Source of the DNA: Bacteroidales bacterium
GTDB lineage: Bacteria > Bacteroidota > Bacteroidia > Bacteroidales > WCHB1-69
Length of the DNA: 64,000 bases
Direction: 5' to 3'
NCBI GenBank assembly: GCA_017650305.1
Contig: JAGCFD010000035.1
Location: forward strand, 92,205 to 156,204
Part shown: piece by piece, positions 1-64,000 of the stretch
How positions within the stretch are numbered: position 1 is the stretch's first letter
Layout of the letters: each line of letters begins with the position of its first letter
Program-made: the position numbers and the translations under genes
Notes under the pieces: model-generated
Told to the model about the DNA's origin: nothing
What the model saw: only the letters and a program-made list of their open reading frames with translations
The model's database searches: none

Positions 1-753
1 ACAAACCACATGCGGCATGGAATATCCTTTTACAGATGCAATCTTCTGCAAAATGGTGTCCGCCACGAATGGAATGGTGGAATGGGCCCAATGTGTGCCG
101 TATTTGGTGTAAACAGGATAAGGAGCTGTCTTCTTTAGTTTTTTGAATATAGGGATGAAATTGATGTGCTCGACACCTGCTTGCTCATATAGTTTCGCAT
201 ATTCTTCCTGAATGGAGAATGGATAATGCTCTTTTTGGATGTCCTCAGGTAAGTATTCCGGATAAATCAACGGTTTTGATGGCGCCAAAATCACGATAAT
301 GTCAGTGCCGAATTGTTTGAGAGAATCTATGATACGACAAGTCTCCTCAACATTCTGCTTCATCGCTATCCGGGCACTATCCTCAGTGCCATAATTGTCA
401 CGAAGAGTCTTGCCTATGTAAACGTCTGTGTATTGTCTCAAGTACAGCTCTTGTTGTTTCCCTATTACGATGTTGTTATTCGTACTTTGCTGGAAAAGAC
501 TGTGAATGAATTGGTTGTATGTTCTAATATAGGAGTTCCTGAACCCGAAATTTTGCTGAAGATATTGCTGAACATACTCTTGATAACTTTGGTCACGATA
601 GCTGTTTAAAGTGAGTTTTACAGGTTTTATGGGCGCGGTGTATCCATCCAGCTCCCGCGATTTGAAAACATGACCCACGTGCTGGACCAAGGGGAGGCAC
701 AAGGCGCTCATCAGAATCACAAAAAGGATAGTATGTAAACAGGGCTTTTTCAT
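1..753 (-). CDS. AlgJ/AlgX/PatB-like SGNH-type O-acetyltransferase partner protein (partial; 3' end runs off the window)
   Basis: Missing from the ORF track because it has no stop in the window. The reverse frame matching plus-strand triplets from nt 1 contains no TTA/CTA/TCA, so it is open from 753 down to 1. The ATG at 753-751 shares one base with the stop of the upstream MBOAT gene (TGATG). Translation starts MKKPCLHTILFVILMSALCLPLVQ (signal/anchor) and contains ...VILAPSKP... and ...YTKYGTHWAHS..., as in the periplasmic partners of MBOAT acetyltransferases. Confidence 0.6.
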   Translation of the reverse strand, partial: MKKPCLHTILFVILMSALCLPLVQHVGHVFKSRELDGYTAPIKPVKLTLNSYRDQSYQEYVQQYLQQNFGFRNSYIRTYNQFIHSLFQQSTNNNIVIGKQQELYLRQYTDVYIGKTLRDNYGTEDSARIAMKQNVEETCRIIDSLKQFGTDIIVILAPSKPLIYPEYLPEDIQKEHYPFSIQEEYAKLYEQAGVEHINFIPIFKKLKKTAPYPVYTKYGTHWAHSTIPFVADTILQKIASVKGYSMPHVVC

Positions 754-2168
754 CAGAACCGGAAATAGATAAATGGGTTAAAGTCCGAGACCGCGAGTGC
801 ACCAACAGACAGGAAAAACACAATGAGCGATGTTGCAAAAAGAATGATGGAAGAAACCTTGGAGGTGGCGTCGTTGAAAAACAATCCCATCCATTTGTCG
901 CCGAACTTCAGGGCAGGCAAGAAGGAGAAAAGGATGGCCAATGCGAAAAACAGTTGGCCTTGATTCGAAACGGTGGCGCTATCGCCAGGGCGGAATGCGA
1001 ACAACGCCTGATAATAGTCAAGGGCCCCGCTGACCGTGTCAGCGCGAAAGATTACCCATCCCAACACAACCACTAGGAAAGTGAGTAGGATGGATGGATA
1101 CCGACCGACTTTTTTCAGTACATCCAGCATAAAGAGCCGATCCAATATTAGGAACGTGCCATGAAAAACACCCCATAACACGAAGTTCCAGGATGCACCA
1201 TGCCATAAACCAGAAATCAGGAATACGAGCCATAAGTTGAAAAAGGTGCGACCTTTGGATATCCGATTTCCACCCAGCGGGATGTAGAGATACTCTTTCA
1301 TGAACCCACCCAAAGTGATGTGCCAACGCCGCCAGAACTCGCTGATACTTTGGCTGATATATGGAACGTTGAAGTTCTCGCTGAAACGAAAGCCTAACAT
1401 TCTGCCAATGCCGATGGCCATGTCTGAATAACCAGAAAAGTCAAAATAGATCTGGAAAGTGTATGCGAGGATTCCAATCCAGGCTGTGCCCGATGACATG
1501 GTCTGGAAATTCATGGCGAACACCTCATCGGCCAAAATGCCCAGTGTGTTGGCTATCAGAACTTTCTTCCCTAATCCAGTGGTGAAACGTCGAAACCCTT
1601 CCACTCTGCCAGCTATGGGAATCTCTCTTTCTACAAGTTGCTCTGCAATGGTGTTGTATCGGATGATAGGACCGGCAATCAGTTGCGGGAAGAGGGAGAT
1701 GTAGAGCATGTAATCATACCAACGCTGCAAAGGCTCTGATACCTTGCGATAAACATCTACAGTATAGCTGATAGATTGAAATGTGAAGAAGGAAATGCCG
1801 ATAGGGAGAGCTATCCGGGCGAATTGTAGTGTGGGGTGGTGCGTTATGTCTAGCAGTGCATTCAAGTTGTCCATGAAGAAGTTCATGTACTTGAAATATC
1901 CTAGCAGACCTATATTCAGAATTAACGATAAAGTAAGCCAAATTTTCCTCGGTTTTGCCTCAATGGTGTCGTGCATTTTCCTTGTGATTAGAAAATTGCA
2001 AACCATTGAAATAATAAAGATGAGAAAAAAGTCGGGTGCGCCCCATGCATAAAATGCCAAGGATGCAATTAGCAGCACGAAGTTCTTAGCCCCTTTAGGT
2101 ACTATATAATATATCAATAGCACGACAGGGAGGAAGTAAAAAAGGAATTCTATGCTACTAAAAACCAT
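753..2168 (-). CDS. MBOAT-family membrane O-acyltransferase (AlgI/DltB/PatA-like)
   Basis: 471-aa ORF with an ATG start. The N-terminus MVFSSIEFLFYFLPVVLLIYY..., the polytopic membrane profile and the ...FWRRWHITLGGFMKEYLYIPLGGNR...GLWHGASWNF... block are typical of AlgI/DltB MBOAT proteins. Confidence 0.9.
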   Translation of the reverse strand: MVFSSIEFLFYFLPVVLLIYYIVPKGAKNFVLLIASLAFYAWGAPDFFLIFIISMVCNFLITRKMHDTIEAKPRKIWLTLSLILNIGLLGYFKYMNFFMDNLNALLDITHHPTLQFARIALPIGISFFTFQSISYTVDVYRKVSEPLQRWYDYMLYISLFPQLIAGPIIRYNTIAEQLVEREIPIAGRVEGFRRFTTGLGKKVLIANTLGILADEVFAMNFQTMSSGTAWIGILAYTFQIYFDFSGYSDMAIGIGRMLGFRFSENFNVPYISQSISEFWRRWHITLGGFMKEYLYIPLGGNRISKGRTFFNLWLVFLISGLWHGASWNFVLWGVFHGTFLILDRLFMLDVLKKVGRYPSILLTFLVVVLGWVIFRADTVSGALDYYQALFAFRPGDSATVSNQGQLFFALAILFSFLPALKFGDKWMGLFFNDATSKVSSIILFATSLIVFFLSVGALAVSDFNPFIYFRF

Positions 2169-2228
2169 TGCCGAGAAATCAATTCTTCAATTCAGTTGGG
2201 ATCTTAATATCCCTTTTCATATTTGGTG

Positions 2229-2236
2229 CAAAAATA
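2229..2236 (-). promoter_or_regulatory. Bacteroidetes -7 promoter box (TATTTTTG) for the MBOAT operon
   Basis: Reverse strand reads TATTTTTG, matching TAnnTTTG, 61 nt upstream of the ATG at 2168. Confidence 0.4.
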
Positions 2237-2322
2237 CAAAAAATATTTGCGTAGAAAGAATAGTGAAAACTCTTCCTCAATATGCTAATGGCGCATTCGC
2301 CTATACAGACCAAATATTTTAC

Positions 2323-2330
2323 TATCTTTG
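2323..2330 (+). promoter_or_regulatory. Bacteroidetes -7 promoter box (TATCTTTG) for the hemolysin-III gene
   Basis: TATCTTTG lies 24 nt upstream of the ATG at 2354 and inside the longer 2282 ORF. This argues for the 2354 start. Confidence 0.45.
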
Positions 2331-2353
2331 CCCATTCAAAAATCTTGAATATA

Positions 2354-3031
2354 ATGCCTCTAAAAAGAACTCCATTGTCCGAAAGGCCCTTGCCTAATTA
2401 CTCCCATAAGGAAGAAATGATGAATATGTATAGTCATCTTTTCGGTGTGTTATGTGCACTGGTGATGTTGGGAATAGCCATTGTCGCCGCCCGCCAAAAC
2501 CCGCAACCATACGCGATGGCAAGTGGCGTGGTGTATGTGTTGTCTGTCTTGGCGATGTTTGTCGCTTCAAGTAGTTATCACGGTCTTCCCAAAGGATTGC
2601 CCAAACAGATAATGCGTGTCGTGGACCATTGTATTATCTTCATAACCATTGCGGGCACATATACTCCCATAACATTGTTGGGAATCAGGCAAGTTAACCC
2701 GACAATGGCGTGGTCTATTTTAGCTGTCGAATGGGGACTGGCTGTCATCGGGGTCATACTGAATGCCATAGACCTAAATAGGTATTCTAAAATTTCTATG
2801 GCTTGCTATTTAGGAATGGGTTGGTGTGTTATCATCAGTCTTAAACCGGCGATACAAGCGATGACACTCCCCGGATTCATGTGGATCTTGGGCGGCGGTA
2901 TCGCCTACACAATCGGAGCGATACTGTATAATGTTGGCAAGAAAAAACCCTTCAGACATGCTGTATTTCACATCTTTGTCCTGCTGGGTGTGTTGATACA
3001 GTTTGTCGGAGTGTGGAAATATCTTCTATAG
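2354..3031 (+). CDS. Hemolysin III / PAQR-family membrane protein
   Basis: The ORF 2282..3031 contains ...SHKEEMMNMYSHLFG..., ...SSSYHGLP..., ...VDHCIIFITIAGTYTPI... and a seven-TM profile. I prefer the Met25 start (2354) because of the promoter box at 2323 and the typical family length of about 225 aa. Confidence 0.85.
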   Translation: MPLKRTPLSERPLPNYSHKEEMMNMYSHLFGVLCALVMLGIAIVAARQNPQPYAMASGVVYVLSVLAMFVASSSYHGLPKGLPKQIMRVVDHCIIFITIAGTYTPITLLGIRQVNPTMAWSILAVEWGLAVIGVILNAIDLNRYSKISMACYLGMGWCVIISLKPAIQAMTLPGFMWILGGGIAYTIGAILYNVGKKKPFRHAVFHIFVLLGVLIQFVGVWKYLL

Positions 3032-3037
3032 AGAAGG

Positions 3038-4018
3038 TTATTCTTCGGTTGGCAGCGCCTTGAAGCCCTGCCCCATGATTTCGGCACTGTCAATCAGATT
3101 GACGAAGGCGGTGGGGTCAATGCGGTGGAGGTTGTCTTTCAATTTCACCAAGTCTGCACGGTCGAGCGAAACATAGATCATGTTGCGCTCTGCTCCAGCA
3201 TAGAGCCCTTTCCCTACAAACAGAGTGCCGCCCCGTTTCATCTCATGGATGACAAACTCACGCATTTCCTCCACATTGTTGGTGACAATGAAGGCTGTTT
3301 TGTAGGACTTGAATCCCTCCACAATAAGGTCTATTATCTTTCCCTCGATATAAATCAAGAGGATAGAGTAGATGGGCAACCGAAACTGTTTGAAGGCGAT
3401 GAGTGTAGTGAGCGTGATGATAGAATCCACCACCATGACCAATGTTCCTAAAGAGATCTTGGTGTACTTGTGGATAATCATTGAAATAATGTCGCTGCCT
3501 CCTGAGGTTGCGCCAGATTTGAAGATCAGACCGATGGCGATACCGTAGATGAGACCTGCCACTACCGTATTTAGAAAATAGTCGGGCATAAAGAACATTT
3601 CACTGTGGGGGATTTGCACCATGTTGGGCAAATGCTCGGAGGCAGAAACAATACCTTCGTGAATGACAGGATTGTATCCCCAAAAAGTCTCTATTATCCA
3701 AGTGAAAGCGAAAATCATGATGGTGGAAAGCACGGTCTTGAATCCGAATTTAGGCCCTAAAATCCAAGTGCCGATAAGTAGCAAAGGGATGTCCATACAG
3801 ATGGCGTAATAACTGATTTTCCAAGGCCAAACAGTGTTCAGGACGTTAGACAGACCATAGGTTCCACCAGGAGCCAAGAGATATGGGTTGACAAACATGA
3901 CGTCACCAACTGCAAAAAGGAAACTTCCTGCAACAAGCATTAAGTATGCGATGATCAAGTCTTTTGCTTTGTTTTTTCGCTCCATTGTATTTTCGTTTTT
4001 GAGACTGCGAAAATACAT
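3038..4018 (-). CDS. YitT-family membrane protein (DUF2179 C-terminal domain)
   Basis: 326-aa ORF with ...LAPGGTYGLSNVL..., ...SGATSGGSDIISMIIHK... and a C-terminal soluble domain ...FIVTNNVEEMREFVIHEMKRGGTLF.... An alternative start at 3985 (MERKNK...) is equally plausible. Confidence 0.8.
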   Translation of the reverse strand: MYFRSLKNENTMERKNKAKDLIIAYLMLVAGSFLFAVGDVMFVNPYLLAPGGTYGLSNVLNTVWPWKISYYAICMDIPLLLIGTWILGPKFGFKTVLSTIMIFAFTWIIETFWGYNPVIHEGIVSASEHLPNMVQIPHSEMFFMPDYFLNTVVAGLIYGIAIGLIFKSGATSGGSDIISMIIHKYTKISLGTLVMVVDSIITLTTLIAFKQFRLPIYSILLIYIEGKIIDLIVEGFKSYKTAFIVTNNVEEMREFVIHEMKRGGTLFVGKGLYAGAERNMIYVSLDRADLVKLKDNLHRIDPTAFVNLIDSAEIMGQGFKALPTEE

Positions 4019-4093
4019 ATTTTACCTACATGAAAAGCCTGTTGTTTCTTTTGCTTATTTGTTTTGGGAAAAAAGAGAAGGGATGCTGGCAGA

Positions 4094-5524
4094 TTATAAG
4101 GAGGAATCTGAAATGTCATCCATATATAGTCCGAAACCGTTCAAGATGGGGCATGCTTTTGAAGCAGTGATACGTATGCGAATTTTGCTGGTTGTGCAGG
4201 TTGGAATTCGAAGAATACGCTTGTATCCAATGGTGCTACCTTTACCGACAGTGTGCCATTTTCCTGATTCATCTTGTGTGTCAACCTCGAATGCGCTTAT
4301 GCGTTGCCCTAAGGGAATGAATTCCTGTATCATCACGCGATTAAAGGTTCTGGACTCAGGAAGGGAAACGACAATCTCGGCGGTTTGGTGCTTGTCGTCA
4401 GGTGCCCAGTAGCTATAATAGTCACTGTCGAGTATGTTGATGGCTGAGAACCTTGATCCCCATCCACGCGTGTTGTCCGCCTTGGCCGTGGCGTCTTTAG
4501 CCAAGTTGTTAGTGAAGATATGGTCTAAAGCAGCCCGGAACTCCATGAGGCGCAGAGAGTCTTTTTTGGCTATTTGTCCCCGCGTGTCCGGCGGCACATT
4601 CAGCAGCAACAAAGAATTGCGTCCGACACTGGTATAATAGATGTCCAACAGTTGTTTTACACTCTTCGGTTCCTCATTGTCGCGGTAAAACCATCCGTCA
4701 TGCAGGGAGATGTCCGTTTCAGCGGGAACCCAGCTGCGCCCGTGAATCTCACCGGGGTTTAGTGTGTCCTCCGAGGGGGAATTGGAGGGTGAAAAACCGT
4801 CAATAGTCATCGTGGACCAGCAGGTTTCTCCTGCATGACCTTGTTCGTTGCCAACCCATCGACATCCAGGGCCGATATTGCTGAACATGATGGCGTTGGG
4901 CTGTAATTCAGTAACCTTTTGGAAAAATGATTGCCAGTCATATACCTGTTTTTTGCCGTTGGGACCTTCTCCGCATGCTCCGTCAAACCATTGCTCGAAA
5001 ATTGGTCCGTAGTCGGAGAGTGCGCTCTCGAGGGTTTGCAAGAATACTTGGTTGTACTCGGCGGTGCCGTAATGTGGGTCGTGCCGATCCCATGGCGAAA
5101 TGTAAATGCCGAAAGCCAATCCACCCTCTGCGCACGCATCTGATAACTCGCGTAGCATATCACCCTTGCCATCTTGCCAAGAACATTCCCTGACGGTATG
5201 ACTGCTGACAGGATTTGGCCATAAACAAAAACCGTCGTGATGTTTGGCCGTGATGATGATACCCTTAAAGCCGGTCTTTTGGGCGGTCTCAACCCATTGC
5301 CTACAGTTCAGGTCTGTGGGGTTGAAGATGTCTTCAGGCTCCTCCCCAGTGCCCCATTCCAAGCCAGTGAATGTGTTTGGCCCAAAATGTACAAACATGT
5401 TCATCTCCATCTGCTGCCAGGCAATCTGCTGTTTTGTCGGGACAGGCCCATAAGGTTCGGGTGTGTTAAACCTGCAACCAGCAAATAATAGAAGTAATAA
5501 GAATGTGAATCCGCAATATCTCAT
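4094..5524 (-). CDS. Alpha-L-fucosidase (GH29) lipoprotein with C-terminal F5/8 type C-like domain
   Basis: 476 aa. The signal ends in LFAGC (lipobox). The GH29 block reads ...MFVHFGPNTFTGLEWG...GFKGIIITAKHHDGFCLWPN.... The C-terminal part of about 130 aa looks like a discoidin-type carbohydrate-binding module. Confidence 0.85.
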   Translation of the reverse strand: MRYCGFTFLLLLLFAGCRFNTPEPYGPVPTKQQIAWQQMEMNMFVHFGPNTFTGLEWGTGEEPEDIFNPTDLNCRQWVETAQKTGFKGIIITAKHHDGFCLWPNPVSSHTVRECSWQDGKGDMLRELSDACAEGGLAFGIYISPWDRHDPHYGTAEYNQVFLQTLESALSDYGPIFEQWFDGACGEGPNGKKQVYDWQSFFQKVTELQPNAIMFSNIGPGCRWVGNEQGHAGETCWSTMTIDGFSPSNSPSEDTLNPGEIHGRSWVPAETDISLHDGWFYRDNEEPKSVKQLLDIYYTSVGRNSLLLLNVPPDTRGQIAKKDSLRLMEFRAALDHIFTNNLAKDATAKADNTRGWGSRFSAINILDSDYYSYWAPDDKHQTAEIVVSLPESRTFNRVMIQEFIPLGQRISAFEVDTQDESGKWHTVGKGSTIGYKRILRIPTCTTSKIRIRITASKACPILNGFGLYMDDISDSSL

Positions 5525-5553
5525 ATTGATTCTTGTGCTGAAACTTCAAGCGG

Positions 5554-5561
5554 CAAATGTA
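5554..5561 (-). promoter_or_regulatory. -7 promoter box (TACATTTG) for the fucosidase gene
   Basis: Reverse strand reads TACATTTG, 30 nt upstream of the ATG at 5524. Confidence 0.4.
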
Positions 5562-5621
5562 AAGAATATTTCGATATCTCTGTACGAAAAAGAAGAGTGT
5601 AGATGAGTGTGTTGTAAATGA

Positions 5622-5651
5622 AAAGATGACGCACACAAGTGCGTCATCTTT
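5622..5651 (-). terminator. Rho-independent terminator downstream of tRNA-Gln
   Basis: Perfect 13-bp inverted repeat AAAGATGACGCAC-ACAA-GTGCGTCATCTTT starting 12 nt after the tRNA 3' end. On the reverse strand the hairpin runs into TTTTCATTT. Confidence 0.6.
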
Positions 5652-5662
5652 CGTTTAATCAG

Positions 5663-5733
5663 TTGCCCCGATAGGATTCGAACCCATACAAACAGAACCA
5701 GAATCTGCGGTGCTACCATTACACAACAGGGCA
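5663..5733 (-). tRNA. tRNA-Gln (anticodon CTG)
   Basis: Cloverleaf folded by hand. Acceptor TGCCCTG/CGGGGCA (U1-A72). D-stem GTGT/GCAC. Anticodon stem GCAGA/TCTGT with loop TTCTGGT (anticodon CTG). T-arm ATGGG-TTCGAAT-CCTAT. Discriminator A. CCA is not encoded. Confidence 0.9.
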
Positions 5734-5749
5734 AGCGTGAAAAGGTGCG

Positions 5750-5757
5750 CAAAAATA
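5750..5757 (-). promoter_or_regulatory. -7 promoter box (TATTTTTG) for tRNA-Gln
   Basis: Reverse strand reads TATTTTTG, ending 17 nt upstream of the mature tRNA 5' end. Confidence 0.5.
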
Positions 5758-5810
5758 CAATTTTTTTCGTATCCTGCGCACCTTGCGTTATTTTTTTTGA
5801 TTTTTTTCTG

Positions 5811-6833
5811 TTATGAGACGAAGACCACTTCGTACCAGAGGTATCCACTTACGATAACTTCCTTGTAGTAAACATTATCCACTTTGTAGTAGAGGTTGCC
5901 GTCCAGGACAATTTCCTCGTAAGTGCTGGGGAGTTCTGCCACGCGGGCTCCGATAGGAGGTGCTACAACTTCGTAATCAACCTTGTTGGAGTGACGTCTG
6001 TAGAAGGTTCCGTCGTCGTAATAGTAGCTTACATTGTTATAGACTATGATGATGGGTCTCCAGGTGTTGAATATGCTGTAGGCGATCACGGCTCCGAGCG
6101 GCGGGCGGCAGATGATGTAGCGGCCATTGATGTAGCGGCAGAAGACGCTGTTGTAGAAGTAGTAGGGCACACCATGATAGTAAACCGGACGGATGCGCGG
6201 AGGAATGTACATGTAGTGTCCGAAGTTGTGGTAGTTAGGGTGCATGTAGGGATGATATTTAGGCGCATTCGGGTTGTTGTGATTCGGAGCGGGTGCCGGT
6301 TGCGGCTGCGGATGACCTTGCTCGTTGTAACCTCTGGGATTGCTGGTGTGAGCGGTGGAGTTGGACTCCCTGGCTGATGTCGCGTTGGCGGCCGGAGTGC
6401 CCGTAGTGGTACGGGAAGTCGAGGTAGTTGTGGAAGTCGTCACTTGTCTCGCAGAAGCATTGGTGGCAGGCTTTGCTGTGGAAGTGGAGGTGGCAGGTCT
6501 TGCCGTGGTGGAAGAAGCAGGTCTAGCTGTGCTGGAAGAAGCAGGTCTTGCCGTGCTGGTAGTAGTTCTGGAAGAGGAGTTGGCCGGAACCGTGGTAGGC
6601 CTTGTATTGGTAGTGTTGGTGATAGTCTGAGCTCTTTGATAACTGCTGTTGGCCTTGTTCAGCTGTACATCGCCTTTCTTTACCTGACGAGCAGCTTGGC
6701 TCGACGCGCTGGATGTGGTTTGTGTCCGACTACTTGAAGTAGTTTGCCGTGCAGCGGGATTCTGACCCATAACCTCTGTTGTGGCCAAACCTACCATGCA
6801 GAGTACGCACAACATTGCAATTAACTTTTTCAT
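5811..6833 (-). CDS. Secreted low-complexity protein: Thr/Ser/Ala/Arg/Pro repeats, a His/Tyr/Pro block and a Tyr-rich C-terminal domain (function unknown)
   Basis: 340 aa with an ATG start and signal peptide MKKLIAMLCVLCMVGLATTEVMG. It contains (S/T)TARPAS-type repeats, then ...HPQPQPAPAPNHNNPNAPKYHPYMHPNYHNFGHYMY..., then ...YYYDDGTFYRR...YEVVAPPIGARVAELP...GNLYYKVDNVYYKEV.... Confidence 0.75.
   Translation of the reverse strand: MKKLIAMLCVLCMVGLATTEVMGQNPAARQTTSSSRTQTTSSASSQAARQVKKGDVQLNKANSSYQRAQTITNTTNTRPTTVPANSSSRTTTSTARPASSSTARPASSTTARPATSTSTAKPATNASARQVTTSTTTSTSRTTTGTPAANATSARESNSTAHTSNPRGYNEQGHPQPQPAPAPNHNNPNAPKYHPYMHPNYHNFGHYMYIPPRIRPVYYHGVPYYFYNSVFCRYINGRYIICRPPLGAVIAYSIFNTWRPIIIVYNNVSYYYDDGTFYRRHSNKVDYEVVAPPIGARVAELPSTYEEIVLDGNLYYKVDNVYYKEVIVSGYLWYEVVFVS
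6463..6566 (-). repeat. Degenerate 24-27 bp tandem coding repeat (about 4 units) encoding STARPAS(S)
   Basis: The plus strand shows ...ggaagaagcaggtctagctgtgct / ggaagaagcaggtcttgccgtgct... with flanking diverged units. The protein reads TSTARPASSSTARPASSTTARPATSTSTAKPAT. Confidence 0.7.
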
Positions 6834-6896
6834 AGCGATATTATTTTTGATTGTGAAACAATACGAAACGTAAGACCGCCTATGTACCCCTGAAGT

Positions 6897-9002
6897 TTAA
6901 CGGGCGATGATTAATTTTTGTGTTTCGGAGAATTGTTTTCCTTGAATGCGCACGAGATACACTCCGTTCTTAAGGCCGCCAACATTGATAAGCGTGTCAC
7001 CATTTTTGTCGATTGCTTGAGTCAGAACTACTCTGCCAGACAGGTCTGAGATGACGATGTCACCATCTCCCACAAGACTGGCGGTTTGGATGGTGGCAGT
7101 TTGGCTGGCGGGATTCGGACGAATGACCATTTTGTTGCTGGAAGAAAGGTCTTGGATCTCTTCAGGAGAGGTGGTGTTCCAATGGAAAGTGAAACCATTG
7201 GCGTGAAGATAATTGTCTGAGATGAAGGAGATCCTGATTCTGCCAGTATAGAATGTGGCAGGATTGGGGATGGTGTGTCCGGAATAGTCGGCCAAGAGAG
7301 CATTGCCATTGCTGATGTCATAGAAAAGCAAATGGTCTTCAGGACTAAGATCAAACTCGTCAAAATAGATATAGAGGGCTTGGGCCCCGGAGACGCGGAT
7401 GCTCCAGTAGCAGTTGGCATTGTCTTGGTACATGGCAGAACCGCTGCCGTCTGTTATGGTGCCTGTAGGATCATGGAAGATGCCTGTGACGCAGTTGGAA
7501 ACGTTGCGGTGGATGTTGAAGCTCAAGTGCCATCCAGCATAGGTGATAGAGTCGTCGGTGTTGAAGGTGACATAGAGGCTGTCGGTGTTGAAACTATAGT
7601 AAGGGGTGTTGGTGATGGACCCGGAAAGAGTCAGCAATAGATGTCCCTGGTCTGGGTGACCATTCCAGAATTTCAGAAAATCGTGGTCTTCCTGCGTAGC
7701 AAAACGGTCGATGGTGACGGATATATTATCGGCTTCATCAGAGGTGATGATATAGGTGCAGGATTGGTTGTTCTGGTAGTTCTGGTCTCGGCTGCCGTCT
7801 TCCAGTGTTCCTGTTCTGCTGGTGATAATCTTTTCAGAACAATAAAATGGGAAGTCGGAGTTGCCCGGGTAAATGTTGCGGACACAGCATTGACCTCCGC
7901 TGAAGCCGCCTACCGCGTTAGAGTACGAGTCGGAGTTGTTGAGGGCGTAGAAGCCATCGGAGGAACCGCCCCATCCGAAGTTGAAATGGAAATGGTTGTC
8001 GCTGTTATATCCATCACATACAAAAGCGTGGCCGCCATCTTCCGAATAGCCCGAGTAGTATATCGGTCGGTTTTGATTCAAGTCGCTTTTCAGATAGTTA
8101 CGCCATTGGGAGTTGTTGGTGCCCCATTTGGAGGAGTATTGCATGTTGGTGGAATATCTAAAATAGGTGCTGAGAGCGTAAGGAACATCCTCTGAGTTGG
8201 CACCGGAGCCGTCAGGGGCGTAACTCATGTTAACGGAGGTAGCGCAGTCGAAAATCAGCTTGGCCACCTCATTGTTGTATCCTGAGAGAGCGTCTTCCAT
8301 TGCTTCGTAGTTGAAAAATTCGTTGCCGAAATTCACTGTGAAGTTTCCATAATAGGAATGGTTGGTGTGTTGGCTAGCCCCTTGTTCGGGGTATCGGTAG
8401 TAGTAAATGATCTGTGCCATGGCAACAGCAACGCAGCCATTAGGAGTGCGCCCATCATAGCCGGCCGGGGAATCCTCGTCTTGCGGTGAATATTGGTTGT
8501 AGTATTTGGTTTGATTCCATGAGGATATCAATAATGGAGACACAATGGTTTCAAGAACCCCTTTGGACTGGTGGTTTTTCAACTCCTGCCAAGCTTCCTG
8601 GACATCTTCTGCCGTGGGAAGTTCCAAACGGCGTATGGCAGCAATCTCCTTTTTATACTGCTCTAAAAACATCTTGGCTCCGGGAGCGGCAGTTTCCATG
8701 TTGAATTCGCCTTCAAATGCGTATGCCAACACGGGAATGGAGGCATCGTCTGCAGCCATGATGATGAAGCCATGGTTGAAGTTCAAGACGGCCATGTAGG
8801 TTGCATCATTGTCTTCAATGAAAAAATAGGATTTTGGCTCTTGCAGTTCGGCCTCTTTGTCTATGGCAAGCATTTTTTGTCGAAACGCTTCTTTCCCCAG
8901 CTCCACCAGTTTGGTTTTGTCAATGGGGGAAGAAAATGAAAAGAGGGAACACATGACGAAACATGTCGTCAGAATTATGGAATGTAGTGTTTTTCTGGCC
9001 AT
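6897..9002 (-). CDS. C10-family (streptopain-like) cysteine peptidase with two CUB-like domains and a T9SS C-terminal sorting domain
   Basis: 701 aa with a signal peptide. Candidate catalytic Cys in ...TPNGCVAVAMAQIIYYYRYP... (aa 190) and His in ...EDGGHAFVCDGY... (aa 325). CUB-like units span aa 388-496 and 504-608. The CTD spans aa 625-701. Confidence 0.85.
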   Translation of the reverse strand: MARKTLHSIILTTCFVMCSLFSFSSPIDKTKLVELGKEAFRQKMLAIDKEAELQEPKSYFFIEDNDATYMAVLNFNHGFIIMAADDASIPVLAYAFEGEFNMETAAPGAKMFLEQYKKEIAAIRRLELPTAEDVQEAWQELKNHQSKGVLETIVSPLLISSWNQTKYYNQYSPQDEDSPAGYDGRTPNGCVAVAMAQIIYYYRYPEQGASQHTNHSYYGNFTVNFGNEFFNYEAMEDALSGYNNEVAKLIFDCATSVNMSYAPDGSGANSEDVPYALSTYFRYSTNMQYSSKWGTNNSQWRNYLKSDLNQNRPIYYSGYSEDGGHAFVCDGYNSDNHFHFNFGWGGSSDGFYALNNSDSYSNAVGGFSGGQCCVRNIYPGNSDFPFYCSEKIITSRTGTLEDGSRDQNYQNNQSCTYIITSDEADNISVTIDRFATQEDHDFLKFWNGHPDQGHLLLTLSGSITNTPYYSFNTDSLYVTFNTDDSITYAGWHLSFNIHRNVSNCVTGIFHDPTGTITDGSGSAMYQDNANCYWSIRVSGAQALYIYFDEFDLSPEDHLLFYDISNGNALLADYSGHTIPNPATFYTGRIRISFISDNYLHANGFTFHWNTTSPEEIQDLSSSNKMVIRPNPASQTATIQTASLVGDGDIVISDLSGRVVLTQAIDKNGDTLINVGGLKNGVYLVRIQGKQFSETQKLIIAR
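6900..7130 (-). other. T9SS type-A C-terminal sorting domain of the C10 peptidase
   Basis: The last 77 aa read MVIRPNPASQTATIQT...ISDLSGRVVL...LKNGVYLVRIQGKQFSETQKLIIAR. This matches the (I/V)xPNP...G(V/I)Y(L/F)...K(L/V)(I/V)(V/I) pattern of Por secretion tails. Confidence 0.75.
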
Positions 9003-9028
9003 TAGAAAGGTACATTAATTAAAGGCGG

Positions 9029-9036
9029 CAAAAATA
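9029..9036 (-). promoter_or_regulatory. -7 promoter box (TATTTTTG) for the C10 peptidase operon
   Basis: Reverse strand reads TATTTTTG, 27 nt upstream of the ATG at 9002. Confidence 0.45.
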
Positions 9037-9129
9037 CAAAAATATGTTTATAAATTGATATTTTTTAAATTTTCTTTATGGTGCAATAGAGATGCTTCCG
9101 GGGAGCTGTTTTGGGAAAGGTTGTAGTTG

Positions 9130-9474
9130 TTAAGAGAGGAAGGGGATGTAGGTGAGGGAGAGTTCCACCAAAATGGCTACGAGCACGGCGACAATTGCGA
9201 CGCGCAAAAGACCTTTGTTGCGCCAAGCCAGCAGCAAAGCTACCATGGTTGCTAGGACCGCTGAAAGAGAAATGTGAGGTTCTGTACCCGTTGCTGAAGT
9301 GGAATAGAAAACGTATGGGAAGGTCATCGCAGCCAAAACGCAATACGGAATGTAGAAAAGGAAGTCCTGAATCCATTCGTTTTGGAGTTTCTTCCGGACG
9401 AACCCGATGGGGATAACGCGAATCAGATAGGTGGTAAGGAACATCAAGAACATGCAGATGATAGGGTATTTCAT
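9130..9474 (-). CDS. azlD: AzlD-family branched-chain amino acid transport protein
   Basis: The longer ORF 9130..9576 overlaps azlC. The internal ATG at 9474 makes an ATGA overlap with the azlC stop and gives a small polytopic protein of about 114 aa (MKYPIICMFLMFLTTYLIRVIPIGF...). Confidence 0.8.
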   Translation of the reverse strand: MKYPIICMFLMFLTTYLIRVIPIGFVRKKLQNEWIQDFLFYIPYCVLAAMTFPYVFYSTSATGTEPHISLSAVLATMVALLLAWRNKGLLRVAIVAVLVAILVELSLTYIPFLS

Positions 9475-10208
9475 GAGACCCTCCTTTCTGCCAAACGCAT
9501 TTTCCGATGACGTTTTACCTCTTTGATGGACGCACAAATAGCCGCACCCAAGATGGCGGAGATGATGATGGCCCATCCGCCACCACCCTTGGTGGTAAGC
9601 ACGTTGACACCTGGCACATATTTGAAAAAGCAGGAGAGCAGGATGGAAACAGCCACGGCAAGAGTTACCTTACGACTTTTGCGGGCCGGTGGGATGATGA
9701 TAGCGATGAACATGCAGTAGAGAGCAATACCCATGCATCCTTGCATCATTGGTGAGAGCAGACTGGATGTTACAGAACCCAACAGAGTGCCGATTGTCCA
9801 TCCTAAAATAGGTGTTGTCATCAAACCTCCAAAGAATGGGAAGGAAACATCGTCTGGCTCCAATGCAGCGATGGCAAAGACCTCATCAGTAATGCAATAT
9901 GCCATGATGGCGCGCTTGTAGAACGGCATCTCGGGCGCTACCTTCTGAGATAAAGAGAGTGACATCAGAAAATAGCGCAGGTTGATGACGAAAGTTGTGA
10001 TGATCAACTCTATATAAGGAGCCCCACCTTCGATGAGACGAATGCCGGCGAACTGGCCTGCGGAGGCCATGTTGGAGAATGAGATAATCGTGGCTTCAAG
10101 AGGGGAGAAACCCATTTTGACGGCTATCAATCCAAATGTGAATGACACAGGAATGTAGCCAAGACAAATGGGGAACCCCTTTTTTAAACCTCTAACAAAC
10201 TCATTCAT
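9471..10208 (-). CDS. azlC: AzlC-family branched-chain amino acid transporter
   Basis: ...GLKKGFPICLGYIPVSFTFGLIAVKMGFSPLEATIISFSNMASAGQFAG... is typical of AzlC. The track start at 10241 is a TTG that overlaps the promoter box, so I prefer the ATG at 10208 (MNEFVRGL...). Confidence 0.8.
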   Translation of the reverse strand: MNEFVRGLKKGFPICLGYIPVSFTFGLIAVKMGFSPLEATIISFSNMASAGQFAGIRLIEGGAPYIELIITTFVINLRYFLMSLSLSQKVAPEMPFYKRAIMAYCITDEVFAIAALEPDDVSFPFFGGLMTTPILGWTIGTLLGSVTSSLLSPMMQGCMGIALYCMFIAIIIPPARKSRKVTLAVAVSILLSCFFKYVPGVNVLTTKGGGGWAIIISAILGAAICASIKEVKRHRKMRLAERRVS

Positions 10209-10238
10209 AATTAGTTGTTGTATCGTAGTAGCAGGTTG

Positions 10239-10246
10239 CAAAAATA
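10239..10246 (-). promoter_or_regulatory. -7 promoter box (TATTTTTG) for azlCD
   Basis: Reverse strand reads TATTTTTG, 31 nt upstream of the ATG at 10208. Confidence 0.4.
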
Positions 10247-10283
10247 GAAAAAAAATGCTTGCGAAAGCACCTTGTTAAAACTC

Positions 10284-11849
10284 TTACTGGGGATTTGTGG
10301 TAGTTGCTGCGATGGCGCTCTTCAATCCATCAATGGCAGCACTCATGATACCACCGGCATAGCCAGCGCCTTCGCCGATAGGATAGATGCCTTTCGTTTG
10401 GCACATTCTGTCTGTCCCGCGCAGAATGCGGACAGGCGAAGAGGAGCGGCTTTCAATGCCGGTAAGGACAGCGTCAGGGTGGGCAAAACCGTGCATTTTC
10501 TTGTCGAAGAGAGGAAGGGCATCTCGCAGAGAATCAACGATATAATCTGGCAAGCAGCGTTTTAGGTCGCAGAAGACAATGCCATGCGGATAGGAGGGCT
10601 TGATGCTTCTAATATTCTTGGCGATGGTTTTCTGTAGGAACTCCTTCATCAGATTGCCGGGTGCGCGGTAGTCGTTGCCAATTTGGAAGGCTTTTCTTTC
10701 GTAGTGCTCCTGATAGGAAAGTCCATCAAGAGGGCTGTGGTGAAAGAAGTCTTCTGGGCGCACGGTGACCAGCAAGGCGCTGTTGGCATTGGCCTTGTCT
10801 CGGCTGCGTTCGCTCATGCCATTGGTGACAATGGTCTCTGGGTCGTTGGTGGAGGCCATTACGGTGCCTCCAGGGCACATGCAGAAAGTGTAGACGCTGC
10901 GTTCGGGCAGATGTACAACCCCTTTGTATGAGGCTGGAGGCAAATATCGGGCGGCTGGGCCATACTGCATCTTGTCAATGAGCGATTGGGGATGCTCTAT
11001 TCTGACACCCATGGAGAATCCTTTGGCTTCCATTTCCAAGCCCTGCTTATGCAAGGAGCGTATGGTGTCGCGTGCGGAATGACCGATGCCCAAAAAGAGA
11101 TGTTGCGTTTGGAAATCGATGTCCGGTTTCCCGAAGATGTGAAGAATACCATTGTCTTCTTGACGAAAACAGGTAAAGCAGGTGTTGAAATGAAACTCCC
11201 CGCCTAAGGATTCTATTTCCAATCGGATGTTTCTGACGACTTGTTCCAGATAATCTGTTCCGACGTGAGGATTCTGCAGATAGGTTACGTCTTCGTCGGC
11301 GCCGTGCAGATAGAACTCCCTCAGAACAAATGCATTATATTCACTATGAACATTGGTGTTCAGTTTTCCATCGGAGAAGGTGCCTGCTCCACCTTCTCCA
11401 AATTGGACGTTGGATTCTGGATCCAAGGTTTTGTCGGCCATGAATTTGGCAACAGAGGCTTTCCGTTCCTCGATTTTTTGTCCGCGTTCCAGGATGATGG
11501 GTCGGGCGTGGGATCGGGCAAGGTAAAGAGCTGCGAACATGCCGGCGGGTCCGAAGCCGACCACAACAGGCCGGTCGGGATGTGGCCATTCCGGATAGCG
11601 CAATGGAGTGGCCTCTGGCATGGCGGAGACATTGTCTTCACGCAGCAGTTCCTCCCGCGTGTCGGGGACTTCCAGGCTAACTTGATAGTCGAAGAAGACG
11701 TTTGGTTTTTTGCGAGCATCAACTGCCTGCCGGAGAATTTTAAAGTCGGAAATATCCGAGGGGTCCAAACGCAGCATTTGGCATACTTTGGCCATCAGGT
11801 CAATTCTGACATTGACAGGAGTCCGGACATTAGCGACTTTGATGCGCAT
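10284..11849 (-). CDS. FAD-dependent oxidoreductase (COG2509-type NAD(FAD)-utilising dehydrogenase)
   Basis: 521 aa. Dinucleotide-binding motif ...PVVVGFGPAGMFAALYLAR..., then ...GEGGAGTFSDGKL... and a C-terminal ...GEGAGYAGGIMSAAIDG.... Confidence 0.8.
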   Translation of the reverse strand: MRIKVANVRTPVNVRIDLMAKVCQMLRLDPSDISDFKILRQAVDARKKPNVFFDYQVSLEVPDTREELLREDNVSAMPEATPLRYPEWPHPDRPVVVGFGPAGMFAALYLARSHARPIILERGQKIEERKASVAKFMADKTLDPESNVQFGEGGAGTFSDGKLNTNVHSEYNAFVLREFYLHGADEDVTYLQNPHVGTDYLEQVVRNIRLEIESLGGEFHFNTCFTCFRQEDNGILHIFGKPDIDFQTQHLFLGIGHSARDTIRSLHKQGLEMEAKGFSMGVRIEHPQSLIDKMQYGPAARYLPPASYKGVVHLPERSVYTFCMCPGGTVMASTNDPETIVTNGMSERSRDKANANSALLVTVRPEDFFHHSPLDGLSYQEHYERKAFQIGNDYRAPGNLMKEFLQKTIAKNIRSIKPSYPHGIVFCDLKRCLPDYIVDSLRDALPLFDKKMHGFAHPDAVLTGIESRSSSPVRILRGTDRMCQTKGIYPIGEGAGYAGGIMSAAIDGLKSAIAATTTNPQ

Positions 11850-11863
11850 TTGTCACGCGTTTT

Positions 11864-12670
11864 TTAATAGATGAACGGGAAGACGCGTTTCAAATGTTTG
11901 GCTTCCATCTCTTCGGCGAACTCTGCTTTGTAGCGTTTGTAGATGTTGTGGGCTCTGGGCACCAGGTTGGCGAAGGTCCACCAGAAGAAGACCAGGCCAG
12001 ACAATGACCAAGTCAGGATGGCAAAGCCGAGCCACTCCAAGAGTTCACCCAAGTAGTTGGCGCTGGTCACATATTCGAACAGGAACCCGCTGGGCAGATA
12101 GTGCTTGGTGTCGTTCTCATCTTTCCGTAAATGGCGTATGATGTAGTCGGAGCGGAGGTTGACAAAGAATCCGAAGAAGAAGATGCAGACTCCGATGATG
12201 AAATGAGGCGACCTCAGCCATTCTATGTCGGAATAGCACAGGCCGAAAACCTGGTAGTTGGCGTTGTAGGATTCGAAGAAGATCCAATAGCCTTGCATCA
12301 TGGCATTCAAGATATTGAAGGCAATGCCCATGAACATAACAGCGAGGGACATCTGGCTGTTACCTTTCATGATCCAGGGGAAGATAATGGAGCGTTGGAA
12401 GTAATGTATCTCGAAAATGAGCAAGAAAACCATCGGGACAATGTCGAAGCGGTGGGGCGATGCGAGCCAGATGATGATCATAGCCAAGAAAATGGGAAAT
12501 TCCATAAGGAACCACGCCAACTTGTTGTTGATGGTTTTTCCCCATTTGTTATTCACAAACATCCCGTATCCGGCATTGACAAAATAGAGGGATACGAAGA
12601 CCACGATGCCCATAGCGATCATTACCCAAAGGTAAATGTTAAAGGCTGATGTTAAAAATTCGGGAGACAT
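11864..12670 (-). CDS. 3-oxo-5-alpha-steroid 4-dehydrogenase (steroid 5-alpha-reductase) family membrane protein
   Basis: 268 aa, polytopic. Contains ...NAGYGMFVNNKWGKTINNKLAWFLMEFP... and C-terminal ...YVTSANYLGELLEWLGFA...HNIYKRYK.... Confidence 0.75.
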   Translation of the reverse strand: MSPEFLTSAFNIYLWVMIAMGIVVFVSLYFVNAGYGMFVNNKWGKTINNKLAWFLMEFPIFLAMIIIWLASPHRFDIVPMVFLLIFEIHYFQRSIIFPWIMKGNSQMSLAVMFMGIAFNILNAMMQGYWIFFESYNANYQVFGLCYSDIEWLRSPHFIIGVCIFFFGFFVNLRSDYIIRHLRKDENDTKHYLPSGFLFEYVTSANYLGELLEWLGFAILTWSLSGLVFFWWTFANLVPRAHNIYKRYKAEFAEEMEAKHLKRVFPFIY

Positions 12671-12685
12671 AACTTATGATTTTTA

Positions 12686-14485
12686 TTATTGAATTTCAAT
12701 TTCAAAAGGCAATCTGGCTTGTACACCTTCTGCGCGAAGAATAGTCTCGAGACCTTGGTAGGTGAAGTAGAGGTGGCCAAGACGTGAAGCCATACGACTT
12801 TCCGTGTCGTTCATGTTGTTAAATAACGTTTCAAAGAATGATTGTTGTTTTGGGTAATATTCAATGGAATATTTGGTGAGATTGGCCAACTCGGCAGCTT
12901 TGTTGATGGCATCGTCGAAGGAGCCGAGTTCGTCAACAAGGCCGATCTTGATGGCATCCGCGCCAGCCCACACGCGGCCTTGTCCGATGCTATCCACCTG
13001 TTCCACTGTCATCTTTCGTCCGTTTGCTACGCGTTGCATGAAGATTCCGTAGGTGCTCTCAATGGATTGTTGGATGACATCCAGTTCAGCTTGGTTGAGA
13101 GTGCGCATTCCAGTGCCTATGTCGGAATGATCGTGGGTTTTGGCCACATCGATGGTGATGCCGAGATTGGATTTCAGGGCATTTTGGAAAGAAGGAATCA
13201 TGCCAAACACGCCAATGGAACCCGTGATGGTGTTGGGTTGTGCGATGATGTAGTCGGAGTTGCAGGAGATGTAATAACCGCCGGAGGCTGCGTAGTCGCC
13301 CATGGAAGTGACGATGACCTTGCCGGCTTTCTTGGCCGCTTCGATTTCGCGCCAGATGTTTTCGGAAGCCAGTGCGCTTCCACCAGGGGAGTTTACTCTC
13401 AAAACAATGGCTTTCACCTTGTTGGACTTGTAAGCTTTGCGGAAAGTTTTAATGAAATTGTCGGAGTAGATGTCCTTGGAGTTGTCGCCTTTGCCATCAT
13501 AGATACTGCCTACGGCATAGACCACGGCGATGCGGTCGTTGAGTTCTTTGGGTGATGAGATAGAGGATTTGTATTTGGAAACAGTGATGAAGTGAATGTC
13601 TTCATTCTCGCTGATGTTTAGTTTCTTGCGGAGGGAGGCCTCAGCTTCGGAAGCATACGCGAGGCGGTCAACCAATCTTGAGGACAAGGCTGTCGGAGCC
13701 AGATATCCTGCCATTTCATTAACGATCCTGTTGAGGGTGTCCAATGGAATTTTCCGAGCAGCAGAGATGTCGCTGGAGATGGTGGCCCACAATGTTTCGC
13801 CCAAGACATTCATTTGGGTGCGATTGGCTTCGCTCATTTTGTCGAGCATATAGGGTTCTACAGCGCTCTTGAACTGGCCGTGACGTATTACCTGAACATC
13901 CACGTTGAATTTGTCCAACAGGCCTTTATAGAACATTATCTGGAATGCATAGCCCCGGAGGTCGACGGAGCCGGTGGGGTTCAACAGGATGCTGTCAGCA
14001 ACGGTAGCCAAATAGTAGCCGTTTTGCTGATAGCTGTCGCTGTAGGCATAGATGAATTTGCCGGATTTCTTAAACTCAACGAGCGCATCATGTATCTCTT
14101 TCAGACTCGCTGGGGAGGCAGCCGCATTGGATGCATTAAGATAAATACCTTTGATCTTGTTGTCGCCAGCGGCATGTTTGATTGCAGCCAAAATGTCATT
14201 TAACCCCAACTGATTGCTATAACCATAATCACTCAGGTCAAAAGGCATGTCCATGGCCCGCTCGGCTATCGGTTGGTTCAGGTTCAGTTTGAGTACACTG
14301 TTGCTTTCAACAGTCGTGCTGTCTTTGGAACCGATGGAGGCGATGATGCCCAGCGTGAGTAAGATGTAGAACACGCTGATGATAATTGTAGCTAATACGA
14401 AGCCTACCATGGAACCGAGAACTATCCGCCAGAACTTGCGAGAGCGGCTCTCTGTCTTTACTTGTGATTGATTGTCATTTGTCAT
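12686..14485 (-). CDS. sppA: Signal peptide peptidase SppA, 67K type
   Basis: 599 aa with an N-terminal TM segment and duplicated ClpP/crotonase-like halves. Contains ...RVNSPGGSALASE... and ...SMGDYAASGGYYISC.... Confidence 0.9.
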   Translation of the reverse strand: MTNDNQSQVKTESRSRKFWRIVLGSMVGFVLATIIISVFYILLTLGIIASIGSKDSTTVESNSVLKLNLNQPIAERAMDMPFDLSDYGYSNQLGLNDILAAIKHAAGDNKIKGIYLNASNAAASPASLKEIHDALVEFKKSGKFIYAYSDSYQQNGYYLATVADSILLNPTGSVDLRGYAFQIMFYKGLLDKFNVDVQVIRHGQFKSAVEPYMLDKMSEANRTQMNVLGETLWATISSDISAARKIPLDTLNRIVNEMAGYLAPTALSSRLVDRLAYASEAEASLRKKLNISENEDIHFITVSKYKSSISSPKELNDRIAVVYAVGSIYDGKGDNSKDIYSDNFIKTFRKAYKSNKVKAIVLRVNSPGGSALASENIWREIEAAKKAGKVIVTSMGDYAASGGYYISCNSDYIIAQPNTITGSIGVFGMIPSFQNALKSNLGITIDVAKTHDHSDIGTGMRTLNQAELDVIQQSIESTYGIFMQRVANGRKMTVEQVDSIGQGRVWAGADAIKIGLVDELGSFDDAINKAAELANLTKYSIEYYPKQQSFFETLFNNMNDTESRMASRLGHLYFTYQGLETILRAEGVQARLPFEIEIQ

Positions 14486-14504
14486 ATTCCGTATTGTTTT
14501 TTGA

Positions 14505-15779
14505 TTATCTGAAGAAATGTCTTTCTTGGCTATGACAGCCCGCTTTAAATAATGTTATGAATTCCAGGAAAGCATCAGAGGGTGAATCCAGTGTTGAAAG
14601 ATGAAGTTGCTGGTTGAGCAAATTGAATTGTTCAATGTTGTTGTAAGAAAAAGGGCAGGGGATGTCGGGAATACTTTGATGTGGTATCCGGGCAGAGTCG
14701 GTGAAACTGCCAGTGACCTCTTCTGGACGGGCTGCCGGAATGAGCAGGTCGAAAGAGGTGTCTTTTTCATCCCATTCTGCTGTGTGAAGCATGGAGAAAG
14801 AGCAACTCCTGATTTGTTGCAGTACGCTGGAAGGTATATCCAATCCGGTGGAATTAAAGAGTAGATAGTTGTTGAAACTGCCTGAAAGAACTGATTTTTC
14901 AACGTTGATATTTTCGATGCATGGAGAAGGAAGTCCTTGCTTTGTCGCGCGTTGTACCATTTCGTCCAAGGATTCGCTGCCGACACCGCGGGATGGGAAG
15001 CATCCCATGTCGAAAAGTCCTTGTGCATTGAGGGTGGGTTTGATGCAAAGGAAGCCGGCATTCGGTTTTGACTGGATGTCCAGCAACATGCACAGATTTT
15101 CCAATTCAATGACTGCCCGTTCACTCATAAGGGGCTCCCAGACGACAAAGACCTCATCTTTGCATTCTTCCAGAAGGGACACGAAGTTGGCGATATCTGA
15201 GTCGGAGAGATTGTTCTTTGCCAGCATGTGTTCATAGTCGTCGGCAAGCAGTTTGGCTTTGTAGGTGTCGTAGTTCTTGCCAAGACCATTGATGTAGATG
15301 CCTTCGGCCAGGTTGTGCTCTACCAGATAACGGTTGAGGCAGCGGAAGAAGGCGGTGTAATCTTGAATATAGAGATTCCCGTTTTGGTTGAACCAATATT
15401 GAGGTGTCTCCGCCAGTGACGTTAATAGATGAGTGATGGCATGTGCGGAGGGGGTGTCAGCTTGGGGAGTCCAGGCAATGAAGATACGGGAGGCGCCAAG
15501 GATCTCGGCAAAGGGCACAATGTCGTTCTTGTCGAAAAAGAAGGCAGTGCTTTTGTTGAAGTATTCAAAAGACGTGATGGCATTGGTATGTAAACCGGCG
15601 CGGGCGAGGCGTTGAAGAAGATAAAGTTCCTCATTGCTATAGTCTCCCGAAACCATAACTAACGTTTGGTTCGCGATGGTCGATGAGCAGCGGGAGGCAA
15701 CCGTGGAATAGGCATCCTCGAAGGAAATGGGATGGTAGGACAGTCCCTCTTTCAACATCGGTTGTAGTAATCGTGTCAT
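14505..15779 (-). CDS. Hypothetical cytoplasmic protein resembling the core of a molybdopterin-oxidoreductase domain (no Fe-S Cys motif seen)
   Basis: 424 aa with an ATG start and no signal peptide. ...VMVSGDYSNEELYLLQRLARAGLHTNAITS... resembles the conserved NuoG/formate-dehydrogenase-type block. I see neither an N-terminal CxxCxxxC cluster motif nor a C-terminal cap domain. Confidence 0.5.
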   Translation of the reverse strand: MTRLLQPMLKEGLSYHPISFEDAYSTVASRCSSTIANQTLVMVSGDYSNEELYLLQRLARAGLHTNAITSFEYFNKSTAFFFDKNDIVPFAEILGASRIFIAWTPQADTPSAHAITHLLTSLAETPQYWFNQNGNLYIQDYTAFFRCLNRYLVEHNLAEGIYINGLGKNYDTYKAKLLADDYEHMLAKNNLSDSDIANFVSLLEECKDEVFVVWEPLMSERAVIELENLCMLLDIQSKPNAGFLCIKPTLNAQGLFDMGCFPSRGVGSESLDEMVQRATKQGLPSPCIENINVEKSVLSGSFNNYLLFNSTGLDIPSSVLQQIRSCSFSMLHTAEWDEKDTSFDLLIPAARPEEVTGSFTDSARIPHQSIPDIPCPFSYNNIEQFNLLNQQLHLSTLDSPSDAFLEFITLFKAGCHSQERHFFR

Positions 15780-15787
15780 CCTGAGGA

Positions 15788-16528
15788 CTATTTGGTGAGT
15801 ACTTGAAATAGTTCCTCCATGGCGGCGGCGTCAAGATGGTCGGCGCATTTAATGCCCTTGGCCTTGGCCATGTCGGGGAGGTTCTTGACGGGCTCGTCGG
15901 CCACCAGTACACCTTTGTTGATGATGACCACATGATCGCACATGGCGCTCACCTCTTGCATGATGTGGGTGGAGAGCAGTACGGTCTTGTCTTTGCCATA
16001 GGTCTTGATCAAAGAGCGGATTTCTACCAGCTGGTTGGGGTCCAGGCCGGTGGTCGGTTCGTCGAGGATGAGCACCTCGGGATCATGGATGAGAGCTTGG
16101 GCGATGCCGACACGTTGTTTGTAACCACGTGACAAGGCTCCGATTCTCTTGTGTTTCTCAGGAGTGAGGCCGGTCTTGTCGATCATGTCGTTCACTTTGG
16201 CTTTCAAGTTCTTGAGATGGTAGATGCCGCCGGTGAATTCGAGAAATTCGCTCACATACATATCATAATATAAAGGGTTGGCTTCGGAAAGGTAGCCGAT
16301 TTTCCTGCGGAGTTCAAGGGAGTCGCGCCAGATGTCCAGGCCGCAGACAGACACTTCCCCGGATGTGGGCGGGATGAGGCAGGTGATGATTTTCATCATG
16401 GTGGTCTTGCCGGCGCCGTTGGGGCCTAAGAAACCGACAATTTCACCCTTCTTAGCCTCGAAGCTCACATCGTTTAAGGCGTATTGCTGGCCAAAAACCT
16501 TGGTGACGTTTTTTACTATGATGGACAT
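15788..16528 (-). CDS. ABC transporter ATP-binding protein (ABC-2/GldA-like), with no adjacent permease gene
   Basis: 246 aa. Walker A GPNGAGKTT, signature LSRGYKQRVGIAQAL, Walker B LILDEPTTGLD. Confidence 0.9.
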   Translation of the reverse strand: MSIIVKNVTKVFGQQYALNDVSFEAKKGEIVGFLGPNGAGKTTMMKIITCLIPPTSGEVSVCGLDIWRDSLELRRKIGYLSEANPLYYDMYVSEFLEFTGGIYHLKNLKAKVNDMIDKTGLTPEKHKRIGALSRGYKQRVGIAQALIHDPEVLILDEPTTGLDPNQLVEIRSLIKTYGKDKTVLLSTHIMQEVSAMCDHVVIINKGVLVADEPVKNLPDMAKAKGIKCADHLDAAAMEELFQVLTK

Positions 16529-16552
16529 GTTATGTATTTTTCAAATAAACCG

Positions 16553-16560
16553 CAAAAATA
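16553..16560 (-). promoter_or_regulatory. -7 promoter box (TATTTTTG) for the ABC-ATPase-led gene string
   Basis: Reverse strand reads TATTTTTG, 25 nt upstream of the ATG at 16528. Confidence 0.45.
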
Positions 16561-16626
16561 CAAAAAAATGTAAGCGGATGAAAAAAATGTGGAATTAGGT
16601 CTATAGTTTGCTACGGCAATTTTTAC

Positions 16627-16634
16627 TATTTTTG
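16627..16634 (+). promoter_or_regulatory. -7 promoter box (TATTTTTG) only 8 nt from the ATG at 16643
   Basis: TATTTTTG ends at 16634 and the start codon is at 16643. This implies a nearly leaderless transcript. Confidence 0.4.
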
Positions 16635-16642
16635 CCGCCATT

Positions 16643-17740
16643 ATGAGCAATCATGATTTGTCGAACGGTCAGCACCCACACACGGAATGGGTGAAGCAGA
16701 TACCCAAACTCATTCTGTTCGTAGGGTTGGGTGTCTTCTTTATCTGGCTTTCGCTGCGCCATCTGAATGCTGAGGACCGGCGGACTGTCATGGAGGTAGT
16801 CGGGTCGGTCAATACCCTGAAAGGTTGGCTCATGCTTGTTTTGGCGGCTTTTTTTGCTTTGTTGGCAGACTTCTTCAGGGCGTTGCGCGGTAAGATATTG
16901 TTGCAGCCCTTGCATTATCAGGTGAGAACTTCCATGATGTTCTATTCTGTGATGGTCTGCTTTATGGCCAACTTGGCACTGCCGCGTCTCGGAGAGGTGC
17001 TTCGTTGCACGTTTCTACAACGTTACGAGAAGGTGCCCTTTCAGAAATCGCTGGGTACCGTCATCACGGAACGTGCTGTGGATTTGGTGTTTTGGCTGGT
17101 GATGTTCGTGCTGGCGATCTTCATCAATACGGATTTGCTGAATAATTTGATTGTGGATGCGGACGCTGGCCTCACCGTGCGTCAATGGATGGAAGCAAAA
17201 GGTCTTTCACTCTTGGGCAATCATATGTTGCTGGCCATAGTGGTGGTGTTTGCTCTCCTGGTCCTGCTTGCCTTCTTGACTCGTAAATGGTGGATGCGGA
17301 ATCCCTTTTTTGTCAAGATTTGGCATTTCTGCCAGGGCATTTGGCAGGGCTTCATCTCCATTAAAGATGTGAAGAGACCTTGGCGGTATTGGTTCTGGAC
17401 CGTGATGATGTGGGTGGCCTACTTCTTTGGCACATACGTCTTTTTCTTTGCGATGCCTTGTTTGTCTGGTGTGAGTCCTTCTGCCGGATATTCAGTTCTG
17501 ATATTCGGTACGATAGCGTTTATGGTAGCACAGGGTGGCATTGGCGCCTATCCCTTGATCGTGGCAGGCGTGCTGATGCTCTATGGCGTGGAGTACACCA
17601 GCGGCTTGGCGGCAGGATGGGTGGGCTGGATTCTCCAAACCGTTGTGGCGCTCGCCGGCGGATTCGTCTCTTTGGTGCTGGCATCGTTCACCACCAAAAG
17701 AGATTCTTTGATTGTAACAGAAAATGATGAGCAAATATGA
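16643..17740 (+). CDS. Flippase-like membrane protein (LPG-synthase TM-region / UPF0104 family)
   Basis: 365 aa, about 8 TM segments and a positively charged N-terminal loop. Family call is from the overall pattern only. Confidence 0.6.
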
Positions 17741-18210
17741 AGGATAGAATTCTACAGAAAATAGTGTCGAAAGACTTCTTTGAACAGCATGAGGAGAGAA
17801 TGCACCAACAGAAGATTGTCTTTACCAATGGCTGTTTTGATGTCCTGCATTATGGCCACGTCCATTATCTGGCGCAGGCCCGACAGCTGGGGGATCTTCT
17901 GGTGGTGGGCCTGAACAGCGATGCCTCGGTGCGTCGTCTGAAGGGTGATGGACGCCCGGTGAATCCCGAGCACGCCCGTGCCTATGTGCTGGCCGCCCTG
18001 GAGATGGTGGACTATGTCTGCCTTTTTGAAGAGGATACTCCCTATGAGCTGATTGCCGCTGTGAAGCCTGACGTGCTGGTGAAAGGCGGTGATTATGCCG
18101 TGGACAATATTGTGGGCAGTGATATCGTTAAAGGCCGTAACGGAGAAGTCGTGGTGCTGCCTTTCGTGGAAGGATTTTCATCATCGTTGATTATAGAAAA
18201 ATTGAAATAA
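17737..18210 (+). CDS. rfaE2: D-glycero-beta-D-manno-heptose 1-phosphate adenylyltransferase-like cytidylyltransferase (RfaE domain II type)
   Basis: 157 aa. ...[50 protein letters not shown]...VLVKGGDY.... ATGA overlap with the upstream gene. Confidence 0.85.
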
Positions 18211-19304
18211 TGTTCAGAAATACAATAATTTGGATATCTCTTAGTCTGCTTGTGTGTGCCAGTGTGTCAGCTCAGACGTTGGATGTGACGTTGTTCTCGC
18301 AGAATATTGCCCTTCGCGACTCTGCATCCCAGGGGGTGCCGCCAGACCATCAGCGAGTGGCGACCTATCCCACCGTCTCGGAGGTCTATCAGATCCCATG
18401 CTATGATCTCTATGACCGGTATTGGGATGTTCATAATTTGCGCAGCCGCCTTTTGGAGATACCCTTCTCCGATGACCGCCTGATGCTGATCTTGGTCCAG
18501 TCGGAGAATAACCCTTTTGAAATCCCATGTGTGTATGACGAGGTGGTGATGCATTATGGCCCTACCAAGAAGGGACATTTCCATCCCGGTGTGGATCTGA
18601 AGGTTACGCCCCAGTCACTAGTGAAAAGCTGCTTCGATGGCGTGGTCAGGATGGTTGCGGATTACGGGGACTATGGCCTGACGGTAGTGGTTCGCCACTA
18701 TAATGGACTGGAGACGGTGTATGCCCATCTTGACAAAACCTGTGTGAAGCCTGGGCATATCGTAAAGGCAGGCGATGTGATTGGACAGGCTGGCCGTTCG
18801 GGTAATGCGCAAGATGACATTCTGCATTTTGAGGTCCGTTTCATGAATGAGTGTTTTGATCCTGAAAATGTGATCAATTTTGAATACGAGACTTTGGTGA
18901 AAAATACGTTGGTCTTGCAATCATCGGATTTCTTGGAAGTGCCATTGGATCAATATAGTCTGAATAGTTCCACTCCTCTTGCACCTAAGGCTGCGGCGCC
19001 TAAAGTGACCCCGGCCTTAACCGAAAAGCCCAAACAGGACGAGACTCCTGCGACTGTTGCTAAGCCGGAACCTGTTGCCCAGCCTGAGGCAAAAGTGTCT
19101 GAAGAGAAGAGGTCGGATACTCGAGAAGAGCCGGCAACAACACCTCAGGCTGTTGAGGAGGCCGAGTATTATGTGGTCAAGAAGGGGGAGGGACTCTATC
19201 GGATTGCGCTCAACCACAAGACAACGATTGACAAGCTGATGAAACTCAATAACATCAGCAATCCGGATCAGATTCGAGAGGGGCAGCGATTGAGGGTGCG
19301 ATAA
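18210..19304 (+). CDS. M23-family metallopeptidase with C-terminal LysM domain
   Basis: 364 aa with a signal peptide. M23 motifs ...HFHPGVDLKV..., ...YAHL..., ...ILHFEVRF.... A Pro/Glu/Ala-rich linker is followed by LysM ...YYVVKKGEGLYRIALNHKTTIDKLMKLNNISNPDQIREGQRLRV. TAATG overlap with rfaE2. Confidence 0.9.
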   Translation: MFRNTIIWISLSLLVCASVSAQTLDVTLFSQNIALRDSASQGVPPDHQRVATYPTVSEVYQIPCYDLYDRYWDVHNLRSRLLEIPFSDDRLMLILVQSENNPFEIPCVYDEVVMHYGPTKKGHFHPGVDLKVTPQSLVKSCFDGVVRMVADYGDYGLTVVVRHYNGLETVYAHLDKTCVKPGHIVKAGDVIGQAGRSGNAQDDILHFEVRFMNECFDPENVINFEYETLVKNTLVLQSSDFLEVPLDQYSLNSSTPLAPKAAAPKVTPALTEKPKQDETPATVAKPEPVAQPEAKVSEEKRSDTREEPATTPQAVEEAEYYVVKKGEGLYRIALNHKTTIDKLMKLNNISNPDQIREGQRLRVR

Positions 19305-19316
19305 TCTTTTTGGTGA

Positions 19317-20282
19317 TTACCAGCCAAAAGGATGCTTAACGGTAGGCTGCTTGGCCAGTGGATGGTAGTCTCCTTTTAGGCCAACAGGTGTGGCATTGCG
19401 AATGTCATATACCGTCTGGATGCAGGATCGGACCTCGTCAAGACCAAATCCTTCTCCGGCCAGTATTTTCTTATAGCTTTCAGTGTGAAGGTCTGTGAAT
19501 CCTTTGCTAAACTCTAGTTGCTCATTGCCGATGGTGATGGAGCGGTAGGTGCGTTGGCCTTGCTGGGCGATTTCGGCAGGCAGGGTCTCGCTGTTGATGC
19601 TAAGGAAGTAACGTACGCGGGCGCGTTTTAGCCGCAAGAAACCTGCCACTCGGTCGTGGGTGGCCACATGGACAATGTTGTCTTCTACAGGTCCGAAGAC
19701 ATAGCTGAGCATGTCGTAAAAATGGATGCCTATGTTGGTGGCGATGCCGCCGCTCTTATGGACATCACCCTTCCATGATGCGTAGTACCAATAGCCACGG
19801 GAGGTGATGTAGGTGAGATCCACATCGTAGATCTTGTCGGGATCGCCCTGGTCGATTTCGTTTTTCAGTGCGATGACGGCGGGGTGGAGGCGCAGTTGCA
19901 GGATGTTGTAGATGCGGTGTCCGCTCTCTTTCTCCACTTGGGCCAGTCCGTCCACATTCCAGGGATTCAGCACCAGAGGCTTCTCGCAAATGACGTCGGT
20001 GCCCAAGCGCAGGGCATAGCGCGTGTGGGAGTCGTGGAGGTAGTTGGGGGTGCAGACGGATACCATGTCGAGTTGCTGGTCGGTGTTTTTCAGCTTGGAG
20101 CAATGGCGGTCGAAGAGCTCCATCTCGGTGAAGAAGGAGGCATCTGGGAAAAAGTTGTCGATGATGCCGACGCTGTCAGACTTGTCGTAGGCGGCGACCA
20201 TGCGATTGCCGGTTTCGGCGATGGCTTTGAGGTGGCGCGGGGCGACGAAGCCACCGACTCCTATAATGGCGAAATTCTTCAT
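19317..20282 (-). CDS. Gfo/Idh/MocA-family NAD-dependent sugar-nucleotide oxidoreductase (WbpB-like)
   Basis: 321 aa. The N-terminal Rossmann motif is MKNFAIIGVGGFVAPRHLKAI.... Confidence 0.8.
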   Translation of the reverse strand: MKNFAIIGVGGFVAPRHLKAIAETGNRMVAAYDKSDSVGIIDNFFPDASFFTEMELFDRHCSKLKNTDQQLDMVSVCTPNYLHDSHTRYALRLGTDVICEKPLVLNPWNVDGLAQVEKESGHRIYNILQLRLHPAVIALKNEIDQGDPDKIYDVDLTYITSRGYWYYASWKGDVHKSGGIATNIGIHFYDMLSYVFGPVEDNIVHVATHDRVAGFLRLKRARVRYFLSINSETLPAEIAQQGQRTYRSITIGNEQLEFSKGFTDLHTESYKKILAGEGFGLDEVRSCIQTVYDIRNATPVGLKGDYHPLAKQPTVKHPFGW

Positions 20283-20295
20283 ATATTGTTCAATA

Positions 20296-22752
20296 TTATT
20301 CTTTTACATAGATTCTGGGGACTCTGCTGGAAAGCGAGGTGAGCAGATCGTAGCTGATGTGCCCGATTCGGTGTGCTGCGTCTTGGGCGGTGTTGCCTTC
20401 GCCGTACACGATGACTTCATCACCCTCGTGAACGGAGAGTCCCGTGACATCGAGCATGCACATGTCCATGCAGATTTTGCCCACAACGGGCACCAATTGG
20501 CCTCTTACCATTACCAGGCCTTTCCCATTGCTGAATTCGCGTGGATAACCATCTGCATATCCGATGGGGATGATGGCCACTTGCATGTCGTGTTCAACTT
20601 TGAAACTGCGGTTGTAACCGATAGTCTCGCCTTTCGGAATGCGCTTCACTTGTGTTATGAGTGTTTTTAAAGTCGCGACATTTTGTAGGTTGGCCTGGAT
20701 CTCTGGCATGTCAAAGAAACCATAGAGGCCGATACCTAAACGCACCATGTCGAATTGTGCTTCCGGGAATCTGAGAATGCCTGCGGTGTTGAGAATGTGT
20801 CGGAGAATCGGGTAGGGCAGAGAGTCGCAGAGAATCCTAGACATCTCTTCGAAACACTCGATTTGGTGTCGTGTGAAATCATCTTCTGCAGGATCGTCGG
20901 CTGCGGCAAGGTGGGAGAATGTGGATGCCACGTGTAAGCAGGGGTTCTCTTTCAGCACTTGAAGAAGAAGAGGGAGGTCCTCTTTGTCAAAGCCTAACCG
21001 GTGCATGCCGGTGTCTAATTTTATATGTATTGGGAATTGCGTGATTTCAGGATGATCTTTGAGAACATTGATTAGCTCTTGCAGGTAGTAGAAGTTGAAG
21101 ATTTCCGGTTCCAAGTGGTTTATGACCATGGACTCAAAACTGTGTGCTTCAGCTCCGAGTACAATGATGGGCGTGTTGATGTGGCGTTTGCGAAGTCGTA
21201 CGCCCTCGTCTGTGTATGCAACTGCCAGATAATCAATCTTTTGATTTATAAGCTCATTGATGATTTCCGCGTCACCCAAACCGTATGACAATGCCTTTAC
21301 CATGGCCACCATCTTGGTCTCTGGTCTGATGAATGATCTGAAATAGTGGAGATTGTGAACGATGGCGGGCAAACTGACGTTTAGGGTTGTCAAGTGTGTC
21401 TTGTGGAGCAGACGATGGACAACGTCCTCAAAATGGAAATTACGTGCTCCCTTGATGAGTATGGCTTCATAGGAGAAGGTGAGGGAGGCAAGGTCGGAAA
21501 TGAGGTCTTCAGTGTTCCGATAAAAATAGGCTTTTGGAATGGTGAAGTCTTGCTGATGTTGATAGAACTCGTTGCCAACCGCAATGAGTTTGCCGATGTG
21601 GTGTGTGAGAAGTAGTGCGTTAAGACGTGTGTAGTCGGCTTTTTGCAGGGTGCCAGCTTGCTCGAAATCGGAGATGATGAGCGTCTTGTCAGGCATCTGT
21701 GTTTGCGTGTCGAGGTATTTGAGCGCGACGGAAAGTGAGGTCCAGTCCAAGCTGTAGGCGTCGTCGATAATGAGTGAGTGCTGGCGCCCTTCCTGGATGG
21801 CCATACGCATGTGTATGGGTGTCAAGGAAGACAAGCGCTCGTTGACAGTTTCGGGCTGGTAGCCGAGAACCAGTGCGGTGATAATCACATGGATGGCGTT
21901 TTCCACCGAAGCAGCGTCCACGAATGGAATGCGATACACAGAATCGCGGATAGTGACCAAAGTGGAATTACCTCTTCGTTCTTGATGAGAAATCAGGTAT
22001 TCGGCCTTTTCATATCCCCACGAAATCTTTTGGGTGTGGGAGAAGGTGTCGCGGTTGAGTGCCTCCCGAATCAGAGGGTTGTCATTGTTGAAGATGATTT
22101 TTTGGGAATGGGTAAACAGCTGAAGTTTTTCTTGCAACTTTTCCTCGATGGAAGAGAAAAACTGGGAATGAGCCATGCCTATGTTGGTTAAAATTCCAAT
22201 GGTAGGTCGAATGATGTCGGCGATGGCAGTCATTTCACCAGGTTGGGAGATTCCGGCCTCGAAGATGCCGAGGGTGTGCTCGGAGCGCATTTGCCATACA
22301 GACAAAGGGACGCCAATCTGGGAGTTGTAGCTGTCAGGGCTGCGCACGATGTGCTCATTTGCGGAAAGCAGGATGTTGAGCCACTCTTTGACGATTGTCT
22401 TGCCATTGCTCCCTGTGATGCCAATAACTGGGTAGGTGAATTGTTGCCGATGTGCGGAAGCGATGGCTTGTAATGCGACAATTGCGTCAGGAACTTGCAG
22501 AAAATTACCGTCTGTTAATGCTGTAAAATCAGAAACAGGGGAGGTGATGATGAAGTTGCGCACCCCTTTTTGATACAGTTCGGGTATGTATTTGTGTCCG
22601 TCATCATGAGTGGTTTTGATGGCGATAAACAGAACACCGTCCGTCATGGATACCTTGCGACTGTCAATGCAGAGACGGGTTACGAGAAGTTGGGGGTCTC
22701 GGATTTCAGTCTGCAGGGCGTTGATTAAAGATGCAATTTGAGCGATGTTCAT
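20296..22752 (-). CDS. murF/alr: Bifunctional UDP-N-acetylmuramoyl-tripeptide--D-alanyl-D-alanine ligase (MurF) / alanine racemase (Alr)
   Basis: 818 aa. The N-terminal half has a Mur ligase P-loop ...GITGSNGKTIVKEW.... The C-terminal half has the PLP-Lys motif ...MVAMVKALSYGLG... and ends ...GYADGYPR...CMDMCMLDV.... Confidence 0.9.
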   Translation of the reverse strand: MNIAQIASLINALQTEIRDPQLLVTRLCIDSRKVSMTDGVLFIAIKTTHDDGHKYIPELYQKGVRNFIITSPVSDFTALTDGNFLQVPDAIVALQAIASAHRQQFTYPVIGITGSNGKTIVKEWLNILLSANEHIVRSPDSYNSQIGVPLSVWQMRSEHTLGIFEAGISQPGEMTAIADIIRPTIGILTNIGMAHSQFFSSIEEKLQEKLQLFTHSQKIIFNNDNPLIREALNRDTFSHTQKISWGYEKAEYLISHQERRGNSTLVTIRDSVYRIPFVDAASVENAIHVIITALVLGYQPETVNERLSSLTPIHMRMAIQEGRQHSLIIDDAYSLDWTSLSVALKYLDTQTQMPDKTLIISDFEQAGTLQKADYTRLNALLLTHHIGKLIAVGNEFYQHQQDFTIPKAYFYRNTEDLISDLASLTFSYEAILIKGARNFHFEDVVHRLLHKTHLTTLNVSLPAIVHNLHYFRSFIRPETKMVAMVKALSYGLGDAEIINELINQKIDYLAVAYTDEGVRLRKRHINTPIIVLGAEAHSFESMVINHLEPEIFNFYYLQELINVLKDHPEITQFPIHIKLDTGMHRLGFDKEDLPLLLQVLKENPCLHVASTFSHLAAADDPAEDDFTRHQIECFEEMSRILCDSLPYPILRHILNTAGILRFPEAQFDMVRLGIGLYGFFDMPEIQANLQNVATLKTLITQVKRIPKGETIGYNRSFKVEHDMQVAIIPIGYADGYPREFSNGKGLVMVRGQLVPVVGKICMDMCMLDVTGLSVHEGDEVIVYGEGNTAQDAAHRIGHISYDLLTSLSSRVPRIYVKE

Positions 22753-22771
22753 ACATTAAAATTATAGGCTG

Positions 22772-22779
22772 CAAAGGTA
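22772..22779 (-). promoter_or_regulatory. -7 promoter box (TACCTTTG) for murF/alr
   Basis: Reverse strand reads TACCTTTG, 20 nt upstream of the ATG at 22752. Confidence 0.45.
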
Positions 22780-22826
22780 TAAAATATTTTTTTGATGCAT
22801 AGTATTTTTTTATTGAGAAAAAATTG

Positions 22827-22834
22827 TATTTTTG
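22827..22834 (+). promoter_or_regulatory. -7 promoter box (TATTTTTG) for the L31 gene
   Basis: TATTTTTG lies 39 nt upstream of the ATG at 22873 and inside the artificially long 22792 ORF. Confidence 0.45.
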
Positions 22835-22872
22835 CCGTCCAAATTTCAAAGCAAATAAAAAATCAAAAGAAT

Positions 22873-23139
22873 ATGAAAAAAGATATCCATCCTAAGGAGT
22901 ATAGAACGGTGGTTTTCAAAGACATGTCGAATGATTATGCATTCTTGACTAAGTCTACCGTTAACACGAAAGATACCATTCAATGGGAAGACGGAAATGA
23001 ATATCCGTTAGTGAAATTAGAGATTTCCAACACCTCTCATCCTTTCTTCACTGGAAAGATGAAGCTGGTTGACACTGCTGGTCGTGTGGATAAATTCCGC
23101 AACAAATATGCTCGTCATTTGGACGCAAGCAAGAAGTAA
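22873..23139 (+). CDS. rpmE: 50S ribosomal protein L31, type B (no Zn-binding Cys motif)
   Basis: [19 protein letters not shown]...HPFFTG...VDKFRNKY. There is no CxxC pair. The start is moved to Met28 of the track ORF. Confidence 0.9.
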
Positions 23140-23159
23140 GGAAATCCGTAAGATTTTTA

Positions 23160-23167
23160 TATCTTTG
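23160..23167 (+). promoter_or_regulatory. -7 promoter box (TATCTTTG) abutting the L31 terminator; candidate lon promoter
   Basis: TATCTTTG ends 1 nt before the terminator stem and sits 56 nt upstream of the lon ATG. Confidence 0.35.
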
Positions 23168-23207
23168 CTGACCTTTTTTCGATAGAGAAAAAAGGTCAGT
23201 TTTTTTT
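23168..23207 (+). terminator. Rho-independent terminator after rpmE
   Basis: 12-bp stem CTGACCTTTTTT / AAAAAAGGTCAG with loop CGATAGAG, followed by T8. Confidence 0.8.
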
Positions 23208-23222
23208 ATTAATAACCTAAAA

Positions 23223-25652
23223 ATGAAAGAGATATCGTTGTTAGATGAGATTATGAACAGTGAGGCGAATTTCATCCCGCTGTTCTCTTTGGAAGATGAG
23301 AAGAAGATTAGAGACGAGCAGGTGCCAGATGATATAGCATTACTTCCCTTGCGAAATACACTGCTTTTCCCAGGAATGGTGATACCTATTAATGTTGGTC
23401 GTACCAAGTCTATACGTTTGGCACAAGACTATGCGCACAGAAATGAGCCGATAGGTGTTATTGCCCAGCGATTCAACGATGTGGAGGAGCCGACTATCCA
23501 AGATTTGTATAAAGTGGGCACATTGGCTCATATCATCAAATACATTTCTATGCCGGATGGTGGCGTCACTATCATAGTGCAAGGTATCAAGTGCTTTAAT
23601 GTGGAAGAGCTGACGCAGGTGGAACCCTATTACCGCTGTAGGGTGACTCCGTTCGAGTCTAATGATTTTGACAAGAAGCTGCTGGATGACAAGAATTTCC
23701 AGGCGCTTCTGTCTTCTATCAAAGATGTGGCTAACAGGATGGTGCATGCCAGCGGTAGTATGCCAAGAGAGGCTGCATTTGCATTGAAGAATATTGAAAG
23801 CCATGTCTTCCTGCTGAATTTTTTGGCCACCAATCTCTCCGTGTCTGTTGATGAAAAGCAAAAATTGTTGGAAACGCCAGATATCCAAGTGAGAGCGTCT
23901 CAACTGTTGTCTTTTCTCCATCGGGATCTCCAGATGGTGGAACTGAAGAACCAAATTCAGGACAAGTCCAGACGGGAGATGGATAAACAGCAGCGGGAGT
24001 ATTTCTTGAATCAGCAGATCAAGACGATTCAAGAGGAACTTGGTGGTTCGCCCATGGAGAAAGATTATCAATCCCTTGTGGAGAGAGCCAAAAAGAAAAA
24101 GTGGAATAAGGAGACCGCTGATATTTTCTATAAGGAGTTGGAGAAGTTGCAGCGTACCAATGTGATGGCTCCCGACTATGCTATACAACTAAACTATCTG
24201 GACCTCTTTGTAGAGTTGCCTTGGAATGAGTATAGCAAGGACAATTTCAACTTGGCGAAAGCCCGTAAGATTCTGGATAAGGACCATTATGGGTTGTATA
24301 AGGTGAAAGATCGTATTTTGGAACACATGGCTGTTTTGTCGATGCGAAAAGATATGAGAGCTCCTATTTTGTGTTTGGTTGGACCTCCGGGTGTGGGCAA
24401 AACATCGCTGGGGCGTTCCATTGCGAATGCCATCGGAAGAAAATACGTGCGAATTTCTTTGGGCGGTCTTCGTGACGAATCTGAGATCAGAGGACATCGT
24501 AAAACCTATATCGGTGCCATGCCGGGGCGTATTGTGCAGAATCTCCGAAAAGCTGGATATGCAAACCCAGTGTTCGTGCTGGATGAGATTGACAAAGTGA
24601 TAGGGGCCAATGTACAAGGTGATCCTTCCGCAGCCCTTCTGGAAGTTATGGATCCCGAACAGAACAGCACGTTTTATGACAACTATTTGGAGACATCCTT
24701 TGATTTGTCCAAAGTGCTCTTTATAGCTACAGCCAACTCTTTGAGCAGTATTCATCCGGCTTTGTTGGACAGAATGGAGATCATAGAACTTTCTGGCTAT
24801 GTGACAGAGGAGAAACTTCAGATTGCCACACACCATCTTGTCCCCAAACAGTTGATGGAGCATGGCCTGAATAAACGCCAGCTACAGATACCTGAAAAGA
24901 CCATCCTGGAGATTATCAGGTCTTATACTCGTGAAGCAGGTGTGCGTAACTTGGAACGTTTTATTGCCAAGGTGATACGGAAATATACGGTGGAAGTGGT
25001 GAAGAAAACCCCTGGTTTGAAGAAGACCATAGAAATATCCGATTTGCAAGAGATGTTGGGGACTCCTATCTTCCAGTCTGACAAGAAAATCGATCATGAT
25101 GTACCTGGTGTGGCTACTGGTCTGGCATGGACCTCTGTGGGTGGTGAGATTCTATTCGTGGAGGCAGTTACCAGTCCAGGCAAAGAGGGCTTGACAATGA
25201 CTGGGCAGTTGGGAGATGTGATGAAAGAGTCTGCCACGATAGCATACGAATACCTGAAAGCTCATGCTTCCGAATATGGTATTGATTCCAAATCTTTTGA
25301 GCAGAATAAAGTCCATATCCACGTTCCGGAAGGAGCCACGCCTAAAGATGGACCTTCCGCGGGTGTCACCATCCTGACGGCCTTGATCTCAGCGTTTACT
25401 AAGAAATTGGTTCGTAGTGATGTGGCAATGACGGGAGAGATAACATTGAGAGGAGAGATTTTGCCGGTTGGAGGAATCAAAGACAAGATTTTGGCAGCCA
25501 AGCGTCAGAATATCTATCATATAGTGTTGCCTGCAGATAATAAAAAAGACGTGGATGATATAGAGGAACTTTATATCAATGGCATGAATTTCCATTATTT
25601 TTCCTCTATGAAAGAGGCGGTTTCTTTTAATTTTAATGGTCAATTTGAGTAA
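23223..25652 (+). CDS. lon: ATP-dependent Lon protease (endopeptidase La)
   Basis: 809 aa. Has the LON N-terminal domain, Walker [10 protein letters not shown], and a protease domain with ...[10 protein letters not shown]... (catalytic Ser). Confidence 0.95.
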
Positions 25653-26740
25653 TGGATAAAGAGTATAAGTCAGCCTTGGAGGAGCGCCCCGGAGTAGAAC
25701 AGCCTGTGTCTGTGAATCCCAATCTTGTACGCCACAAACGCCGCGAGTTGTCGTTGGACGAGTATGTGCAGGGGGTTCTTGAAGGAGATTGGGTCACGTT
25801 GAGTCGTGCTATCACGATGATAGAGAGTGCCAACCCGGATCATTTGGAGAAGGCCCAGGCAATCATTGAACGTTGTCTTCCTCATTCCGGTCATTCGTTG
25901 CGCATTGGCATCACAGGTGTCCCTGGCGTCGGGAAAAGCACATTTATCGAGGCTTTCGGCACGTTGCTGACCGAGCAAGGTCATAAGGTGGCGGTTTTGG
26001 CCATTGACCCCAGTAGTGAGCGTACTAAGGGAAGTATATTGGGCGATAAGACCCGTATGGAGTCTCTCTCTGTTAATCCGAAAGCTTTTATCCGTCCCTC
26101 GCCTTCCGGCAGTACGCTGGGTGGCGTGGCCCGCAAAACCCGGGAGTCTATTATACTGTGCGAGGCTGCTGGATATGATGTCATCATCGTAGAGACCGTC
26201 GGTGTCGGACAGTCTGAAACCGCCGTCAAGTCAATGGTCGATTTCTTCCTTCTCCTGATGCTGGCCGGTGCTGGTGATGAGCTGCAAGGCATCAAACGCG
26301 GTATCATGGAGATGGCCGATGCCCTGATCATCAACAAGGCTGATGGTGACAACAAACCGAAGGCTATCCAGGCTCAGTCCCAATACCGTGCCGCCTTGAA
26401 ACTCTTTCCCCAAACCGATAGCCAGTGGACTGTGCCAGTGGAGGTCTGTTCTGCCTTGGAGAACTTTGCTATTGACAAAGTCTGGGAGATGATCCGGAAG
26501 TATGAAAATCACACGAAAGCCAATGGCTACTTCGAGAAAAACCGTTCTGAACAGTTGGTGAATATTTTCCACAATTGGATTCAGTTTACTCTTCAGCATA
26601 ATTTTTACAATCAGCCTCAAACTGAAGAGGAGATAGAACACCTTCTGCCTATGATAAGGAACAAACAGATTTCCCCCTATATGGCAGCCACCCGATTGAT
26701 TGAAAAGATAGCCCATCTCACTGTCTCAAAGGAATATTAA
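25652..26740 (+). CDS. meaB: MeaB/ArgK-type G3E GTPase (methylmalonyl-CoA mutase-associated)
   Basis: 362 aa. P-loop GVPGVGKST, ...ETVGVGQSE..., ...INKADG.... TAATG overlap with the lon stop. Confidence 0.9.
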
Positions 26741-29528
26741 GAGTTGTGCTTCCCGACAGGTTCCCTGCCTGGTCCTTGCACCTTACATTTATTTTGCAGC
26801 TTCTGCTTTGCTTGGGTATCTGCAGCCTCGGCAAAGTGTGATTTGTGGTGGTTGTATGCCAGATGTCCCGCAAGCAGATGTTTTGATCCAGTGTGACGTG
26901 CAAAATGTACTCATATTCGGCTATTCCAGATTCTTCATCCATGGCGTTGTCCCATTGACCATAAATAGGGATCCCATCAAGTCGTATGGAGTTGTCTCTC
27001 GTCACAAAAGCTATAAGCCCGGTTGGCGGTGCTGGTGGGGAATAGTCAATCTTTATGTAGCTTTCAGCCAAGGTGGAAAAATTCAGTGCGTCATCCATAA
27101 CGATGCTCCTGACGAGCGTGTTTGATGTTCCATGAGAGGCCTGAATGCGCATGAGAGAAGTGTCGGCGTCGCCTACGGTTATGTGCGCTGAGTCGCTCCT
27201 GCCACTATATGAGCGTAGATTGTCTATCATGATCGGTTGAGAGCAGCAGAAGCCAATGGTCGTGTTCAGGTTTCCGTTTTCCAGAGGACCTGTTTCACAC
27301 TCGGCCAGCAATGTTTGGCCTCTAAACAGTGATATTCGGTGGTGTGTTGTATCCCAAAGTACCTTGTAGGAATAGGGGGTGTTCTCGGAGATGCAGACCT
27401 GGCCCGAACTTGCCAACAGAGTGGATGACCCATCTGCAATTCGGTAAATCGATATGCGACTAAGGCTTCTTTCGAAGCGGATTTCATAGCCCTGCCTGCA
27501 AATCAGAGCATTGTCTTTTTGTGAGTGGAAATAGAAGGAACAGTTCTCACCGCCTGTCATGGCTAAATCAAATTCAAATAGATAACAATCGGATTCTTCG
27601 TCATGGTGTCGTGCGTAGATTCTGCACGGGTTGTTCTGATTTGCCTGACATGTCAGTCTTTGGTTCTCGATGAGCCAGTTTCCGTCATGCTGCCAAATGG
27701 CAGTGTCCAGCTCGCTCTCGAAATTATCGTAGAGAAAACCATGTTTGGGATTTCCGAGCCAATTGTTGTCATGGCGTTCCACAATCTGCCACAGGCGATG
27801 TCGTATTGACTGGTCGTCGTTGTCTTCAAACCGTAATGTGAAATCACCTGTCATCCATGTAGAGTCCGTGTGCAGTATGGTCGTGGTGGGTGGGGTTGTG
27901 TCTGTGATAATTGGATGGGTGCCAGAAATATGGCAGACCCAATGAGCTTCCCATCCTGATTTTTGGGTTGCGCAATCAGAGCGAAACTCCACCAACAAAG
28001 CGTCGCCAGAGGAGGTGATGTGCCCAGGAGATGAAGTGTTCCACCTTCCGAGTAGCGGGGCGGATAAGTTGTTGCCGTCGTAAATCCATAAAAAGTCATA
28101 GTTCGTCTCTAAGTCGAAATGCTCAAAGTCCAAGGATATGCTATCTGCATTATGATGCCGGATTAGAAAAAGTTGTCTCTCGTCCTGATCATAGGGTCCG
28201 CTGGAGCCTCCAGAATCGTAATAAATGCCTGAGATAGAAGTGTCGATAGTGATGTTTGTCTCTGTGTTGAGCAGGTGATAATAGTGATTCCAATTCCAAT
28301 ATGGTCCAGGGTCAGTGTGTGATTGGTTCGGGTAGTGCTGATGCCCGCGAATTTGAGTGCAGGCAGTGGCTCCTCCAAGATTGTGAAGGCCGTTGTTTAG
28401 AGCGGTCCCATCGTCGAGTGTGTCACGGTAAAACGTGCGGTGCGGGTTGATGTTTGAATGCCTCTGGCAGATGTCCCGGACTAAGTTCGCGGATGATTGG
28501 TACATGTTCTCTGTAAAATAACTGGCGATGTTTCCGTATGCTTCGTGTTCCACTCCGATAGTGTAACTGTTGGCCGTCCCGACATGCCAAGCCTTGTCGC
28601 ACTCGCGGACCATTTGCGTCACTTGCCCGTCTGAAGAGCGGATGATGTAATGAGCGGACGCATTTGCACTGCAGTTCTGAAACCAGGCCAAAGTGCCAGA
28701 ATAGGTTCCTTGCGTGTAATGAATAGTTACCCCAGTGATTGTTGTTCCGTTTCTACCTTGTGTGTAGTTGCACGAGGCTGCTGCCAACCAGATGGCTCCA
28801 TCATAGTCGGGTGATGTCGCGATTCCCTGCTCGTCGCTTGGAAACCTAAGAGTCTTTCCTTCCAATTTGTACAATTCTTCTCCAAATACTTTCTCGAAAT
28901 CCACTTCCCAGCAATGCTTTGTGAAGACCGACATGCTGCTATCAGACAAGAATCTGTAGATCTCATATAAAGAGCTGCTAATAGGATAGTTGTCTGACCA
29001 CGATTTCGGATTAGGAGCGTAGGGCAATTCTGAGAGCTCTATAAAAATCTCTTTGTAATCTTCTATGTTGTCTGAGAAACACCGGTGCATTTGTTGCAAT
29101 GCCGCAAAGGCTTCTGCATAGGCAAAAATGGCATTTCGAGGACTCTCAAGAATCTCTTCTTTGGAGAAGGACGACAAAGTTTCAACATACTGTAGGTTTT
29201 CTCGGAAAACGCCTTTCCCGTCTGCGGTCAACCCCATTACGGTGTATGTTCTGGGTATGGTATGCTCATCGCTATCTTCAAATAAGATCTCTTTTGATGA
29301 GAATCTTCGGTACTGATACGAAATGGCTTCCAAAGTTCCTCTTGGCACCGTTGGATACTCTTTATAAGCATCTTCAAAATCATTTGAGATTTTGTTGAAA
29401 TCTTCTTGTAAATATGCGATGAGATCCTTTCCTTCCAGAGATTGTTGCGCAGTCGCAGCCACGCTAACGATAATACTTAATCCGATGAGAAGAGTCTTGA
29501 GTGATGTTTGAGTAAGTGAAGTTGTCAT
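26718..29528 (-). CDS. Large secreted N-acetylmuramoyl-L-alanine amidase (Amidase_2/PGRP type) fused to a CUB-like domain and further beta-rich modules
   Basis: 936 aa with a signal peptide. Amidase_2 block at aa ~262-415 (...[28 protein letters not shown]...IGVEHE...[19 protein letters not shown]...). CUB-like domain at aa ~432-531. The C-terminal half resembles a LamG/concanavalin-type jelly-roll plus an Ig/FN3-like end (low confidence). No T9SS CTD was seen. Confidence 0.8.
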
Positions 29529-29550
29529 AGTATTTTGTTTTTGTCAGCTG

Positions 29551-29558
29551 CAAATATA
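29551..29558 (-). promoter_or_regulatory. -7 promoter box (TATATTTG) for the amidase gene
   Basis: Reverse strand reads TATATTTG, 23 nt upstream of the ATG at 29528. Confidence 0.45.
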
Positions 29559-29758
29559 CTATAAGAAAACCACTTTGTCAACAGAAAAGTTATAATTTCA
29601 TTAATAAAAAATTATTTTATTGAAAATCAATATCTGTTATTGTCAATCTTTACTATTTATAGTTAATTTAAGGCATGTGTGAACATAAAATGGTTGTCAG
29701 GACTTTCCCGATGATGAATAATTCTGTATAAAGATGGGATGAAATATGATTTTTTTTG

Positions 29759-29766
29759 TAAGTTTG
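29759..29766 (+). promoter_or_regulatory. -7 promoter box (TAAGTTTG) for udk
   Basis: TAAGTTTG lies 22 nt upstream of the ATG at 29788. Confidence 0.45.
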
Positions 29767-29787
29767 CACTTCTAAAATTACTTCATC

Positions 29788-30408
29788 ATGTTAGTAGTAG
29801 GTATAGCGGGAGGTTCTGGATCGGGCAAGACCTCCATTGTGAATAAGATCAAAGAGAAATTCCCGAGAGATTGTGTCAGCGTTCTCTCGCAAGATGCTTA
29901 TTATAAGGATAATGGAAGCCTTACGCAGGCCGAAAAGGAGAATTTTAACTTTGATCACCCTTCGGCTATTGAGTTTTCCTTGCTCAACAATCACATTAAA
30001 GCCTTAAAGGCGGGGCATTCTATACAAATGCCCACTTATTCGTATGTGACTTGCGCTCGCGGAGAGGAAACTATTCCGGTGAAGCCAAGCAGCGTTTTGA
30101 TTGTGGAGGGAATACTGATCTTCACCAATCCTGCGTTGTGTGAGTTGCTGGATTTGAAGGTCTTTGTGGATACGGATGCTGATGAGCGTTTGATCCGTAT
30201 TATTCAACGTGATGTGCAGCAAAGAGGTCGTGGGTTGGATAAATCAATCCGCCATTACAAGAATTTTGTAAAACCGATGCATGAGCTTTTTATTGAGCCT
30301 ACAAAACGACAGGCAGACATCATTATCCCTGTCGGCGGCGAGAATGAAAAGGGCATAGATATTCTCACGACAAAAATTCAGCACGTCATAGAAAAGAGTG
30401 CGCGCTAA
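29788..30408 (+). CDS. udk: Uridine kinase
   Basis: 206 aa. MLVVGIAGGSGSGKTS... P-loop, ...NFDHPSA..., ...VEGIL.... Confidence 0.95.
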   Translation: MLVVGIAGGSGSGKTSIVNKIKEKFPRDCVSVLSQDAYYKDNGSLTQAEKENFNFDHPSAIEFSLLNNHIKALKAGHSIQMPTYSYVTCARGEETIPVKPSSVLIVEGILIFTNPALCELLDLKVFVDTDADERLIRIIQRDVQQRGRGLDKSIRHYKNFVKPMHELFIEPTKRQADIIIPVGGENEKGIDILTTKIQHVIEKSAR

Positions 30409-31680
30409 TCAGGTTTTTTGTTCCTGCTTTTTGGCGGCGGGGAAAAGCACATTGTTGAGTATCAGTCGATAACCTGCAGAGTTCGGGAATAAATCCAGAT
30501 TTGTAGGAGGGTCGTTGATGAGGTGCTGGTAATCTTCTGGGTCGTGCCCGGAGTAGAAGGTCCAGGTGCCTTGTCCGAATTCTCCGTGGATGTATCGTGC
30601 TTCGTTAAATATCTGGGTTTCACCCATGATAGTCACAGTGGGTTTTATCAAATCTTTACGGAAGGCTGTTGTCTGGCCCATGAAACCCGGGATGACGTTC
30701 ATGTGATTTTGGCACAGCATGGTCGGAACCGGATCCCATTTGGCTGAGAACTCAAAGAGGGTGAAGTAGTCGTTGGATTTGTTTGTCAGATGGGTCGTGG
30801 GGTCCACATCGATGTCGGAGACCTCATATTCGTATGGGTTGACGACTATATGGAAGTCGGTGAAGGCAAAGCAGTTGTCGTAGTTGAGTTTGTCTTGAGC
30901 CTGAGGGTCCATCGGGTCGCCATCGAACATGACGTCACAGATGTCCACACCTTCGGCGGCGAGGGCGATGTCATAGCTGTCGGGTCCCGAGCACATAGCG
31001 AAGAGGTAGCCGCCGCCCGCCACGAAATCGCGGATTCCTTTGGCTACTGCCAGTTTCATTTGCGATACTTTGGCAAAGCCCAATTGAGCTGCCCGACTCT
31101 CATTTTCTGCCACATCTTCTATGTACCATTGGGCATTGCGATAATGCGCCCAGAATTTCCCATATTGTCCTGTAAAGTCCTCGTGATGAAGGTGAAGCCA
31201 ATCATATTTGGGCAACTCTCCATGGATGACCTCTTCATCATAGATGACAGTGTAGGGAATTTCTGCGTAGGTCAGTACTAAGGTCACGGCATCATCCCAA
31301 GGAAGTTTATTCTTTGGCGAATAGACCGCTATTTTAGGTTCCTTGGTCAGTCGAATTTCATTCATGTTATTTTCCACAGCGGCAATTTCGTTCAGAATCT
31401 GTTGGGCGGCAAGGTCGGCGATTACCTGATAAGAGACACCGCGTACCACACACTCGTTTTCCACGTCACTGTTATAGGAGCACATGAAGCTCCCTCCCCG
31501 GTAGTTTAACAGCCAGCTCATATCAATTTGATGAGCCACTGCATAGTATGCGATGCCGTATGCCTTCAGGTGATTGCTTTGCTCCATGTCCATGGGGATG
31601 AAGAGGTATGAGGCCTGTGCGCAAAAGAGGCTTTGTATCAAGATAATGACTAAAACTATATTCTTTTTGAAGTTCATCAT
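30409..31680 (-). CDS. Secreted hypothetical protein, gene 4 of a four-gene envelope operon (possible class-I glutamine-amidotransferase/ThuA-like fold)
   Basis: 423 aa with an ATG start and signal peptide MMNFKKNIVLVIILIQSLFCAQA. ...FVAGGGYLFAMCSGPDSYDIA... resembles a nucleophile-elbow motif. I cannot assign a family with confidence. Confidence 0.6.
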   Translation of the reverse strand: MMNFKKNIVLVIILIQSLFCAQASYLFIPMDMEQSNHLKAYGIAYYAVAHQIDMSWLLNYRGGSFMCSYNSDVENECVVRGVSYQVIADLAAQQILNEIAAVENNMNEIRLTKEPKIAVYSPKNKLPWDDAVTLVLTYAEIPYTVIYDEEVIHGELPKYDWLHLHHEDFTGQYGKFWAHYRNAQWYIEDVAENESRAAQLGFAKVSQMKLAVAKGIRDFVAGGGYLFAMCSGPDSYDIALAAEGVDICDVMFDGDPMDPQAQDKLNYDNCFAFTDFHIVVNPYEYEVSDIDVDPTTHLTNKSNDYFTLFEFSAKWDPVPTMLCQNHMNVIPGFMGQTTAFRKDLIKPTVTIMGETQIFNEARYIHGEFGQGTWTFYSGHDPEDYQHLINDPPTNLDLFPNSAGYRLILNNVLFPAAKKQEQKT

Positions 31681-31682
31681 TT

Positions 31683-32474
31683 TTATCTTCTGATTGAAAG
31701 TTTGTCAATTGATCCGTGTGAATCCAATAAATACCAATTACTCAAAGCTTTGGAGAAGGCGACGAGGCCATTGTGCCCGAAAATCATATTGGGAGACCAA
31801 AGTGTATTCAAGTTGTTGCTATAGATATTGTGATCTTTTAAAAAGTAAAGTATGTTGTTTTGAAGTTGCAGATATTGAATGCCTTGGACAGGAATCCATT
31901 TCTTAAAAGAGGCGAAGCGATCGTAAAGGGCGATGCCGGCAGCCGAATCCGACAGGAGCAGCTGCTCAAAGTTGTGATCAGCCACGATATGTTGAGGTTG
32001 GAACTCTGTGTCGAATTGGCAGTTTGTGGAAGTAGCCTTATTTAGATCCAGATCGATTAAAATAAGCTGCTGATTGGTTTTGTCGTAACAAGCTATTCTG
32101 TTGATGCCGAACATGCAGACCATGACAGGGTTCATAATTCCCAGTTCGAATAACTTAATTGGGTTTCCGATGGGGGCTAATTTATTGTTCAGCAGTAGGA
32201 TGCTGTTGGAATCTTCGTAATAGACCATGATTTTGGTCGGGATCGAGGCATCCACTTTGGAGATATATCCCATAGATGGATTGCTATAGTGATAGAGTAG
32301 ATTCCCTTCAGATGAGTATTTGTCAAGCCGGTCGCTTGTCCAACCGTAGATGTTCTCTTGAATGTCGGTAGTGAACAGGTCGTATTTCTGCGAAATAAAA
32401 GAAGGTCGCCCTTGTGCTAGCGAGCCAAGAGCGACTATGGTAAAAGTTAATACGCAGAGGATACAGCGCCGCAT
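31683..32474 (-). CDS. Secreted hypothetical protein, gene 3 of the operon (repetitive beta-strand pattern, possible small beta-propeller)
   Basis: 263 aa with signal peptide MRRCILCVLTFTIVALGSLAQG. The start lies 4 nt after the barrel gene stop. The stop lies 2 nt before the next start. Confidence 0.6.
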   Translation of the reverse strand: MRRCILCVLTFTIVALGSLAQGRPSFISQKYDLFTTDIQENIYGWTSDRLDKYSSEGNLLYHYSNPSMGYISKVDASIPTKIMVYYEDSNSILLLNNKLAPIGNPIKLFELGIMNPVMVCMFGINRIACYDKTNQQLILIDLDLNKATSTNCQFDTEFQPQHIVADHNFEQLLLSDSAAGIALYDRFASFKKWIPVQGIQYLQLQNNILYFLKDHNIYSNNLNTLWSPNMIFGHNGLVAFSKALSNWYLLDSHGSIDKLSIRR

Positions 32475-32478
32475 CGGA

Positions 32479-33918
32479 TTAGAATTTGAAGCCGATAGTG
32501 GCGAGGATTCTGTGATAGGTGCTATTCACGCGGGCGGGATCCACATAATAGGCATTGTAGAGCCAGATGTCATCCTTCGAAATGCCTAAGACATAAGCCA
32601 TGTCGAAGAAGATTCTTTTGGCGCGGATGCCAAAGCCGGCGGATGCATAGTGTGTGCTGCCAATCTTTTTGTCGTCGGCAAGTTTGTAGGGAGACATTTT
32701 ATAGTTGTAGCCGGCGCGAAGATAAAGCATTTGAGTCAGGGAAACTTCACCGCCGATACGGAAGGAATGTCCTATGCCATATTTAGAAACAATATTGTCA
32801 TTTTCTGTGGCAAAGCTGTAATCATCAGCAGAAAGTTTTGCCAGAGAGTAGTCGGTGAGCTCGTATTCTGCGGAGACGAAAGCTCTTTTGTTGATGATGA
32901 AGGCGGCACTGAAGTTGGCTTTTAGCGGAGTGGTCAATGCGAAGTGGTAGAGGTTGCTGTACTCTGAGAACTTGTTGACGTTGTTGATTGAGTCAGAGGA
33001 GAATGAACGATAGTAAGAGTCTTTGATTTTCCAGAAGAAGGAAGGAGTTTGGAAGCTAATGCCAAAGCGGAAAAAATCAACGGGTTGATAGATCAAACCT
33101 AATCTGAAGTTGATACCGGCTCCGGTGTTGTGTTGTTTGGTTACCACTGTATAATCGGTGAAGCCTGCCGCAGCCTCTCCGCTTGCGAGAGACTCGTTCA
33201 GTATAGTGTTTTGGGTGATATCCAACACGGGAATGCCAATGCCGGCACCGATGAAGAGTTGGTCGTTGTAGTTGCCACCGAAGTTGATGTCGATTTCGTC
33301 AAGAGAACCGGAGGTCTTCAAAGAGGCGTTTTGTGCCACGTCTTGATCATGGAAGCGCCCCCAATATCTACCGGTGTTGCCAGGAACATCGTCCAAGATC
33401 CAGGTGTCATAGGCCAGCTGGGCGTCCAGTCCAAGCGAAGCCGAGTTGTTGGCGGCATCCAGTAATGGGTCGGAGAAAGACGACGGGGCAATGCCTTCCA
33501 CACCAAAGGAGTTGTTGAAATCTTTCAGTCTGTTATAGCCGAATCCGAAGTGCCAGAACCGCCAGTTGCTATTCTCCCGGTTGATTTTGGAACTGAGAAC
33601 CAGACCCACCTGGGGAACGGCATATTTCATCTTCTTGCTGCTGCGGTTGTTGCCGTAGTAGGTGACATCATTTTGTAAAATGGAAAGAGACATGGGGGTA
33701 AATGAAACCTCGGATTTTTTGTAGAGGCCAATGGCTGCGGGGTTGTTTGTCAGGGCAGAGAAGTCTCCGCCGACAGCACCGAAGGCGCGACCGGCTCCCA
33801 TGTAGCGGGCGGTGCCGACATAGTCATTCTGTGAAAAAAGAAAGGCTTCATAATCATTTTGGCCCATCATGGCGCTAAAAAAGCAAAGACTCAAGGCGAA
33901 AACAAGAATTCTTTTCAT
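32479..33918 (-). CDS. Outer-membrane beta-barrel protein of the FadL/PorV-like type, gene 2 of the operon
   Basis: 479 aa with a signal peptide. The N-terminal ...GTARYMGAGRAFGAVGGDFSALTNNPAAIGLY... resembles the plug/hatch motif of FadL-, PorV- and PorQ-like barrels. It has an alternating amphipathic strand pattern and the C-terminal beta-signal ...ILATIGFKF. Confidence 0.7.
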   Translation of the reverse strand: MKRILVFALSLCFFSAMMGQNDYEAFLFSQNDYVGTARYMGAGRAFGAVGGDFSALTNNPAAIGLYKKSEVSFTPMSLSILQNDVTYYGNNRSSKKMKYAVPQVGLVLSSKINRENSNWRFWHFGFGYNRLKDFNNSFGVEGIAPSSFSDPLLDAANNSASLGLDAQLAYDTWILDDVPGNTGRYWGRFHDQDVAQNASLKTSGSLDEIDINFGGNYNDQLFIGAGIGIPVLDITQNTILNESLASGEAAAGFTDYTVVTKQHNTGAGINFRLGLIYQPVDFFRFGISFQTPSFFWKIKDSYYRSFSSDSINNVNKFSEYSNLYHFALTTPLKANFSAAFIINKRAFVSAEYELTDYSLAKLSADDYSFATENDNIVSKYGIGHSFRIGGEVSLTQMLYLRAGYNYKMSPYKLADDKKIGSTHYASAGFGIRAKRIFFDMAYVLGISKDDIWLYNAYYVDPARVNSTYHRILATIGFKF

Positions 33919-33968
33919 TTTTTATGGTGTTAATTGTTTTTACTAATGTTACGATTCATGTATTGGTT

Positions 33969-35651
33969 TTATCTGTGGCCGCCTCCACTGTGAGAGGAGG
34001 AACTGCTGCTGTGAGAAGAGCTGCTGTGAGAAGATCCGCTATAGCTGCTTCTTGAGCTTGAGGAGGATCCGCTGTAACTGCTTCTGGAGGAAGAACTGCT
34101 GGGTGAATAGCTGCTGCGAGAGCTGGAGGAAGAACTACTCGGCGTATAGCTATTGCGCGAGCTGGAAGAAGAACTGTTATAGCTGCCTCTTGAGGATGAC
34201 GAGCTGCTTGGCGTATAGCTGCTGCGAGAGCTCGAGGAAGAATTGTTGTAACTATTTCTTGAAGATGACGAGCTGCCAGACGAGTAGTTGCTGTTGGAGT
34301 TGGATGAGCTGCTTGGAGCGTAACCGCTTCTGTAGTTGGAAGATGAACTGCTATTGCTGGTCGGCGTTGGTCTGGATGTTGAAGTTCTGGTACTTCCATC
34401 AGACGATCTGATAATAGTAGTCGTTGCCGGTCTGCTGGTGCTCGTGGAAGCTGGTCTGCTTGTAGATTGCGGGGCAGGTGTTGAGGTTCTGGACGGAGTG
34501 GTGGTAGTAGTGGGAGTGGTTGTCCTGGCCGGAGTGGTAGTTGTCGTGCTAGTTCTTGACGGGGTCGTTGATGTTGGAGTCGTTGTTCTGGACGTAGTAG
34601 AGGTAGTAGTGGTTGTTCTGGCCGGAGTGGTGGTAGTTGTGGTCGTCCTTGAAGGAGTGATCGCAGGAGTGCTGGTGGTACGTGCGGGAACAGAGGGGGT
34701 TACGTCTGTTCTGGCAGGGGTGGCGCTGTGAGTACTGGTGGTGCCAGCGTCAGTGCGTGTCGTTGCGGAAGATCCACTTGCACTGTATGATGCGGCCATC
34801 GTCTGATATTGTTGGTTGAACGAAGCTGGTGAACTAACCGTAGAGTAGTGGTTGTTGTTGTCGTTGTTGATATAGTTGGATGTTAGTAAGTTATGATCCA
34901 GATCCTTTTCGCGGTTGCGACCATTGCCTACGGACGGTCCGATGCTTTCGCGGTGACCATAGTGGAAGGTGTTGTTCTGATCGTGGTTGTTGTGATACCA
35001 GTTGCTTGCCCAGTGGCCTCCCGAATGGTTCCAGTAGTCGTAGGGTCCGAAGTGGCCATGATGATGGTGCCACGGGTGGAAATGATGGTAGTGGAATGGG
35101 TCATAGTAGCCCCAGCCCCAGCCATAATTGAAGCCCCAGTAGTTGTAGCCATAGTAGTATGGACGCACATAATAGCTTGGCCACCACCAATTGTAGCCTA
35201 AATAGATGCTGTATCCCCAGTTGTAAGGGTTGTAATCATACCAATAAGTGTTGGTAAACCAAGGGTCGTAATACCCCCACCCACAGTACAGGTTTGTATG
35301 GAATCTGCGGAGACGTGAGGTGTAATAATAGTCGTAATAATCATCGTCAGAATAAGAACTGGTGAAATTATAATTTTTGGTTTCCGCAACGTAATTGGTG
35401 ATGACCGGCTCGCTTTGGCCCGGGTAGAAGGTCTGTGTTCTCAGCAAGTTCCCGTCTTCATCGTATTCGTAAACGATGGAGTCGGGCTGCAGCTCCGTGG
35501 TTTTTGCGGTGGTCTGAGACACGGTTGCAGCCTTGTATTGGGTGTCTCCTGAAGAGGAGTAGACATCATCGTAGAAGGCATAATTGCCTGTCATACAAGA
35601 TGAAAGGAGTAATGCCATAAAGGTTGCTGCGATAAGAAATTGTTTTTTCAT
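33969..35651 (-). CDS. Lipoprotein of extreme composition (Tyr/Trp/His block, Thr/Pro/Arg block, Ser-rich SSSSSRxSY repeats), gene 1 of the operon
   Basis: 560 aa with an ATG start. Signal MKKQFLIAATFMALLLSSC (Cys19 as the lipidation candidate). See findings for block coordinates. Confidence 0.75.
   Translation of the reverse strand: MKKQFLIAATFMALLLSSCMTGNYAFYDDVYSSSGDTQYKAATVSQTTAKTTELQPDSIVYEYDEDGNLLRTQTFYPGQSEPVITNYVAETKNYNFTSSYSDDDYYDYYYTSRLRRFHTNLYCGWGYYDPWFTNTYWYDYNPYNWGYSIYLGYNWWWPSYYVRPYYYGYNYWGFNYGWGWGYYDPFHYHHFHPWHHHHGHFGPYDYWNHSGGHWASNWYHNNHDQNNTFHYGHRESIGPSVGNGRNREKDLDHNLLTSNYINNDNNNHYSTVSSPASFNQQYQTMAASYSASGSSATTRTDAGTTSTHSATPARTDVTPSVPARTTSTPAITPSRTTTTTTTPARTTTTTSTTSRTTTPTSTTPSRTSTTTTTPARTTTPTTTTTPSRTSTPAPQSTSRPASTSTSRPATTTIIRSSDGSTRTSTSRPTPTSNSSSSSNYRSGYAPSSSSNSNSNYSSGSSSSSRNSYNNSSSSSRSSYTPSSSSSSRGSYNSSSSSSRNSYTPSSSSSSSRSSYSPSSSSSRSSYSGSSSSSRSSYSGSSHSSSSHSSSSSSHSGGGHR
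33972..34355 (-). repeat. Degenerate coding tandem repeat encoding about ten (S)5-7-R-(N/S/G)-S-Y units
   Basis: aa 433-560 read ...SSSSSRNSYNNSSSSSRSSYTPSSSSSSRGSYNSSSSSSRNSYTPSSSSSSSRSSYSPSSSSSRSSYSGSSSSSRSSYSGSSHSSSSHSSSSSSHSGGGHR. All six Ser codon types are mixed, so the DNA repeat is imperfect. Confidence 0.75.
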
Positions 35652-35679
35652 AAATACCTCCGTATATTTTGAAATTTAG

Positions 35680-35687
35680 TATTTTTG
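35680..35687 (+). promoter_or_regulatory. -7 promoter box (TATTTTTG), candidate proS promoter
   Basis: TATTTTTG lies 105 nt upstream of the proS ATG. Confidence 0.4.
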
Positions 35688-35707
35688 CAATCAGTCTAAA
35701 TAGACGG

Positions 35708-35715
35708 CAAAGATA
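35708..35715 (-). promoter_or_regulatory. -7 promoter box (TATCTTTG) for the four-gene envelope operon
   Basis: Reverse strand reads TATCTTTG, 57 nt upstream of the ATG at 35651. Confidence 0.4.
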
Positions 35716-35791
35716 CTAAAAAGTTAATTCTTTGTAGGAAAAAAATCTGTACATAAAATTAAAAAACCTTAATAGATAAAATAGAAAAAGT

Positions 35792-37267
35792 ATGGCAAAA
35801 AATTCAACGACTCGTGAAGAGAACTATTCCCAGTGGTATAATGACATTGTGAAGAATGCTGACTTGGCAGAAAATTCCTCCGTGAGAGGATGTATGGTTA
35901 TCAAACCGTATGGATATGCAATTTGGGAGAAGGTGCAGTCTGCACTCGACAAGATGTTTAAAGATACTGGGCACGTGAATGCCTATTTTCCTTTGTTCAT
36001 TCCAAAGTCTTTCTTCAGCCGTGAGGCCAGCCACGTGGAGGGATTTGCGAAGGAGTGTGCCGTGGTGACGCATTACCGATTAAAAAATGCAGAAGATGGC
36101 AGTGGCGTGGTGGTGGATCCTGAGGCAAAATTGGAAGAAGAACTGATTGTCCGCCCCACTTCTGAAACTATCATCTGGAATACTTATAAAAACTGGATCC
36201 AATCGTATCGTGACCTGCCGATTCTGTGTAATCAGTGGGCTAATGTGGTTCGTTGGGAGATGCGCACGAGACTTTTCCTTCGTACGGCCGAGTTCTTGTG
36301 GCAAGAGGGTCATACCGCGCACGCCACTCGCGAAGAGGCAGTGGAAGAAACCGAGCGCATGTTGCATGTGTATGCTGATTTTGTAGAGAATTTTATGGCC
36401 ATACCGGTTGTGAAAGGTGTGAAATCCCCGAATGAGCGTTTCGCTGGTGCGTTGGATACTTACTGTATTGAAGCCTTGATGCAGGATGGCAAGGCACTTC
36501 AAGCTGGCACATCCCACTTCCTGGGCCAGAACTTTGCAAAAGCGTTTGATGTCAAGTTCCTCAACAAGGATAATCAACTTGAGTATGTCTGGGCAACTTC
36601 GTGGGGCGTTTCCACTCGCTTGATCGGAGCCTTGATCATGACCCATTCCGATGATAATGGATTGGTGCTTCCTCCTAAACTTGCTCCTACACAAGTTGTT
36701 ATCATTCCTATCTACAAAAATGAAGAGCAACGTCAAGCTATTGCCGAAAAAGCAGCAGGTTTGGCCGCAGAACTGAAGGCGCTGAATATTACCGTTAAGT
36801 TTGATGATGATGACACCAAACGTTCTGGCTGGAAATTCAACGAATACGAGCAGAAGGGTGTGCCCGTTCGTATCGCCATCGGACCTCGAGACCTGGAAAA
36901 CAATCAGGCTGAAGTTGCCCGTCGTGATACACTGACTAAAGAGTCGGTCTCTTTTGATGGCATCGCCGCTTATATTCAAAAATTATTGGACGAAATACAA
37001 AATAATCTCTTCCAAAAAGCGTTATCCTTCCGTGACACACACACTTATAAGGCTGATACGTGGGAGGAATTTATAGATCTGCTGGATAACAAGCCTGGCT
37101 TTGTGTACGCACACTGGGATGGAACTCAGGAAACAGAGGAGAAAATCAAAGAATTGTCCAAAGCCACGATCCGTTGCATCCCCTTCAACAATCCTAAAGA
37201 GGAGGGTAAGTGTATTCTGACAGGCAAGCCCTCTTCCCAAAGAGTACTTTTCGCCCGTTCCTATTAA
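35792..37267 (+). CDS. proS: Proline--tRNA ligase (archaeal/eukaryote-like type)
   Basis: 491 aa. ...[37 protein letters not shown]..., ...RPTSETII..., ...[16 protein letters not shown].... Confidence 0.95.
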
Positions 37268-37278
37268 TAATATATTGT

Positions 37279-38055
37279 ATGGATGAAAGACTGAAGGCTT
37301 TTGAACGCCTGTTGAATATCATGGACGACTTGCGGACCAAGTGCCCGTGGGATCGTGAACAGACTTATGACTCATTGCGTTGCCTCACTATCGAGGAGAC
37401 GTATGAGTTGTCGGACGCGATCGTGGAGAAGAATTACAGCGATATGTGTAAGGAACTGGGCGACTTGATGCTACATGTCGTTTTCTACGCTAAGATTGCA
37501 GATGAAGACAGAAGGTTTGATATTGCTCAGGTTATCAATCAGTTGTGCGATAAATTGGTACGTCGCCATCCTCATATCTACGGAGATGTCGAGTCCAATA
37601 CTGCTACAGAAGTCCATCAGAATTGGGAGAAGATCAAGTTGCAGAAAGAGGGCAACCGATCTGTGTTGGGCGGAGTCCCCAAATCACTTCCGGCGCTCAT
37701 TAAAGCTTACCGCATTCAAGAGAAAGTGAGTGGAGTCGGCTTTGATTGGGAGAACCGGGATCAAGTGTGGGATAAGGTCCAGGAAGAACTCTCTGAATTA
37801 CAGCGGGAAGTATCGCAAAATTCTGACAATATGGAAGATGAGATGGGGGATGTCTTCTTTGCCCTAATCAATTATTGTCGCTTTTTGAACCTTAATCCTG
37901 AAGATGCTTTGGAAAAAACTAACAGAAAGTTCATACGTCGTTTTCAATATATTGAACAACAAGCAAAGGAGACAGGCCGTAAGATTACCGACTTGAATCT
38001 TGACGAGATGGAGTCTTATTGGCAGCAGGCTAAGACACAAGATCATTCTATATAA
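37279..38055 (+). CDS. mazG: Nucleoside triphosphate pyrophosphohydrolase MazG
   Basis: MDERLKAFERLLNIMDDLRTKCPWDREQTYDSL...EETYEL...ELGDLMLHVVF.... The start is moved to Met24 of the track ORF, because the longer form overlaps proS. Confidence 0.9.
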   Translation: MDERLKAFERLLNIMDDLRTKCPWDREQTYDSLRCLTIEETYELSDAIVEKNYSDMCKELGDLMLHVVFYAKIADEDRRFDIAQVINQLCDKLVRRHPHIYGDVESNTATEVHQNWEKIKLQKEGNRSVLGGVPKSLPALIKAYRIQEKVSGVGFDWENRDQVWDKVQEELSELQREVSQNSDNMEDEMGDVFFALINYCRFLNLNPEDALEKTNRKFIRRFQYIEQQAKETGRKITDLNLDEMESYWQQAKTQDHSI

Positions 38056-38066
38056 GTAGTATTATT

Positions 38067-39992
38067 ATGAATAATAAAATAATAGTATATATAATATTAT
38101 TGTTATTTTGTGCAATTCCAACAAGCCTTTCCTCGCAGAAGCGTTCCAAGGCTGCTGATTTGTGTGATAAAGCGGAAAAGTCGCTCAACCAACGGGACTT
38201 TGACAAGGCGTTGTCATACTTGAAGCAGGCTGCGCAAAAAGATCCTTCTTATGCGGACACCTATATTTTGATGGGTGATGCTTATAACTTCACCTTGAAG
38301 TCTGATTCTGCAGCTGCATGTTATGATCGTGCCATCAAGTTGATTGGTGATCCGGATCCGTTATTGTACAATATTGCCGCTTCCGAGTATGTGAAGTGTG
38401 GAAAGTACGAGAATGCTTACCGCTATTACGACTTGTTTCTTCAGAAAGGACTTCAATATACGGAGGTGCTTACGGAGGCTCAGAGGGGCATGGCCAATTG
38501 CAAGTTCGCGATAGAGGCCATGAAGTCTCCGGTGGATTATGAGCTTAAAAATATGGGTCCAAATATCAATTCGGCATGGGATGAGTCGTTGGCTGCACTG
38601 ACTGCTGACGATGAGACTATCATCTTCACGGTTCGGCGACCGAAAGATGCGCATACCGTTTGTGCATTTTGTATGAATGAGGAGGATCTCTATAGTTCTG
38701 AATGTAAAGGTGGGGTGTGGGCATCTCGTCAGGTGTTGGCTGCTCCTGTTACGACTGGTTACAATGAGGGGGCCCAGAGTATCTCCCCCGATGGCAACTA
38801 TCTTCTATATACCATGTGCAATGCTGACTACGGAATTGGCAGTTGCGACCTTTATTGGGCAAAGAGGATAGGGGACAGATGGTCGAGACCACGTAACTTT
38901 GGTACCCCCGTTAACTCTGGGGCTTGGGAGAGCCAGCCCTCTATGGCGGCCGATGGGATGACAATCTATTTTGCTTCTTCCCGCCCTGGCGGATTCGGAG
39001 GTATGGATATCTGGAAAACCACGATGACATCCGAGGGTGCCTTTACAGCACCGGAGAACTTGGGCGCTACCATCAACACTCCGGAAGATGATGCTGCGCC
39101 GTTCATCCACAGTGACGGACATACACTCTACTTTGCCTCCAATGGGAGAATCGGCATGGGTGGCTATGACCTTTATTATTCCACTTTGCAGCCCGATGGC
39201 TCTTGGAGCGAGCCTCAGAACCTTGGCTATCCTGTCAACACCTGGAATGATGAGGTGAATATCTTCATCAATGCTCAAGGCACCACTGCCTATATCGCTT
39301 CTGACAAGTCTGGTGGCTATGGTGGTTTGGATTTGTACAGTTTCGCGCTGGATGACAACCTTCGTCCCAGTCCTGTAACATATATTAAAGGTAAAGTCAC
39401 GGATGCAATCACGGGCGAACCGCTCCGCGCAGAGATTCAGATGATCGACTTGGAGAGCCGTCAATTGCTGACGGGTACCACTTCTGATGAAGAGACGGGA
39501 GAGTATCTTGCCTGTGTTCATACGGGGAAGAATGTCCTGTTGAATGTATCCCGTACAGGTTATCCGTTCTACTCTGAGAATTTCCAAGTGGAAGAGACGT
39601 ATACCCATTTGAAACCATACGTAAAGGATATTGCGCTGCAGCCTGCCGAAGTAGGAACTGTTGTTGTGTTGAACAATATCTTCTTTGATTTTGACAGAAG
39701 TGATCTCAAAACAGAGTCCTATGTAGAACTTGACCGTCTTGTGGACTACCTCAGTCACAATCGCATTCGTATAGAGATTGGAGGGCATACAGACAATACG
39801 GGTACCAGTGACTATAACGAGAAGCTTTCTCGGGACCGTGCGAAGTCGGTTTATGACTATCTCGTAGCCCATGGAATTGCAGAATCTCGTCTTTCTTATC
39901 GCGGTTATGGCATGCAAAAACCTATTGCCAGCAACGACACAGAGGAAGGCAGGGCAAAAAACAGAAGAACAGAGTTCACAATTATTCAATAG
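38067..39992 (+). CDS. porE: PorE-like T9SS-associated protein: TPR + PD40/TolB-type beta-propeller + carboxypeptidase-regulatory-like domain + OmpA_C peptidoglycan-binding domain
   Basis: 641 aa with a signal peptide. TPR region (...DFDKALSYLKQAAQKDPSYADTYILMGDAY...). Five PD40-like blades (...NLGATINTPEDDAAPFIHSDGHTLYFAS...GGYDLYYS...). CRD-like ...IKGKVTDAITGEPL.... OmpA_C ...NIFFDFDRSDL...GHTDNTGTSDYNEKLSRDRAKSV...NRRTEF.... This four-domain order matches that described for P. gingivalis PorE (PG1058). Confidence 0.6.
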   Translation: MNNKIIVYIILLLFCAIPTSLSSQKRSKAADLCDKAEKSLNQRDFDKALSYLKQAAQKDPSYADTYILMGDAYNFTLKSDSAAACYDRAIKLIGDPDPLLYNIAASEYVKCGKYENAYRYYDLFLQKGLQYTEVLTEAQRGMANCKFAIEAMKSPVDYELKNMGPNINSAWDESLAALTADDETIIFTVRRPKDAHTVCAFCMNEEDLYSSECKGGVWASRQVLAAPVTTGYNEGAQSISPDGNYLLYTMCNADYGIGSCDLYWAKRIGDRWSRPRNFGTPVNSGAWESQPSMAADGMTIYFASSRPGGFGGMDIWKTTMTSEGAFTAPENLGATINTPEDDAAPFIHSDGHTLYFASNGRIGMGGYDLYYSTLQPDGSWSEPQNLGYPVNTWNDEVNIFINAQGTTAYIASDKSGGYGGLDLYSFALDDNLRPSPVTYIKGKVTDAITGEPLRAEIQMIDLESRQLLTGTTSDEETGEYLACVHTGKNVLLNVSRTGYPFYSENFQVEETYTHLKPYVKDIALQPAEVGTVVVLNNIFFDFDRSDLKTESYVELDRLVDYLSHNRIRIEIGGHTDNTGTSDYNEKLSRDRAKSVYDYLVAHGIAESRLSYRGYGMQKPIASNDTEEGRAKNRRTEFTIIQ

Positions 39993-40050
39993 TGCTTTGT
40001 TGAAATGTTTCTCAGGCTTATAATATAATGGATTAAAAATCAACGAAATG

Positions 40051-40080
40051 AGGGCGATATGTAACAATATCGCCCTTTTC
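40051..40080 (+). terminator. Candidate rho-independent terminator after the PorE-like gene
   Basis: 10-bp stem AGGGCGATAT / ATATCGCCCT with loop GTAACA, followed by TTTTC. The T-run is short. Confidence 0.5.
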
Positions 40081-40159
40081 GTAGTATAAGAGGGATAGGA
40101 GAAAATTGAATATTGAAGAAAAAAAAAATTCAGAAGAGTATCAGAATGAAAAAAAAATG

Positions 40160-40167
40160 TATTTTTG
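40160..40167 (+). promoter_or_regulatory. -7 promoter box (TATTTTTG) for the giant surface-protein gene
   Basis: TATTTTTG lies 105 nt upstream of the ATG at 40272 and is preceded by an A9 tract. The leader is extremely A-rich. Confidence 0.5.
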
Positions 40168-40271
40168 CAAGTTGAAATTTTAGTGTAATGTATAGTTATG
40201 TAGTATGCTAAATAAGAAGACGATAAAAAGAAATAATAATAATTAATAATAACAAAACAATAAAAAACAGT

Positions 40272-43200
40272 ATGAAAAAATTATTATCAATTTGCTTTTT
40301 AAGCATTCTGCTGGCGTTTCTGAGCTTCACAGCTCAAGCGCAGACAACACAATCATGCTGCTTCTGGCTGGAGAATCTCCAACCACAGACATTGCATGAT
40401 ATTGCCAATGTCCCTGGCGGTGGCGCTGCTCATCTGCCTGGCACAGGTGGCGATGTTGTGTTGAACAACACCATGAATCCGGTGTTGCATGGTATTGACA
40501 CTGTTACCGGTCAATGTCAACAGACGGACTATTACAGGATTCGCTTTGCGAACACTTGCAATCTTCCTGCTGGCACGAAAGTGTCTATCGAATGGAAGTT
40601 GTATCGTGACGGCGAGCTTGTAAACGGCAATCTTTCCGATTATGCCGATTTCCGCATTTACACTCGGTACCAGAGACTGCACAACAACCCCGATCCCCTG
40701 ACTGCTGGTCAAGCAGGCTGTGCAACTATTCCATGGCTTGGTGGTCGTGTGGCTGAACATTTGGGCGGCTGTTTCGAGACGAACAATCATGTTACTGGTC
40801 TTGATTATTCAGTTGCTGGTTATCCTGGTTCTTTCCAGGTAGAACCGCTGCCTTATGATTTTGCGAATACCTCTTTTGGAGCAAATGGTTCCATCTTTAT
40901 TGCCAATGAAATGGCTTTGGATTACTTCAATCTGAACTTCTTTGAATCCACGGATCATGTAATTGTTATTTGCTGGAAACAAGTTGGTAACTATTCTTTG
41001 GTTGTTGGTCTGCGCGAGCGTTTGTTCGGTACAGACTGGCCGACTCTTTATTGGACTGATGAGAATGACAACCCGATGGGTTCCATTGGTGGTCACGAGA
41101 GCCACTGTGGCGCACTCCTTGCTCAAGACTCTATCCACTATCTTGTAGAGACTACTTATGACAAAGCTGTTTGTGACGGTCAAACTTGGGACTTCGGTAG
41201 CCCTACCGCCACCTTCTCTGTTGAGAATCCTTACCTTGTTATCTTTGGTGACTCCGTTTGCGGTCATTTCAGAGTTGACAGCTTAGTACACCTCAACTTC
41301 TACACTCGTATCAATCCTGATATCGTAGCTAATGACTTTGACATTTGCGTCGGCCTTCCGTTGCCTGCTTCTGAAGTTGCTTCCCATACACCTGCTGTGA
41401 ACACCGATGCTCCTGGCATTATCGACTATGCTATTTGGTGGTCTCAAGATGGCAACACCTGGGATACCATCACTCCGAGCTACAATGCTGTTCAAGTTGG
41501 TACCTATACTTGGTATGTGAAACAAATCAACCACTACGATGCTGTTACCCCGGACGATTTCTATTGCGAGGGTGCTATCGATACTTTGACCATCACCGTG
41601 AAACCGCTTTACGCTCCTGTAATTGCTACTCACGAGTCTGAATGGTGTTATAACGATCTGCCTGCTGCTCTCAACCTCAAGGCTTCCTATGATCCTAACG
41701 AGGAATGTGCCACTGGCATCGTTTGGTCTTACAATGGCGTTTCTCTCGACACTGTAGCAAGTGGTGAGAATATCTCTTTGATTTTGGCTGAGTATTTCCC
41801 GACCAATATCAATAAGACTGTCAATTTGATCGCTTACACCACCAACGGTTATGCCAACTCTCCTGAAGTTACCGTTACCTTGACGGTTCATGCTTCTCCC
41901 GTACCGACTGGCACCGTTGCTGATGCTACCTATACTTTGTGCCCGAGCACTACGCAAAACTTGACCACCGATTTCACAGATTCCAACGTTGGTCAAACGC
42001 ACAGCACCGCTACTTATGTTTGGACTTTGAATGGTCAAGTTATTCCTGGTGCTAATGCTTCCAGTTATATGGGAACTACCCCGGCTACTTGTACCGGTTC
42101 TAACGTTTATGTTGTTACCGCTACTTTCACCAGCGATGCTGGTTGTGCCGAGACTATCTCCCGCAAGTACACGTTGACCGTCCAAAGCGAAGGTGTTATC
42201 ACCGTTACGCCGAAGACCACGACAAAGACTGAGTTCACCATTTCCGGTTGTGACACCACCGTTGCTGAGTTTGTTAACGGTCGTCGTACTCTTGCCGATT
42301 TGATGAGCTTGCTCAATGTTACCTATCCTTGCAGCGCTCCTGTAAGTGTGACCTATAACGCTACTATCGTCTCTTCTTCACTTTGCCAGACTGTGGTTAC
42401 CAGAAGCTACATCCTCAACGATGCTTGCGACAACCACTCTAACGCTTTCGTGGAGACCTGGACTATCAATAATGACTATAGACCTGTTATCTCCGGTACT
42501 TCTTCTATGAATTTCGTCCGCATCCAAGATTGTAAGTACGAAGTTCCTGCTCAACAAGTACTGGTTGATTCCTTCTTGTTGCACAACACAGTTACATTCC
42601 AATGCAACGGTGGTTCTGTAACCTCCTACGCTTTCTATTTGGATGCTGCGGCTACTGTATCCGCTCCTGGTCACCTGATCTTTGAGAATCCGACTACCAT
42701 GGTTCATAATATCTATGCAGTTGTGACTGATGCTTGTGGTAACAAGTCTGTTCCTACGCTTGTTTTCACCATCCAACGTCCTGCTCCTATGACTATCGAC
42801 GGTGGTATTTTGGCTCTTCCGCCGGATATCTGTTTGCATGACACTGTTTTCTTGTCCTTCGACGTTGCTCACATCCTCAATGCTACTCCGCTTGTGAACG
42901 CCAATAATGAAGAGTACTATATCCTTGAGTGGACTGCCAATCCTAACGATGGTAGTATCATTTTCCATACCAGTCCTAATGCTCTCGGTGTTCCTGCATC
43001 TCCTAATACTGACTATGTATATACTATGACCGCTACTGATTTCTACGGTTGTAAAGCTTCTATCAGCGCTAACCCTGTTCATGTACACGGTCTTCCTACA
43101 GTAGAAGTTGAAGAGATTATCCTCAACGGTTCTACCTTCCCGCTTTGCCCGAACTATGGTAACCTTACCATTCACTCCATCACTACTCCTGGTAACGGTG

Positions 43201-46200
43201 GTACTATCGTATCCCACACTTGGAGCGGTGAGAGTGTGAACCTCCCTGTTGAGGTCAATATGGACACCACTTTCGTTGCCATTCTTCCGGATAGCTGCAA
43301 CAAGACTTATACTGCTTTCTTGACCGTTGCTAACAATGACGGCTGTTTGGCTTCCACATCTTATTCTTTCGACGTGGTTGATACTACTGCTCCTGTTGTT
43401 AACGGTGTTCCGACCGAGCTCATCCTCGATCCTACTACCAATTGTAAACTTCAAGTTCCGAACTTGAAACTCTTATTCAACAGCAACAACCTTACCGATA
43501 ACTGCTACGGTTTTGGCAACCTCACTATTAACCAGAGCATCGCTGCCGGTTCTATGGTGGATGGTGGCACTGACGTGACCATGACCATTACCGACCGCTG
43601 CGGTAACGCTACCACTCATGTTATCACCCTCAACTCCAGCGCTCCGCTCGCAGTTTCAATCACTGCTGACAAGATGGAGATTTGCCAAGGTGAGTCTGTT
43701 AATTTGACCACTACTGTTGAAAATGAGATTATTCCTGTTATCTACACTTGGAATACTGGTTCTCACAATGCCAACGTCACGGTTAATCCGACCGAGACCG
43801 CTCATATCTACACGGTTTCTGTTACCGACGCTATCGGTTGTACCGCTAAGGCTAACATCGACATTCTTGTTCATCATACTCCTGTTGCCGCTGACGCTAC
43901 TTTGCATCAGACTCCTAACACCTACTGTCAGAATGCAGACGGTATCTATGATGGTACTATTTCCATCACTGCTAACCACGCTGACATCTCTGCTTATAGA
44001 ATGAATGGCGAGTATGAGTGGAAAGACCTCACTTATGTTTACACCGGTTTGCAAGAAGGTACCTATTACTTCGACCTTTTGACTGCTTATGATTGTGAGA
44101 CTGACAATGTAATCAGCATCACCGTTGGTCGCGATACCAATGTTGTGGTTCCTGTTACCACTACTACTCCTAACGCATGGTGTGTTGCTCCGTTCGACGG
44201 TTCCATCACCATCACCAATCCTCAGGTTGGTTATACCTATGAGATCATCAACCTCCCGAACTCTGATGTTACTTACGTAAGTGGCGATATGATTTATGAC
44301 AATCTTGAGTATGGTCACTATTCTATCCACGTAACTACTGACAAATATTGTCAATATGTGAAAGAAGACATTATTGTTGACAGCACACGTGTTTATCCTG
44401 TTGTTATTGCAACTACCACTCCTAAGACCCGTTGCGACGAGCCCGATGGTACTATCACTGTTACCAACCCTGTTGCTGGTTACACCTACACTATCGGTCA
44501 GACCACCTACACTGGTGCTCCTGCCGTATTCACTGGCCTTAACAGTGGTTCTTACACTTTGACTGCTGTAACTGATTTTGGCTGTACGAAGAACTTCTAC
44601 ATCAATGTTACTTCTACTACAGAAGATCCTACAGAGCCTGTCACCACTATTGCTAACAACACTGTATGTGACCTTTATATTACTCCTAACGGTACGATCA
44701 CCGTTAATGCTCCTATCGCTGGTTACTCCTATACTTTGAATAATGAGACTGTTGTTTCTGACGGTACTCCGATCGTCTTTGACGAGCTCGGTGAGCATGG
44801 CGCTGACGCCATCTACACCTTGACGGTTCTCTCCAACCTCGGTTGTTCTTCTAACTTCGACCTCACTGTTCCGAACGTTCCGATTTATCCTACCTTCGGC
44901 ACAAACGAGATCACCGTTACTCACAACACCAATTGCGACGGTACCACTCCTAACGGTGCTATTTCTATCGCTCAAGTAGCTGGTTACACCTATGTAGTTT
45001 ATCAAATGGTTGATATCGCCGGTGTTTCCACTCCTGTTCTCATGACCTCTACTGACAACCTCCCTGCTGGCTTCTACAAGATCGTTAAGATTGAGAATGC
45101 TACTGGCTGTCAGAAAGAGACGACTGTTGAAATTAAATTCAACAAGCCTGTTTATACTTGGGATATTACTTCTACTAAGGATCAGAACTGCGATCCTACA
45201 GAAGGTAATGGTACCATTACGATTAATGGTGTTACTACCAACTACATATTCACCTTGTTGAATGCATCTAACGACATCGTTGCTGTTAATCCTACTGGTG
45301 CATTCACGAACCTGAATGGTGTTGCTACTTACACAGTGAATGCATATAACACTGTTACTTCTTGTAGCTACACAAAGAATGTAACCATTACTACCAACTT
45401 TGTTTATCCTACCCTTACTGCTAATGGTACTGCTAACCATAACTGTAAGGACGAGAAGGACGGTACAATCACTGTTACCAATGCTGGTGCTGCTGTAATG
45501 CCGATTACCTACATCTTGGTTTCTGGTGGTGTTGCTCTTGACACTAATACTACTGGCGTATTCAACGCTGTTGACAGCGGTGCTTACACTATCAACGCTA
45601 TCAGTGCAATGAACTGTGCTTCCACTATTAACTACAATGTTGTGGACAGCGCTTTCTTGCCTACTCTCGTAATGCATGCAACTCCTAACACAATGTGTGC
45701 TCCTACATTCGAGAAACCGGGTAACGGTACTATCGTAGTTACAGCTCCTATGGATACCAACTATGTATACTATTTCGAGAATGCTTCTGCTCCTAACGTT
45801 TTGGATACTGTTGGTTACTTCACTCCTGATTCTTATGTGATGTACTGGTTGATGACCGACCACTACACAGTTCACGTATTTGATCCTCAAACGGGTTGTG
45901 CTCTTGATGGTGATATCGACGTTCCTCATGCTGACGTAACGGTTAATTTCACTCCTGAAATCACAGCTAACGTTAATTGTGAAGCTCCTTACACTGGTGT
46001 TATTATTCTGAACGCTACCAGCGAGAATCCGGACGCTGACTTCGTTTATTCTATCGATGGTGTCAACTATGGCAGCAACAATATGTTCCAACAACTTGCT
46101 ACCGGCACCTATACAATCTATGTGAAAGACCTCGATCTTGGTTGTAGCTATACTGCTACTAACATTGTTGTTCCGAACAACAATATCTACAAGCCTATCA

Positions 46201-49200
46201 TTGACATTGCTGGTGACACTGTTTACTGTCTCAACTCTATCGGTGAGCTGATCGCTTCTGCTACCAGCACTCTCGAGGGCGACACTGTATTCACATATTC
46301 TTGGTACTCTGTATGTACTGGCACAACGCCTGGTCCTGTTCAACCTATCTACACTGGACACACTGGCATGTGTACCTATTACATTACTGTCGTGAGCGAA
46401 CTCACAGGTTGTGTTACTATCGACTCTATCAGAGTTCATGTTGAGCCGAACCCGATCATCACCTTCTTGATTGACAATGTGGCTACCGCTCTCGATGAGA
46501 TTAACATTTGTCACAACGACTTCCCGATTAACCTCGGTGTTGATCCTACCAACCTGACTGATTTCTTGTGGTCTAACCACGAGACTCACTCCAACTTCGA
46601 CATTACATTGCCGAATGGTAACTACTGCTTCTTCACTGTAACGGTTACTGACGTTTACGGTTGTCAGAATGTTGACTCTATCGGTGTCTTCTCTATGCCG
46701 ACCTATGCTTATGCAGTTGAAGATAACATCTGTGTTACCCCTGCCGCTTTCGCCGCTTTGGCCGAGACTGATGCTACCGTTCATAATACACGTCCTACTT
46801 CTCATCCTGCTAAACATTATAGCTGGCTGCAGAAAGAGCAGACTATTTATGGTTGCGACAGTATCATTACACACAATGTGACGATTTCTACAGATCCTAT
46901 TGTTACCTTGAATGCTAATATTACTACTACTTATTGTGCTGGAGATGCTTTCGCAAACTTCACATTCAATGTAGTCGATAACAATAGCCCGATTATCGCT
47001 CTAGGTTGGCAGATCAACGATAATGGTACTTGGACCTTCCTCAATGTTAATAATCCTGTATCCTTCGACATGAACGGCAAACAAGTTCGTGCTTTCGCCA
47101 CTAACGATTGTGGTACCACTTATGCTACTACAACTCTTGTTGTGAATGACATCCCGACTATCGTTGCTCTCGGCGGTCTTTCCACCACTCAATTCTGTGC
47201 TGGTGAGAAGGTTTATACTAAGGTTCCGACTCCTGCTTATACCTGTAACCACACTGAAGGTTGCGATACCGCTTGGGTTTACTCTGCTTCTCAAAATGGT
47301 CCTTGGACTCCGATCGCCAACGATGCTGTAACTGCAGCTATGAACAATGGTTATGTTGCATTCCAAGTTACTAACGGTTGCGGTTCTAACGTTTCTGTTC
47401 CTGTCCAAATTATTGTGGATGTTGTTCCTGCCGGTACTATTGATCCGGTTACCATTTGTAAGGGTACTGAACTCACGACGAATGCTAACTCTCTTAACCT
47501 GACTTGGACTGCTGGCCATACCACTACTGCTGGTCCTTTCACCACTGAAATTATGCCTACCAATGCTCCTACTGCTACTGGTAGCATCTATGTTGCTCTT
47601 ACCAACAAGTGCGGTACTACCAACACCAATACCGTTACGGTTACGGTTAACGACAAGCCTTCTATGGGTCAACTTGCCCAGACTGGTACTTGTGTTGAGA
47701 ACTTCTCTCTTGCTATCCCGACTGTAACCTGGAATGGTAGCACTGGTACTGCTACGCTGCAAATCAGCAATAACGGTACTTCTGGTTGGACCAACACCAC
47801 CGTTGCCGCTCTTGCTAACCTCAGCAACAATGGCAAGTATGTACGTTACTCCGCTACTAACAATTGCGGTACGACTAATTCTAATGTTATCCAATTGTCT
47901 GTTACCGACAATCCTACCGTTACTTTGACAGTTAATGATAACGCTGTTTGCCAAGGTGAGACGGTTACTTTGACGGCTACTCCTAACTGGCATAATGCTA
48001 CCGGTACTATCACTTATAAGATGAGCACCAATGGTACAACTTACACTAACCTCACTTCCAATGTTGTGACTATGAATACTCCGGGAACTATCTACTTCAA
48101 GGCTGTCGCCATGAACGATTGTGCTCCTAATGGAGTTGAATCCAATGTAGTTACCGTTACCGTTGAGGCTACTCCTACTTTGACGCTCTCTACCAACGAG
48201 GTTACTCTTTGTAATAATGAAAATACTCCTTATACTATCGACGTTACTACCAATAAGGTTGTCACGCTCTCTAACAATCCTACCTGGGTTGCCTTGAATG
48301 CTGACAATGATATTGTGATTACTCCGAACACATCCATTGCTTATGGTGATTATACCTTCTCCATTACTACTACCACTACCGATTGTGATGCTCTCACTCA
48401 AACTGTGACTGTTCACATGCGCGCTTTGCCTGTTATCAGCTCTTTCTCTGTGGCTGAAAACTACTACTGCGTTGATGATCACATTGCTGATTATAACTAC
48501 AGCATCACATGGAATGCTACTTCCAATACTTCTACTGCTATTACTGCTCTCCATGGCACTTCTGAAAGTAGTATTACCTTCCCGCACCTCGTTACGTTGG
48601 CCGACACCAACCTGAGACTCAAACTCTCTGCTACCAACGACTGCGGTACGGTGACCAGCATTATCAATGTAAATGTGGTTGCTCCTGTTGCCTTGAATAT
48701 CACGGGTGTTGACACCTGCTCTGGTATGCCTGTCTGCAACTTCGTGGCTGCTCCTTCCTACACCACTTATGGTGCTACCACAGTTTCTGCTGAGGGTTGG
48801 ATCGTAGATGGTACAAAGAGAGCTTCTACTTACCAATTGGCTGCTGGTGATCATACAGTTCAATACTATGTGACCACTCAATGTGGTGACAATGTTTCCA
48901 ACTCTGTCAATGTACACGCTTTTGCCGAGCCTACTATTACCACTACAGCTACCTTCGTAATTTGTGATGGTGATCAGTTGACTAAACCGACTGCTCCTCA
49001 ATTGACTTATGATCTTGATGGTGCTACCCTCGTTTCCGAGACTTGGACTATCACTCCTGTTAACGGTACTCCTGAGACTATCGATTGGAACAAGAACTAT
49101 GATGTGACTTATAATAATGCAACCATTACCTACACTGTAACTACTGGTTGTACCTCCACATCTAATACTTGGCCTCTTACAGTACATGAGCTTCCTGTTC

Positions 49201-50456
49201 CTGTGATTCTCCAAGACACTATTATTTGTCACGATGGTTCTACCACTTTGAGCCTCTCTGAGTCTTACGTTACTTATCAATGGTATCAAGATGGTACTGC
49301 AATCTCTGGTGCTACCAATGCTACTTACACTGTTGATGCTTCTACGCTCGCAGCTGAGGATGCATTCTACGCATACACTGTTGTTGTTACCGATGCTAAT
49401 GGTTGTACTTCCAGTACTTCAACCAATGGTTCATTCCAGGCTCTTGATCCTAATGCTGTGATGATTCAAGTGACCAATGCTCCGAGATTCATCTTCAAGT
49501 ACAACGGCAACGAGACTCATTACATCAATGGTATCAACACCATTGATCCTTCTGATCCTACTACTTTGAACAACAACCTCGTATTCACTTGGGAAGTTGA
49601 GAATCCTTGTTACAATGATGACACGTTGGTTTATGTCACCTTCGACATCTATCACAATGACACATTGATTGACAACAACACTATTGGTAATTACTTGACC
49701 AACACTAATATTCCTGGTTCTTATACTGAATTCTGGAATACTTCTATCGCATTCCCGTTTGAGTATGGTGGAGCTGCTAATCACACTACTGTAAATACTC
49801 TCACTCGTTACAACAAAGCTTCGGCTAATGCTACTGGATCTTATCAAAACCACTTCCCGTACTCTACGTTCTTCGCTGGTGGTTCTTCCTTTGATGATGT
49901 TTATCTGCACTTCCTCGCTAACAACGTTTACACTCAGACTGTACGTCCGTTCAGAATCCCGGGTGAGTACAAGATCATCTACACCATCTACTCTACCAGC
50001 AATACTGACGCTTATGCTTATCCTTACTTCAATGGTACGGAAGACAAGATTATCGGCGGTTATAACTCTTTGGTTTCTTCGGCTATCAAGAGCATGCTTG
50101 CTATGGACTCTATCATGATCACCGTTGACGGTCAAGCTGTTTCTGTGGCCATGACTCCGGAAGCTCCTACGGCTGCTCCTATGACTCCGATCTATAACGA
50201 TCAACCTACCTTGAAGATCTACCCGAACCCGACTTCCAATGAGGTTAATGCTGAAATCGTTGGCTTGACTGGTGAGACCACCATCCAAATTGTCAACCTG
50301 ACTGGTTCAGTACTTGCTTCTGAAAAGGTTAACATCCCTGCTACTGCTACTTACACTTATCGTAGCTCTGCAGCTAACCTGGCTCCTGGCATCTACTTCA
50401 TGTACATCATCAATGATAATGCCACATTGTCTAAGAAGTTGGTTGTTAAACGCTAA
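40272..50456 (+). CDS. Giant (3,394 aa) T9SS-secreted cell-surface repeat protein / putative adhesin
   Basis: Single uninterrupted 10,185-nt ORF with an ATG start. Signal peptide MKKLLSICFLSILLAFLSFTAQAQ. HYR/Ig-like units carry ...TDACGN..., ...ITDRCGN... signatures. It also has a SprB-type repeat array, a second Ig-like array and a T9SS CTD. It has its own promoter box and terminator. Confidence 0.9.
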   Translation: MKKLLSICFLSILLAFLSFTAQAQTTQSCCFWLENLQPQTLHDIANVPGGGAAHLPGTGGDVVLNNTMNPVLHGIDTVTGQCQQTDYYRIRFANTCNLPAGTKVSIEWKLYRDGELVNGNLSDYADFRIYTRYQRLHNNPDPLTAGQAGCATIPWLGGRVAEHLGGCFETNNHVTGLDYSVAGYPGSFQVEPLPYDFANTSFGANGSIFIANEMALDYFNLNFFESTDHVIVICWKQVGNYSLVVGLRERLFGTDWPTLYWTDENDNPMGSIGGHESHCGALLAQDSIHYLVETTYDKAVCDGQTWDFGSPTATFSVENPYLVIFGDSVCGHFRVDSLVHLNFYTRINPDIVANDFDICVGLPLPASEVASHTPAVNTDAPGIIDYAIWWSQDGNTWDTITPSYNAVQVGTYTWYVKQINHYDAVTPDDFYCEGAIDTLTITVKPLYAPVIATHESEWCYNDLPAALNLKASYDPNEECATGIVWSYNGVSLDTVASGENISLILAEYFPTNINKTVNLIAYTTNGYANSPEVTVTLTVHASPVPTGTVADATYTLCPSTTQNLTTDFTDSNVGQTHSTATYVWTLNGQVIPGANASSYMGTTPATCTGSNVYVVTATFTSDAGCAETISRKYTLTVQSEGVITVTPKTTTKTEFTISGCDTTVAEFVNGRRTLADLMSLLNVTYPCSAPVSVTYNATIVSSSLCQTVVTRSYILNDACDNHSNAFVETWTINNDYRPVISGTSSMNFVRIQDCKYEVPAQQVLVDSFLLHNTVTFQCNGGSVTSYAFYLDAAATVSAPGHLIFENPTTMVHNIYAVVTDACGNKSVPTLVFTIQRPAPMTIDGGILALPPDICLHDTVFLSFDVAHILNATPLVNANNEEYYILEWTANPNDGSIIFHTSPNALGVPASPNTDYVYTMTATDFYGCKASISANPVHVHGLPTVEVEEIILNGSTFPLCPNYGNLTIHSITTPGNGGTIVSHTWSGESVNLPVEVNMDTTFVAILPDSCNKTYTAFLTVANNDGCLASTSYSFDVVDTTAPVVNGVPTELILDPTTNCKLQVPNLKLLFNSNNLTDNCYGFGNLTINQSIAAGSMVDGGTDVTMTITDRCGNATTHVITLNSSAPLAVSITADKMEICQGESVNLTTTVENEIIPVIYTWNTGSHNANVTVNPTETAHIYTVSVTDAIGCTAKANIDILVHHTPVAADATLHQTPNTYCQNADGIYDGTISITANHADISAYRMNGEYEWKDLTYVYTGLQEGTYYFDLLTAYDCETDNVISITVGRDTNVVVPVTTTTPNAWCVAPFDGSITITNPQVGYTYEIINLPNSDVTYVSGDMIYDNLEYGHYSIHVTTDKYCQYVKEDIIVDSTRVYPVVIATTTPKTRCDEPDGTITVTNPVAGYTYTIGQTTYTGAPAVFTGLNSGSYTLTAVTDFGCTKNFYINVTSTTEDPTEPVTTIANNTVCDLYITPNGTITVNAPIAGYSYTLNNETVVSDGTPIVFDELGEHGADAIYTLTVLSNLGCSSNFDLTVPNVPIYPTFGTNEITVTHNTNCDGTTPNGAISIAQVAGYTYVVYQMVDIAGVSTPVLMTSTDNLPAGFYKIVKIENATGCQKETTVEIKFNKPVYTWDITSTKDQNCDPTEGNGTITINGVTTNYIFTLLNASNDIVAVNPTGAFTNLNGVATYTVNAYNTVTSCSYTKNVTITTNFVYPTLTANGTANHNCKDEKDGTITVTNAGAAVMPITYILVSGGVALDTNTTGVFNAVDSGAYTINAISAMNCASTINYNVVDSAFLPTLVMHATPNTMCAPTFEKPGNGTIVVTAPMDTNYVYYFENASAPNVLDTVGYFTPDSYVMYWLMTDHYTVHVFDPQTGCALDGDIDVPHADVTVNFTPEITANVNCEAPYTGVIILNATSENPDADFVYSIDGVNYGSNNMFQQLATGTYTIYVKDLDLGCSYTATNIVVPNNNIYKPIIDIAGDTVYCLNSIGELIASATSTLEGDTVFTYSWYSVCTGTTPGPVQPIYTGHTGMCTYYITVVSELTGCVTIDSIRVHVEPNPIITFLIDNVATALDEINICHNDFPINLGVDPTNLTDFLWSNHETHSNFDITLPNGNYCFFTVTVTDVYGCQNVDSIGVFSMPTYAYAVEDNICVTPAAFAALAETDATVHNTRPTSHPAKHYSWLQKEQTIYGCDSIITHNVTISTDPIVTLNANITTTYCAGDAFANFTFNVVDNNSPIIALGWQINDNGTWTFLNVNNPVSFDMNGKQVRAFATNDCGTTYATTTLVVNDIPTIVALGGLSTTQFCAGEKVYTKVPTPAYTCNHTEGCDTAWVYSASQNGPWTPIANDAVTAAMNNGYVAFQVTNGCGSNVSVPVQIIVDVVPAGTIDPVTICKGTELTTNANSLNLTWTAGHTTTAGPFTTEIMPTNAPTATGSIYVALTNKCGTTNTNTVTVTVNDKPSMGQLAQTGTCVENFSLAIPTVTWNGSTGTATLQISNNGTSGWTNTTVAALANLSNNGKYVRYSATNNCGTTNSNVIQLSVTDNPTVTLTVNDNAVCQGETVTLTATPNWHNATGTITYKMSTNGTTYTNLTSNVVTMNTPGTIYFKAVAMNDCAPNGVESNVVTVTVEATPTLTLSTNEVTLCNNENTPYTIDVTTNKVVTLSNNPTWVALNADNDIVITPNTSIAYGDYTFSITTTTTDCDALTQTVTVHMRALPVISSFSVAENYYCVDDHIADYNYSITWNATSNTSTAITALHGTSESSITFPHLVTLADTNLRLKLSATNDCGTVTSIINVNVVAPVALNITGVDTCSGMPVCNFVAAPSYTTYGATTVSAEGWIVDGTKRASTYQLAAGDHTVQYYVTTQCGDNVSNSVNVHAFAEPTITTTATFVICDGDQLTKPTAPQLTYDLDGATLVSETWTITPVNGTPETIDWNKNYDVTYNNATITYTVTTGCTSTSNTWPLTVHELPVPVILQDTIICHDGSTTLSLSESYVTYQWYQDGTAISGATNATYTVDASTLAAEDAFYAYTVVVTDANGCTSSTSTNGSFQALDPNAVMIQVTNAPRFIFKYNGNETHYINGINTIDPSDPTTLNNNLVFTWEVENPCYNDDTLVYVTFDIYHNDTLIDNNTIGNYLTNTNIPGSYTEFWNTSIAFPFEYGGAANHTTVNTLTRYNKASANATGSYQNHFPYSTFFAGGSSFDDVYLHFLANNVYTQTVRPFRIPGEYKIIYTIYSTSNTDAYAYPYFNGTEDKIIGGYNSLVSSAIKSMLAMDSIMITVDGQAVSVAMTPEAPTAAPMTPIYNDQPTLKIYPNPTSNEVNAEIVGLTGETTIQIVNLTGSVLASEKVNIPATATYTYRSSAANLAPGIYFMYIINDNATLSKKLVVKR
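43900..46180 (+). repeat. Array of nine SprB-type repeats (78-94 aa each) within the giant gene
   Basis: Units start at conserved Cys codons at 43926, 44181, 44433, 44667, 44934, 45189, 45444, 45696 and 45978. Pattern: C-x(2-9)-(D/N)G-(T/S/A)-I-(T/S)-(V/I)-(T/N)...Y-x-(Y/F)...L-x-x-G-x-Y...C. Example: CDEPDGTITVTNPVAGYTYTIGQTTYTGAPAVFTGLNSGSYTLTAVTDFGCTKNFYINV. Confidence 0.7.
46881..49440 (+). repeat. Array of about ten Ig-like units (about 85-90 aa), each ending in a (T/S)(T/N)x-C-G-x-x-x-S-x-x-V signature
   Basis: Unit ends: ...FATNDCGTTYATTTLVVNDIPT, ...VTNGCGSNVSVPVQIIV, ...LTNKCGTTNTNTVTVTVNDKPS, ...SATNNCGTTNSNVIQLSVTDNPT, ...AMNDCAPNGVESNVVTVTVE, ...TTTDCDALTQTVTVHM, ...SATNDCGTVTSIINVNVV, ...VTTQCGDNVSNSVNVHAF, ...VTTGCTSTSNTWPLTVHE, ...VTDANGCTSSTST. 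Confidence 0.65.
50211..50453 (+). other. T9SS type-A C-terminal sorting domain of the giant protein
   Basis: The last 81 aa read LKIYPNPTSNEVNAEIVGLTGETTIQIVNLTGSVLASEKVNIPATATYTYRSSAANLAPGIYFMYIINDNATLSKKLVVKR. Confidence 0.8.
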
Positions 50457-50478
50457 TTATTAACCACTAAATACGTAA

Positions 50479-50508
50479 GGGAGTTGTGACCTCGCAACTC
50501 CCTTTTTT
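50479..50508 (+). terminator. Rho-independent terminator of the giant gene
   Basis: 8-bp GC-rich stem GGGAGTTG / CAACTCCC with loop TGACCTCG, followed by T6. It starts 23 nt after the stop and ends 6 nt before the next ATG. Confidence 0.8.
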
Positions 50509-50514
50509 ATTGTT

Positions 50515-52311
50515 ATGAAGAAATACAACAATCTGTTTGACCGCTTCGTTAAACCCTATTCAGGGCGGATGATTGTTGTATTTCTTTTTAATCTGCTTTC
50601 GGTGGTGGCCTCAATACTCGTCTTTATGATGATTGAGCCTTTTACCAAGTTGCTTTTTCAAGGCTCTTTGGATGAGTTGAGCCCACTCTCCACTTTTGTT
50701 GTTGAACATCTCTCGTTACTTTTTTCTTTTGAACAGAGCACTCATTCCATTTTAGTGCTGGTCCTCTTTGTCTTGTTGCTCTATCTTTTCAAGAGTCTTT
50801 TTTCTTATTTGTCGCAGTGGGTGATGGCGCATGTTCGCAGTCATGTCATTGCCACTATGCGAAGCGAGTTATATAGTAAGATTATACGCCTTTCAGTGGG
50901 CAACATGACTATGCAGCGGAGAGGCGATATTGTTTCACGAGCTGTCAGCGATACCCAAGAGGTCGAGTTTACAATTCTGACTGCCATTCGTCAGTTTCTT
51001 ACTGAGCCCATCGCTGTGCTTCTTTATCTGTTTATCTTATTTTATATCTCCACTCCGCTCTCTTTGATTTCCCTTGTCCTTCTGCCCTTGTCTTTTTTTG
51101 TTATTTCCGCCGCCACCTCCCCATTGCGCAAGAATGCTAGGACATCCAAACAGCGTTTGGGTTCTTTAATTTCTTTTGTGGAGGAAACTATCGGTGGGCT
51201 CCGTGTCGTCAAGGGTTTGAATGCCTTTTCCCTGGCAGATCAAAGGTTCAGAGATTTGAATTCACAGTTTACCAAGACCCAGAAAAAGATATATCGACAA
51301 GTTGACTTGGCATCTCCTCTTAGTGAGTTTTTGAGCATGATTGCTGTCATGACTGTTCTCGTGATAGGTGGAGTCATGGCCTTGAATCCGGAGTCTGCCT
51401 TGACAGCTCCGCTTTTCATCACTTATATTGCTCTTGTCTCCCAGTTAGTCTCACCTGTTAAAAATATATCCACTGCGTTGGCCAGTTATAAGCGGGGACT
51501 TTCCGCTTTAGATCGTGTCAATGAAATTCTTGAGACGGACGAGATGGTTCACGAACGTCCAGGGGCAATTAAGGTTGCCACTTTTAATCATTCTCTCCAA
51601 CTTAGAGATGTCTCTTTCCGATATGAAGACAAACAGGTGCTCAATCATCTGGATTTTGAGTTGCCGAAAGGAAAGTTTGTTGCGTTGGTTGGCGAGTCCG
51701 GTTCTGGCAAAACCACGTTGGCGGATCTTTTGATGCGTTTCTATGACCCGACTGAAGGTCAAGTTCTCCTTGATGGTCGGGATGTTCGCGACTACACACT
51801 CGCATCCTACCATTCTCTTTTCGGTTTTGTCTCCCAGGATGTCGTTCTTTTCAATGACACACTCTATAATAATATTGTCATGGGCATGGAGGGAGTCACG
51901 GAAATTCAGGTTGAGGAGGCTTTGCGTGTTGCAGGCATTTGGGATTATGTTCAGGCGCTCCCGGAAGGCCTTCAGTATGCATTGACCGATAGAGGTTTGA
52001 ATCTGTCTGGAGGCCAGCGTCAGCGTATCAGCATTACGAGAGCTGTTTTGCGAGGTGCTCCTATTTTGGTTCTTGACGAAGCCACTTCAGCCATGGATAC
52101 ACATTCCGAAAATGCCTTCATGCGTTCTGTTGATGCTTTGAAGGGTCATCATACGATGTTGGTAATTGCGCACCGCCTTTCCACCATCCGCGAGGCGGAT
52201 TTGATTTATGTGATGGACAATGGTCGTTTCGTGCAGACCGGCACGCACGACACTTTGAAAAACGTTGAAGGAAGATATAAGACTTTATTGACAATTAACG
52301 AACTAAGATAA
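50515..52311 (+). CDS. ABC transporter permease/ATP-binding fusion protein (MsbA-like exporter)
   Basis: 598 aa. Six-TM N-terminal half, Walker A GESGSGKTT, signature LSGGQRQRISI, Walker B ILVLDEATSAMD. Confidence 0.9.
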   Translation: MKKYNNLFDRFVKPYSGRMIVVFLFNLLSVVASILVFMMIEPFTKLLFQGSLDELSPLSTFVVEHLSLLFSFEQSTHSILVLVLFVLLLYLFKSLFSYLSQWVMAHVRSHVIATMRSELYSKIIRLSVGNMTMQRRGDIVSRAVSDTQEVEFTILTAIRQFLTEPIAVLLYLFILFYISTPLSLISLVLLPLSFFVISAATSPLRKNARTSKQRLGSLISFVEETIGGLRVVKGLNAFSLADQRFRDLNSQFTKTQKKIYRQVDLASPLSEFLSMIAVMTVLVIGGVMALNPESALTAPLFITYIALVSQLVSPVKNISTALASYKRGLSALDRVNEILETDEMVHERPGAIKVATFNHSLQLRDVSFRYEDKQVLNHLDFELPKGKFVALVGESGSGKTTLADLLMRFYDPTEGQVLLDGRDVRDYTLASYHSLFGFVSQDVVLFNDTLYNNIVMGMEGVTEIQVEEALRVAGIWDYVQALPEGLQYALTDRGLNLSGGQRQRISITRAVLRGAPILVLDEATSAMDTHSENAFMRSVDALKGHHTMLVIAHRLSTIREADLIYVMDNGRFVQTGTHDTLKNVEGRYKTLLTINELR

Positions 52312-52973
52312 TGGCAAAACATAAACTGGCAAGGTTTGCAGAGAACAAGACCTTCGGAAACCTTTTCCAACATACAGATTACGACCGCGAGAACCCCAAT
52401 TTTCCGTTAAAGGGCAAATGGGACAGTGACTATTTCCATAACGACCATCCCATTGTGCTGGAGTTGGGTTGTGGCAAAGGTGACTATACCATCGCTTTGG
52501 CCAAGCTGCATCCGGAGATTAACTATATCGGTGTTGATCGGAAGGGCGCTCGTCTGTGGCGTGGTTGCAAAGATGCGATTGAAGGAGGGATGACCAACGT
52601 GGCCTTTTTGCGCATCACCATTGACAAGTTGTCTGACTATTTTGCGCCTGGTGAAGTCGATGAGATCTGGGTTACCTTTCCCGACCCGCAGGTTAAGCAC
52701 GAGCGCAAGCGTTTGGTGTCGCCGCGCTTCGTAGGTTACTATAAAGCTATCATGAAAGAGGGTGGGGGAGTCATCCATCTCAAGACCGACAGTAGGGAGT
52801 TGTACAGTTATGTGAAGGAGAGTGCGTCGGGCTATGGTTGGAAGATTTTAGAAGATGTGGAGAATGTATATGCCCAGCCCTGCGACCCTATTTTGACGGA
52901 AGTGCAGACATTCTATGAGAAGATGTGGTTGTCGGAGGGGCGCACCATTTCGTACCTTGAAATAGAGGTTTGA
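52311..52973 (+). CDS. trmB: tRNA (guanine46-N7)-methyltransferase
   Basis: 220 aa. SAM motif ...VLELGCGKGDYT... and ...FPDPQVKHERKR.... TAATG overlap with the upstream gene. Confidence 0.9.
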   Translation: MAKHKLARFAENKTFGNLFQHTDYDRENPNFPLKGKWDSDYFHNDHPIVLELGCGKGDYTIALAKLHPEINYIGVDRKGARLWRGCKDAIEGGMTNVAFLRITIDKLSDYFAPGEVDEIWVTFPDPQVKHERKRLVSPRFVGYYKAIMKEGGGVIHLKTDSRELYSYVKESASGYGWKILEDVENVYAQPCDPILTEVQTFYEKMWLSEGRTISYLEIEV

Positions 52974-53035
52974 GGAGGGGTGAAAATACCCTGAAAAAAA
53001 ATTTCAAATAATATTTTGTGGAATAAAAAAAATAC

Positions 53036-53043
53036 TATATTTG
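53036..53043 (+). promoter_or_regulatory. -7 promoter box (TATATTTG), candidate promoter of the secE-nusG-ribosomal protein cluster
   Basis: TATATTTG with a TTTG 17 nt upstream (53015-53018). It lies 184 nt upstream of the secE ATG. Confidence 0.35.
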
Positions 53044-53226
53044 CCAGCTAATTGCAGAAAAGGCAAATGGTGTAAGACATTGTGTGGACAAAGTTCTGTA
53101 ATAAGTTGAATGACTGACAGTTGTTGGGTTGACTTTTGAACAATTGCATGTTTGTTTTGCTTGTTGAAAATGTCATTTTTTGAGTTCGAATTATCTAAAA
53201 TATTGAAATAATAAAAATACAGAGAG

Positions 53227-53415
53227 ATGAAAATAGTGAATTATTTTAAGGAAATGTATGATGAATTGGTTCACAAGACAACGTGGCCGACCATGCAGGA
53301 GCTTGGAAATAGTGTGATTGTGGTATCCATTGCTTCCCTTATAATCGCGTTAATCGTGTTTTTGATGGATTTCATTTTCAATGTGGGCATGAATCTCATG
53401 TTCCCTGCTATTTAA
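53227..53415 (+). CDS. secE: Preprotein translocase subunit SecE
   Basis: 62 aa. ...FKEMYDELVHKTTWPTMQEL... followed by a single TM segment. Conserved position before nusG. Confidence 0.9.
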   Translation: MKIVNYFKEMYDELVHKTTWPTMQELGNSVIVVSIASLIIALIVFLMDFIFNVGMNLMFPAI

Positions 53416-53455
53416 TTTCTTTGTAGTCGGTAATATATCCAAAAATAACTGAGTT

Positions 53456-54010
53456 ATGGCAGAAGCTGATCGCAAGTGGTATGTAATCAAGGCTGTCACT
53501 GGTACGGAGAAGAAGGTGAAGAACAACATCGAGATCGAGTTGGAGATCACTGGAAAGACGGACATGGTGCCAAGAGTTTTGATTCCCACTGAGAAGGTTT
53601 ACCACACGACCAAGAGTGGCAAGAAGGTTTACACGGAGCGCAACTATTTCCCGAGTTACATTTTCGTTGAGGCGGAGATGACGGGTGAGATTCGTGCTTT
53701 GTTGTTGAATGTTCCTGGTGTTTTAGGTTTTGTGGGTTGCAAGCGCAAGACGGATCCTCCGGTGGCGTTGCGTCCAGTGGAAGTCTCTCGTCTTTTGGGC
53801 AAGGTTGATGAGTTGATGTCTGAGGACAGCGCCTACATCCAGCCGTTTGTCGAGGGCGAGGAGATCAAGGTTATTGATGGGCCTTTCAACACTTTCAACG
53901 GTATCATTGAGAGCATTGATACAGAAAGAAAGAAGCTGAAGATTATGGTGAAAATCTTTGGCCGTAAAACTCCAGTTGAGCTGAATTTTATGCAGGTTGA
54001 AAAAATATAG
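53456..54010 (+). CDS. nusG: Transcription termination/antitermination factor NusG
   Basis: 184 aa. ...KWYVIKAVTGTEKKV... (NGN domain) and a C-terminal KOW ...GEEIKVIDGPFNTFNGII.... Confidence 0.95.
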   Translation: MAEADRKWYVIKAVTGTEKKVKNNIEIELEITGKTDMVPRVLIPTEKVYHTTKSGKKVYTERNYFPSYIFVEAEMTGEIRALLLNVPGVLGFVGCKRKTDPPVALRPVEVSRLLGKVDELMSEDSAYIQPFVEGEEIKVIDGPFNTFNGIIESIDTERKKLKIMVKIFGRKTPVELNFMQVEKI

Positions 54011-54053
54011 TTCCGACAAAAATAGTTACAAACAATAAAAATTATTTAAAACA

Positions 54054-54503
54054 ATGGCAAAAGAAGTAGCTGGCTTAATTAAGTTACAAATCAAAGGAGG
54101 TGCCGCTAATCCGTCGCCGCCAGTAGGCCCCGCGTTGGGTTCAAAGGGCGTGAACATCATGGAGTTTTGCAAGCAGTTCAATTCCCGTACTCAGGATTTG
54201 GCTGGCAAGATCATCCCTGTGGTGATTACGGTCTACAAGGATAAATCCTTTGACTTTATCACGAAGACGCCGCCGGTAGCCGTACAGATTAAGGAGGCTG
54301 CCAAACTTCAAAAGGGTTCCGGAGAGCCTAACCGTTCCAAGGTTGGTACGATCACTTGGGATCAGGTGCGTTCCATCGCCGAATTGAAGATGCCGGATTT
54401 GAACTGTTTCGAGCTTGAATCCGCCATGTCAATGGTGGCAGGCACCGCCCGCAGTATGGGTGTCAATGTAAAAGGTGGCCAGAATCCCTTTGAGAAAAAT
54501 TAA
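54054..54503 (+). CDS. rplK: 50S ribosomal protein L11
   Basis: [43 protein letters not shown].... Confidence 0.97.
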
Positions 54504-54526
54504 TAACTCGTAAAAATCAATCACAA

Positions 54527-55222
54527 ATGGCAAAAATATCCAAAAAACGCAAAGAAGCTTTTGCTAAATACGATCGCAGCAAGCTTTATGCCCTGCCAGA
54601 AGCCGTTCAGGTGGTGAAGGATCTCACCTACACCAAATTTGACGCTTCGTTCGACATTGACGTCCGTTTGGGCGTGGATCCTCGAAAGGCCAACCAGATG
54701 GTGCGTGGTATTGTCACGCTGCCTCACGGAACGGGTAAGGAAGTGCGCGTGCTCGTGCTTTGTACTCCTGACAAGGAGGAAGAGGCAAAGGCTGCGGGAG
54801 CTGATTACGTAGGCTTGGAGGAATACGTTGACAAGATCAAACAAGGTTGGACCGATGTTGACGTGATCATCACCATGCCGAGCGTGATGCCGAAGATCGG
54901 TGCCCTTGGTAGAGTGCTGGGTCCCCGTGGTTTGATGCCGAACCCCAAGTCTGGTACTGTCACGATGGAAATCGGAAAGGCCGTCACCGAAGTGAAGGCT
55001 GGTAAGATTGACTTCAAGGTTGACAAGTATGGTATTATCCACTCTTCCGTGGGTAAAAACCGCTTCACTGTGGATCAGTTGACCGAGAACGTTCGCGAGA
55101 TGATGAGCACCATCATCAAGTTGAAACCGACTTCCGCCAAAGGTACCTACATCAAGAGTATCTACCTTTCTACTACTATGAGTCCTGGTGTACAGGTTGA
55201 CCCCAAAACAGTTACATTATAA
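54527..55222 (+). CDS. rplA: 50S ribosomal protein L1
   Basis: 231 aa. ...[24 protein letters not shown]...LPHGTGK.... Confidence 0.97.
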
Positions 55223-55239
55223 TCTAAAGTTTAGTTAGT

Positions 55240-55755
55240 ATGAAAAAAGATCAAAAAAGTCAAATTATAGAAGAGATTGCTCAGGACTTGGCTAACTATG
55301 CTAATGTATATGTAATCGATATTGCCGGTTTTACCGTTAGTACAGTTAATCAGTTGCGCAGAAACTGTTTCAAACGCGATGTGAAGCTGAAAGTGGTGAA
55401 GAACACCCTGCTGAAACGCGCTATGGAGCAGTCTGCATCCGACTACTCTGAGCTCTATGAGACTTTGCATGGTTCTTCCGCCATCATGCTTTGCAACACA
55501 GGCAATGTGCCTGCCAAGCTGATCAAGGAATTCCGTACAAAGAACGCCAAGCCGATCATCAAAGGTGCCTTCATTGAGGAGACCGCTTACATCGGCGATG
55601 AGAACTTGGAGGCTCTGTGCAGCATCAAGTCTCGCGACGAATTGCTCGGTGACATCATCGGGCTTCTGCAATCACCCGCCAAGAATGTTGTTTCCGCTCT
55701 CCAATCCGGTGGCGGCAAACTGGCCGGTATTGTAAAAACCTTATCAGAAAGATAA
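55240..55755 (+). CDS. rplJ: 50S ribosomal protein L10
   Basis: 171 aa; position between rplA and rplL. ...LRRNCFKRDVKLKVVKNTLLKRA.... Confidence 0.95.
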   Translation: MKKDQKSQIIEEIAQDLANYANVYVIDIAGFTVSTVNQLRRNCFKRDVKLKVVKNTLLKRAMEQSASDYSELYETLHGSSAIMLCNTGNVPAKLIKEFRTKNAKPIIKGAFIEETAYIGDENLEALCSIKSRDELLGDIIGLLQSPAKNVVSALQSGGGKLAGIVKTLSER

Positions 55756-55805
55756 AAATCAATTAGTCAATTAATTTAGTAAAAACAATTAAAAAAATAA
55801 ACATC

Positions 55806-56183
55806 ATGGCAGATTTGAAAGCATTTGCAGAACAATTAGTAAACCTGACCGTTAAAGAAGTTAACGAATTAGCTCAGATTTTGAAAGATGAATACGGCAT
55901 TGAGCCCGCTGCAGCCGCAGTTGCAGTAGCCGCTGGTCCCGCCGCAGGCGCTGGTCCTGCCGCTGAAGAGAAGACCGAATTCGACGTTATCCTGAAAGCC
56001 GCTGGCGCTCAAAAGCTCCAGGTTGTGAAGTTGGTGAAGGAACTCACCAGCCTCGGCCTCAAGGAAGCTAAGGAATTGGTTGATGGCGCACCCAAGGCCG
56101 TTAAGGAGGGTATCTCCAAAGACGAAGCCGAGTCCCTCAAGAAATCTCTCGAAGAGGTCGGCGCTGAAGTGGAGATTAAATAA
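55806..56183 (+). CDS. rplL: 50S ribosomal protein L7/L12
   Basis: 125 aa. An Ala/Pro hinge ...[21 protein letters not shown]... and ...[13 protein letters not shown]...[10 protein letters not shown]. Confidence 0.97.
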
Positions 56184-56200
56184 ATCCACCTTATTTTACC

Positions 56201-56247
56201 ACAATAGTACAACACTTCCACTTCGGTGGAAGTATTGTACTTATTGT
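56201..56247 (+). terminator. Long UUCG-capped hairpin in the rplL-rpoB spacer (attenuator / processing-site candidate)
   Basis: ACAATAGTACAACACTTCCAC-TTCG-GTGGAAGTATTGTACTTATTGT. About 20 bp with one mismatch and one bulge, followed by TGTTTATAT, a weak U-tract. Confidence 0.5.
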
Positions 56248-56319
56248 TGTTTATATACCCGCTGATTGGTATCTCAAAAATAAGTCAGTAATTTATCTTT
56301 CAACGAAAAACTTACAGCC

Positions 56320-60126
<3,807 letters not shown>

Positions 60127-60147
60127 GATTGTATAAATAAAATAATT

Positions 60148-63100
60148 ATGGCATCTTTTAAAAAAGATAATAATACAAGAAAAGAATTTCAAAAGATCAC
60201 CATCAGCCTTGCCTCTCCAAAGAAGATCCTCGAACAGACTCATGGTGAGGTGTTAAAGCCTGAGACCATCAACTACAGGACCTATAAGCCTGAGCGTGAC
60301 GGTCTTTTCTGCGAAAAGATTTTCGGACCGACCAAAGACTGGGAATGCCATTGTGGTAAGTATAAGAGAATACGCTACAAAGGTGTTACTTGCGACCGTT
60401 GCGGTGTTGAGGTTACAGAGCGCAAGGTGCGTCGTGAAAGAATGGGCCATATCCAACTGGTAGTTCCCGTTGCCCATATTTGGTTCTTTAAATCCTTGCC
60501 AAACAAGATCGCCGCTTTGCTGGGTTTGACCTCCAAAGAGGTTGATGCCATCGTTTATTACGAGAAGTATATTGTCATCCAACCAGGTATTCTCGAGAGC
60601 GACAAGATTAAGAAAAAAACGTTGCTTACCGAAGAGGAGTATTTCGACTTAGTGGAGAATCTGCCAGCCGACAATCGTATGCTTGAGGATGGCAATCCTG
60701 ACAAGTTCATCGCCAAGATGGGTGCTGAAGCATTATATGACTTGCTTTGCAATGTTGACCTTGACGTTGAGTCCGGTGAACTTCGTAATAAGGCTAATCA
60801 TGAGACTTCCCAGCAGCGTAAGAAAGAATATCTCAAACGTCTGCATGTTTTTGAAGCTTTTAGAGACAGCCGCAAGCGTGCCGAGAACCGTCCTGAATGG
60901 ATGATCATCAACATTGTGCCGGTGATTCCGCCTGAGTTGCGTCCTCTCGTTCCGCTGGATGGCGGCCGTTTTGCCACCTCTGATCTTAACGACCTCTACC
61001 GTCGTGTCATCATTCGTAACAACCGTCTGAAACGTCTTATTGAAATCAAAGCTCCGGACGTTATTATGCGTAATGAGAAACGTATGTTGCAAGAGGCTGT
61101 GGATTCACTGCTCGACAACTCCAAGAAGTCCAGCGCTGTGAAGACTGACTCCAACCGTGCGTTGAAATCCTTGTCTGACAGCTTGAAGGGTAAACAAGGC
61201 CGTTTCCGTCAGAATTTGTTGGGTAAACGTGTTGACTACTCTGGTCGTTCTGTTATCGTGGTCGGTCCTGAGCTGCACCTTAACGAGTGCGGTTTGCCGA
61301 AAGATATGGCTGCTGAGTTGTTCAAACCGTTTATCATTCGTAAAATCCTCGAAAGAGGTATCGTGAAGACCGTGAAGTCTGCCAAGAAGATTGTCGATCG
61401 TAAGGATCCTGTCGTATGGGAGATTTTGGAAAATATTTTGAAGGGTCATCCCGTATTGTTGAACCGTGCTCCTACGTTGCACCGTTTGGGTATCCAGGCC
61501 TTCCAGCCTCGTTTGGTGGAGGGTAAGGCTATCCGTCTGCACCCGCTCTGCTGTACGGCATTCAACGCTGACTTTGATGGCGACCAGATGGCTGTGCACG
61601 TCCCACTGGGCAATGCTGCCATTTTGGAGGCTCAAATGTTGATGATGGCTTCTCACAATATTTTGAACCCTGCTAATGGTGCGCCTGTCACCGTTCCTTC
61701 TCAGGACATGGTGTTGGGTCTGTATTATATCACCAAAGAGCTCCCCTCCACACCTGAACATCATGTGCAGGGCGAAGGTCGTATCTTCTACGGCCCCGAG
61801 GAGGTGATGATTGCTTATAATGAGAAAAAAGTACACCTTAATGCAAAAATCAAATGCCGTGTTGACATTGATGGCACAGGAAACATTAAACTGATCGACA
61901 CCACTGTCGGTCGTGTGATGTTCAACCAAGTCGTCCCTAAGGATTACGGTTATGTAGATATGCTTCTGACAAAGAAAGCATTGCGTGATATCATCGGTGA
62001 TATTCTTGCCAAGTGTGGCAATAAGGCTTGTGCCCAATTCCTTGACGATATCATGACATTAGGTTATCGTATGGCCTTCGAAGGCGGTATGTCATTTAAC
62101 CTTGGTGATGTGATTATTCCTGCTGAGAAACCAAAACTTATTGCCGAGGCAAATGCTCAGATCGATGAGATCACGATGAACTATAACATGGGTTTCATCA
62201 CCAACACCGAGCGTTACAACCAGGTGATTGACGTATGGTCACAGTGCAATGCACGCTTGTCCAAGATTTTGATGAAAGAAATTGAGGCTGACCGTCAGGG
62301 CTTTAACCCGGTGCACATGATGAGAGACTCTGGAGCTCGTGGTTCTGCTGAGCAGATCCGTCAGTTGTCCGGTATGCGTGGTTTGATGGCTAAGCCGTCA
62401 AAAGCCGGTTCCTCTGGTGGTGAGATTATTGAGAACCCAATTCTTTCCAACTTCAAGGAGGGCCTTTCCGTGCAAGAGTACTTTATCTCTACCCACGGTG
62501 CCCGTAAGGGTTTGGCCGATACCGCTCTGAAGACCGCCGACGCAGGTTATCTTACTCGTCGTTTGGTTGACGTCTCCCACGATGTCATCATCACTGAAGA
62601 GGATTGCGGTACGCTGCGTGGTATGACCGTTAGCGCCCTCAAGAAAAACGAGGAGGTTGTGGAGTCTCTCTATGACCGTCTCCTTGGCCGTGTGACGCTT
62701 CACGATGTCTATCATCCTCAGACTGGTGAGTTGATTATCAAGGCTGGTGAAGAACTTACCGAGAAGTATTGCAAGATTATTGAGGAGTCTCCGATTGAGG
62801 AGGTCGAAATCCGTTCAGTACCTACTTGCGAGTCCAAACATGGTATCTGCCGTAAATGTTATGGCCGTAACTTGGCAACTGGCAAAATGGTCCAGATTGG
62901 TGAAGCAGTCGGCGTGATTGCCGCACAGTCTATCGGTGAGCCTGGTACTCAGCTGACTCTTCGTACTTTCCACGTCGGTGGTGTTGCAAGTAATGTGGCT
63001 GCCAACAGCTCTATCACAGCTAACTATGACGGTGTGCTGAGCATTGATGAGTTGCGTGCCCTTGAAAAAACTGACGCTCTCGGACAGGTCTATTATAAGG

Positions 63101-64000
63101 TCATCGGCCGTACCGCAGAAATTAAGATTATTGATGTGACTACGGGTATTGCCTTGACCTCTTCTAACATCCCTTACGGTTCTAACCTCTACTTTAAACA
63201 TGGTGACTCCGTTAAGAAAGGTGATTTGATCGCTGACTGGGATCCGTTCAACGCAGTTATCCTCTCAGATGTGCCTGGTACCATCCAGTTCAATGATATC
63301 ATTGAGGGTGTTACCTACCGTGTTGAGACCGATGAGCAAACCAATATCCATGACAAGGTGATCATTGAGAGCCGTTTGAAGACCAAGAACCCGAGTATTT
63401 CCGTTTTGGATGATAAAGGTGAGGTTTTGAAGAGCTTTGACGTTCCTGTGGGTGCTCGTTTGGCTGTTGAAGAGGGTCAGAAAATCGACTCTGGTGAGAT
63501 TTTGGTTAAAATCTTACGTTCCTTCGGTAAGTCTGGCGATATCACGGGTGGTCTGCCGCGTGTAACCGAGCTCTTTGAGGCCCGTAACCCGTCAGATCCC
63601 GCTGTCGTCTCTGAAATTGATGGTGTGGTTTCCTTCGAGAAGAAGCTTAAACGTGGTAACCGTGTTGTAAAGATCACTCCGCGTAACGACACTTCCGGCG
63701 AAGGTACCAAAGTATATCTCATCCCGACTTCCAAGCAAATTCTGGCTCAAGAGAATGACTTCGTGAAAGCTGGTACTCCGTTGTCAGAAGGTTCTCTTAC
63801 TCCTATGGATATCTTGAATATTAAGGGTGCCCAGAAGGTTCAAGAGTATATTATCAACGAAATCCAGGAGGTCTATCGTCTCCAAGGTGTGAAGATTAAC
63901 GACAAGCACTTTGAGGTTATCGTACGTCAGATGATGCGTAAGATGGAGATTGATGATCCCGGTGATACCAAGTTCCTCCATGGCGAATTGATCAACAAGA
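60148..64000 (+). CDS. rpoC: DNA-directed RNA polymerase subunit beta' (partial; runs off the window)
   Basis: Not in the ORF track because it has no stop. The ATG is at 60148. Translation [35 protein letters not shown]...[23 protein letters not shown]... (Zn finger) and ...[12 protein letters not shown]... (catalytic Mg site). The frame stays open to 64000. Confidence 0.95.

What the first reader, a model, noticed from the sequence alone, without database searches (positions are those of the whole stretch)
34947..35354. Aromatic/histidine block of exceptional composition in the operon lipoprotein
Residues about 100-235 read ...DDDYYDYYYTSRLRRFHTNLYCGWGYYDPWFTNTYWYDYNPYNWGYSIYLGYNWWWPSYYVRPYYYGYNYWGFNYGWGWGYYDPFHYHHFHPWHHHHGHFGPYDYWNHSGGHWASNWYHNNHDQNNTFHYGH.... 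By my count this is about 30 Tyr, 14 Trp and 16 His in about 135 residues. Trp near 10% is very rare in any protein. The composition (Tyr/Trp/Gly/Asn/His with a HYHHFHPWHHHHGH cluster) recalls metal-coordinating or coacervating structural proteins and amyloid-prone segments rather than an enzyme. It may mediate metal binding, self-assembly or adhesion at the cell surface.
Basis: partly seen in the sequence, partly recalled or inferred. Interest (0 to 1): 0.6.

Follow-up and report, generated by a model that had tools for sequence, protein, structure and literature searches.

The report
Ultra-aromatic domain of uncharacterized envelope protein
The tyrosine/tryptophan/histidine-rich block is real and is the hallmark of a large, unnamed family of Bacteroidota cell-envelope proteins that usually sit beside a dedicated FadL-type outer-membrane channel gene, but the histidine cluster is only a local variation and the function is still unknown.

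Summary
Observation confirmed. Residues 100-235 of the 560-aa lipoprotein (33969..35651, minus strand) hold 31 Tyr, 14 Trp and 16 His in 136 residues. That is twice the Y+W+H density of any other protein in the window.

It is not drift or an artefact. The block occurs in at least 357 species genomes and 614 protein clusters, all annotated "hypothetical", with no Pfam, NCBIfam or PDB match. dN/dS is 0.004 in its first 65 residues.

The block has three parts:
- a nearly invariant aromatic core (residues 100-164);
- a segment conserved in composition but variable in sequence, rich in Gly, Tyr, Asn, Trp and His (165-216);
- a conserved YYHN..D..YYGHR motif (217-235).

The HYHHFHPWHHHHGH cluster lies in the variable segment. 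His counts range from 1 to 18 across orthologues, and these His positions mostly align with Tyr, Gly or gaps. Metal binding therefore cannot be the family's core role.

The whole architecture is conserved: signal peptide or lipobox, acidic linker, aromatic block, Arg-rich Ser/Thr tail, C-terminal RR. The gene lies divergent from proS in 74 of 82 loci and directly upstream of a FadL-fold barrel in 62 of 82.

AlphaFold2 finds no autonomous fold. My best reading, inferred at about 0.4, is a membrane-interface or barrel-docking sticky module of a new two-gene outer-membrane unit. Condensate or amyloid assembly and clade-specific metal or pH roles remain open.

The parts
33969..35651 (-). Gene for the 560-aa aromatic lipoprotein. 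It is the founding window member of an unnamed Bacteroidota family.
   Evidence: ORF. Homologues. dN/dS. No Pfam, NCBIfam or PDB family.
35595..35651 (-). Signal peptide with lipobox (LSSC, Cys19).
   Evidence: Read from the sequence. A lipobox-like Cys is found in most of 78 orthologues. Some distant members (P0027-29, P0042, P0044) instead have an SPase-I type ASA/VAQ site.
35559..35582 (-). Conserved Y-x-x-Y-D-D-(I/V)-Y motif near the mature N-terminus (residues 24-31).
   Evidence: Y31 is invariant and the DD is conserved in at least 70% of sequences in alignment A1. The motif is present 5-13 residues after the Cys, or directly after the signal cleavage site, in distant members.
35355..35558 (-). 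Acidic polar linker (residues 32-99, net charge -7). It contains a small three-stranded beta meander (residues 57-87) that is specific to the rumen clade.
   Evidence: Charge. The linker is net negative in 68 of 69 orthologues, median -11. It is the only AlphaFold2-confident part, with pLDDT 68-89.
35160..35354 (-). Conserved aromatic core (residues 100-164): DDYYDYxYTSRLRRFH...GWGYYDPxFTNxYWYDYNPxxWGxSIYLGYNWWWPSYYxRP.
   Evidence: Twenty invariant columns in A1 fall here. Column entropy is near zero across 282 unique sequences. dN/dS is 0.004. dN is 0.11-0.16 where the tail has 0.7-0.8.
35004..35159 (-). Variable aromatic/Gly/Asn/His low-complexity segment (residues 165-216). It includes the His cluster HYHHFHPWHHHHGH (residues 187-200, 35052..35093).
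   Evidence: The composition is conserved but the sequence and length are not. His-cluster positions align with Tyr, Gly, Asp or gaps in relatives. The segment is constrained within the close clade, dN/dS 0.019.
34947..35003 (-). Conserved closing motif (W/Y)YHNxxDxNxx(F/Y)(H/Y)YG(H/P)R (residues 217-235).
   Evidence: R234 is invariant, and N221, D224 and G232 are at least 90% conserved. H220 and H233 are conserved in 18 of 18 relatives compared.
34806..34823 (-). SFNQ(R/Q)Y motif (residues 277-282). It falls in a short helix in the AlphaFold2 model, which is low-confidence there.
   Evidence: Present in the consensus of A1 and A2. The model has a helix at mature residues 259-269, pLDDT about 36-41.
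33972..34781 (-). Basic Ser/Thr/Pro/Arg-rich low-complexity tail, probably disordered (residues 291-560): 168 Ser+Thr, 23 Arg, 0 Lys, net +20. It ends in GGGHR.
   Evidence: Composition. Degenerate DNA tandem repeats with periods 30, 39 and 69. The tail is net positive in 69 of 69 orthologues, and the C-terminus ends in [RK][RK] in 51 of 69 and in R or K in 65 of 69.
35708..35715 (-). TATCTTTG, a match to the Bacteroidota -7 promoter consensus TAnnTTTG. It lies 56 nt upstream of the ATG in the 140-bp gap shared with divergent proS.
   Evidence: Pattern located. The consensus is from my own knowledge of Bacteroides promoters and was not tested here.
32479..33918 (-). Cognate FadL-family 14-stranded outer-membrane barrel (479 aa), 50 bp downstream of the lipoprotein gene.
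   Evidence: Pfam Toluene_X at 52.4 bits against a 29.7 cut-off. AlphaFold2 pLDDT 87. Foldseek best matches are FadL, TodX and BamG. It lies immediately downstream of the family gene in 62 of 82 loci. N59-P60-A61 are invariant.
30409..32474 (-). Two further secreted proteins (263 aa and 423 aa) packed behind the barrel gene, with gaps of 4 and 2 bp. They are clade-specific additions to the cluster.
   Evidence: ORFs. No family hit. They are neighbours in only 15 of 82 and 9 of 82 loci respectively.
35792..37267 (+). proS (prolyl-tRNA synthetase), the conserved divergent neighbour.
   Evidence: Present divergently upstream in 74 of 82 loci, with Pfam tRNA-synt_2b/ProRS-C_1 in the related loci.

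Best explanation
The block is the signature domain of a previously undescribed, phylum-wide family of Bacteroidota envelope proteins. It is not a one-off oddity.

**Architecture.** The protein is exported and in most members lipid-anchored. It has a fixed block design:
- an N-terminal (Y)DD(I/V)YY motif;
- an acidic linker;
- an aromatic module of about 120-160 residues;
- a long Arg-rich Ser/Thr/Asn/Pro tail;
- a C-terminal basic dipeptide.

**The aromatic module.** It consists of a sequence-invariant core of about 65 residues, a low-complexity stretch (Gly/Tyr/Asn/Trp, with or without His) whose composition but not sequence is kept, and a closing YYHN..D..YYG(H/P)R motif.

**Proposed mechanism (inferred, not shown).** The module does not fold on its own. 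It acts as a strongly interface-seeking, 'sticky' segment. It holds the protein at the periplasmic face of the outer membrane and docks it to the FadL-type barrel encoded next to it. This would form a two-component outer-membrane unit analogous to other Bacteroidota lipoprotein/FadL-paralogue pairs. The basic, presumably disordered tail would extend into the periplasm toward anionic partners.

**The His cluster.** The cluster seen in this window is a clade-specific elaboration of the Tyr/Gly spacer. His and Tyr codons differ by one transition. The elaboration is enriched in herbivore-gut lineages. There it may add pH or metal sensitivity, but it is not the family's core function.
For: **Shown.**
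- The family is large and unannotated. There are 57 homologues at first pass, at least 357 species genomes and 614 50%-identity clusters at E<=1e-10. There are no Pfam, NCBIfam or PDB matches, and sources give only 'hypothetical' or evidently automatic names.
- The core is extremely conserved.
- The aromatic composition is kept in all 78 orthologues: Y 23-47, W 4-20, and Y+W+F+H 35-53% of the block. His varies from 1 to 18.
- The charge-block design and the C-terminal basic end are conserved.
- Synteny with the FadL-fold barrel holds in 62 of 82 loci and with proS in 74 of 82, across Bacteroidales, Lentimicrobiaceae, Flavobacteriales and Sphingobacteriia, and in cultured Hymenobacter.
- The partner is a confident FadL fold (pLDDT 87).
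- AlphaFold2 gives pLDDT 25-35 over the block, that is, no autonomous fold.
- The Wimley-White interfacial free-energy sum is -37 kcal/mol for residues 100-216. This is more favourable than any other 117-residue stretch of long ORFs in the window.

**Precedent from the literature.** FadL-like barrels in this phylum act as docking partners of lipoproteins. Examples are BamG-BamH (PMC12611786 and PMC12578637) and PorV as a FadL homologue that binds substrates (PMC12578637). Bacteroidota BamA carries a flexible Tyr/Gly/Asn-rich loop of unknown function (PMC12578637).
Against: - No direct evidence exists for contact between the aromatic module and the barrel.
- A mirror-tree test gave no co-evolution beyond phylogeny: partial r(core, barrel | ProS) = -0.01, p = 0.54.
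- About 20% of loci have the family gene beside proS without the barrel as neighbour.
- Some members lack the lipid-anchor Cys.
- The barrel model has N-terminal helices where FadL has its plug domain, and an invariant NPA motif. It may therefore be an ordinary transporter that needs no partner.
- The low AlphaFold2 confidence may only reflect the shallow 17-sequence alignment that the tool rules allowed.
- Covariation within the core gave no clear contact pattern.
Confidence: 0.4

Rival explanations
1. Self-assembling material. The aromatic block and the Tyr/Arg/Ser tail drive homotypic assembly, either a condensate (coacervate) or a cross-beta (amyloid-like) polymer. The result would be a periplasmic or cell-surface matrix. 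The neighbouring barrel would serve as secretion or nucleation partner, as in the curli and Fap systems.
For: - The sticker-spacer grammar fits. The block is 35-53% aromatic with Gly, Asn and Ser spacers. The tail has 23 Arg, 0 Lys, 10 Tyr and 168 Ser+Thr.
- An acidic linker opposite a basic tail in all orthologues would allow head-to-tail electrostatic pairing.
- The variable segment in distant members is a GY(N/D)GYY-type imperfect repeat resembling prion-like domains.
- There is no monomeric fold.
- Both faces of the putative strand SIYLGYNWW are conserved.
Against: - Most members are lipid-anchored rather than free subunits.
- There are no repeated amyloid units and no DNA or protein tandem repeats within the conserved core.
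- FadL-fold barrels are plugged 14-stranded channels, and none is known to secrete proteins. The model here has N-terminal helices where FadL has its plug.
- Near-invariance of a 65-residue sequence is unusual for regions whose function is purely compositional.
Confidence: 0.2
2. Metal binding. The His cluster, together with Tyr, Asp and Asn, coordinates Zn, Ni, Cu or Co. The lipoprotein would then be a periplasmic metal buffer, store or chaperone.
For: - There are 16 His in 136 residues, including HYHHFHPWHHHHGH.
- Another clade carries an even longer run, GHHHHHHHHHGHHHGHHHH.
- The cluster is under purifying selection within the close clade, dN/dS 0.019.
- His content is higher in herbivore-gut lineages: median 12.5 against 3, Mann-Whitney p = 5e-8, not corrected for phylogeny.
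Against: - His content ranges from 1 to 18. Many orthologues, including most environmental ones, have at most 3 His in the block while keeping everything else.
- The cluster positions align with Tyr, Gly, Asp or gaps in relatives. Only H118, H220 and H233 are conserved.
- No metal transporter, regulator or metallochaperone gene is a conserved neighbour.
- No match to any known metal-binding family.
Confidence: 0.15
3. Hydrophobic-ligand hand-off. The FadL-type barrel imports long-chain fatty acids or aromatic (plant phenolic) compounds. The aromatic module, anchored beneath it, would act as an acceptor or sponge that takes the ligand from the outer membrane and passes it across the periplasm.
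For: - The partner keeps the FadL fold and an invariant N-P-A motif at the position of the FadL NPA motif, for which P34A, N33A and delta-NPA mutant structures exist.
- Its best structural matches include the fatty-acid and mono-aromatic hydrocarbon channels FadL, TodX, TbuX and CymD.
- The block has an extreme aromatic and interfacial character.
- The family is abundant in rumen and gut lineages, where such compounds are plentiful.
Against: - No fatty-acid or aromatic catabolic or activation genes are conserved neighbours.
- Known FadL systems need no such partner.
- Nothing in the block resembles a defined binding pocket.
- NPA retention was not compared with the non-transporting paralogues BamG and PorV, so it may not discriminate between the two.
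Confidence: 0.12
4. Glycan or peptidoglycan binding. Tyr/Trp platforms stack on sugar rings, so the module would tether the outer membrane to peptidoglycan or to a capsular or exopolysaccharide layer.
For: - Aromatic-rich composition with conserved Asn, Asp, Thr and Ser.
- An envelope location is implied by the signal peptide.
- The basic tail could bind anionic polymers.
Against: - No similarity to any carbohydrate-binding or peptidoglycan-binding family.
- No predicted fold.
- No glycan-processing genes are conserved nearby.
- The genome already encodes a TPR-PD40-OmpA peptidoglycan-binding protein 2.4 kb away.
Confidence: 0.08
5. Not a functional feature. The block would be compositional drift, a mis-called frame or an assembly artefact.
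For: Half of the block's codons are NAY (69 of 136), so it looks like a biased sequence. Shadow ORFs exist on the opposite strand.
Against: - dN/dS is 0.004-0.02 with saturated synonymous sites.
- The same block is present in hundreds of independent assemblies and in a finished genome of a cultured species.
- There are invariant residues across orders.
Confidence: 0.01

Closest known systems
Bacteroidota lipoprotein / FadL-paralogue outer-membrane pairs (BamH-BamG of the BAM complex; PorV of the type IX secretion system as a FadL homologue that binds substrates)
   Same: A lipoprotein gene is paired with a 14-stranded FadL-fold barrel in the same phylum. In BamG-BamH the barrel is a docking platform for the lipoprotein's N-terminal region (PMC12611786, PMC12578637). 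The barrel here matches BamG structures at TM 0.62-0.65, normalised to target length.
   Different: The barrel scores far below the NCBIfam cut-offs for BamG (47.5 against 250), PorV (16.5 against 250) and PorQ (30.2 against 220). It matches a T9SS complex chain, presumed to be PorV (8gl6_F), only at TM 0.34. The lipoprotein has no similarity to BamH. It lacks the surface-export signal that BamH-type surface lipoproteins carry. No physical interaction has been shown.
Tyr/Gly/Asn-rich extracellular loop EL3 of Bacteroidota BamA
   Same: Same phylum, same envelope compartment and the same Tyr/Gly/Asn compositional theme. The loop is flexible, with no cryo-EM density, and its function is unknown (PMC12578637).
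   Different: EL3 is a 38-residue loop with 13 Tyr inside a barrel protein. The block here is 120-160 residues, also rich in Trp, contains a sequence-invariant 65-residue core and sits in a separate lipoprotein. No homology has been shown.
FadL/TodX family of hydrophobic-compound channels (partner gene only)
   Same: Pfam Toluene_X hit above cut-off, a 14-stranded barrel with N-terminal helices where FadL has its plug, an invariant NPA motif, and best Foldseek hits to FadL, TodX, TbuX and CymD.
   Different: Only 10-16% identity. The protein is about 50-60 residues longer than FadL. It is in conserved linkage to an aromatic lipoprotein, which is not a feature of the characterised FadL systems I know of.
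Eukaryotic prion-like / FUS-type low-complexity domains, and His/Gly/Tyr-rich coacervating structural proteins (squid-beak HBPs, Nereis jaw Nvjp-1)
   Same: Tyr (and Arg) stickers in Gly/Ser/Asn spacers. The His-rich variants could be pH-switchable. No stable monomeric fold. These resemblances come from my own knowledge of those proteins.
   Different: No homology. This is a bacterial exported lipoprotein. It contains a strictly conserved 65-residue core and about 10% Trp, both atypical for those domains. Phase behaviour is untested.
Bacterial His-rich metal-binding proteins (e.g. Helicobacter Hpn/Hpn-like, His-rich loops of ZnuA-type proteins)
   Same: Runs of His interspersed with Gly in a small region.
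   Different: The His runs are not conserved in the family. There is no homology, no metal-related neighbours, and the dominant residues are Tyr and Trp.

Membership tests
Bacterial lipoprotein (SPase II substrate) | N-terminal signal peptide ending in a lipobox [LVI][ASTVI][GAS]C | tested here: met
   MKKQFLIAATFMALLLSSC, with L-S-S-C at residues 16-19. A comparable Cys is found in most of 78 orthologues, but a minority have an SPase-I type site instead.
Bacteroidota surface-exposed lipoprotein (LES-bearing) | Two or more acidic residues within the six residues after the lipidated Cys | tested here: not met
   C-MTGNYA has no Asp or Glu. The conserved DD lies at +9/+10. The criterion is as quoted in PMC12578637. 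A non-canonical signal cannot be excluded.
FadL/Toluene_X outer-membrane transport protein (partner gene 32479..33918) | Pfam PF03349 match above the gathering score | tested here: met
   52.4 bits against a 29.7 cut-off, E = 3.8e-14.
FadL/Toluene_X outer-membrane transport protein (partner gene 32479..33918) | 14-stranded barrel with N-terminal plug domain; structural match to solved FadL/TodX | tested here: met
   AlphaFold2 pLDDT 87.4. N-terminal helices at residues 22-65 are followed by barrel strands. Foldseek E = 1e-16, TM 0.56-0.65 to 3DWO, 1T16 and 3BS0. I did not count the strands or view the coordinates.
FadL/Toluene_X outer-membrane transport protein (partner gene 32479..33918) | Conserved NPA motif in the N-terminal plug domain | tested here: met
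   N59-P60-A61 are invariant in 28 homologues. Correspondence to FadL N33-P34-A35 is inferred from the motif context, not from a structural alignment.
BamG (Bacteroidota BAM subunit) | NCBIfam NF053685 equivalog score of at least 250 | tested here: not met
   47.5 bits for the window protein and 46.6 for a Sphingobacteriia orthologue.
PorV / PorQ (T9SS FadL-like shuttle proteins) | NCBIfam PorV_fam at least 90, PorV at least 250 or PorQ at least 220; structural match to PorV | tested here: not met
   35.2, 16.5 and 30.2 bits respectively. TM is 0.34 to a T9SS complex chain, presumed to be PorV (8gl6_F).
His-rich metal-binding protein | His cluster conserved among homologues as the functional site | tested here: not met
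   His per block ranges from 1 to 18 across 78 orthologues. Cluster positions 187-200 are mostly Tyr, Gly, Asp or gaps in relatives. Actual metal binding cannot be tested with these tools.
Any curated protein family for the aromatic block (Pfam-A, NCBIfam, PDB sequences) | Significant profile match | tested here: not met
   No hits for the window protein, the isolated block or three distant orthologues at E up to 10. The PDB profile search returned only a chance hit at E = 0.35.
Functional amyloid subunit (curli CsgA / Fap type) | Tandem imperfect repeat units forming the cross-beta core, with a dedicated secretion channel of the CsgG or FapF type | tested here: not met
   No tandem repeats in the conserved core. 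The neighbour is a FadL-fold barrel with N-terminal helices where FadL has its plug, not a CsgG or FapF type channel. Amyloid formation itself cannot be tested here.
Phase-separating sticker-spacer low-complexity domain | Aromatic and Arg stickers in polar spacers; demonstrated condensation | not testable with these tools
   The sequence grammar is present. Condensation requires experiment.

The most novel reading that the evidence does not exclude
This would be a new, phylum-wide outer-membrane module: a FadL-type barrel plus an exported protein whose working part is an ultra-aromatic sequence (about 45-50% Tyr/Trp/Phe/His) that does not fold alone. That sequence would act as an interfacial or condensate-forming 'aromatic phase' beneath or around the barrel. 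It would form a bacterial envelope micro-compartment that captures hydrophobic or aromatic molecules, or organises the outer-membrane/periplasm interface. In herbivore-gut lineages it would be tuned by Tyr-to-His replacement to respond to pH or metals. If so, it would be a bacterial envelope protein in which a sticker-spacer aromatic domain, rather than a folded domain, is the conserved functional unit.
Probability: 0.15. Interest if true: 0.85.

Novelty: new variant of a known kind. Interest (0 to 1): 0.58.

Why it matters
Bacteroidota dominate gut and rumen communities, and their outer membrane is built differently from the E. coli model. Two 2025 structures showed FadL paralogues acting as scaffolds for lipoproteins in an essential machine.

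This family adds a second, widespread FadL-paralogue/lipoprotein pairing that carries no annotation at all. It spans at least 357 species and at least 614 protein clusters at 50% identity.

Its hallmark domain is among the most aromatic conserved sequences one is likely to meet. It is under very strong purifying selection, yet it has no predicted fold. That makes it a good test case for whether sticker-spacer or interfacial sequences can be the conserved functional unit of a bacterial envelope protein.

It may also bear on the unexplained Tyr/Gly/Asn-rich loop of Bacteroidota BamA.

A cultured carrier with a finished genome (Hymenobacter cellulosilyticus) makes the question experimentally approachable.

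Tried and rejected
1. **Curated libraries.** Pfam and NCBIfam scans of the protein, of the isolated block and of distant orthologues found nothing, even at E up to 10. PDB sequence and profile searches also found nothing.
2. **Structure of the block.** AlphaFold2 on mature residues 20-290 with a 17-sequence alignment gave pLDDT of about 30 over the block. I therefore ran no fold search on that model, because it would be meaningless.
3. **Mirror-tree test.** Partial Mantel test of the aromatic core against the barrel, controlling for ProS: partial r = -0.01, p = 0.54. This gives no support for specific co-evolution. The test is weak because the core hardly varies.
4. **Covariation.** APC-corrected mutual information on 282 unique core sequences gave no convincing contact ladder. 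Two weak pairs (43-54 and 46-51) hint at a hairpin around SIYLGY.
5. **Four-gene operon idea.** I rejected the idea that the whole four-gene cluster is the functional unit. The 263-aa and 423-aa genes accompany the pair only in the close rumen clade (15 of 82 and 9 of 82 loci).
6. **BamG or PorV identity for the barrel.** Rejected on NCBIfam cut-offs and structure.
7. **T9SS linkage.** One locus (L001) lies near porP-gldKLM, but this is not general.
8. **Literature.** Searches for a description of the family found only the BAM papers.
9. **Names.** Cluster-member look-ups and a profile search aimed at cultured taxa returned 'hypothetical protein' plus a few evidently automatic labels: 'Vitellogenin II', 'RcnB' and 'YgcG'.
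10. **AFDB fold search.** The AlphaFold-database search for the barrel was unavailable.


Full report
**1. The observation**

The finding's coordinates (34947..35354) lie inside a minus-strand ORF, 33969..35651, which encodes 560 residues. They correspond to residues 100-235. It contains 31 Tyr, 14 Trp, 16 His, 14 Gly and 13 Asn in 136 residues.

Against the other 33 likely genes of the window (Y 4.5%, W 1.2%, H 2.4%) these are 5-, 8.6- and 4.9-fold enrichments. Binomial tails are 6e-14, 1.5e-9 and 1.6e-7. The best 136-residue stretch of any other protein holds 31 Y+W+H, against 61 here.

The protein starts with a lipoprotein signal (…LLLSSC, Cys19).

**2. Is it real coding sequence?**

Yes. 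Compared with the closest genome hit, a water-buffalo rumen Bacteroidales MAG at 80% identity (L005), synonymous sites are saturated (dS 1.2-1.7). dN/dS is 0.004 for residues 100-164, 0.019 for 165-216, 0.06 for 217-290 and 0.13 for the tail.

The block is present in independent assemblies from many hosts. It is not built from DNA tandem repeats. Only the Ser/Thr tail shows degenerate repeats, with periods 30, 39 and 69. Artefact and drift are excluded.

**3. The family**

The N-terminal 289 residues retrieve 57 proteins. A profile search of a 50%-identity clustered library found 614 clusters at E<=1e-10 and 1041 at E<=1e-3.

The carriers are Bacteroidota. The closest are rumen and gut Bacteroidales. 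Others are Lentimicrobiaceae, Flavobacteriales and Sphingobacteriia. There is also a divergent member in the finished genome of cultured Hymenobacter cellulosilyticus. A few contigs carry non-Bacteroidota labels. These are probably mis-binned, because their proS is 73-88% identical to the window's.

No member has a Pfam domain, an NCBIfam hit, a solved relative or an informative name. Literature searches found no description.

**4. Anatomy of the block and the protein**

Alignment of 18 diverse members (A1) places 20 of the 23 invariant columns within residues 104-164. The consensus is DDYYDYxY(T/S)(S/A)R(L/I)RRF(H/Y)…GxGYYD(P/N)(Y/F)(Y/F)TNxYWY(D/N)Y(N/x)PxxWGxSIY(L/M)GYNWWxPS…P. Across 282 unique sequences (effective number 168), many of these columns have entropy near zero.

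Residues 165-216 are different. Their length and sequence vary, but their composition (Gly, Tyr, Asn, Trp, Pro, with or without His) is kept.

A third piece, (W/Y)YHNxxDxNxx(Y/F)(Y/H)G(H/P)R (217-235), is conserved again, and an SFNQRY motif follows.

Over 78 orthologues the block has 23-47 Tyr, 4-20 Trp and 1-18 His. Y+W+F+H make up 35-53% of it.

The rest of the protein is equally stereotyped:
- A (Y)DD(I/V)YY motif lies a few residues after the anchor Cys. In the minority of members that have no Cys, it lies directly after an SPase-I site.
- The linker is acidic. It is net negative in 68 of 69 orthologues, median -11.
- The tail is rich in Ser, Thr, Asn, Gln, Pro and Gly and is basic. It is net positive in 69 of 69, median +22, with Arg far exceeding Lys. 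The window protein has 23 Arg and 0 Lys.
- The C-terminus ends in [RK][RK] in 51 of 69 and in R or K in 65 of 69.

**5. The histidine cluster**

HYHHFHPWHHHHGH (residues 187-200) lies in the variable segment. In 18 relatives outside the closest clade, these positions are mostly Tyr, Gly, Asp or gaps. Only H118 (RRFH), H220 (YHN) and H233 (YGHR) are conserved.

Half of the block's codons are NAY (Tyr, His, Asn, Asp; 69 of 136). His and Tyr therefore interconvert by one transition.

One other clade has a still longer run, HHHHHHHHHGHHHGHHHH, while many environmental members have at most 3 His in the block. His counts are higher in herbivore-gut lineages: median 12.5 against 3, Mann-Whitney p = 5e-8. 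This is confounded by phylogeny.

Within the window's own clade the cluster is constrained, with dN/dS 0.019. So it probably matters locally. It cannot be the reason the family exists.

**6. Genomic context**

Among 82 loci, the family gene is divergent from proS in 74. It is followed directly by a homologue of the window's 479-aa gene (32479..33918) in 62. This pairing holds across orders and in Hymenobacter.

The two further genes of the window's tight cluster (263 and 423 aa, with gaps of 4 and 2 bp) accompany it only in the close rumen clade, in 15 and 9 loci. About 20% of loci have the family gene beside proS without the barrel.

A TAnnTTTG match lies 56 nt upstream of the start codon. 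The consensus for that motif is from my own knowledge.

**7. The partner**

The 479-aa protein hits Pfam Toluene_X above threshold. It is modelled with high confidence, pLDDT 87.4, as a barrel preceded by N-terminal helices.

Its best structural matches are Pseudomonas and E. coli FadL, TodX, and the BamG subunits of the B. thetaiotaomicron, F. johnsoniae and P. gingivalis BAM complexes, at TM 0.56-0.65. A T9SS complex chain, presumed to be PorV, matches only at TM 0.34.

It fails the NCBIfam cut-offs for BamG, PorV and PorQ by wide margins. It is therefore a distinct FadL paralogue.

N59-P60-A61 are invariant. They stand where FadL has its NPA motif, for which P34A, N33A and delta-NPA mutant structures exist (titles).

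**8. Structure of the block**

AlphaFold2 with the 17-sequence alignment gave pLDDT 25-35 throughout the aromatic block. Only a small three-stranded sheet in the linker (residues 57-87, clade-specific) was confident. The shallow alignment is a caveat.

The block's summed Wimley-White interfacial free energy is -37 kcal/mol over 117 residues. This is more favourable than any equal-length stretch in the other long ORFs of the window, whose minimum is -28.8.

**9. Interpretation**

What is shown: this is a large, unannotated, strongly constrained family with a fixed architecture, and it is linked to a FadL-fold barrel.

What is inferred: a sequence that is nearly invariant on both faces of its putative strands, yet has no autonomous fold, most plausibly folds or packs against something. 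The obvious candidates are the membrane interface and the barrel encoded next to it.

The phylum offers precedent. BamG is a FadL paralogue that docks the lipoprotein BamH through its N-terminal region. PorV is a FadL paralogue that binds cargo. BamA itself carries a flexible Tyr/Gly/Asn-rich loop of unknown function (PMC12611786, PMC12578637).

I therefore favour, at about 0.4, a docking or interfacial 'sticky' module in a two-component outer-membrane unit. In this reading the protein faces the periplasm, because no canonical surface-export signal follows the Cys, and the basic tail reaches toward anionic partners.

Evidence against this reading:
- The mirror-tree test found no co-evolution beyond phylogeny.
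- One-fifth of loci lack the barrel neighbour.
- Some members lack the lipid anchor.
- The barrel looks self-sufficient.

Rivals:
- **Homotypic condensate or cross-beta assembly (0.2).** The Tyr/Arg/Ser grammar and the acidic-head/basic-tail design fit. Lipid anchoring and the invariant core fit less well.
- **Metal binding as the primary role (0.15).** This is contradicted as a family function but remains open as a clade-specific add-on.
- **Acceptor for hydrophobic ligands delivered by the FadL channel (0.12).**
- **Glycan or peptidoglycan binding (0.08).**
- **Artefact or drift (0.01).** Refuted.

**10.

The emphasis on the His cluster and on metal coordination is not supported at family level. 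Surface location is not supported by the lipoprotein sorting signal. Coacervation and amyloid formation remain untested possibilities.

**11. Novelty and score**

The aromatic domain belongs to no described family. The general kind, a Bacteroidota lipoprotein paired with a FadL paralogue, is known from BAM and the T9SS. I therefore rate it a new variant of a known kind.

Interest is 0.58. A specialist in Bacteroidota envelopes would find an unannotated, phylum-wide, extremely constrained ultra-aromatic domain with a dedicated FadL paralogue notable, and a cultured carrier makes it testable. Function is still unknown, and the headline feature (the His cluster) is lineage-specific.

Noticed in passing
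window 30409..31680 (-): The last gene of the cluster encodes a 423-aa secreted protein with no Pfam, NCBIfam or PDB match. It is nevertheless 95-97% identical in the closest MAGs and 83-87% in more distant rumen Bacteroidales, which makes it as conserved as ProS. It contains a FAMCSGPD motif. It is linked to the module only in this clade (9 of 82 loci).
   Followed up: partly
window 5811..6833 (-): A 340-aa DUF6515 protein has the second-highest Tyr+Trp+His density in the window. It carries a Thr/Ser/Ala/Arg/Pro-rich linker (…SSSRTTTSTARPASSSTARPASS…) much like the tail of the aromatic lipoprotein. Such Arg-punctuated Ser/Thr linkers may be a recurring envelope-protein feature in this organism.
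   Followed up: partly
window 40272..50456 (+): A giant 3394-aa protein has a C-terminal Por_Secre_tail sorting domain and an Ig-like CHU_C-associated domain. It is a type IX secretion cargo, so the organism has a T9SS.
   Followed up: partly
window 26718..29528 (-): A 936-aa secreted protein combines an N-acetylmuramoyl-L-alanine amidase domain with a CUB domain. CUB is an unusual partner in bacteria.
   Followed up: no
window 35652..37267 and 82 related loci: The divergent arrangement of proS with the aromatic-protein gene is conserved across orders of Bacteroidota (74 of 82 loci), including Hymenobacter. Such deep conservation of a divergent pair with a tRNA synthetase is unexplained.
   Followed up: partly
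L020, L082 (and protein P0366): Contigs carrying the family are labelled Oscillospiraceae, Candidatus Competibacteraceae and Candidatus Azotimanducaceae. The proS on L020 and L082 is 88% and 73% identical to the window's Bacteroidales proS, so those two are probably mis-binned Bacteroidota contigs.
   Followed up: partly
L083 6001..7400 and L084 6001..7931: In the finished Hymenobacter cellulosilyticus genome and in assembly OZ260106.1, the family gene is annotated as two or three consecutive ORFs (273+155 aa; 161+94+377 aa). This suggests frameshifts or assembly errors in the low-complexity region, or real pseudogenisation.
   Followed up: no
window 34001..36000: The plus-strand GC skew peaks here (0.27) in the composition profile. 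The block's codon usage may contribute: half of its codons are NAY, with many TGG and GGN codons, on the minus strand.
   Followed up: partly

Follow-up and report, generated by a model that had tools for sequence, protein, structure and literature searches.

Homologous predicted beta-sandwich domains at the two ends of a giant putative type IX secretion cargo from uncultured gut Bacteroidales

The window, a stretch of 64,000 nucleotides from an uncultured rumen-type Bacteroidales bacterium, contains on its forward strand an open reading frame (40272-50456) encoding a giant protein of 3394 aa, the parts of which are listed in Table 1 together with the gene upstream. The full-length NCBIfam matches of the upstream gene product, CHU_0125_OmpA at 333 bits (cut-off 620) and T9SS_PorE at 320 bits (cut-off 600), are both below cut-off. 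A locus search with the short aligned stretch WKQVGNYS...IGGHQSCCG of the N module yielded 35 genomic loci, all of them from uncultured herbivore-gut Bacteroidales, and the flanking gene order is identical across these loci wherever flanks are present. In 34 of the 35 the TPR/PD40/OmpA gene lies directly upstream of the giant gene with approximately 68-93% identity, the exception being L024, a locus at a contig end.

Table 1. Coordinates of the parts of the giant protein and of the gene upstream, given as positions in the window.
Feature	Residues (aa)	Position	Strand	Basis
Upstream gene, TPR / PD40 beta-propeller / OmpA protein, PorE- or CHU_0125-like		38067..39992	+	Pfam TPR, PD40, OmpA
Predicted Sec signal peptide (MKKLLSICFLSILLAFLSFTAQA / QTTQ...)	1-23	40272..40340	+	Translation: basic n-region, hydrophobic core, AQA/Q-type motif
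N-type copy of predicted beta-sandwich domain	29-291	40356..41144	+	AF2, profile homology to C copy, conservation
Repeat-rich rod	292-3070	41145..49481	+	Ig_7 matches below cut-off; no N/C profile match
C-type copy of predicted beta-sandwich domain	3071-3287	49482..50132	+	AF2, profile homology, secondary-structure order
Pro/Ala/Thr-rich linker between C copy and sorting domain	3288-3315	50133..50216	+	Translation; model pLDDT ~60
T9SS type A C-terminal sorting domain	3316-3394	50217..50453	+	PF18962, TIGR04183

The C-terminal sorting domain is matched by Pfam PF18962 (Por_Secre_tail) with 35.5 bits in the whole protein (aa 3316-3392) and 40.8 bits in a C-terminal fragment, against a cut-off of 27, and by NCBIfam TIGR04183 with 37.8 bits, against a cut-off of 23. 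By its sorting domain the giant protein thus classifies as a putative T9SS type A cargo. SprB-type features are absent, since an NCBIfam scan of the whole protein at E≤1 returned TIGR04183 and no type B domain (TIGR04131), and a Pfam scan at E≤1 returned no SprB repeats (PF13573). Four stretches of the rod are matched by Pfam Ig_7, a CHU_C-associated Ig-like family, with 26.6 bits, slightly under the cut-off of 27.3 bits. The signal cleavage site was read from the translation by its n-, h- and c-regions and the AQA/Q motif; an AQ(A/S) motif is kept in the orthologues a few residues ahead of the first strand, and the N-terminal copy of the domain begins about 5 residues past the predicted site. 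At the other end 28 residues separate the C-terminal copy from the sorting domain, and this linker would be the region where PorU cleaves, as expected from type A cargo that have been characterised.

In a preliminary description of the sequence, homologous modules had been proposed at 40527-41150 and 49578-50129, which correspond correctly to aa 86-293 and aa 3103-3286. The domain proved to start earlier, by about 55 residues in the N copy and 30 in the C copy. The domain includes the strands FWLENL and RFIFKY, respectively, and the limits were therefore refined to those of Table 1, with the earlier intervals falling essentially inside them. The homology itself is marginal when the raw pair is compared: the BLASTP alignment covers 201 columns with 24% identity and an E of 0.039, and the Smith-Waterman score is 58, where shuffled sequences average 33.9 (sd 5.6) and 2 of 2000 reach it, while windows from the interior of the same protein never scored above 46. 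Family profiles were decisive for the outcome. Word-indexed searches with one module each gave 1 and 2 relatives, and a C-type profile search gave 3; with the shallow profiles built from the two single-module searches the hhalign probability was only 36%. An exhaustive phmmer search with both modules concatenated gave 56 relatives and settled the question of homology. With an N-only profile of 29-35 sequences and a C-only profile of 21-26 sequences, hhalign aligned the two at a probability of 98.0-98.7% (E 1.5e-13 to 2.2e-15) over 178-242 collinear columns, and in this alignment all four of the sequence patches listed in the preliminary description are paired. The C-only HMM matched 35 of 35 N modules with a maximum of 42.6 bits, among them the N module of the window's own protein with 20.7 bits (per-sequence P 1.6e-8), and the N-only HMM matched C modules with a maximum of 26.6 bits; the best scores of shuffled or reversed controls (n = 546 and 735) were 12.6 and 5.1 bits. 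When 40 non-redundant giants were compared in 1,600 N x C pairs, 54% of the pairs exceeded the shuffle mean by more than 3 sd, and in the bridging protein P0054 both single-sequence queries matched the same places.

A chance or compositional resemblance of two unrelated beta-rich segments, which the raw BLASTP value and the 36% of the shallow profiles would allow, has a negligible probability given the deep-profile result (98%, E 1e-13), the far lower controls, the agreement of both queries on P0054 and the agreeing order of predicted secondary structure, and was ruled out as far as sequence statistics go. At the level of sequence the two end segments are confirmed as paralogous copies of a single domain whose divergence is ancient. 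N and C copies from one protein are no more similar (55.9) than those from different proteins (57.4), and because of this the data point to an ancient duplication without homogenisation of the two copies. Concerted evolution and co-adaptation of N and C within a protein were rejected on the same numbers.

No third copy was detected inside the giant protein with the N and C HMMs run with filters off, the best internal match being 3.6 bits, in accordance with the earlier remark that the modules resemble none of the internal repeats; nor did the search with the N and C domain profiles find copies in other ORFs of the window. When the search was extended to other giant proteins, both copies were present in 58 of 61 giant relatives, and every locus ORF of sufficient length has both. 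With such a count the N and C layout is a conserved feature and no accident of a single gene. The picture of a duplicated module capping both ends therefore holds for these giants, but does not extend to P0047, P0051, P0056 and P0058, related T9SS proteins with four copies each that are mostly internal. P0054 has two copies, and some related proteins have the domain internally without an N-terminal copy. All family members found, short proteins included, have one copy directly before the T9SS sorting domain, and in seven T9SS proteins of unrelated length this copy ends 10-33 residues ahead of Por_Secre_tail.

AF2 modelled the N copy with a pLDDT of 80.1 and the C copy with a pLDDT of 84.6, each with a pTM of 0.80. 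The strands of the N model span model residues 7 to 267, and its centre (aa 150-213) is of low confidence despite the conserved motifs found there. Along the profile alignment the DSSP states of the N and C models agree at 71% of positions, compared with 39-51% in shifted registers, and strands and helices are thus predicted to follow one another alike in both copies. A shared fold is suggested by this order together with the profile homology. The length of the domain is approximately 220-265 residues, the C-type having about 220, and the central loop region differs in that the N-type has a conserved Cys-rich insert and the C-type a beta-hairpin.

That the modules belong to no family that could be named, as stated in the preliminary description, agrees with all searches performed. 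Pfam scans at E≤1 showed no family that recurs among the 29 N-type and 21 C-type members, an NCBIfam scan of the modules gave nothing below E 0.035, and a profile search of PDB sequences gave a best E of 0.2. Foldseek against PDB and viral models gave no convincing match, with a best E of 0.016 for the N copy and 3.7e-4 for the C copy; the query-normalised TM was at most 0.22 (N) and 0.31 (C), with an rmsd of 8-18 Å. The top matches are generic Ig-like sandwiches, namely the MSCRAMM N2N3 region of ClfB (3au0), Als3, CfaE, AggA, the N-terminal sandwich of GH123 and the Ig-like domains of PAD4. With a best E of 3.7e-4, a TM of no more than 0.31 and such rmsd values, no assignment to a fold family was made. 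An MSCRAMM/DEv-IgG or fimbrial adhesin fold was rejected, neither copy having a TM above 0.5, and the ClfB or 'clumping factor' matches were discounted as evidence, being weak and generic Ig-like. Nothing on this giant-protein family was found in the literature on T9SS, rumen and Bacteroidales adhesins. The end module appears to be an undescribed beta-sandwich domain family with no relative in Pfam, NCBIfam or the PDB sequences, in which N-type and C-type are tied together by reciprocal profile homology, by their secondary-structure order and by the positions that they keep in the giants.

Across 60 giant relatives the mean identity is 47% for the N copy, the highest of any region; the C copy follows with 39%, ahead of the rod (32%) and the linker (26%). 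The N-type is marked by the motifs WLGG, YPGA, WKQVGNYSLV, RERxGGTDW and IGGHQSCCG, and the C-type by GNHFP, YDDLxLHFL, GEYKIVYRLYxTSN and IGG...LLAxDSI. The N-type has about 7 Cys per copy and the C-type about 1-1.5, and the identity between the types is approximately 17%. Positions common to both types are mostly aromatic or aliphatic residues and Gly and look like core positions, while the conserved polar motifs are type-specific. The loops of the N copy hold many invariant polar, aromatic and Cys residues. Since the central loop region and the conserved polar motifs have diverged, the two copies most likely do different jobs rather than one and the same, as judged from the sequences.

This divergence bears on two other readings of the paired ends. 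Were the protein a bivalent binder, the N and C copies would recognise a common ligand, such as a glycan of plants or microbes or a surface polysaccharide of the producing cell, and the molecule would bridge two surfaces bearing that ligand or lie flat on the cell. Common ancestry, the shared order of predicted secondary structure and the conservation of both ends beyond the level of the rod would be in keeping with such a protein; the low identity between the types, the different central loops and the restriction of shared conserved residues to core-like positions, with polar motifs particular to each type, make it very unlikely. Self-association, in which N binds C within or between molecules so that rods are joined head to tail, looped to the surface or linked into a mesh or from cell to cell, is also unlikely. 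A rod with homologous domains at its two ends does offer the simplest geometry for head-to-tail joining, the two ends stand above the rod in conservation, and 58 of 61 giants keep the layout. However, with mean net charges of -12.6 (N copy) and -15.8 (C copy) the two are both strongly acidic and lack charge complementarity; within-protein pairs show no excess of N-C similarity or co-variation, the conserved polar motifs differ by type, and related proteins place the domain internally without an N-terminal copy. The more specific proposal of self-complementary ends, in which the N-terminal head of one molecule would dock on a neighbour's C-terminal base copy, or on its head, to form a T9SS-built surface lattice or a cell-cell tether, is given as little probability as the bivalent binder.

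The preferred reading, to which a probability of roughly 0.55 is given, is that of a distal N-terminal binding head and a cell-proximal C-terminal pedestal, built from the two diverged paralogous copies. The giant protein would be exported by Sec and then by type IX secretion. Removal of the type A sorting domain would leave a new C-terminus by which the protein would be attached to the cell surface, a mode of anchoring carried over here from the type A cargo of Porphyromonas and Tannerella. The C copy would then form a pedestal at the base, beside the anchor and the cleavage site, and the Ig-like rod of about 2,800 residues would point outward. The N copy would be the tip of the mature protein and a functional head, for which ligand binding is probable. 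It is the position and the conservation of the N copy that suggest a binding head, since the matches to adhesin-type Ig folds (ClfB, Als3, CfaE, AggA) are non-significant.

The same weak Foldseek matches, with no significant resemblance to a known binding domain, would also suit ends that are structural caps, stabilising the rod or nucleating its folding, with the C copy spacing the sorting domain from the rod and neither copy having a ligand. That every member found has a copy before the sorting domain fits a generic spacer at this place. As the most conserved part of the protein, with its invariant polar, aromatic and Cys loop residues, the N copy exceeds the usual needs of a spacer, and this explanation is regarded as having a minor, though not trivial, chance of being correct.

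Few gene products of gut Bacteroidota are as large, or as poorly understood, as the giant T9SS surface proteins. The present analysis defines a new candidate domain family of about 220-265 residues with its true boundaries and two subtypes, and a two-ended architecture conserved in one syntenic gene in at least 35 uncultured herbivore-gut species. For testing the function of tip versus base, aa 24-295 and aa 3068-3290 are clear constructs. Binding of one end to the other would, if real, amount to a novel mode of building a bacterial surface layer, and self-complementary ends would give the surface fibres of Bacteroidota a new principle of assembly, based on the new domain family; without such binding, the domain is a useful but ordinary entry among the known adhesin domains.

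Among known systems SprB of Flavobacterium johnsoniae is a giant T9SS-secreted surface adhesin of the Bacteroidota with a type B sorting domain. The giant protein described here is like SprB in its thousands of residues, predicted Sec signal peptide, long rod of Ig-like or SprB-like repeats, T9SS sorting domain and presumed surface filament. It differs in having a type A sorting domain (TIGR04183), in having at both ends paralogous domains that lack a Pfam or NCBIfam model, and in its hosts, which are uncultured anaerobic gut Bacteroidales with no known link to motility. Type A cargo with a beta-sandwich before the sorting domain are known in the IgSF domain of RgpB of P. gingivalis and in the S-layer proteins TfsA and TfsB of T. 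forsythia, and in such cargo, once the sorting domain has been cut off, it is the C-terminal end that is attached to the cell surface. The succession of beta-sandwich, short linker and C-terminal type A sorting domain is shared with them. There is no sequence similarity to RgpB or TfsA/TfsB in Pfam and PDB-sequence searches, the C-type module has about 220 residues compared with roughly 80 in the IgSF domain, and, unlike these proteins, the giant protein bears a paralogue of it at the other end.

The predicted beta-sandwich is also a likeness to Ig-like adhesins such as ClfB, Als3, CfaE and AggA, many of whose adhesin domains tip surface fibres; the match (best E 3.7e-4) is too weak to suggest a dock-lock-latch or donor-strand mechanism here. 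The RTX adhesins MpIBP and LapA, and SiiE, are type I secretion substrates with a rod of Ig-like repeats and specialised ends, one serving to retain the molecule at the cell and one to bind ligands. A long Ig-like rod with specialised end domains is likewise found in the giant protein, and whereas the two ends of MpIBP, LapA and SiiE are mutually unrelated, here both ends are homologous.

The homology of the two ends of the giant protein, proposed in the preliminary description for 40527-41150 and 49578-50129 (exactly residues 86-293 and 3103-3286), is marginal from the two sequences alone. BLASTP of the raw pair of N module (after the signal peptide) and C module (before the sorting tail) gave 24% identity over 201 columns with E 0.039, and the Smith-Waterman score of 58 compares with 33.9 ± 5.6 for 2000 shuffles, only two of which reached it. 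Interior segments of the protein of the same length scored at most 36 against the N module and at most 46 against the C module. Word-indexed homologue searches returned only the database proteins P0001 (N module), P0002 and P0003 (both C module), and hhalign with the resulting shallow profiles gave P 3.9e-4 and a probability of 36%. Run exhaustively against 1.84 billion representative proteins, with the two modules concatenated as query, phmmer found 56 relatives, about 30 of which are giants of 3300-4600 aa with two matching stretches each. From these, strictly separate profile sets of 35 N modules and 26 C modules were built. The C-only HMM matched all 35 N modules (best 42.6 bits, P 3e-15, collinear and full-length; 20.7 bits, P 1.6e-8 for the window's own N module) and the N-only HMM matched C modules with at best 26.6 bits, well above the shuffled and reversed controls (best of 546, 12.6 bits; best of 735, 5.1 bits). 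Profile-profile comparison by hhalign gave a probability of 98.1% (E 6.4e-14, 187 columns), and the alignments used for structure prediction gave 98.0% (E 1.5e-13) and, in global mode, 98.7% (E 2.2e-15, 242 columns); each of the four sequence patches noted before was paired with its partner. Of the 1,600 N x C pairs that 40 non-redundant giants form, 54% exceeded the shuffle mean by more than 3 sd, and the similarity therefore belongs to both families and not to the window sequence alone. In P0054 the same two places were matched by the window's N and C single-sequence queries; this protein acts as a natural bridging sequence. The proposed homology thus held up: on sequence profiles it is now statistically secure, the modules are almost certainly homologous, and a chance resemblance, for which the raw pair still left some room, is very improbable.

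AlphaFold2 models of the N module (residues 24-325; pLDDT 80.1, pTM 0.80) and the C module (residues 3055-3310; pLDDT 84.6, pTM 0.80) are both beta-rich with two short helices each. Secondary-structure elements follow in identical order, and when the models are compared through the global profile alignment, DSSP assigns the same state to 71% of the 221 aligned residues, versus 39-51% in shifted registers. The strands FWLENL (residues 30-35) and RFIFKY (3072-3077), together with the next strand of each, are confident, mutually aligned parts of the fold, and the start points first proposed were accordingly too late; refined limits are listed in the table. The N copy begins about 5 residues past the predicted signal cleavage site and is therefore the very tip of the mature protein. 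According to the models, the main difference between the types lies in the domain centre, which in the N-type (residues 150-213) carries the conserved motifs WLGG, GxC and YPGA at low model confidence, and in the C-type forms a confident beta-hairpin with a GNHFP motif after it.

Features of the giant gene and its surroundings, with mean identity of protein regions between the window protein and 60 giant relatives
Feature	Window position	Strand	Residues	Mean identity	Basis or remark
559-aa ORF	33969-35651	-			adjoins proS
TPR / PD40 beta-propeller / OmpA gene	38067-39992	+			directly upstream of giant gene
Giant ORF	40272-50456	+	3394 aa
Predicted mature N-terminus	40341-40355		24-28		first residue Gln (after AQA)
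N copy	40356-41144	+	29-291	47%	AlphaFold2 models and profile alignment
Rod			292-3070	32%	repeat-rich
C copy	49482-50132	+	3071-3287	39%	AlphaFold2 models and profile alignment
Linker			3288-3315	26%	Pro/Ala/Thr-rich
Type A T9SS sorting domain		+	3316-3392	42%	Pfam PF18962, 35.5 bits, cut-off 27
Antisense ORFs	41283-50288	-			very long; include the two below
Antisense ORF	43656-46874	-	1072 aa
Antisense ORF	47001-49289	-	762 aa

The giant protein starts with what looks like a typical Sec signal peptide, its cleavage site being predicted, from the sequence, between MKKLLSICFLSILLAFLSFTAQA and QTTQ. An AQ(A/S) motif is kept by orthologues at this site, and a pyroglutamyl N-terminus is frequent on secreted Bacteroidota proteins. 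Right before the first strand many orthologues have a CC pair (CCFW) and others SGFW. The sorting domain also matches NCBIfam TIGR04183 (37.8 bits, cut-off 23), and the sole further Pfam signal in the protein is Ig_7 (CHU_C-associated Ig-like) in four stretches at 26.6 bits, below the cut-off of 27.3. GC skew goes negative over the giant gene, and the long antisense ORFs most likely arise from biased codon use in a repeat-rich gene and are not genes themselves.

The end modules had been described as resembling no nameable family, and neither Pfam nor NCBIfam matched them; 29 N-type and 21 C-type members had no recurring Pfam family at E<=1, and profile searches of PDB sequences gave nothing below E 0.2. 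Foldseek against the PDB gave for the N model a best E of 0.016 with TMq <=0.22 (ClfB, Als3, Cnm, CfaE, antibody domains) and for the C model 3.7e-4 with TMq about 0.3 (GH123 N-terminal sandwich, AggA, PAD4 Ig-like domains), and there was no significant match in the viral model library. The module is most fairly described as an Ig-like beta-sandwich that belongs to a new sequence family, and the adhesin-type top matches are a lead, not evidence. Module profiles found no further copy in the window's other ORFs or inside the giant protein (best 3.6 bits), so the distinctness from the internal repeats also holds at HMM sensitivity.

Scanning one genome per species for a sequence pattern gave 35 loci, all with the giant ORF. 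Nearly all their titles name uncultured Bacteroidales or Bacteroidetes MAGs; two name Oscillospiraceae and two give no more than "bacterium". Hosts named in titles are buffalo, yak, goat or sheep (fore-stomach or gut), deer, reindeer and horse (faeces); the closest locus, L003, has 97% identity in the probe region. Every giant ORF reaching far enough has the N-type at about residues 60-340 and the C-type about 90-110 residues before its end, and both copies are present in 58 of 61 giants from loci and database together, the remaining three running off their locus. Wherever flanks are covered, the order is uniformly proS, mazG, the TPR / PD40 / OmpA gene, the giant gene, an ABC transporter and a methyltransferase. 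On ENA contig ERZ27256871 (L001) the downstream order matches and then runs into secE-nusG-rplKAJL. The upstream neighbour, paired with the giant gene wherever that flank is covered (all 35 loci but the contig-end L024), aligns full-length to NCBIfam CHU_0125_OmpA (333 bits) and T9SS PorE (320 bits), scoring under the cut-off for each. The pairing may reflect a functional link, or simply conserved genes that have stayed in synteny. The 559-aa ORF beside proS has no Pfam or NCBIfam match and is kept in this position, at 39-95% identity, in related loci covering the flank.

In the orthologous giant gene on L001 an in-frame TAG at 1413-1415, just before the C module, replaces the window's TAC at about 49440 (FIFK*QG for FIFKYNG). 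The cause is a sequencing error or else a recent nonsense mutation, and gene callers consequently split the gene, P0003 being an artificial C-terminal piece. P0001 (360 aa, L002 1158-2240) is family-like for about 340 residues and then diverges, with its stop 84 bases from the contig end; it is probably a frameshift or assembly artefact and not a short natural form.

Judged by the identities in the table, the ends, and the N end above all, are more strongly constrained than the rod. Residues conserved in both types are mainly aromatic/aliphatic and Gly (Y, V, D-Y/D...F helix, GxY, IGG, LAxD, V), and conserved polar motifs differ by type. Cysteines number about 7 per N-type and 1.5 per C-type copy. 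Both types are acidic (net charge about -13 and -16). N-C similarity shows no within-protein excess (55.9 within versus 57.4 between proteins); the duplication is therefore ancient, and the copies have not been homogenised and show no detectable co-adaptation. That the two ends bind each other is improbable, as charge, co-variation and motif sharing lend it no support; that both bind the same ligand is slightly more doubtful still, given type-specific motifs and a central region that differs between the types.

Beyond the orthologues, the more divergent giants P0038, P0039, P0043 and P0046 have copies at both ends, N-type first and C-type last. The module capping both ends is thus conserved in giants, but its scope had to be corrected, since four T9SS proteins found in other metagenomes and 1700-2500 aa long (P0047, P0051, P0056, P0058; loci L038, L039) carry four copies each, mostly in pairs about 180 residues apart and in the majority internal. 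P0054 has two copies, and P0056, a complete gene of 1713 aa, lacks an N-terminal one. In the four-copy proteins conservation is good in the second half of the domain and weak in the first, which looks like a third subtype. All seven non-orthologous T9SS proteins have a copy that ends 10-33 residues before Por_Secre_tail. The module is therefore a domain that T9SS cargo reuses, with its constant place just before the sorting domain; what sets the giant family apart is the additional copy at the mature N-terminus.

The giant protein accordingly has two paralogous copies of a new domain, of different subtypes, at fixed positions and conserved above the level of the rod. That they are pure structural caps is rather unlikely. 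In type A T9SS cargo of Porphyromonas and Tannerella the sorting domain is removed and the new C-terminus is fixed to surface lipopolysaccharide. By analogy, the giant protein would be exported by Sec and secreted by the T9SS, a cut in the linker would remove the sorting domain, and the new C-terminus would be joined to surface lipopolysaccharide. With such C-terminal anchoring the C copy, adjoining the cleavage and anchor site, would be a pedestal at the cell surface, the rod a long spacer and the N copy the distal tip. Because of its tip position, highest conservation and many invariant loop residues, the N copy is predicted to be most likely the functional, ligand-binding head. We put this whole arrangement of head, rod and pedestal at slightly better than even (about 0.55).

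Within a familiar class of protein, the domain family and the conservation of its two-ended layout are new. The family is clean and testable, and occurs in abundant, uncultured herbivore-gut bacteria. Nothing so far goes against what one would ordinarily expect of modular adhesins. In giant adhesins that use other secretion systems the two ends are not known to be related to each other, and homologous ends are therefore unusual. In kind, the window protein belongs with SprB and its like as a giant, presumed surface fibre of the T9SS, but its sorting domain is of type A and not type B, and Pfam and NCBIfam scans gave no SprB-family match. Its layout of sandwich, linker and sorting domain is like the IgSF-plus-sorting-domain end of gingipains and the S-layer proteins of T. 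forsythia, although its domain is much larger and bears no sequence relation to theirs.
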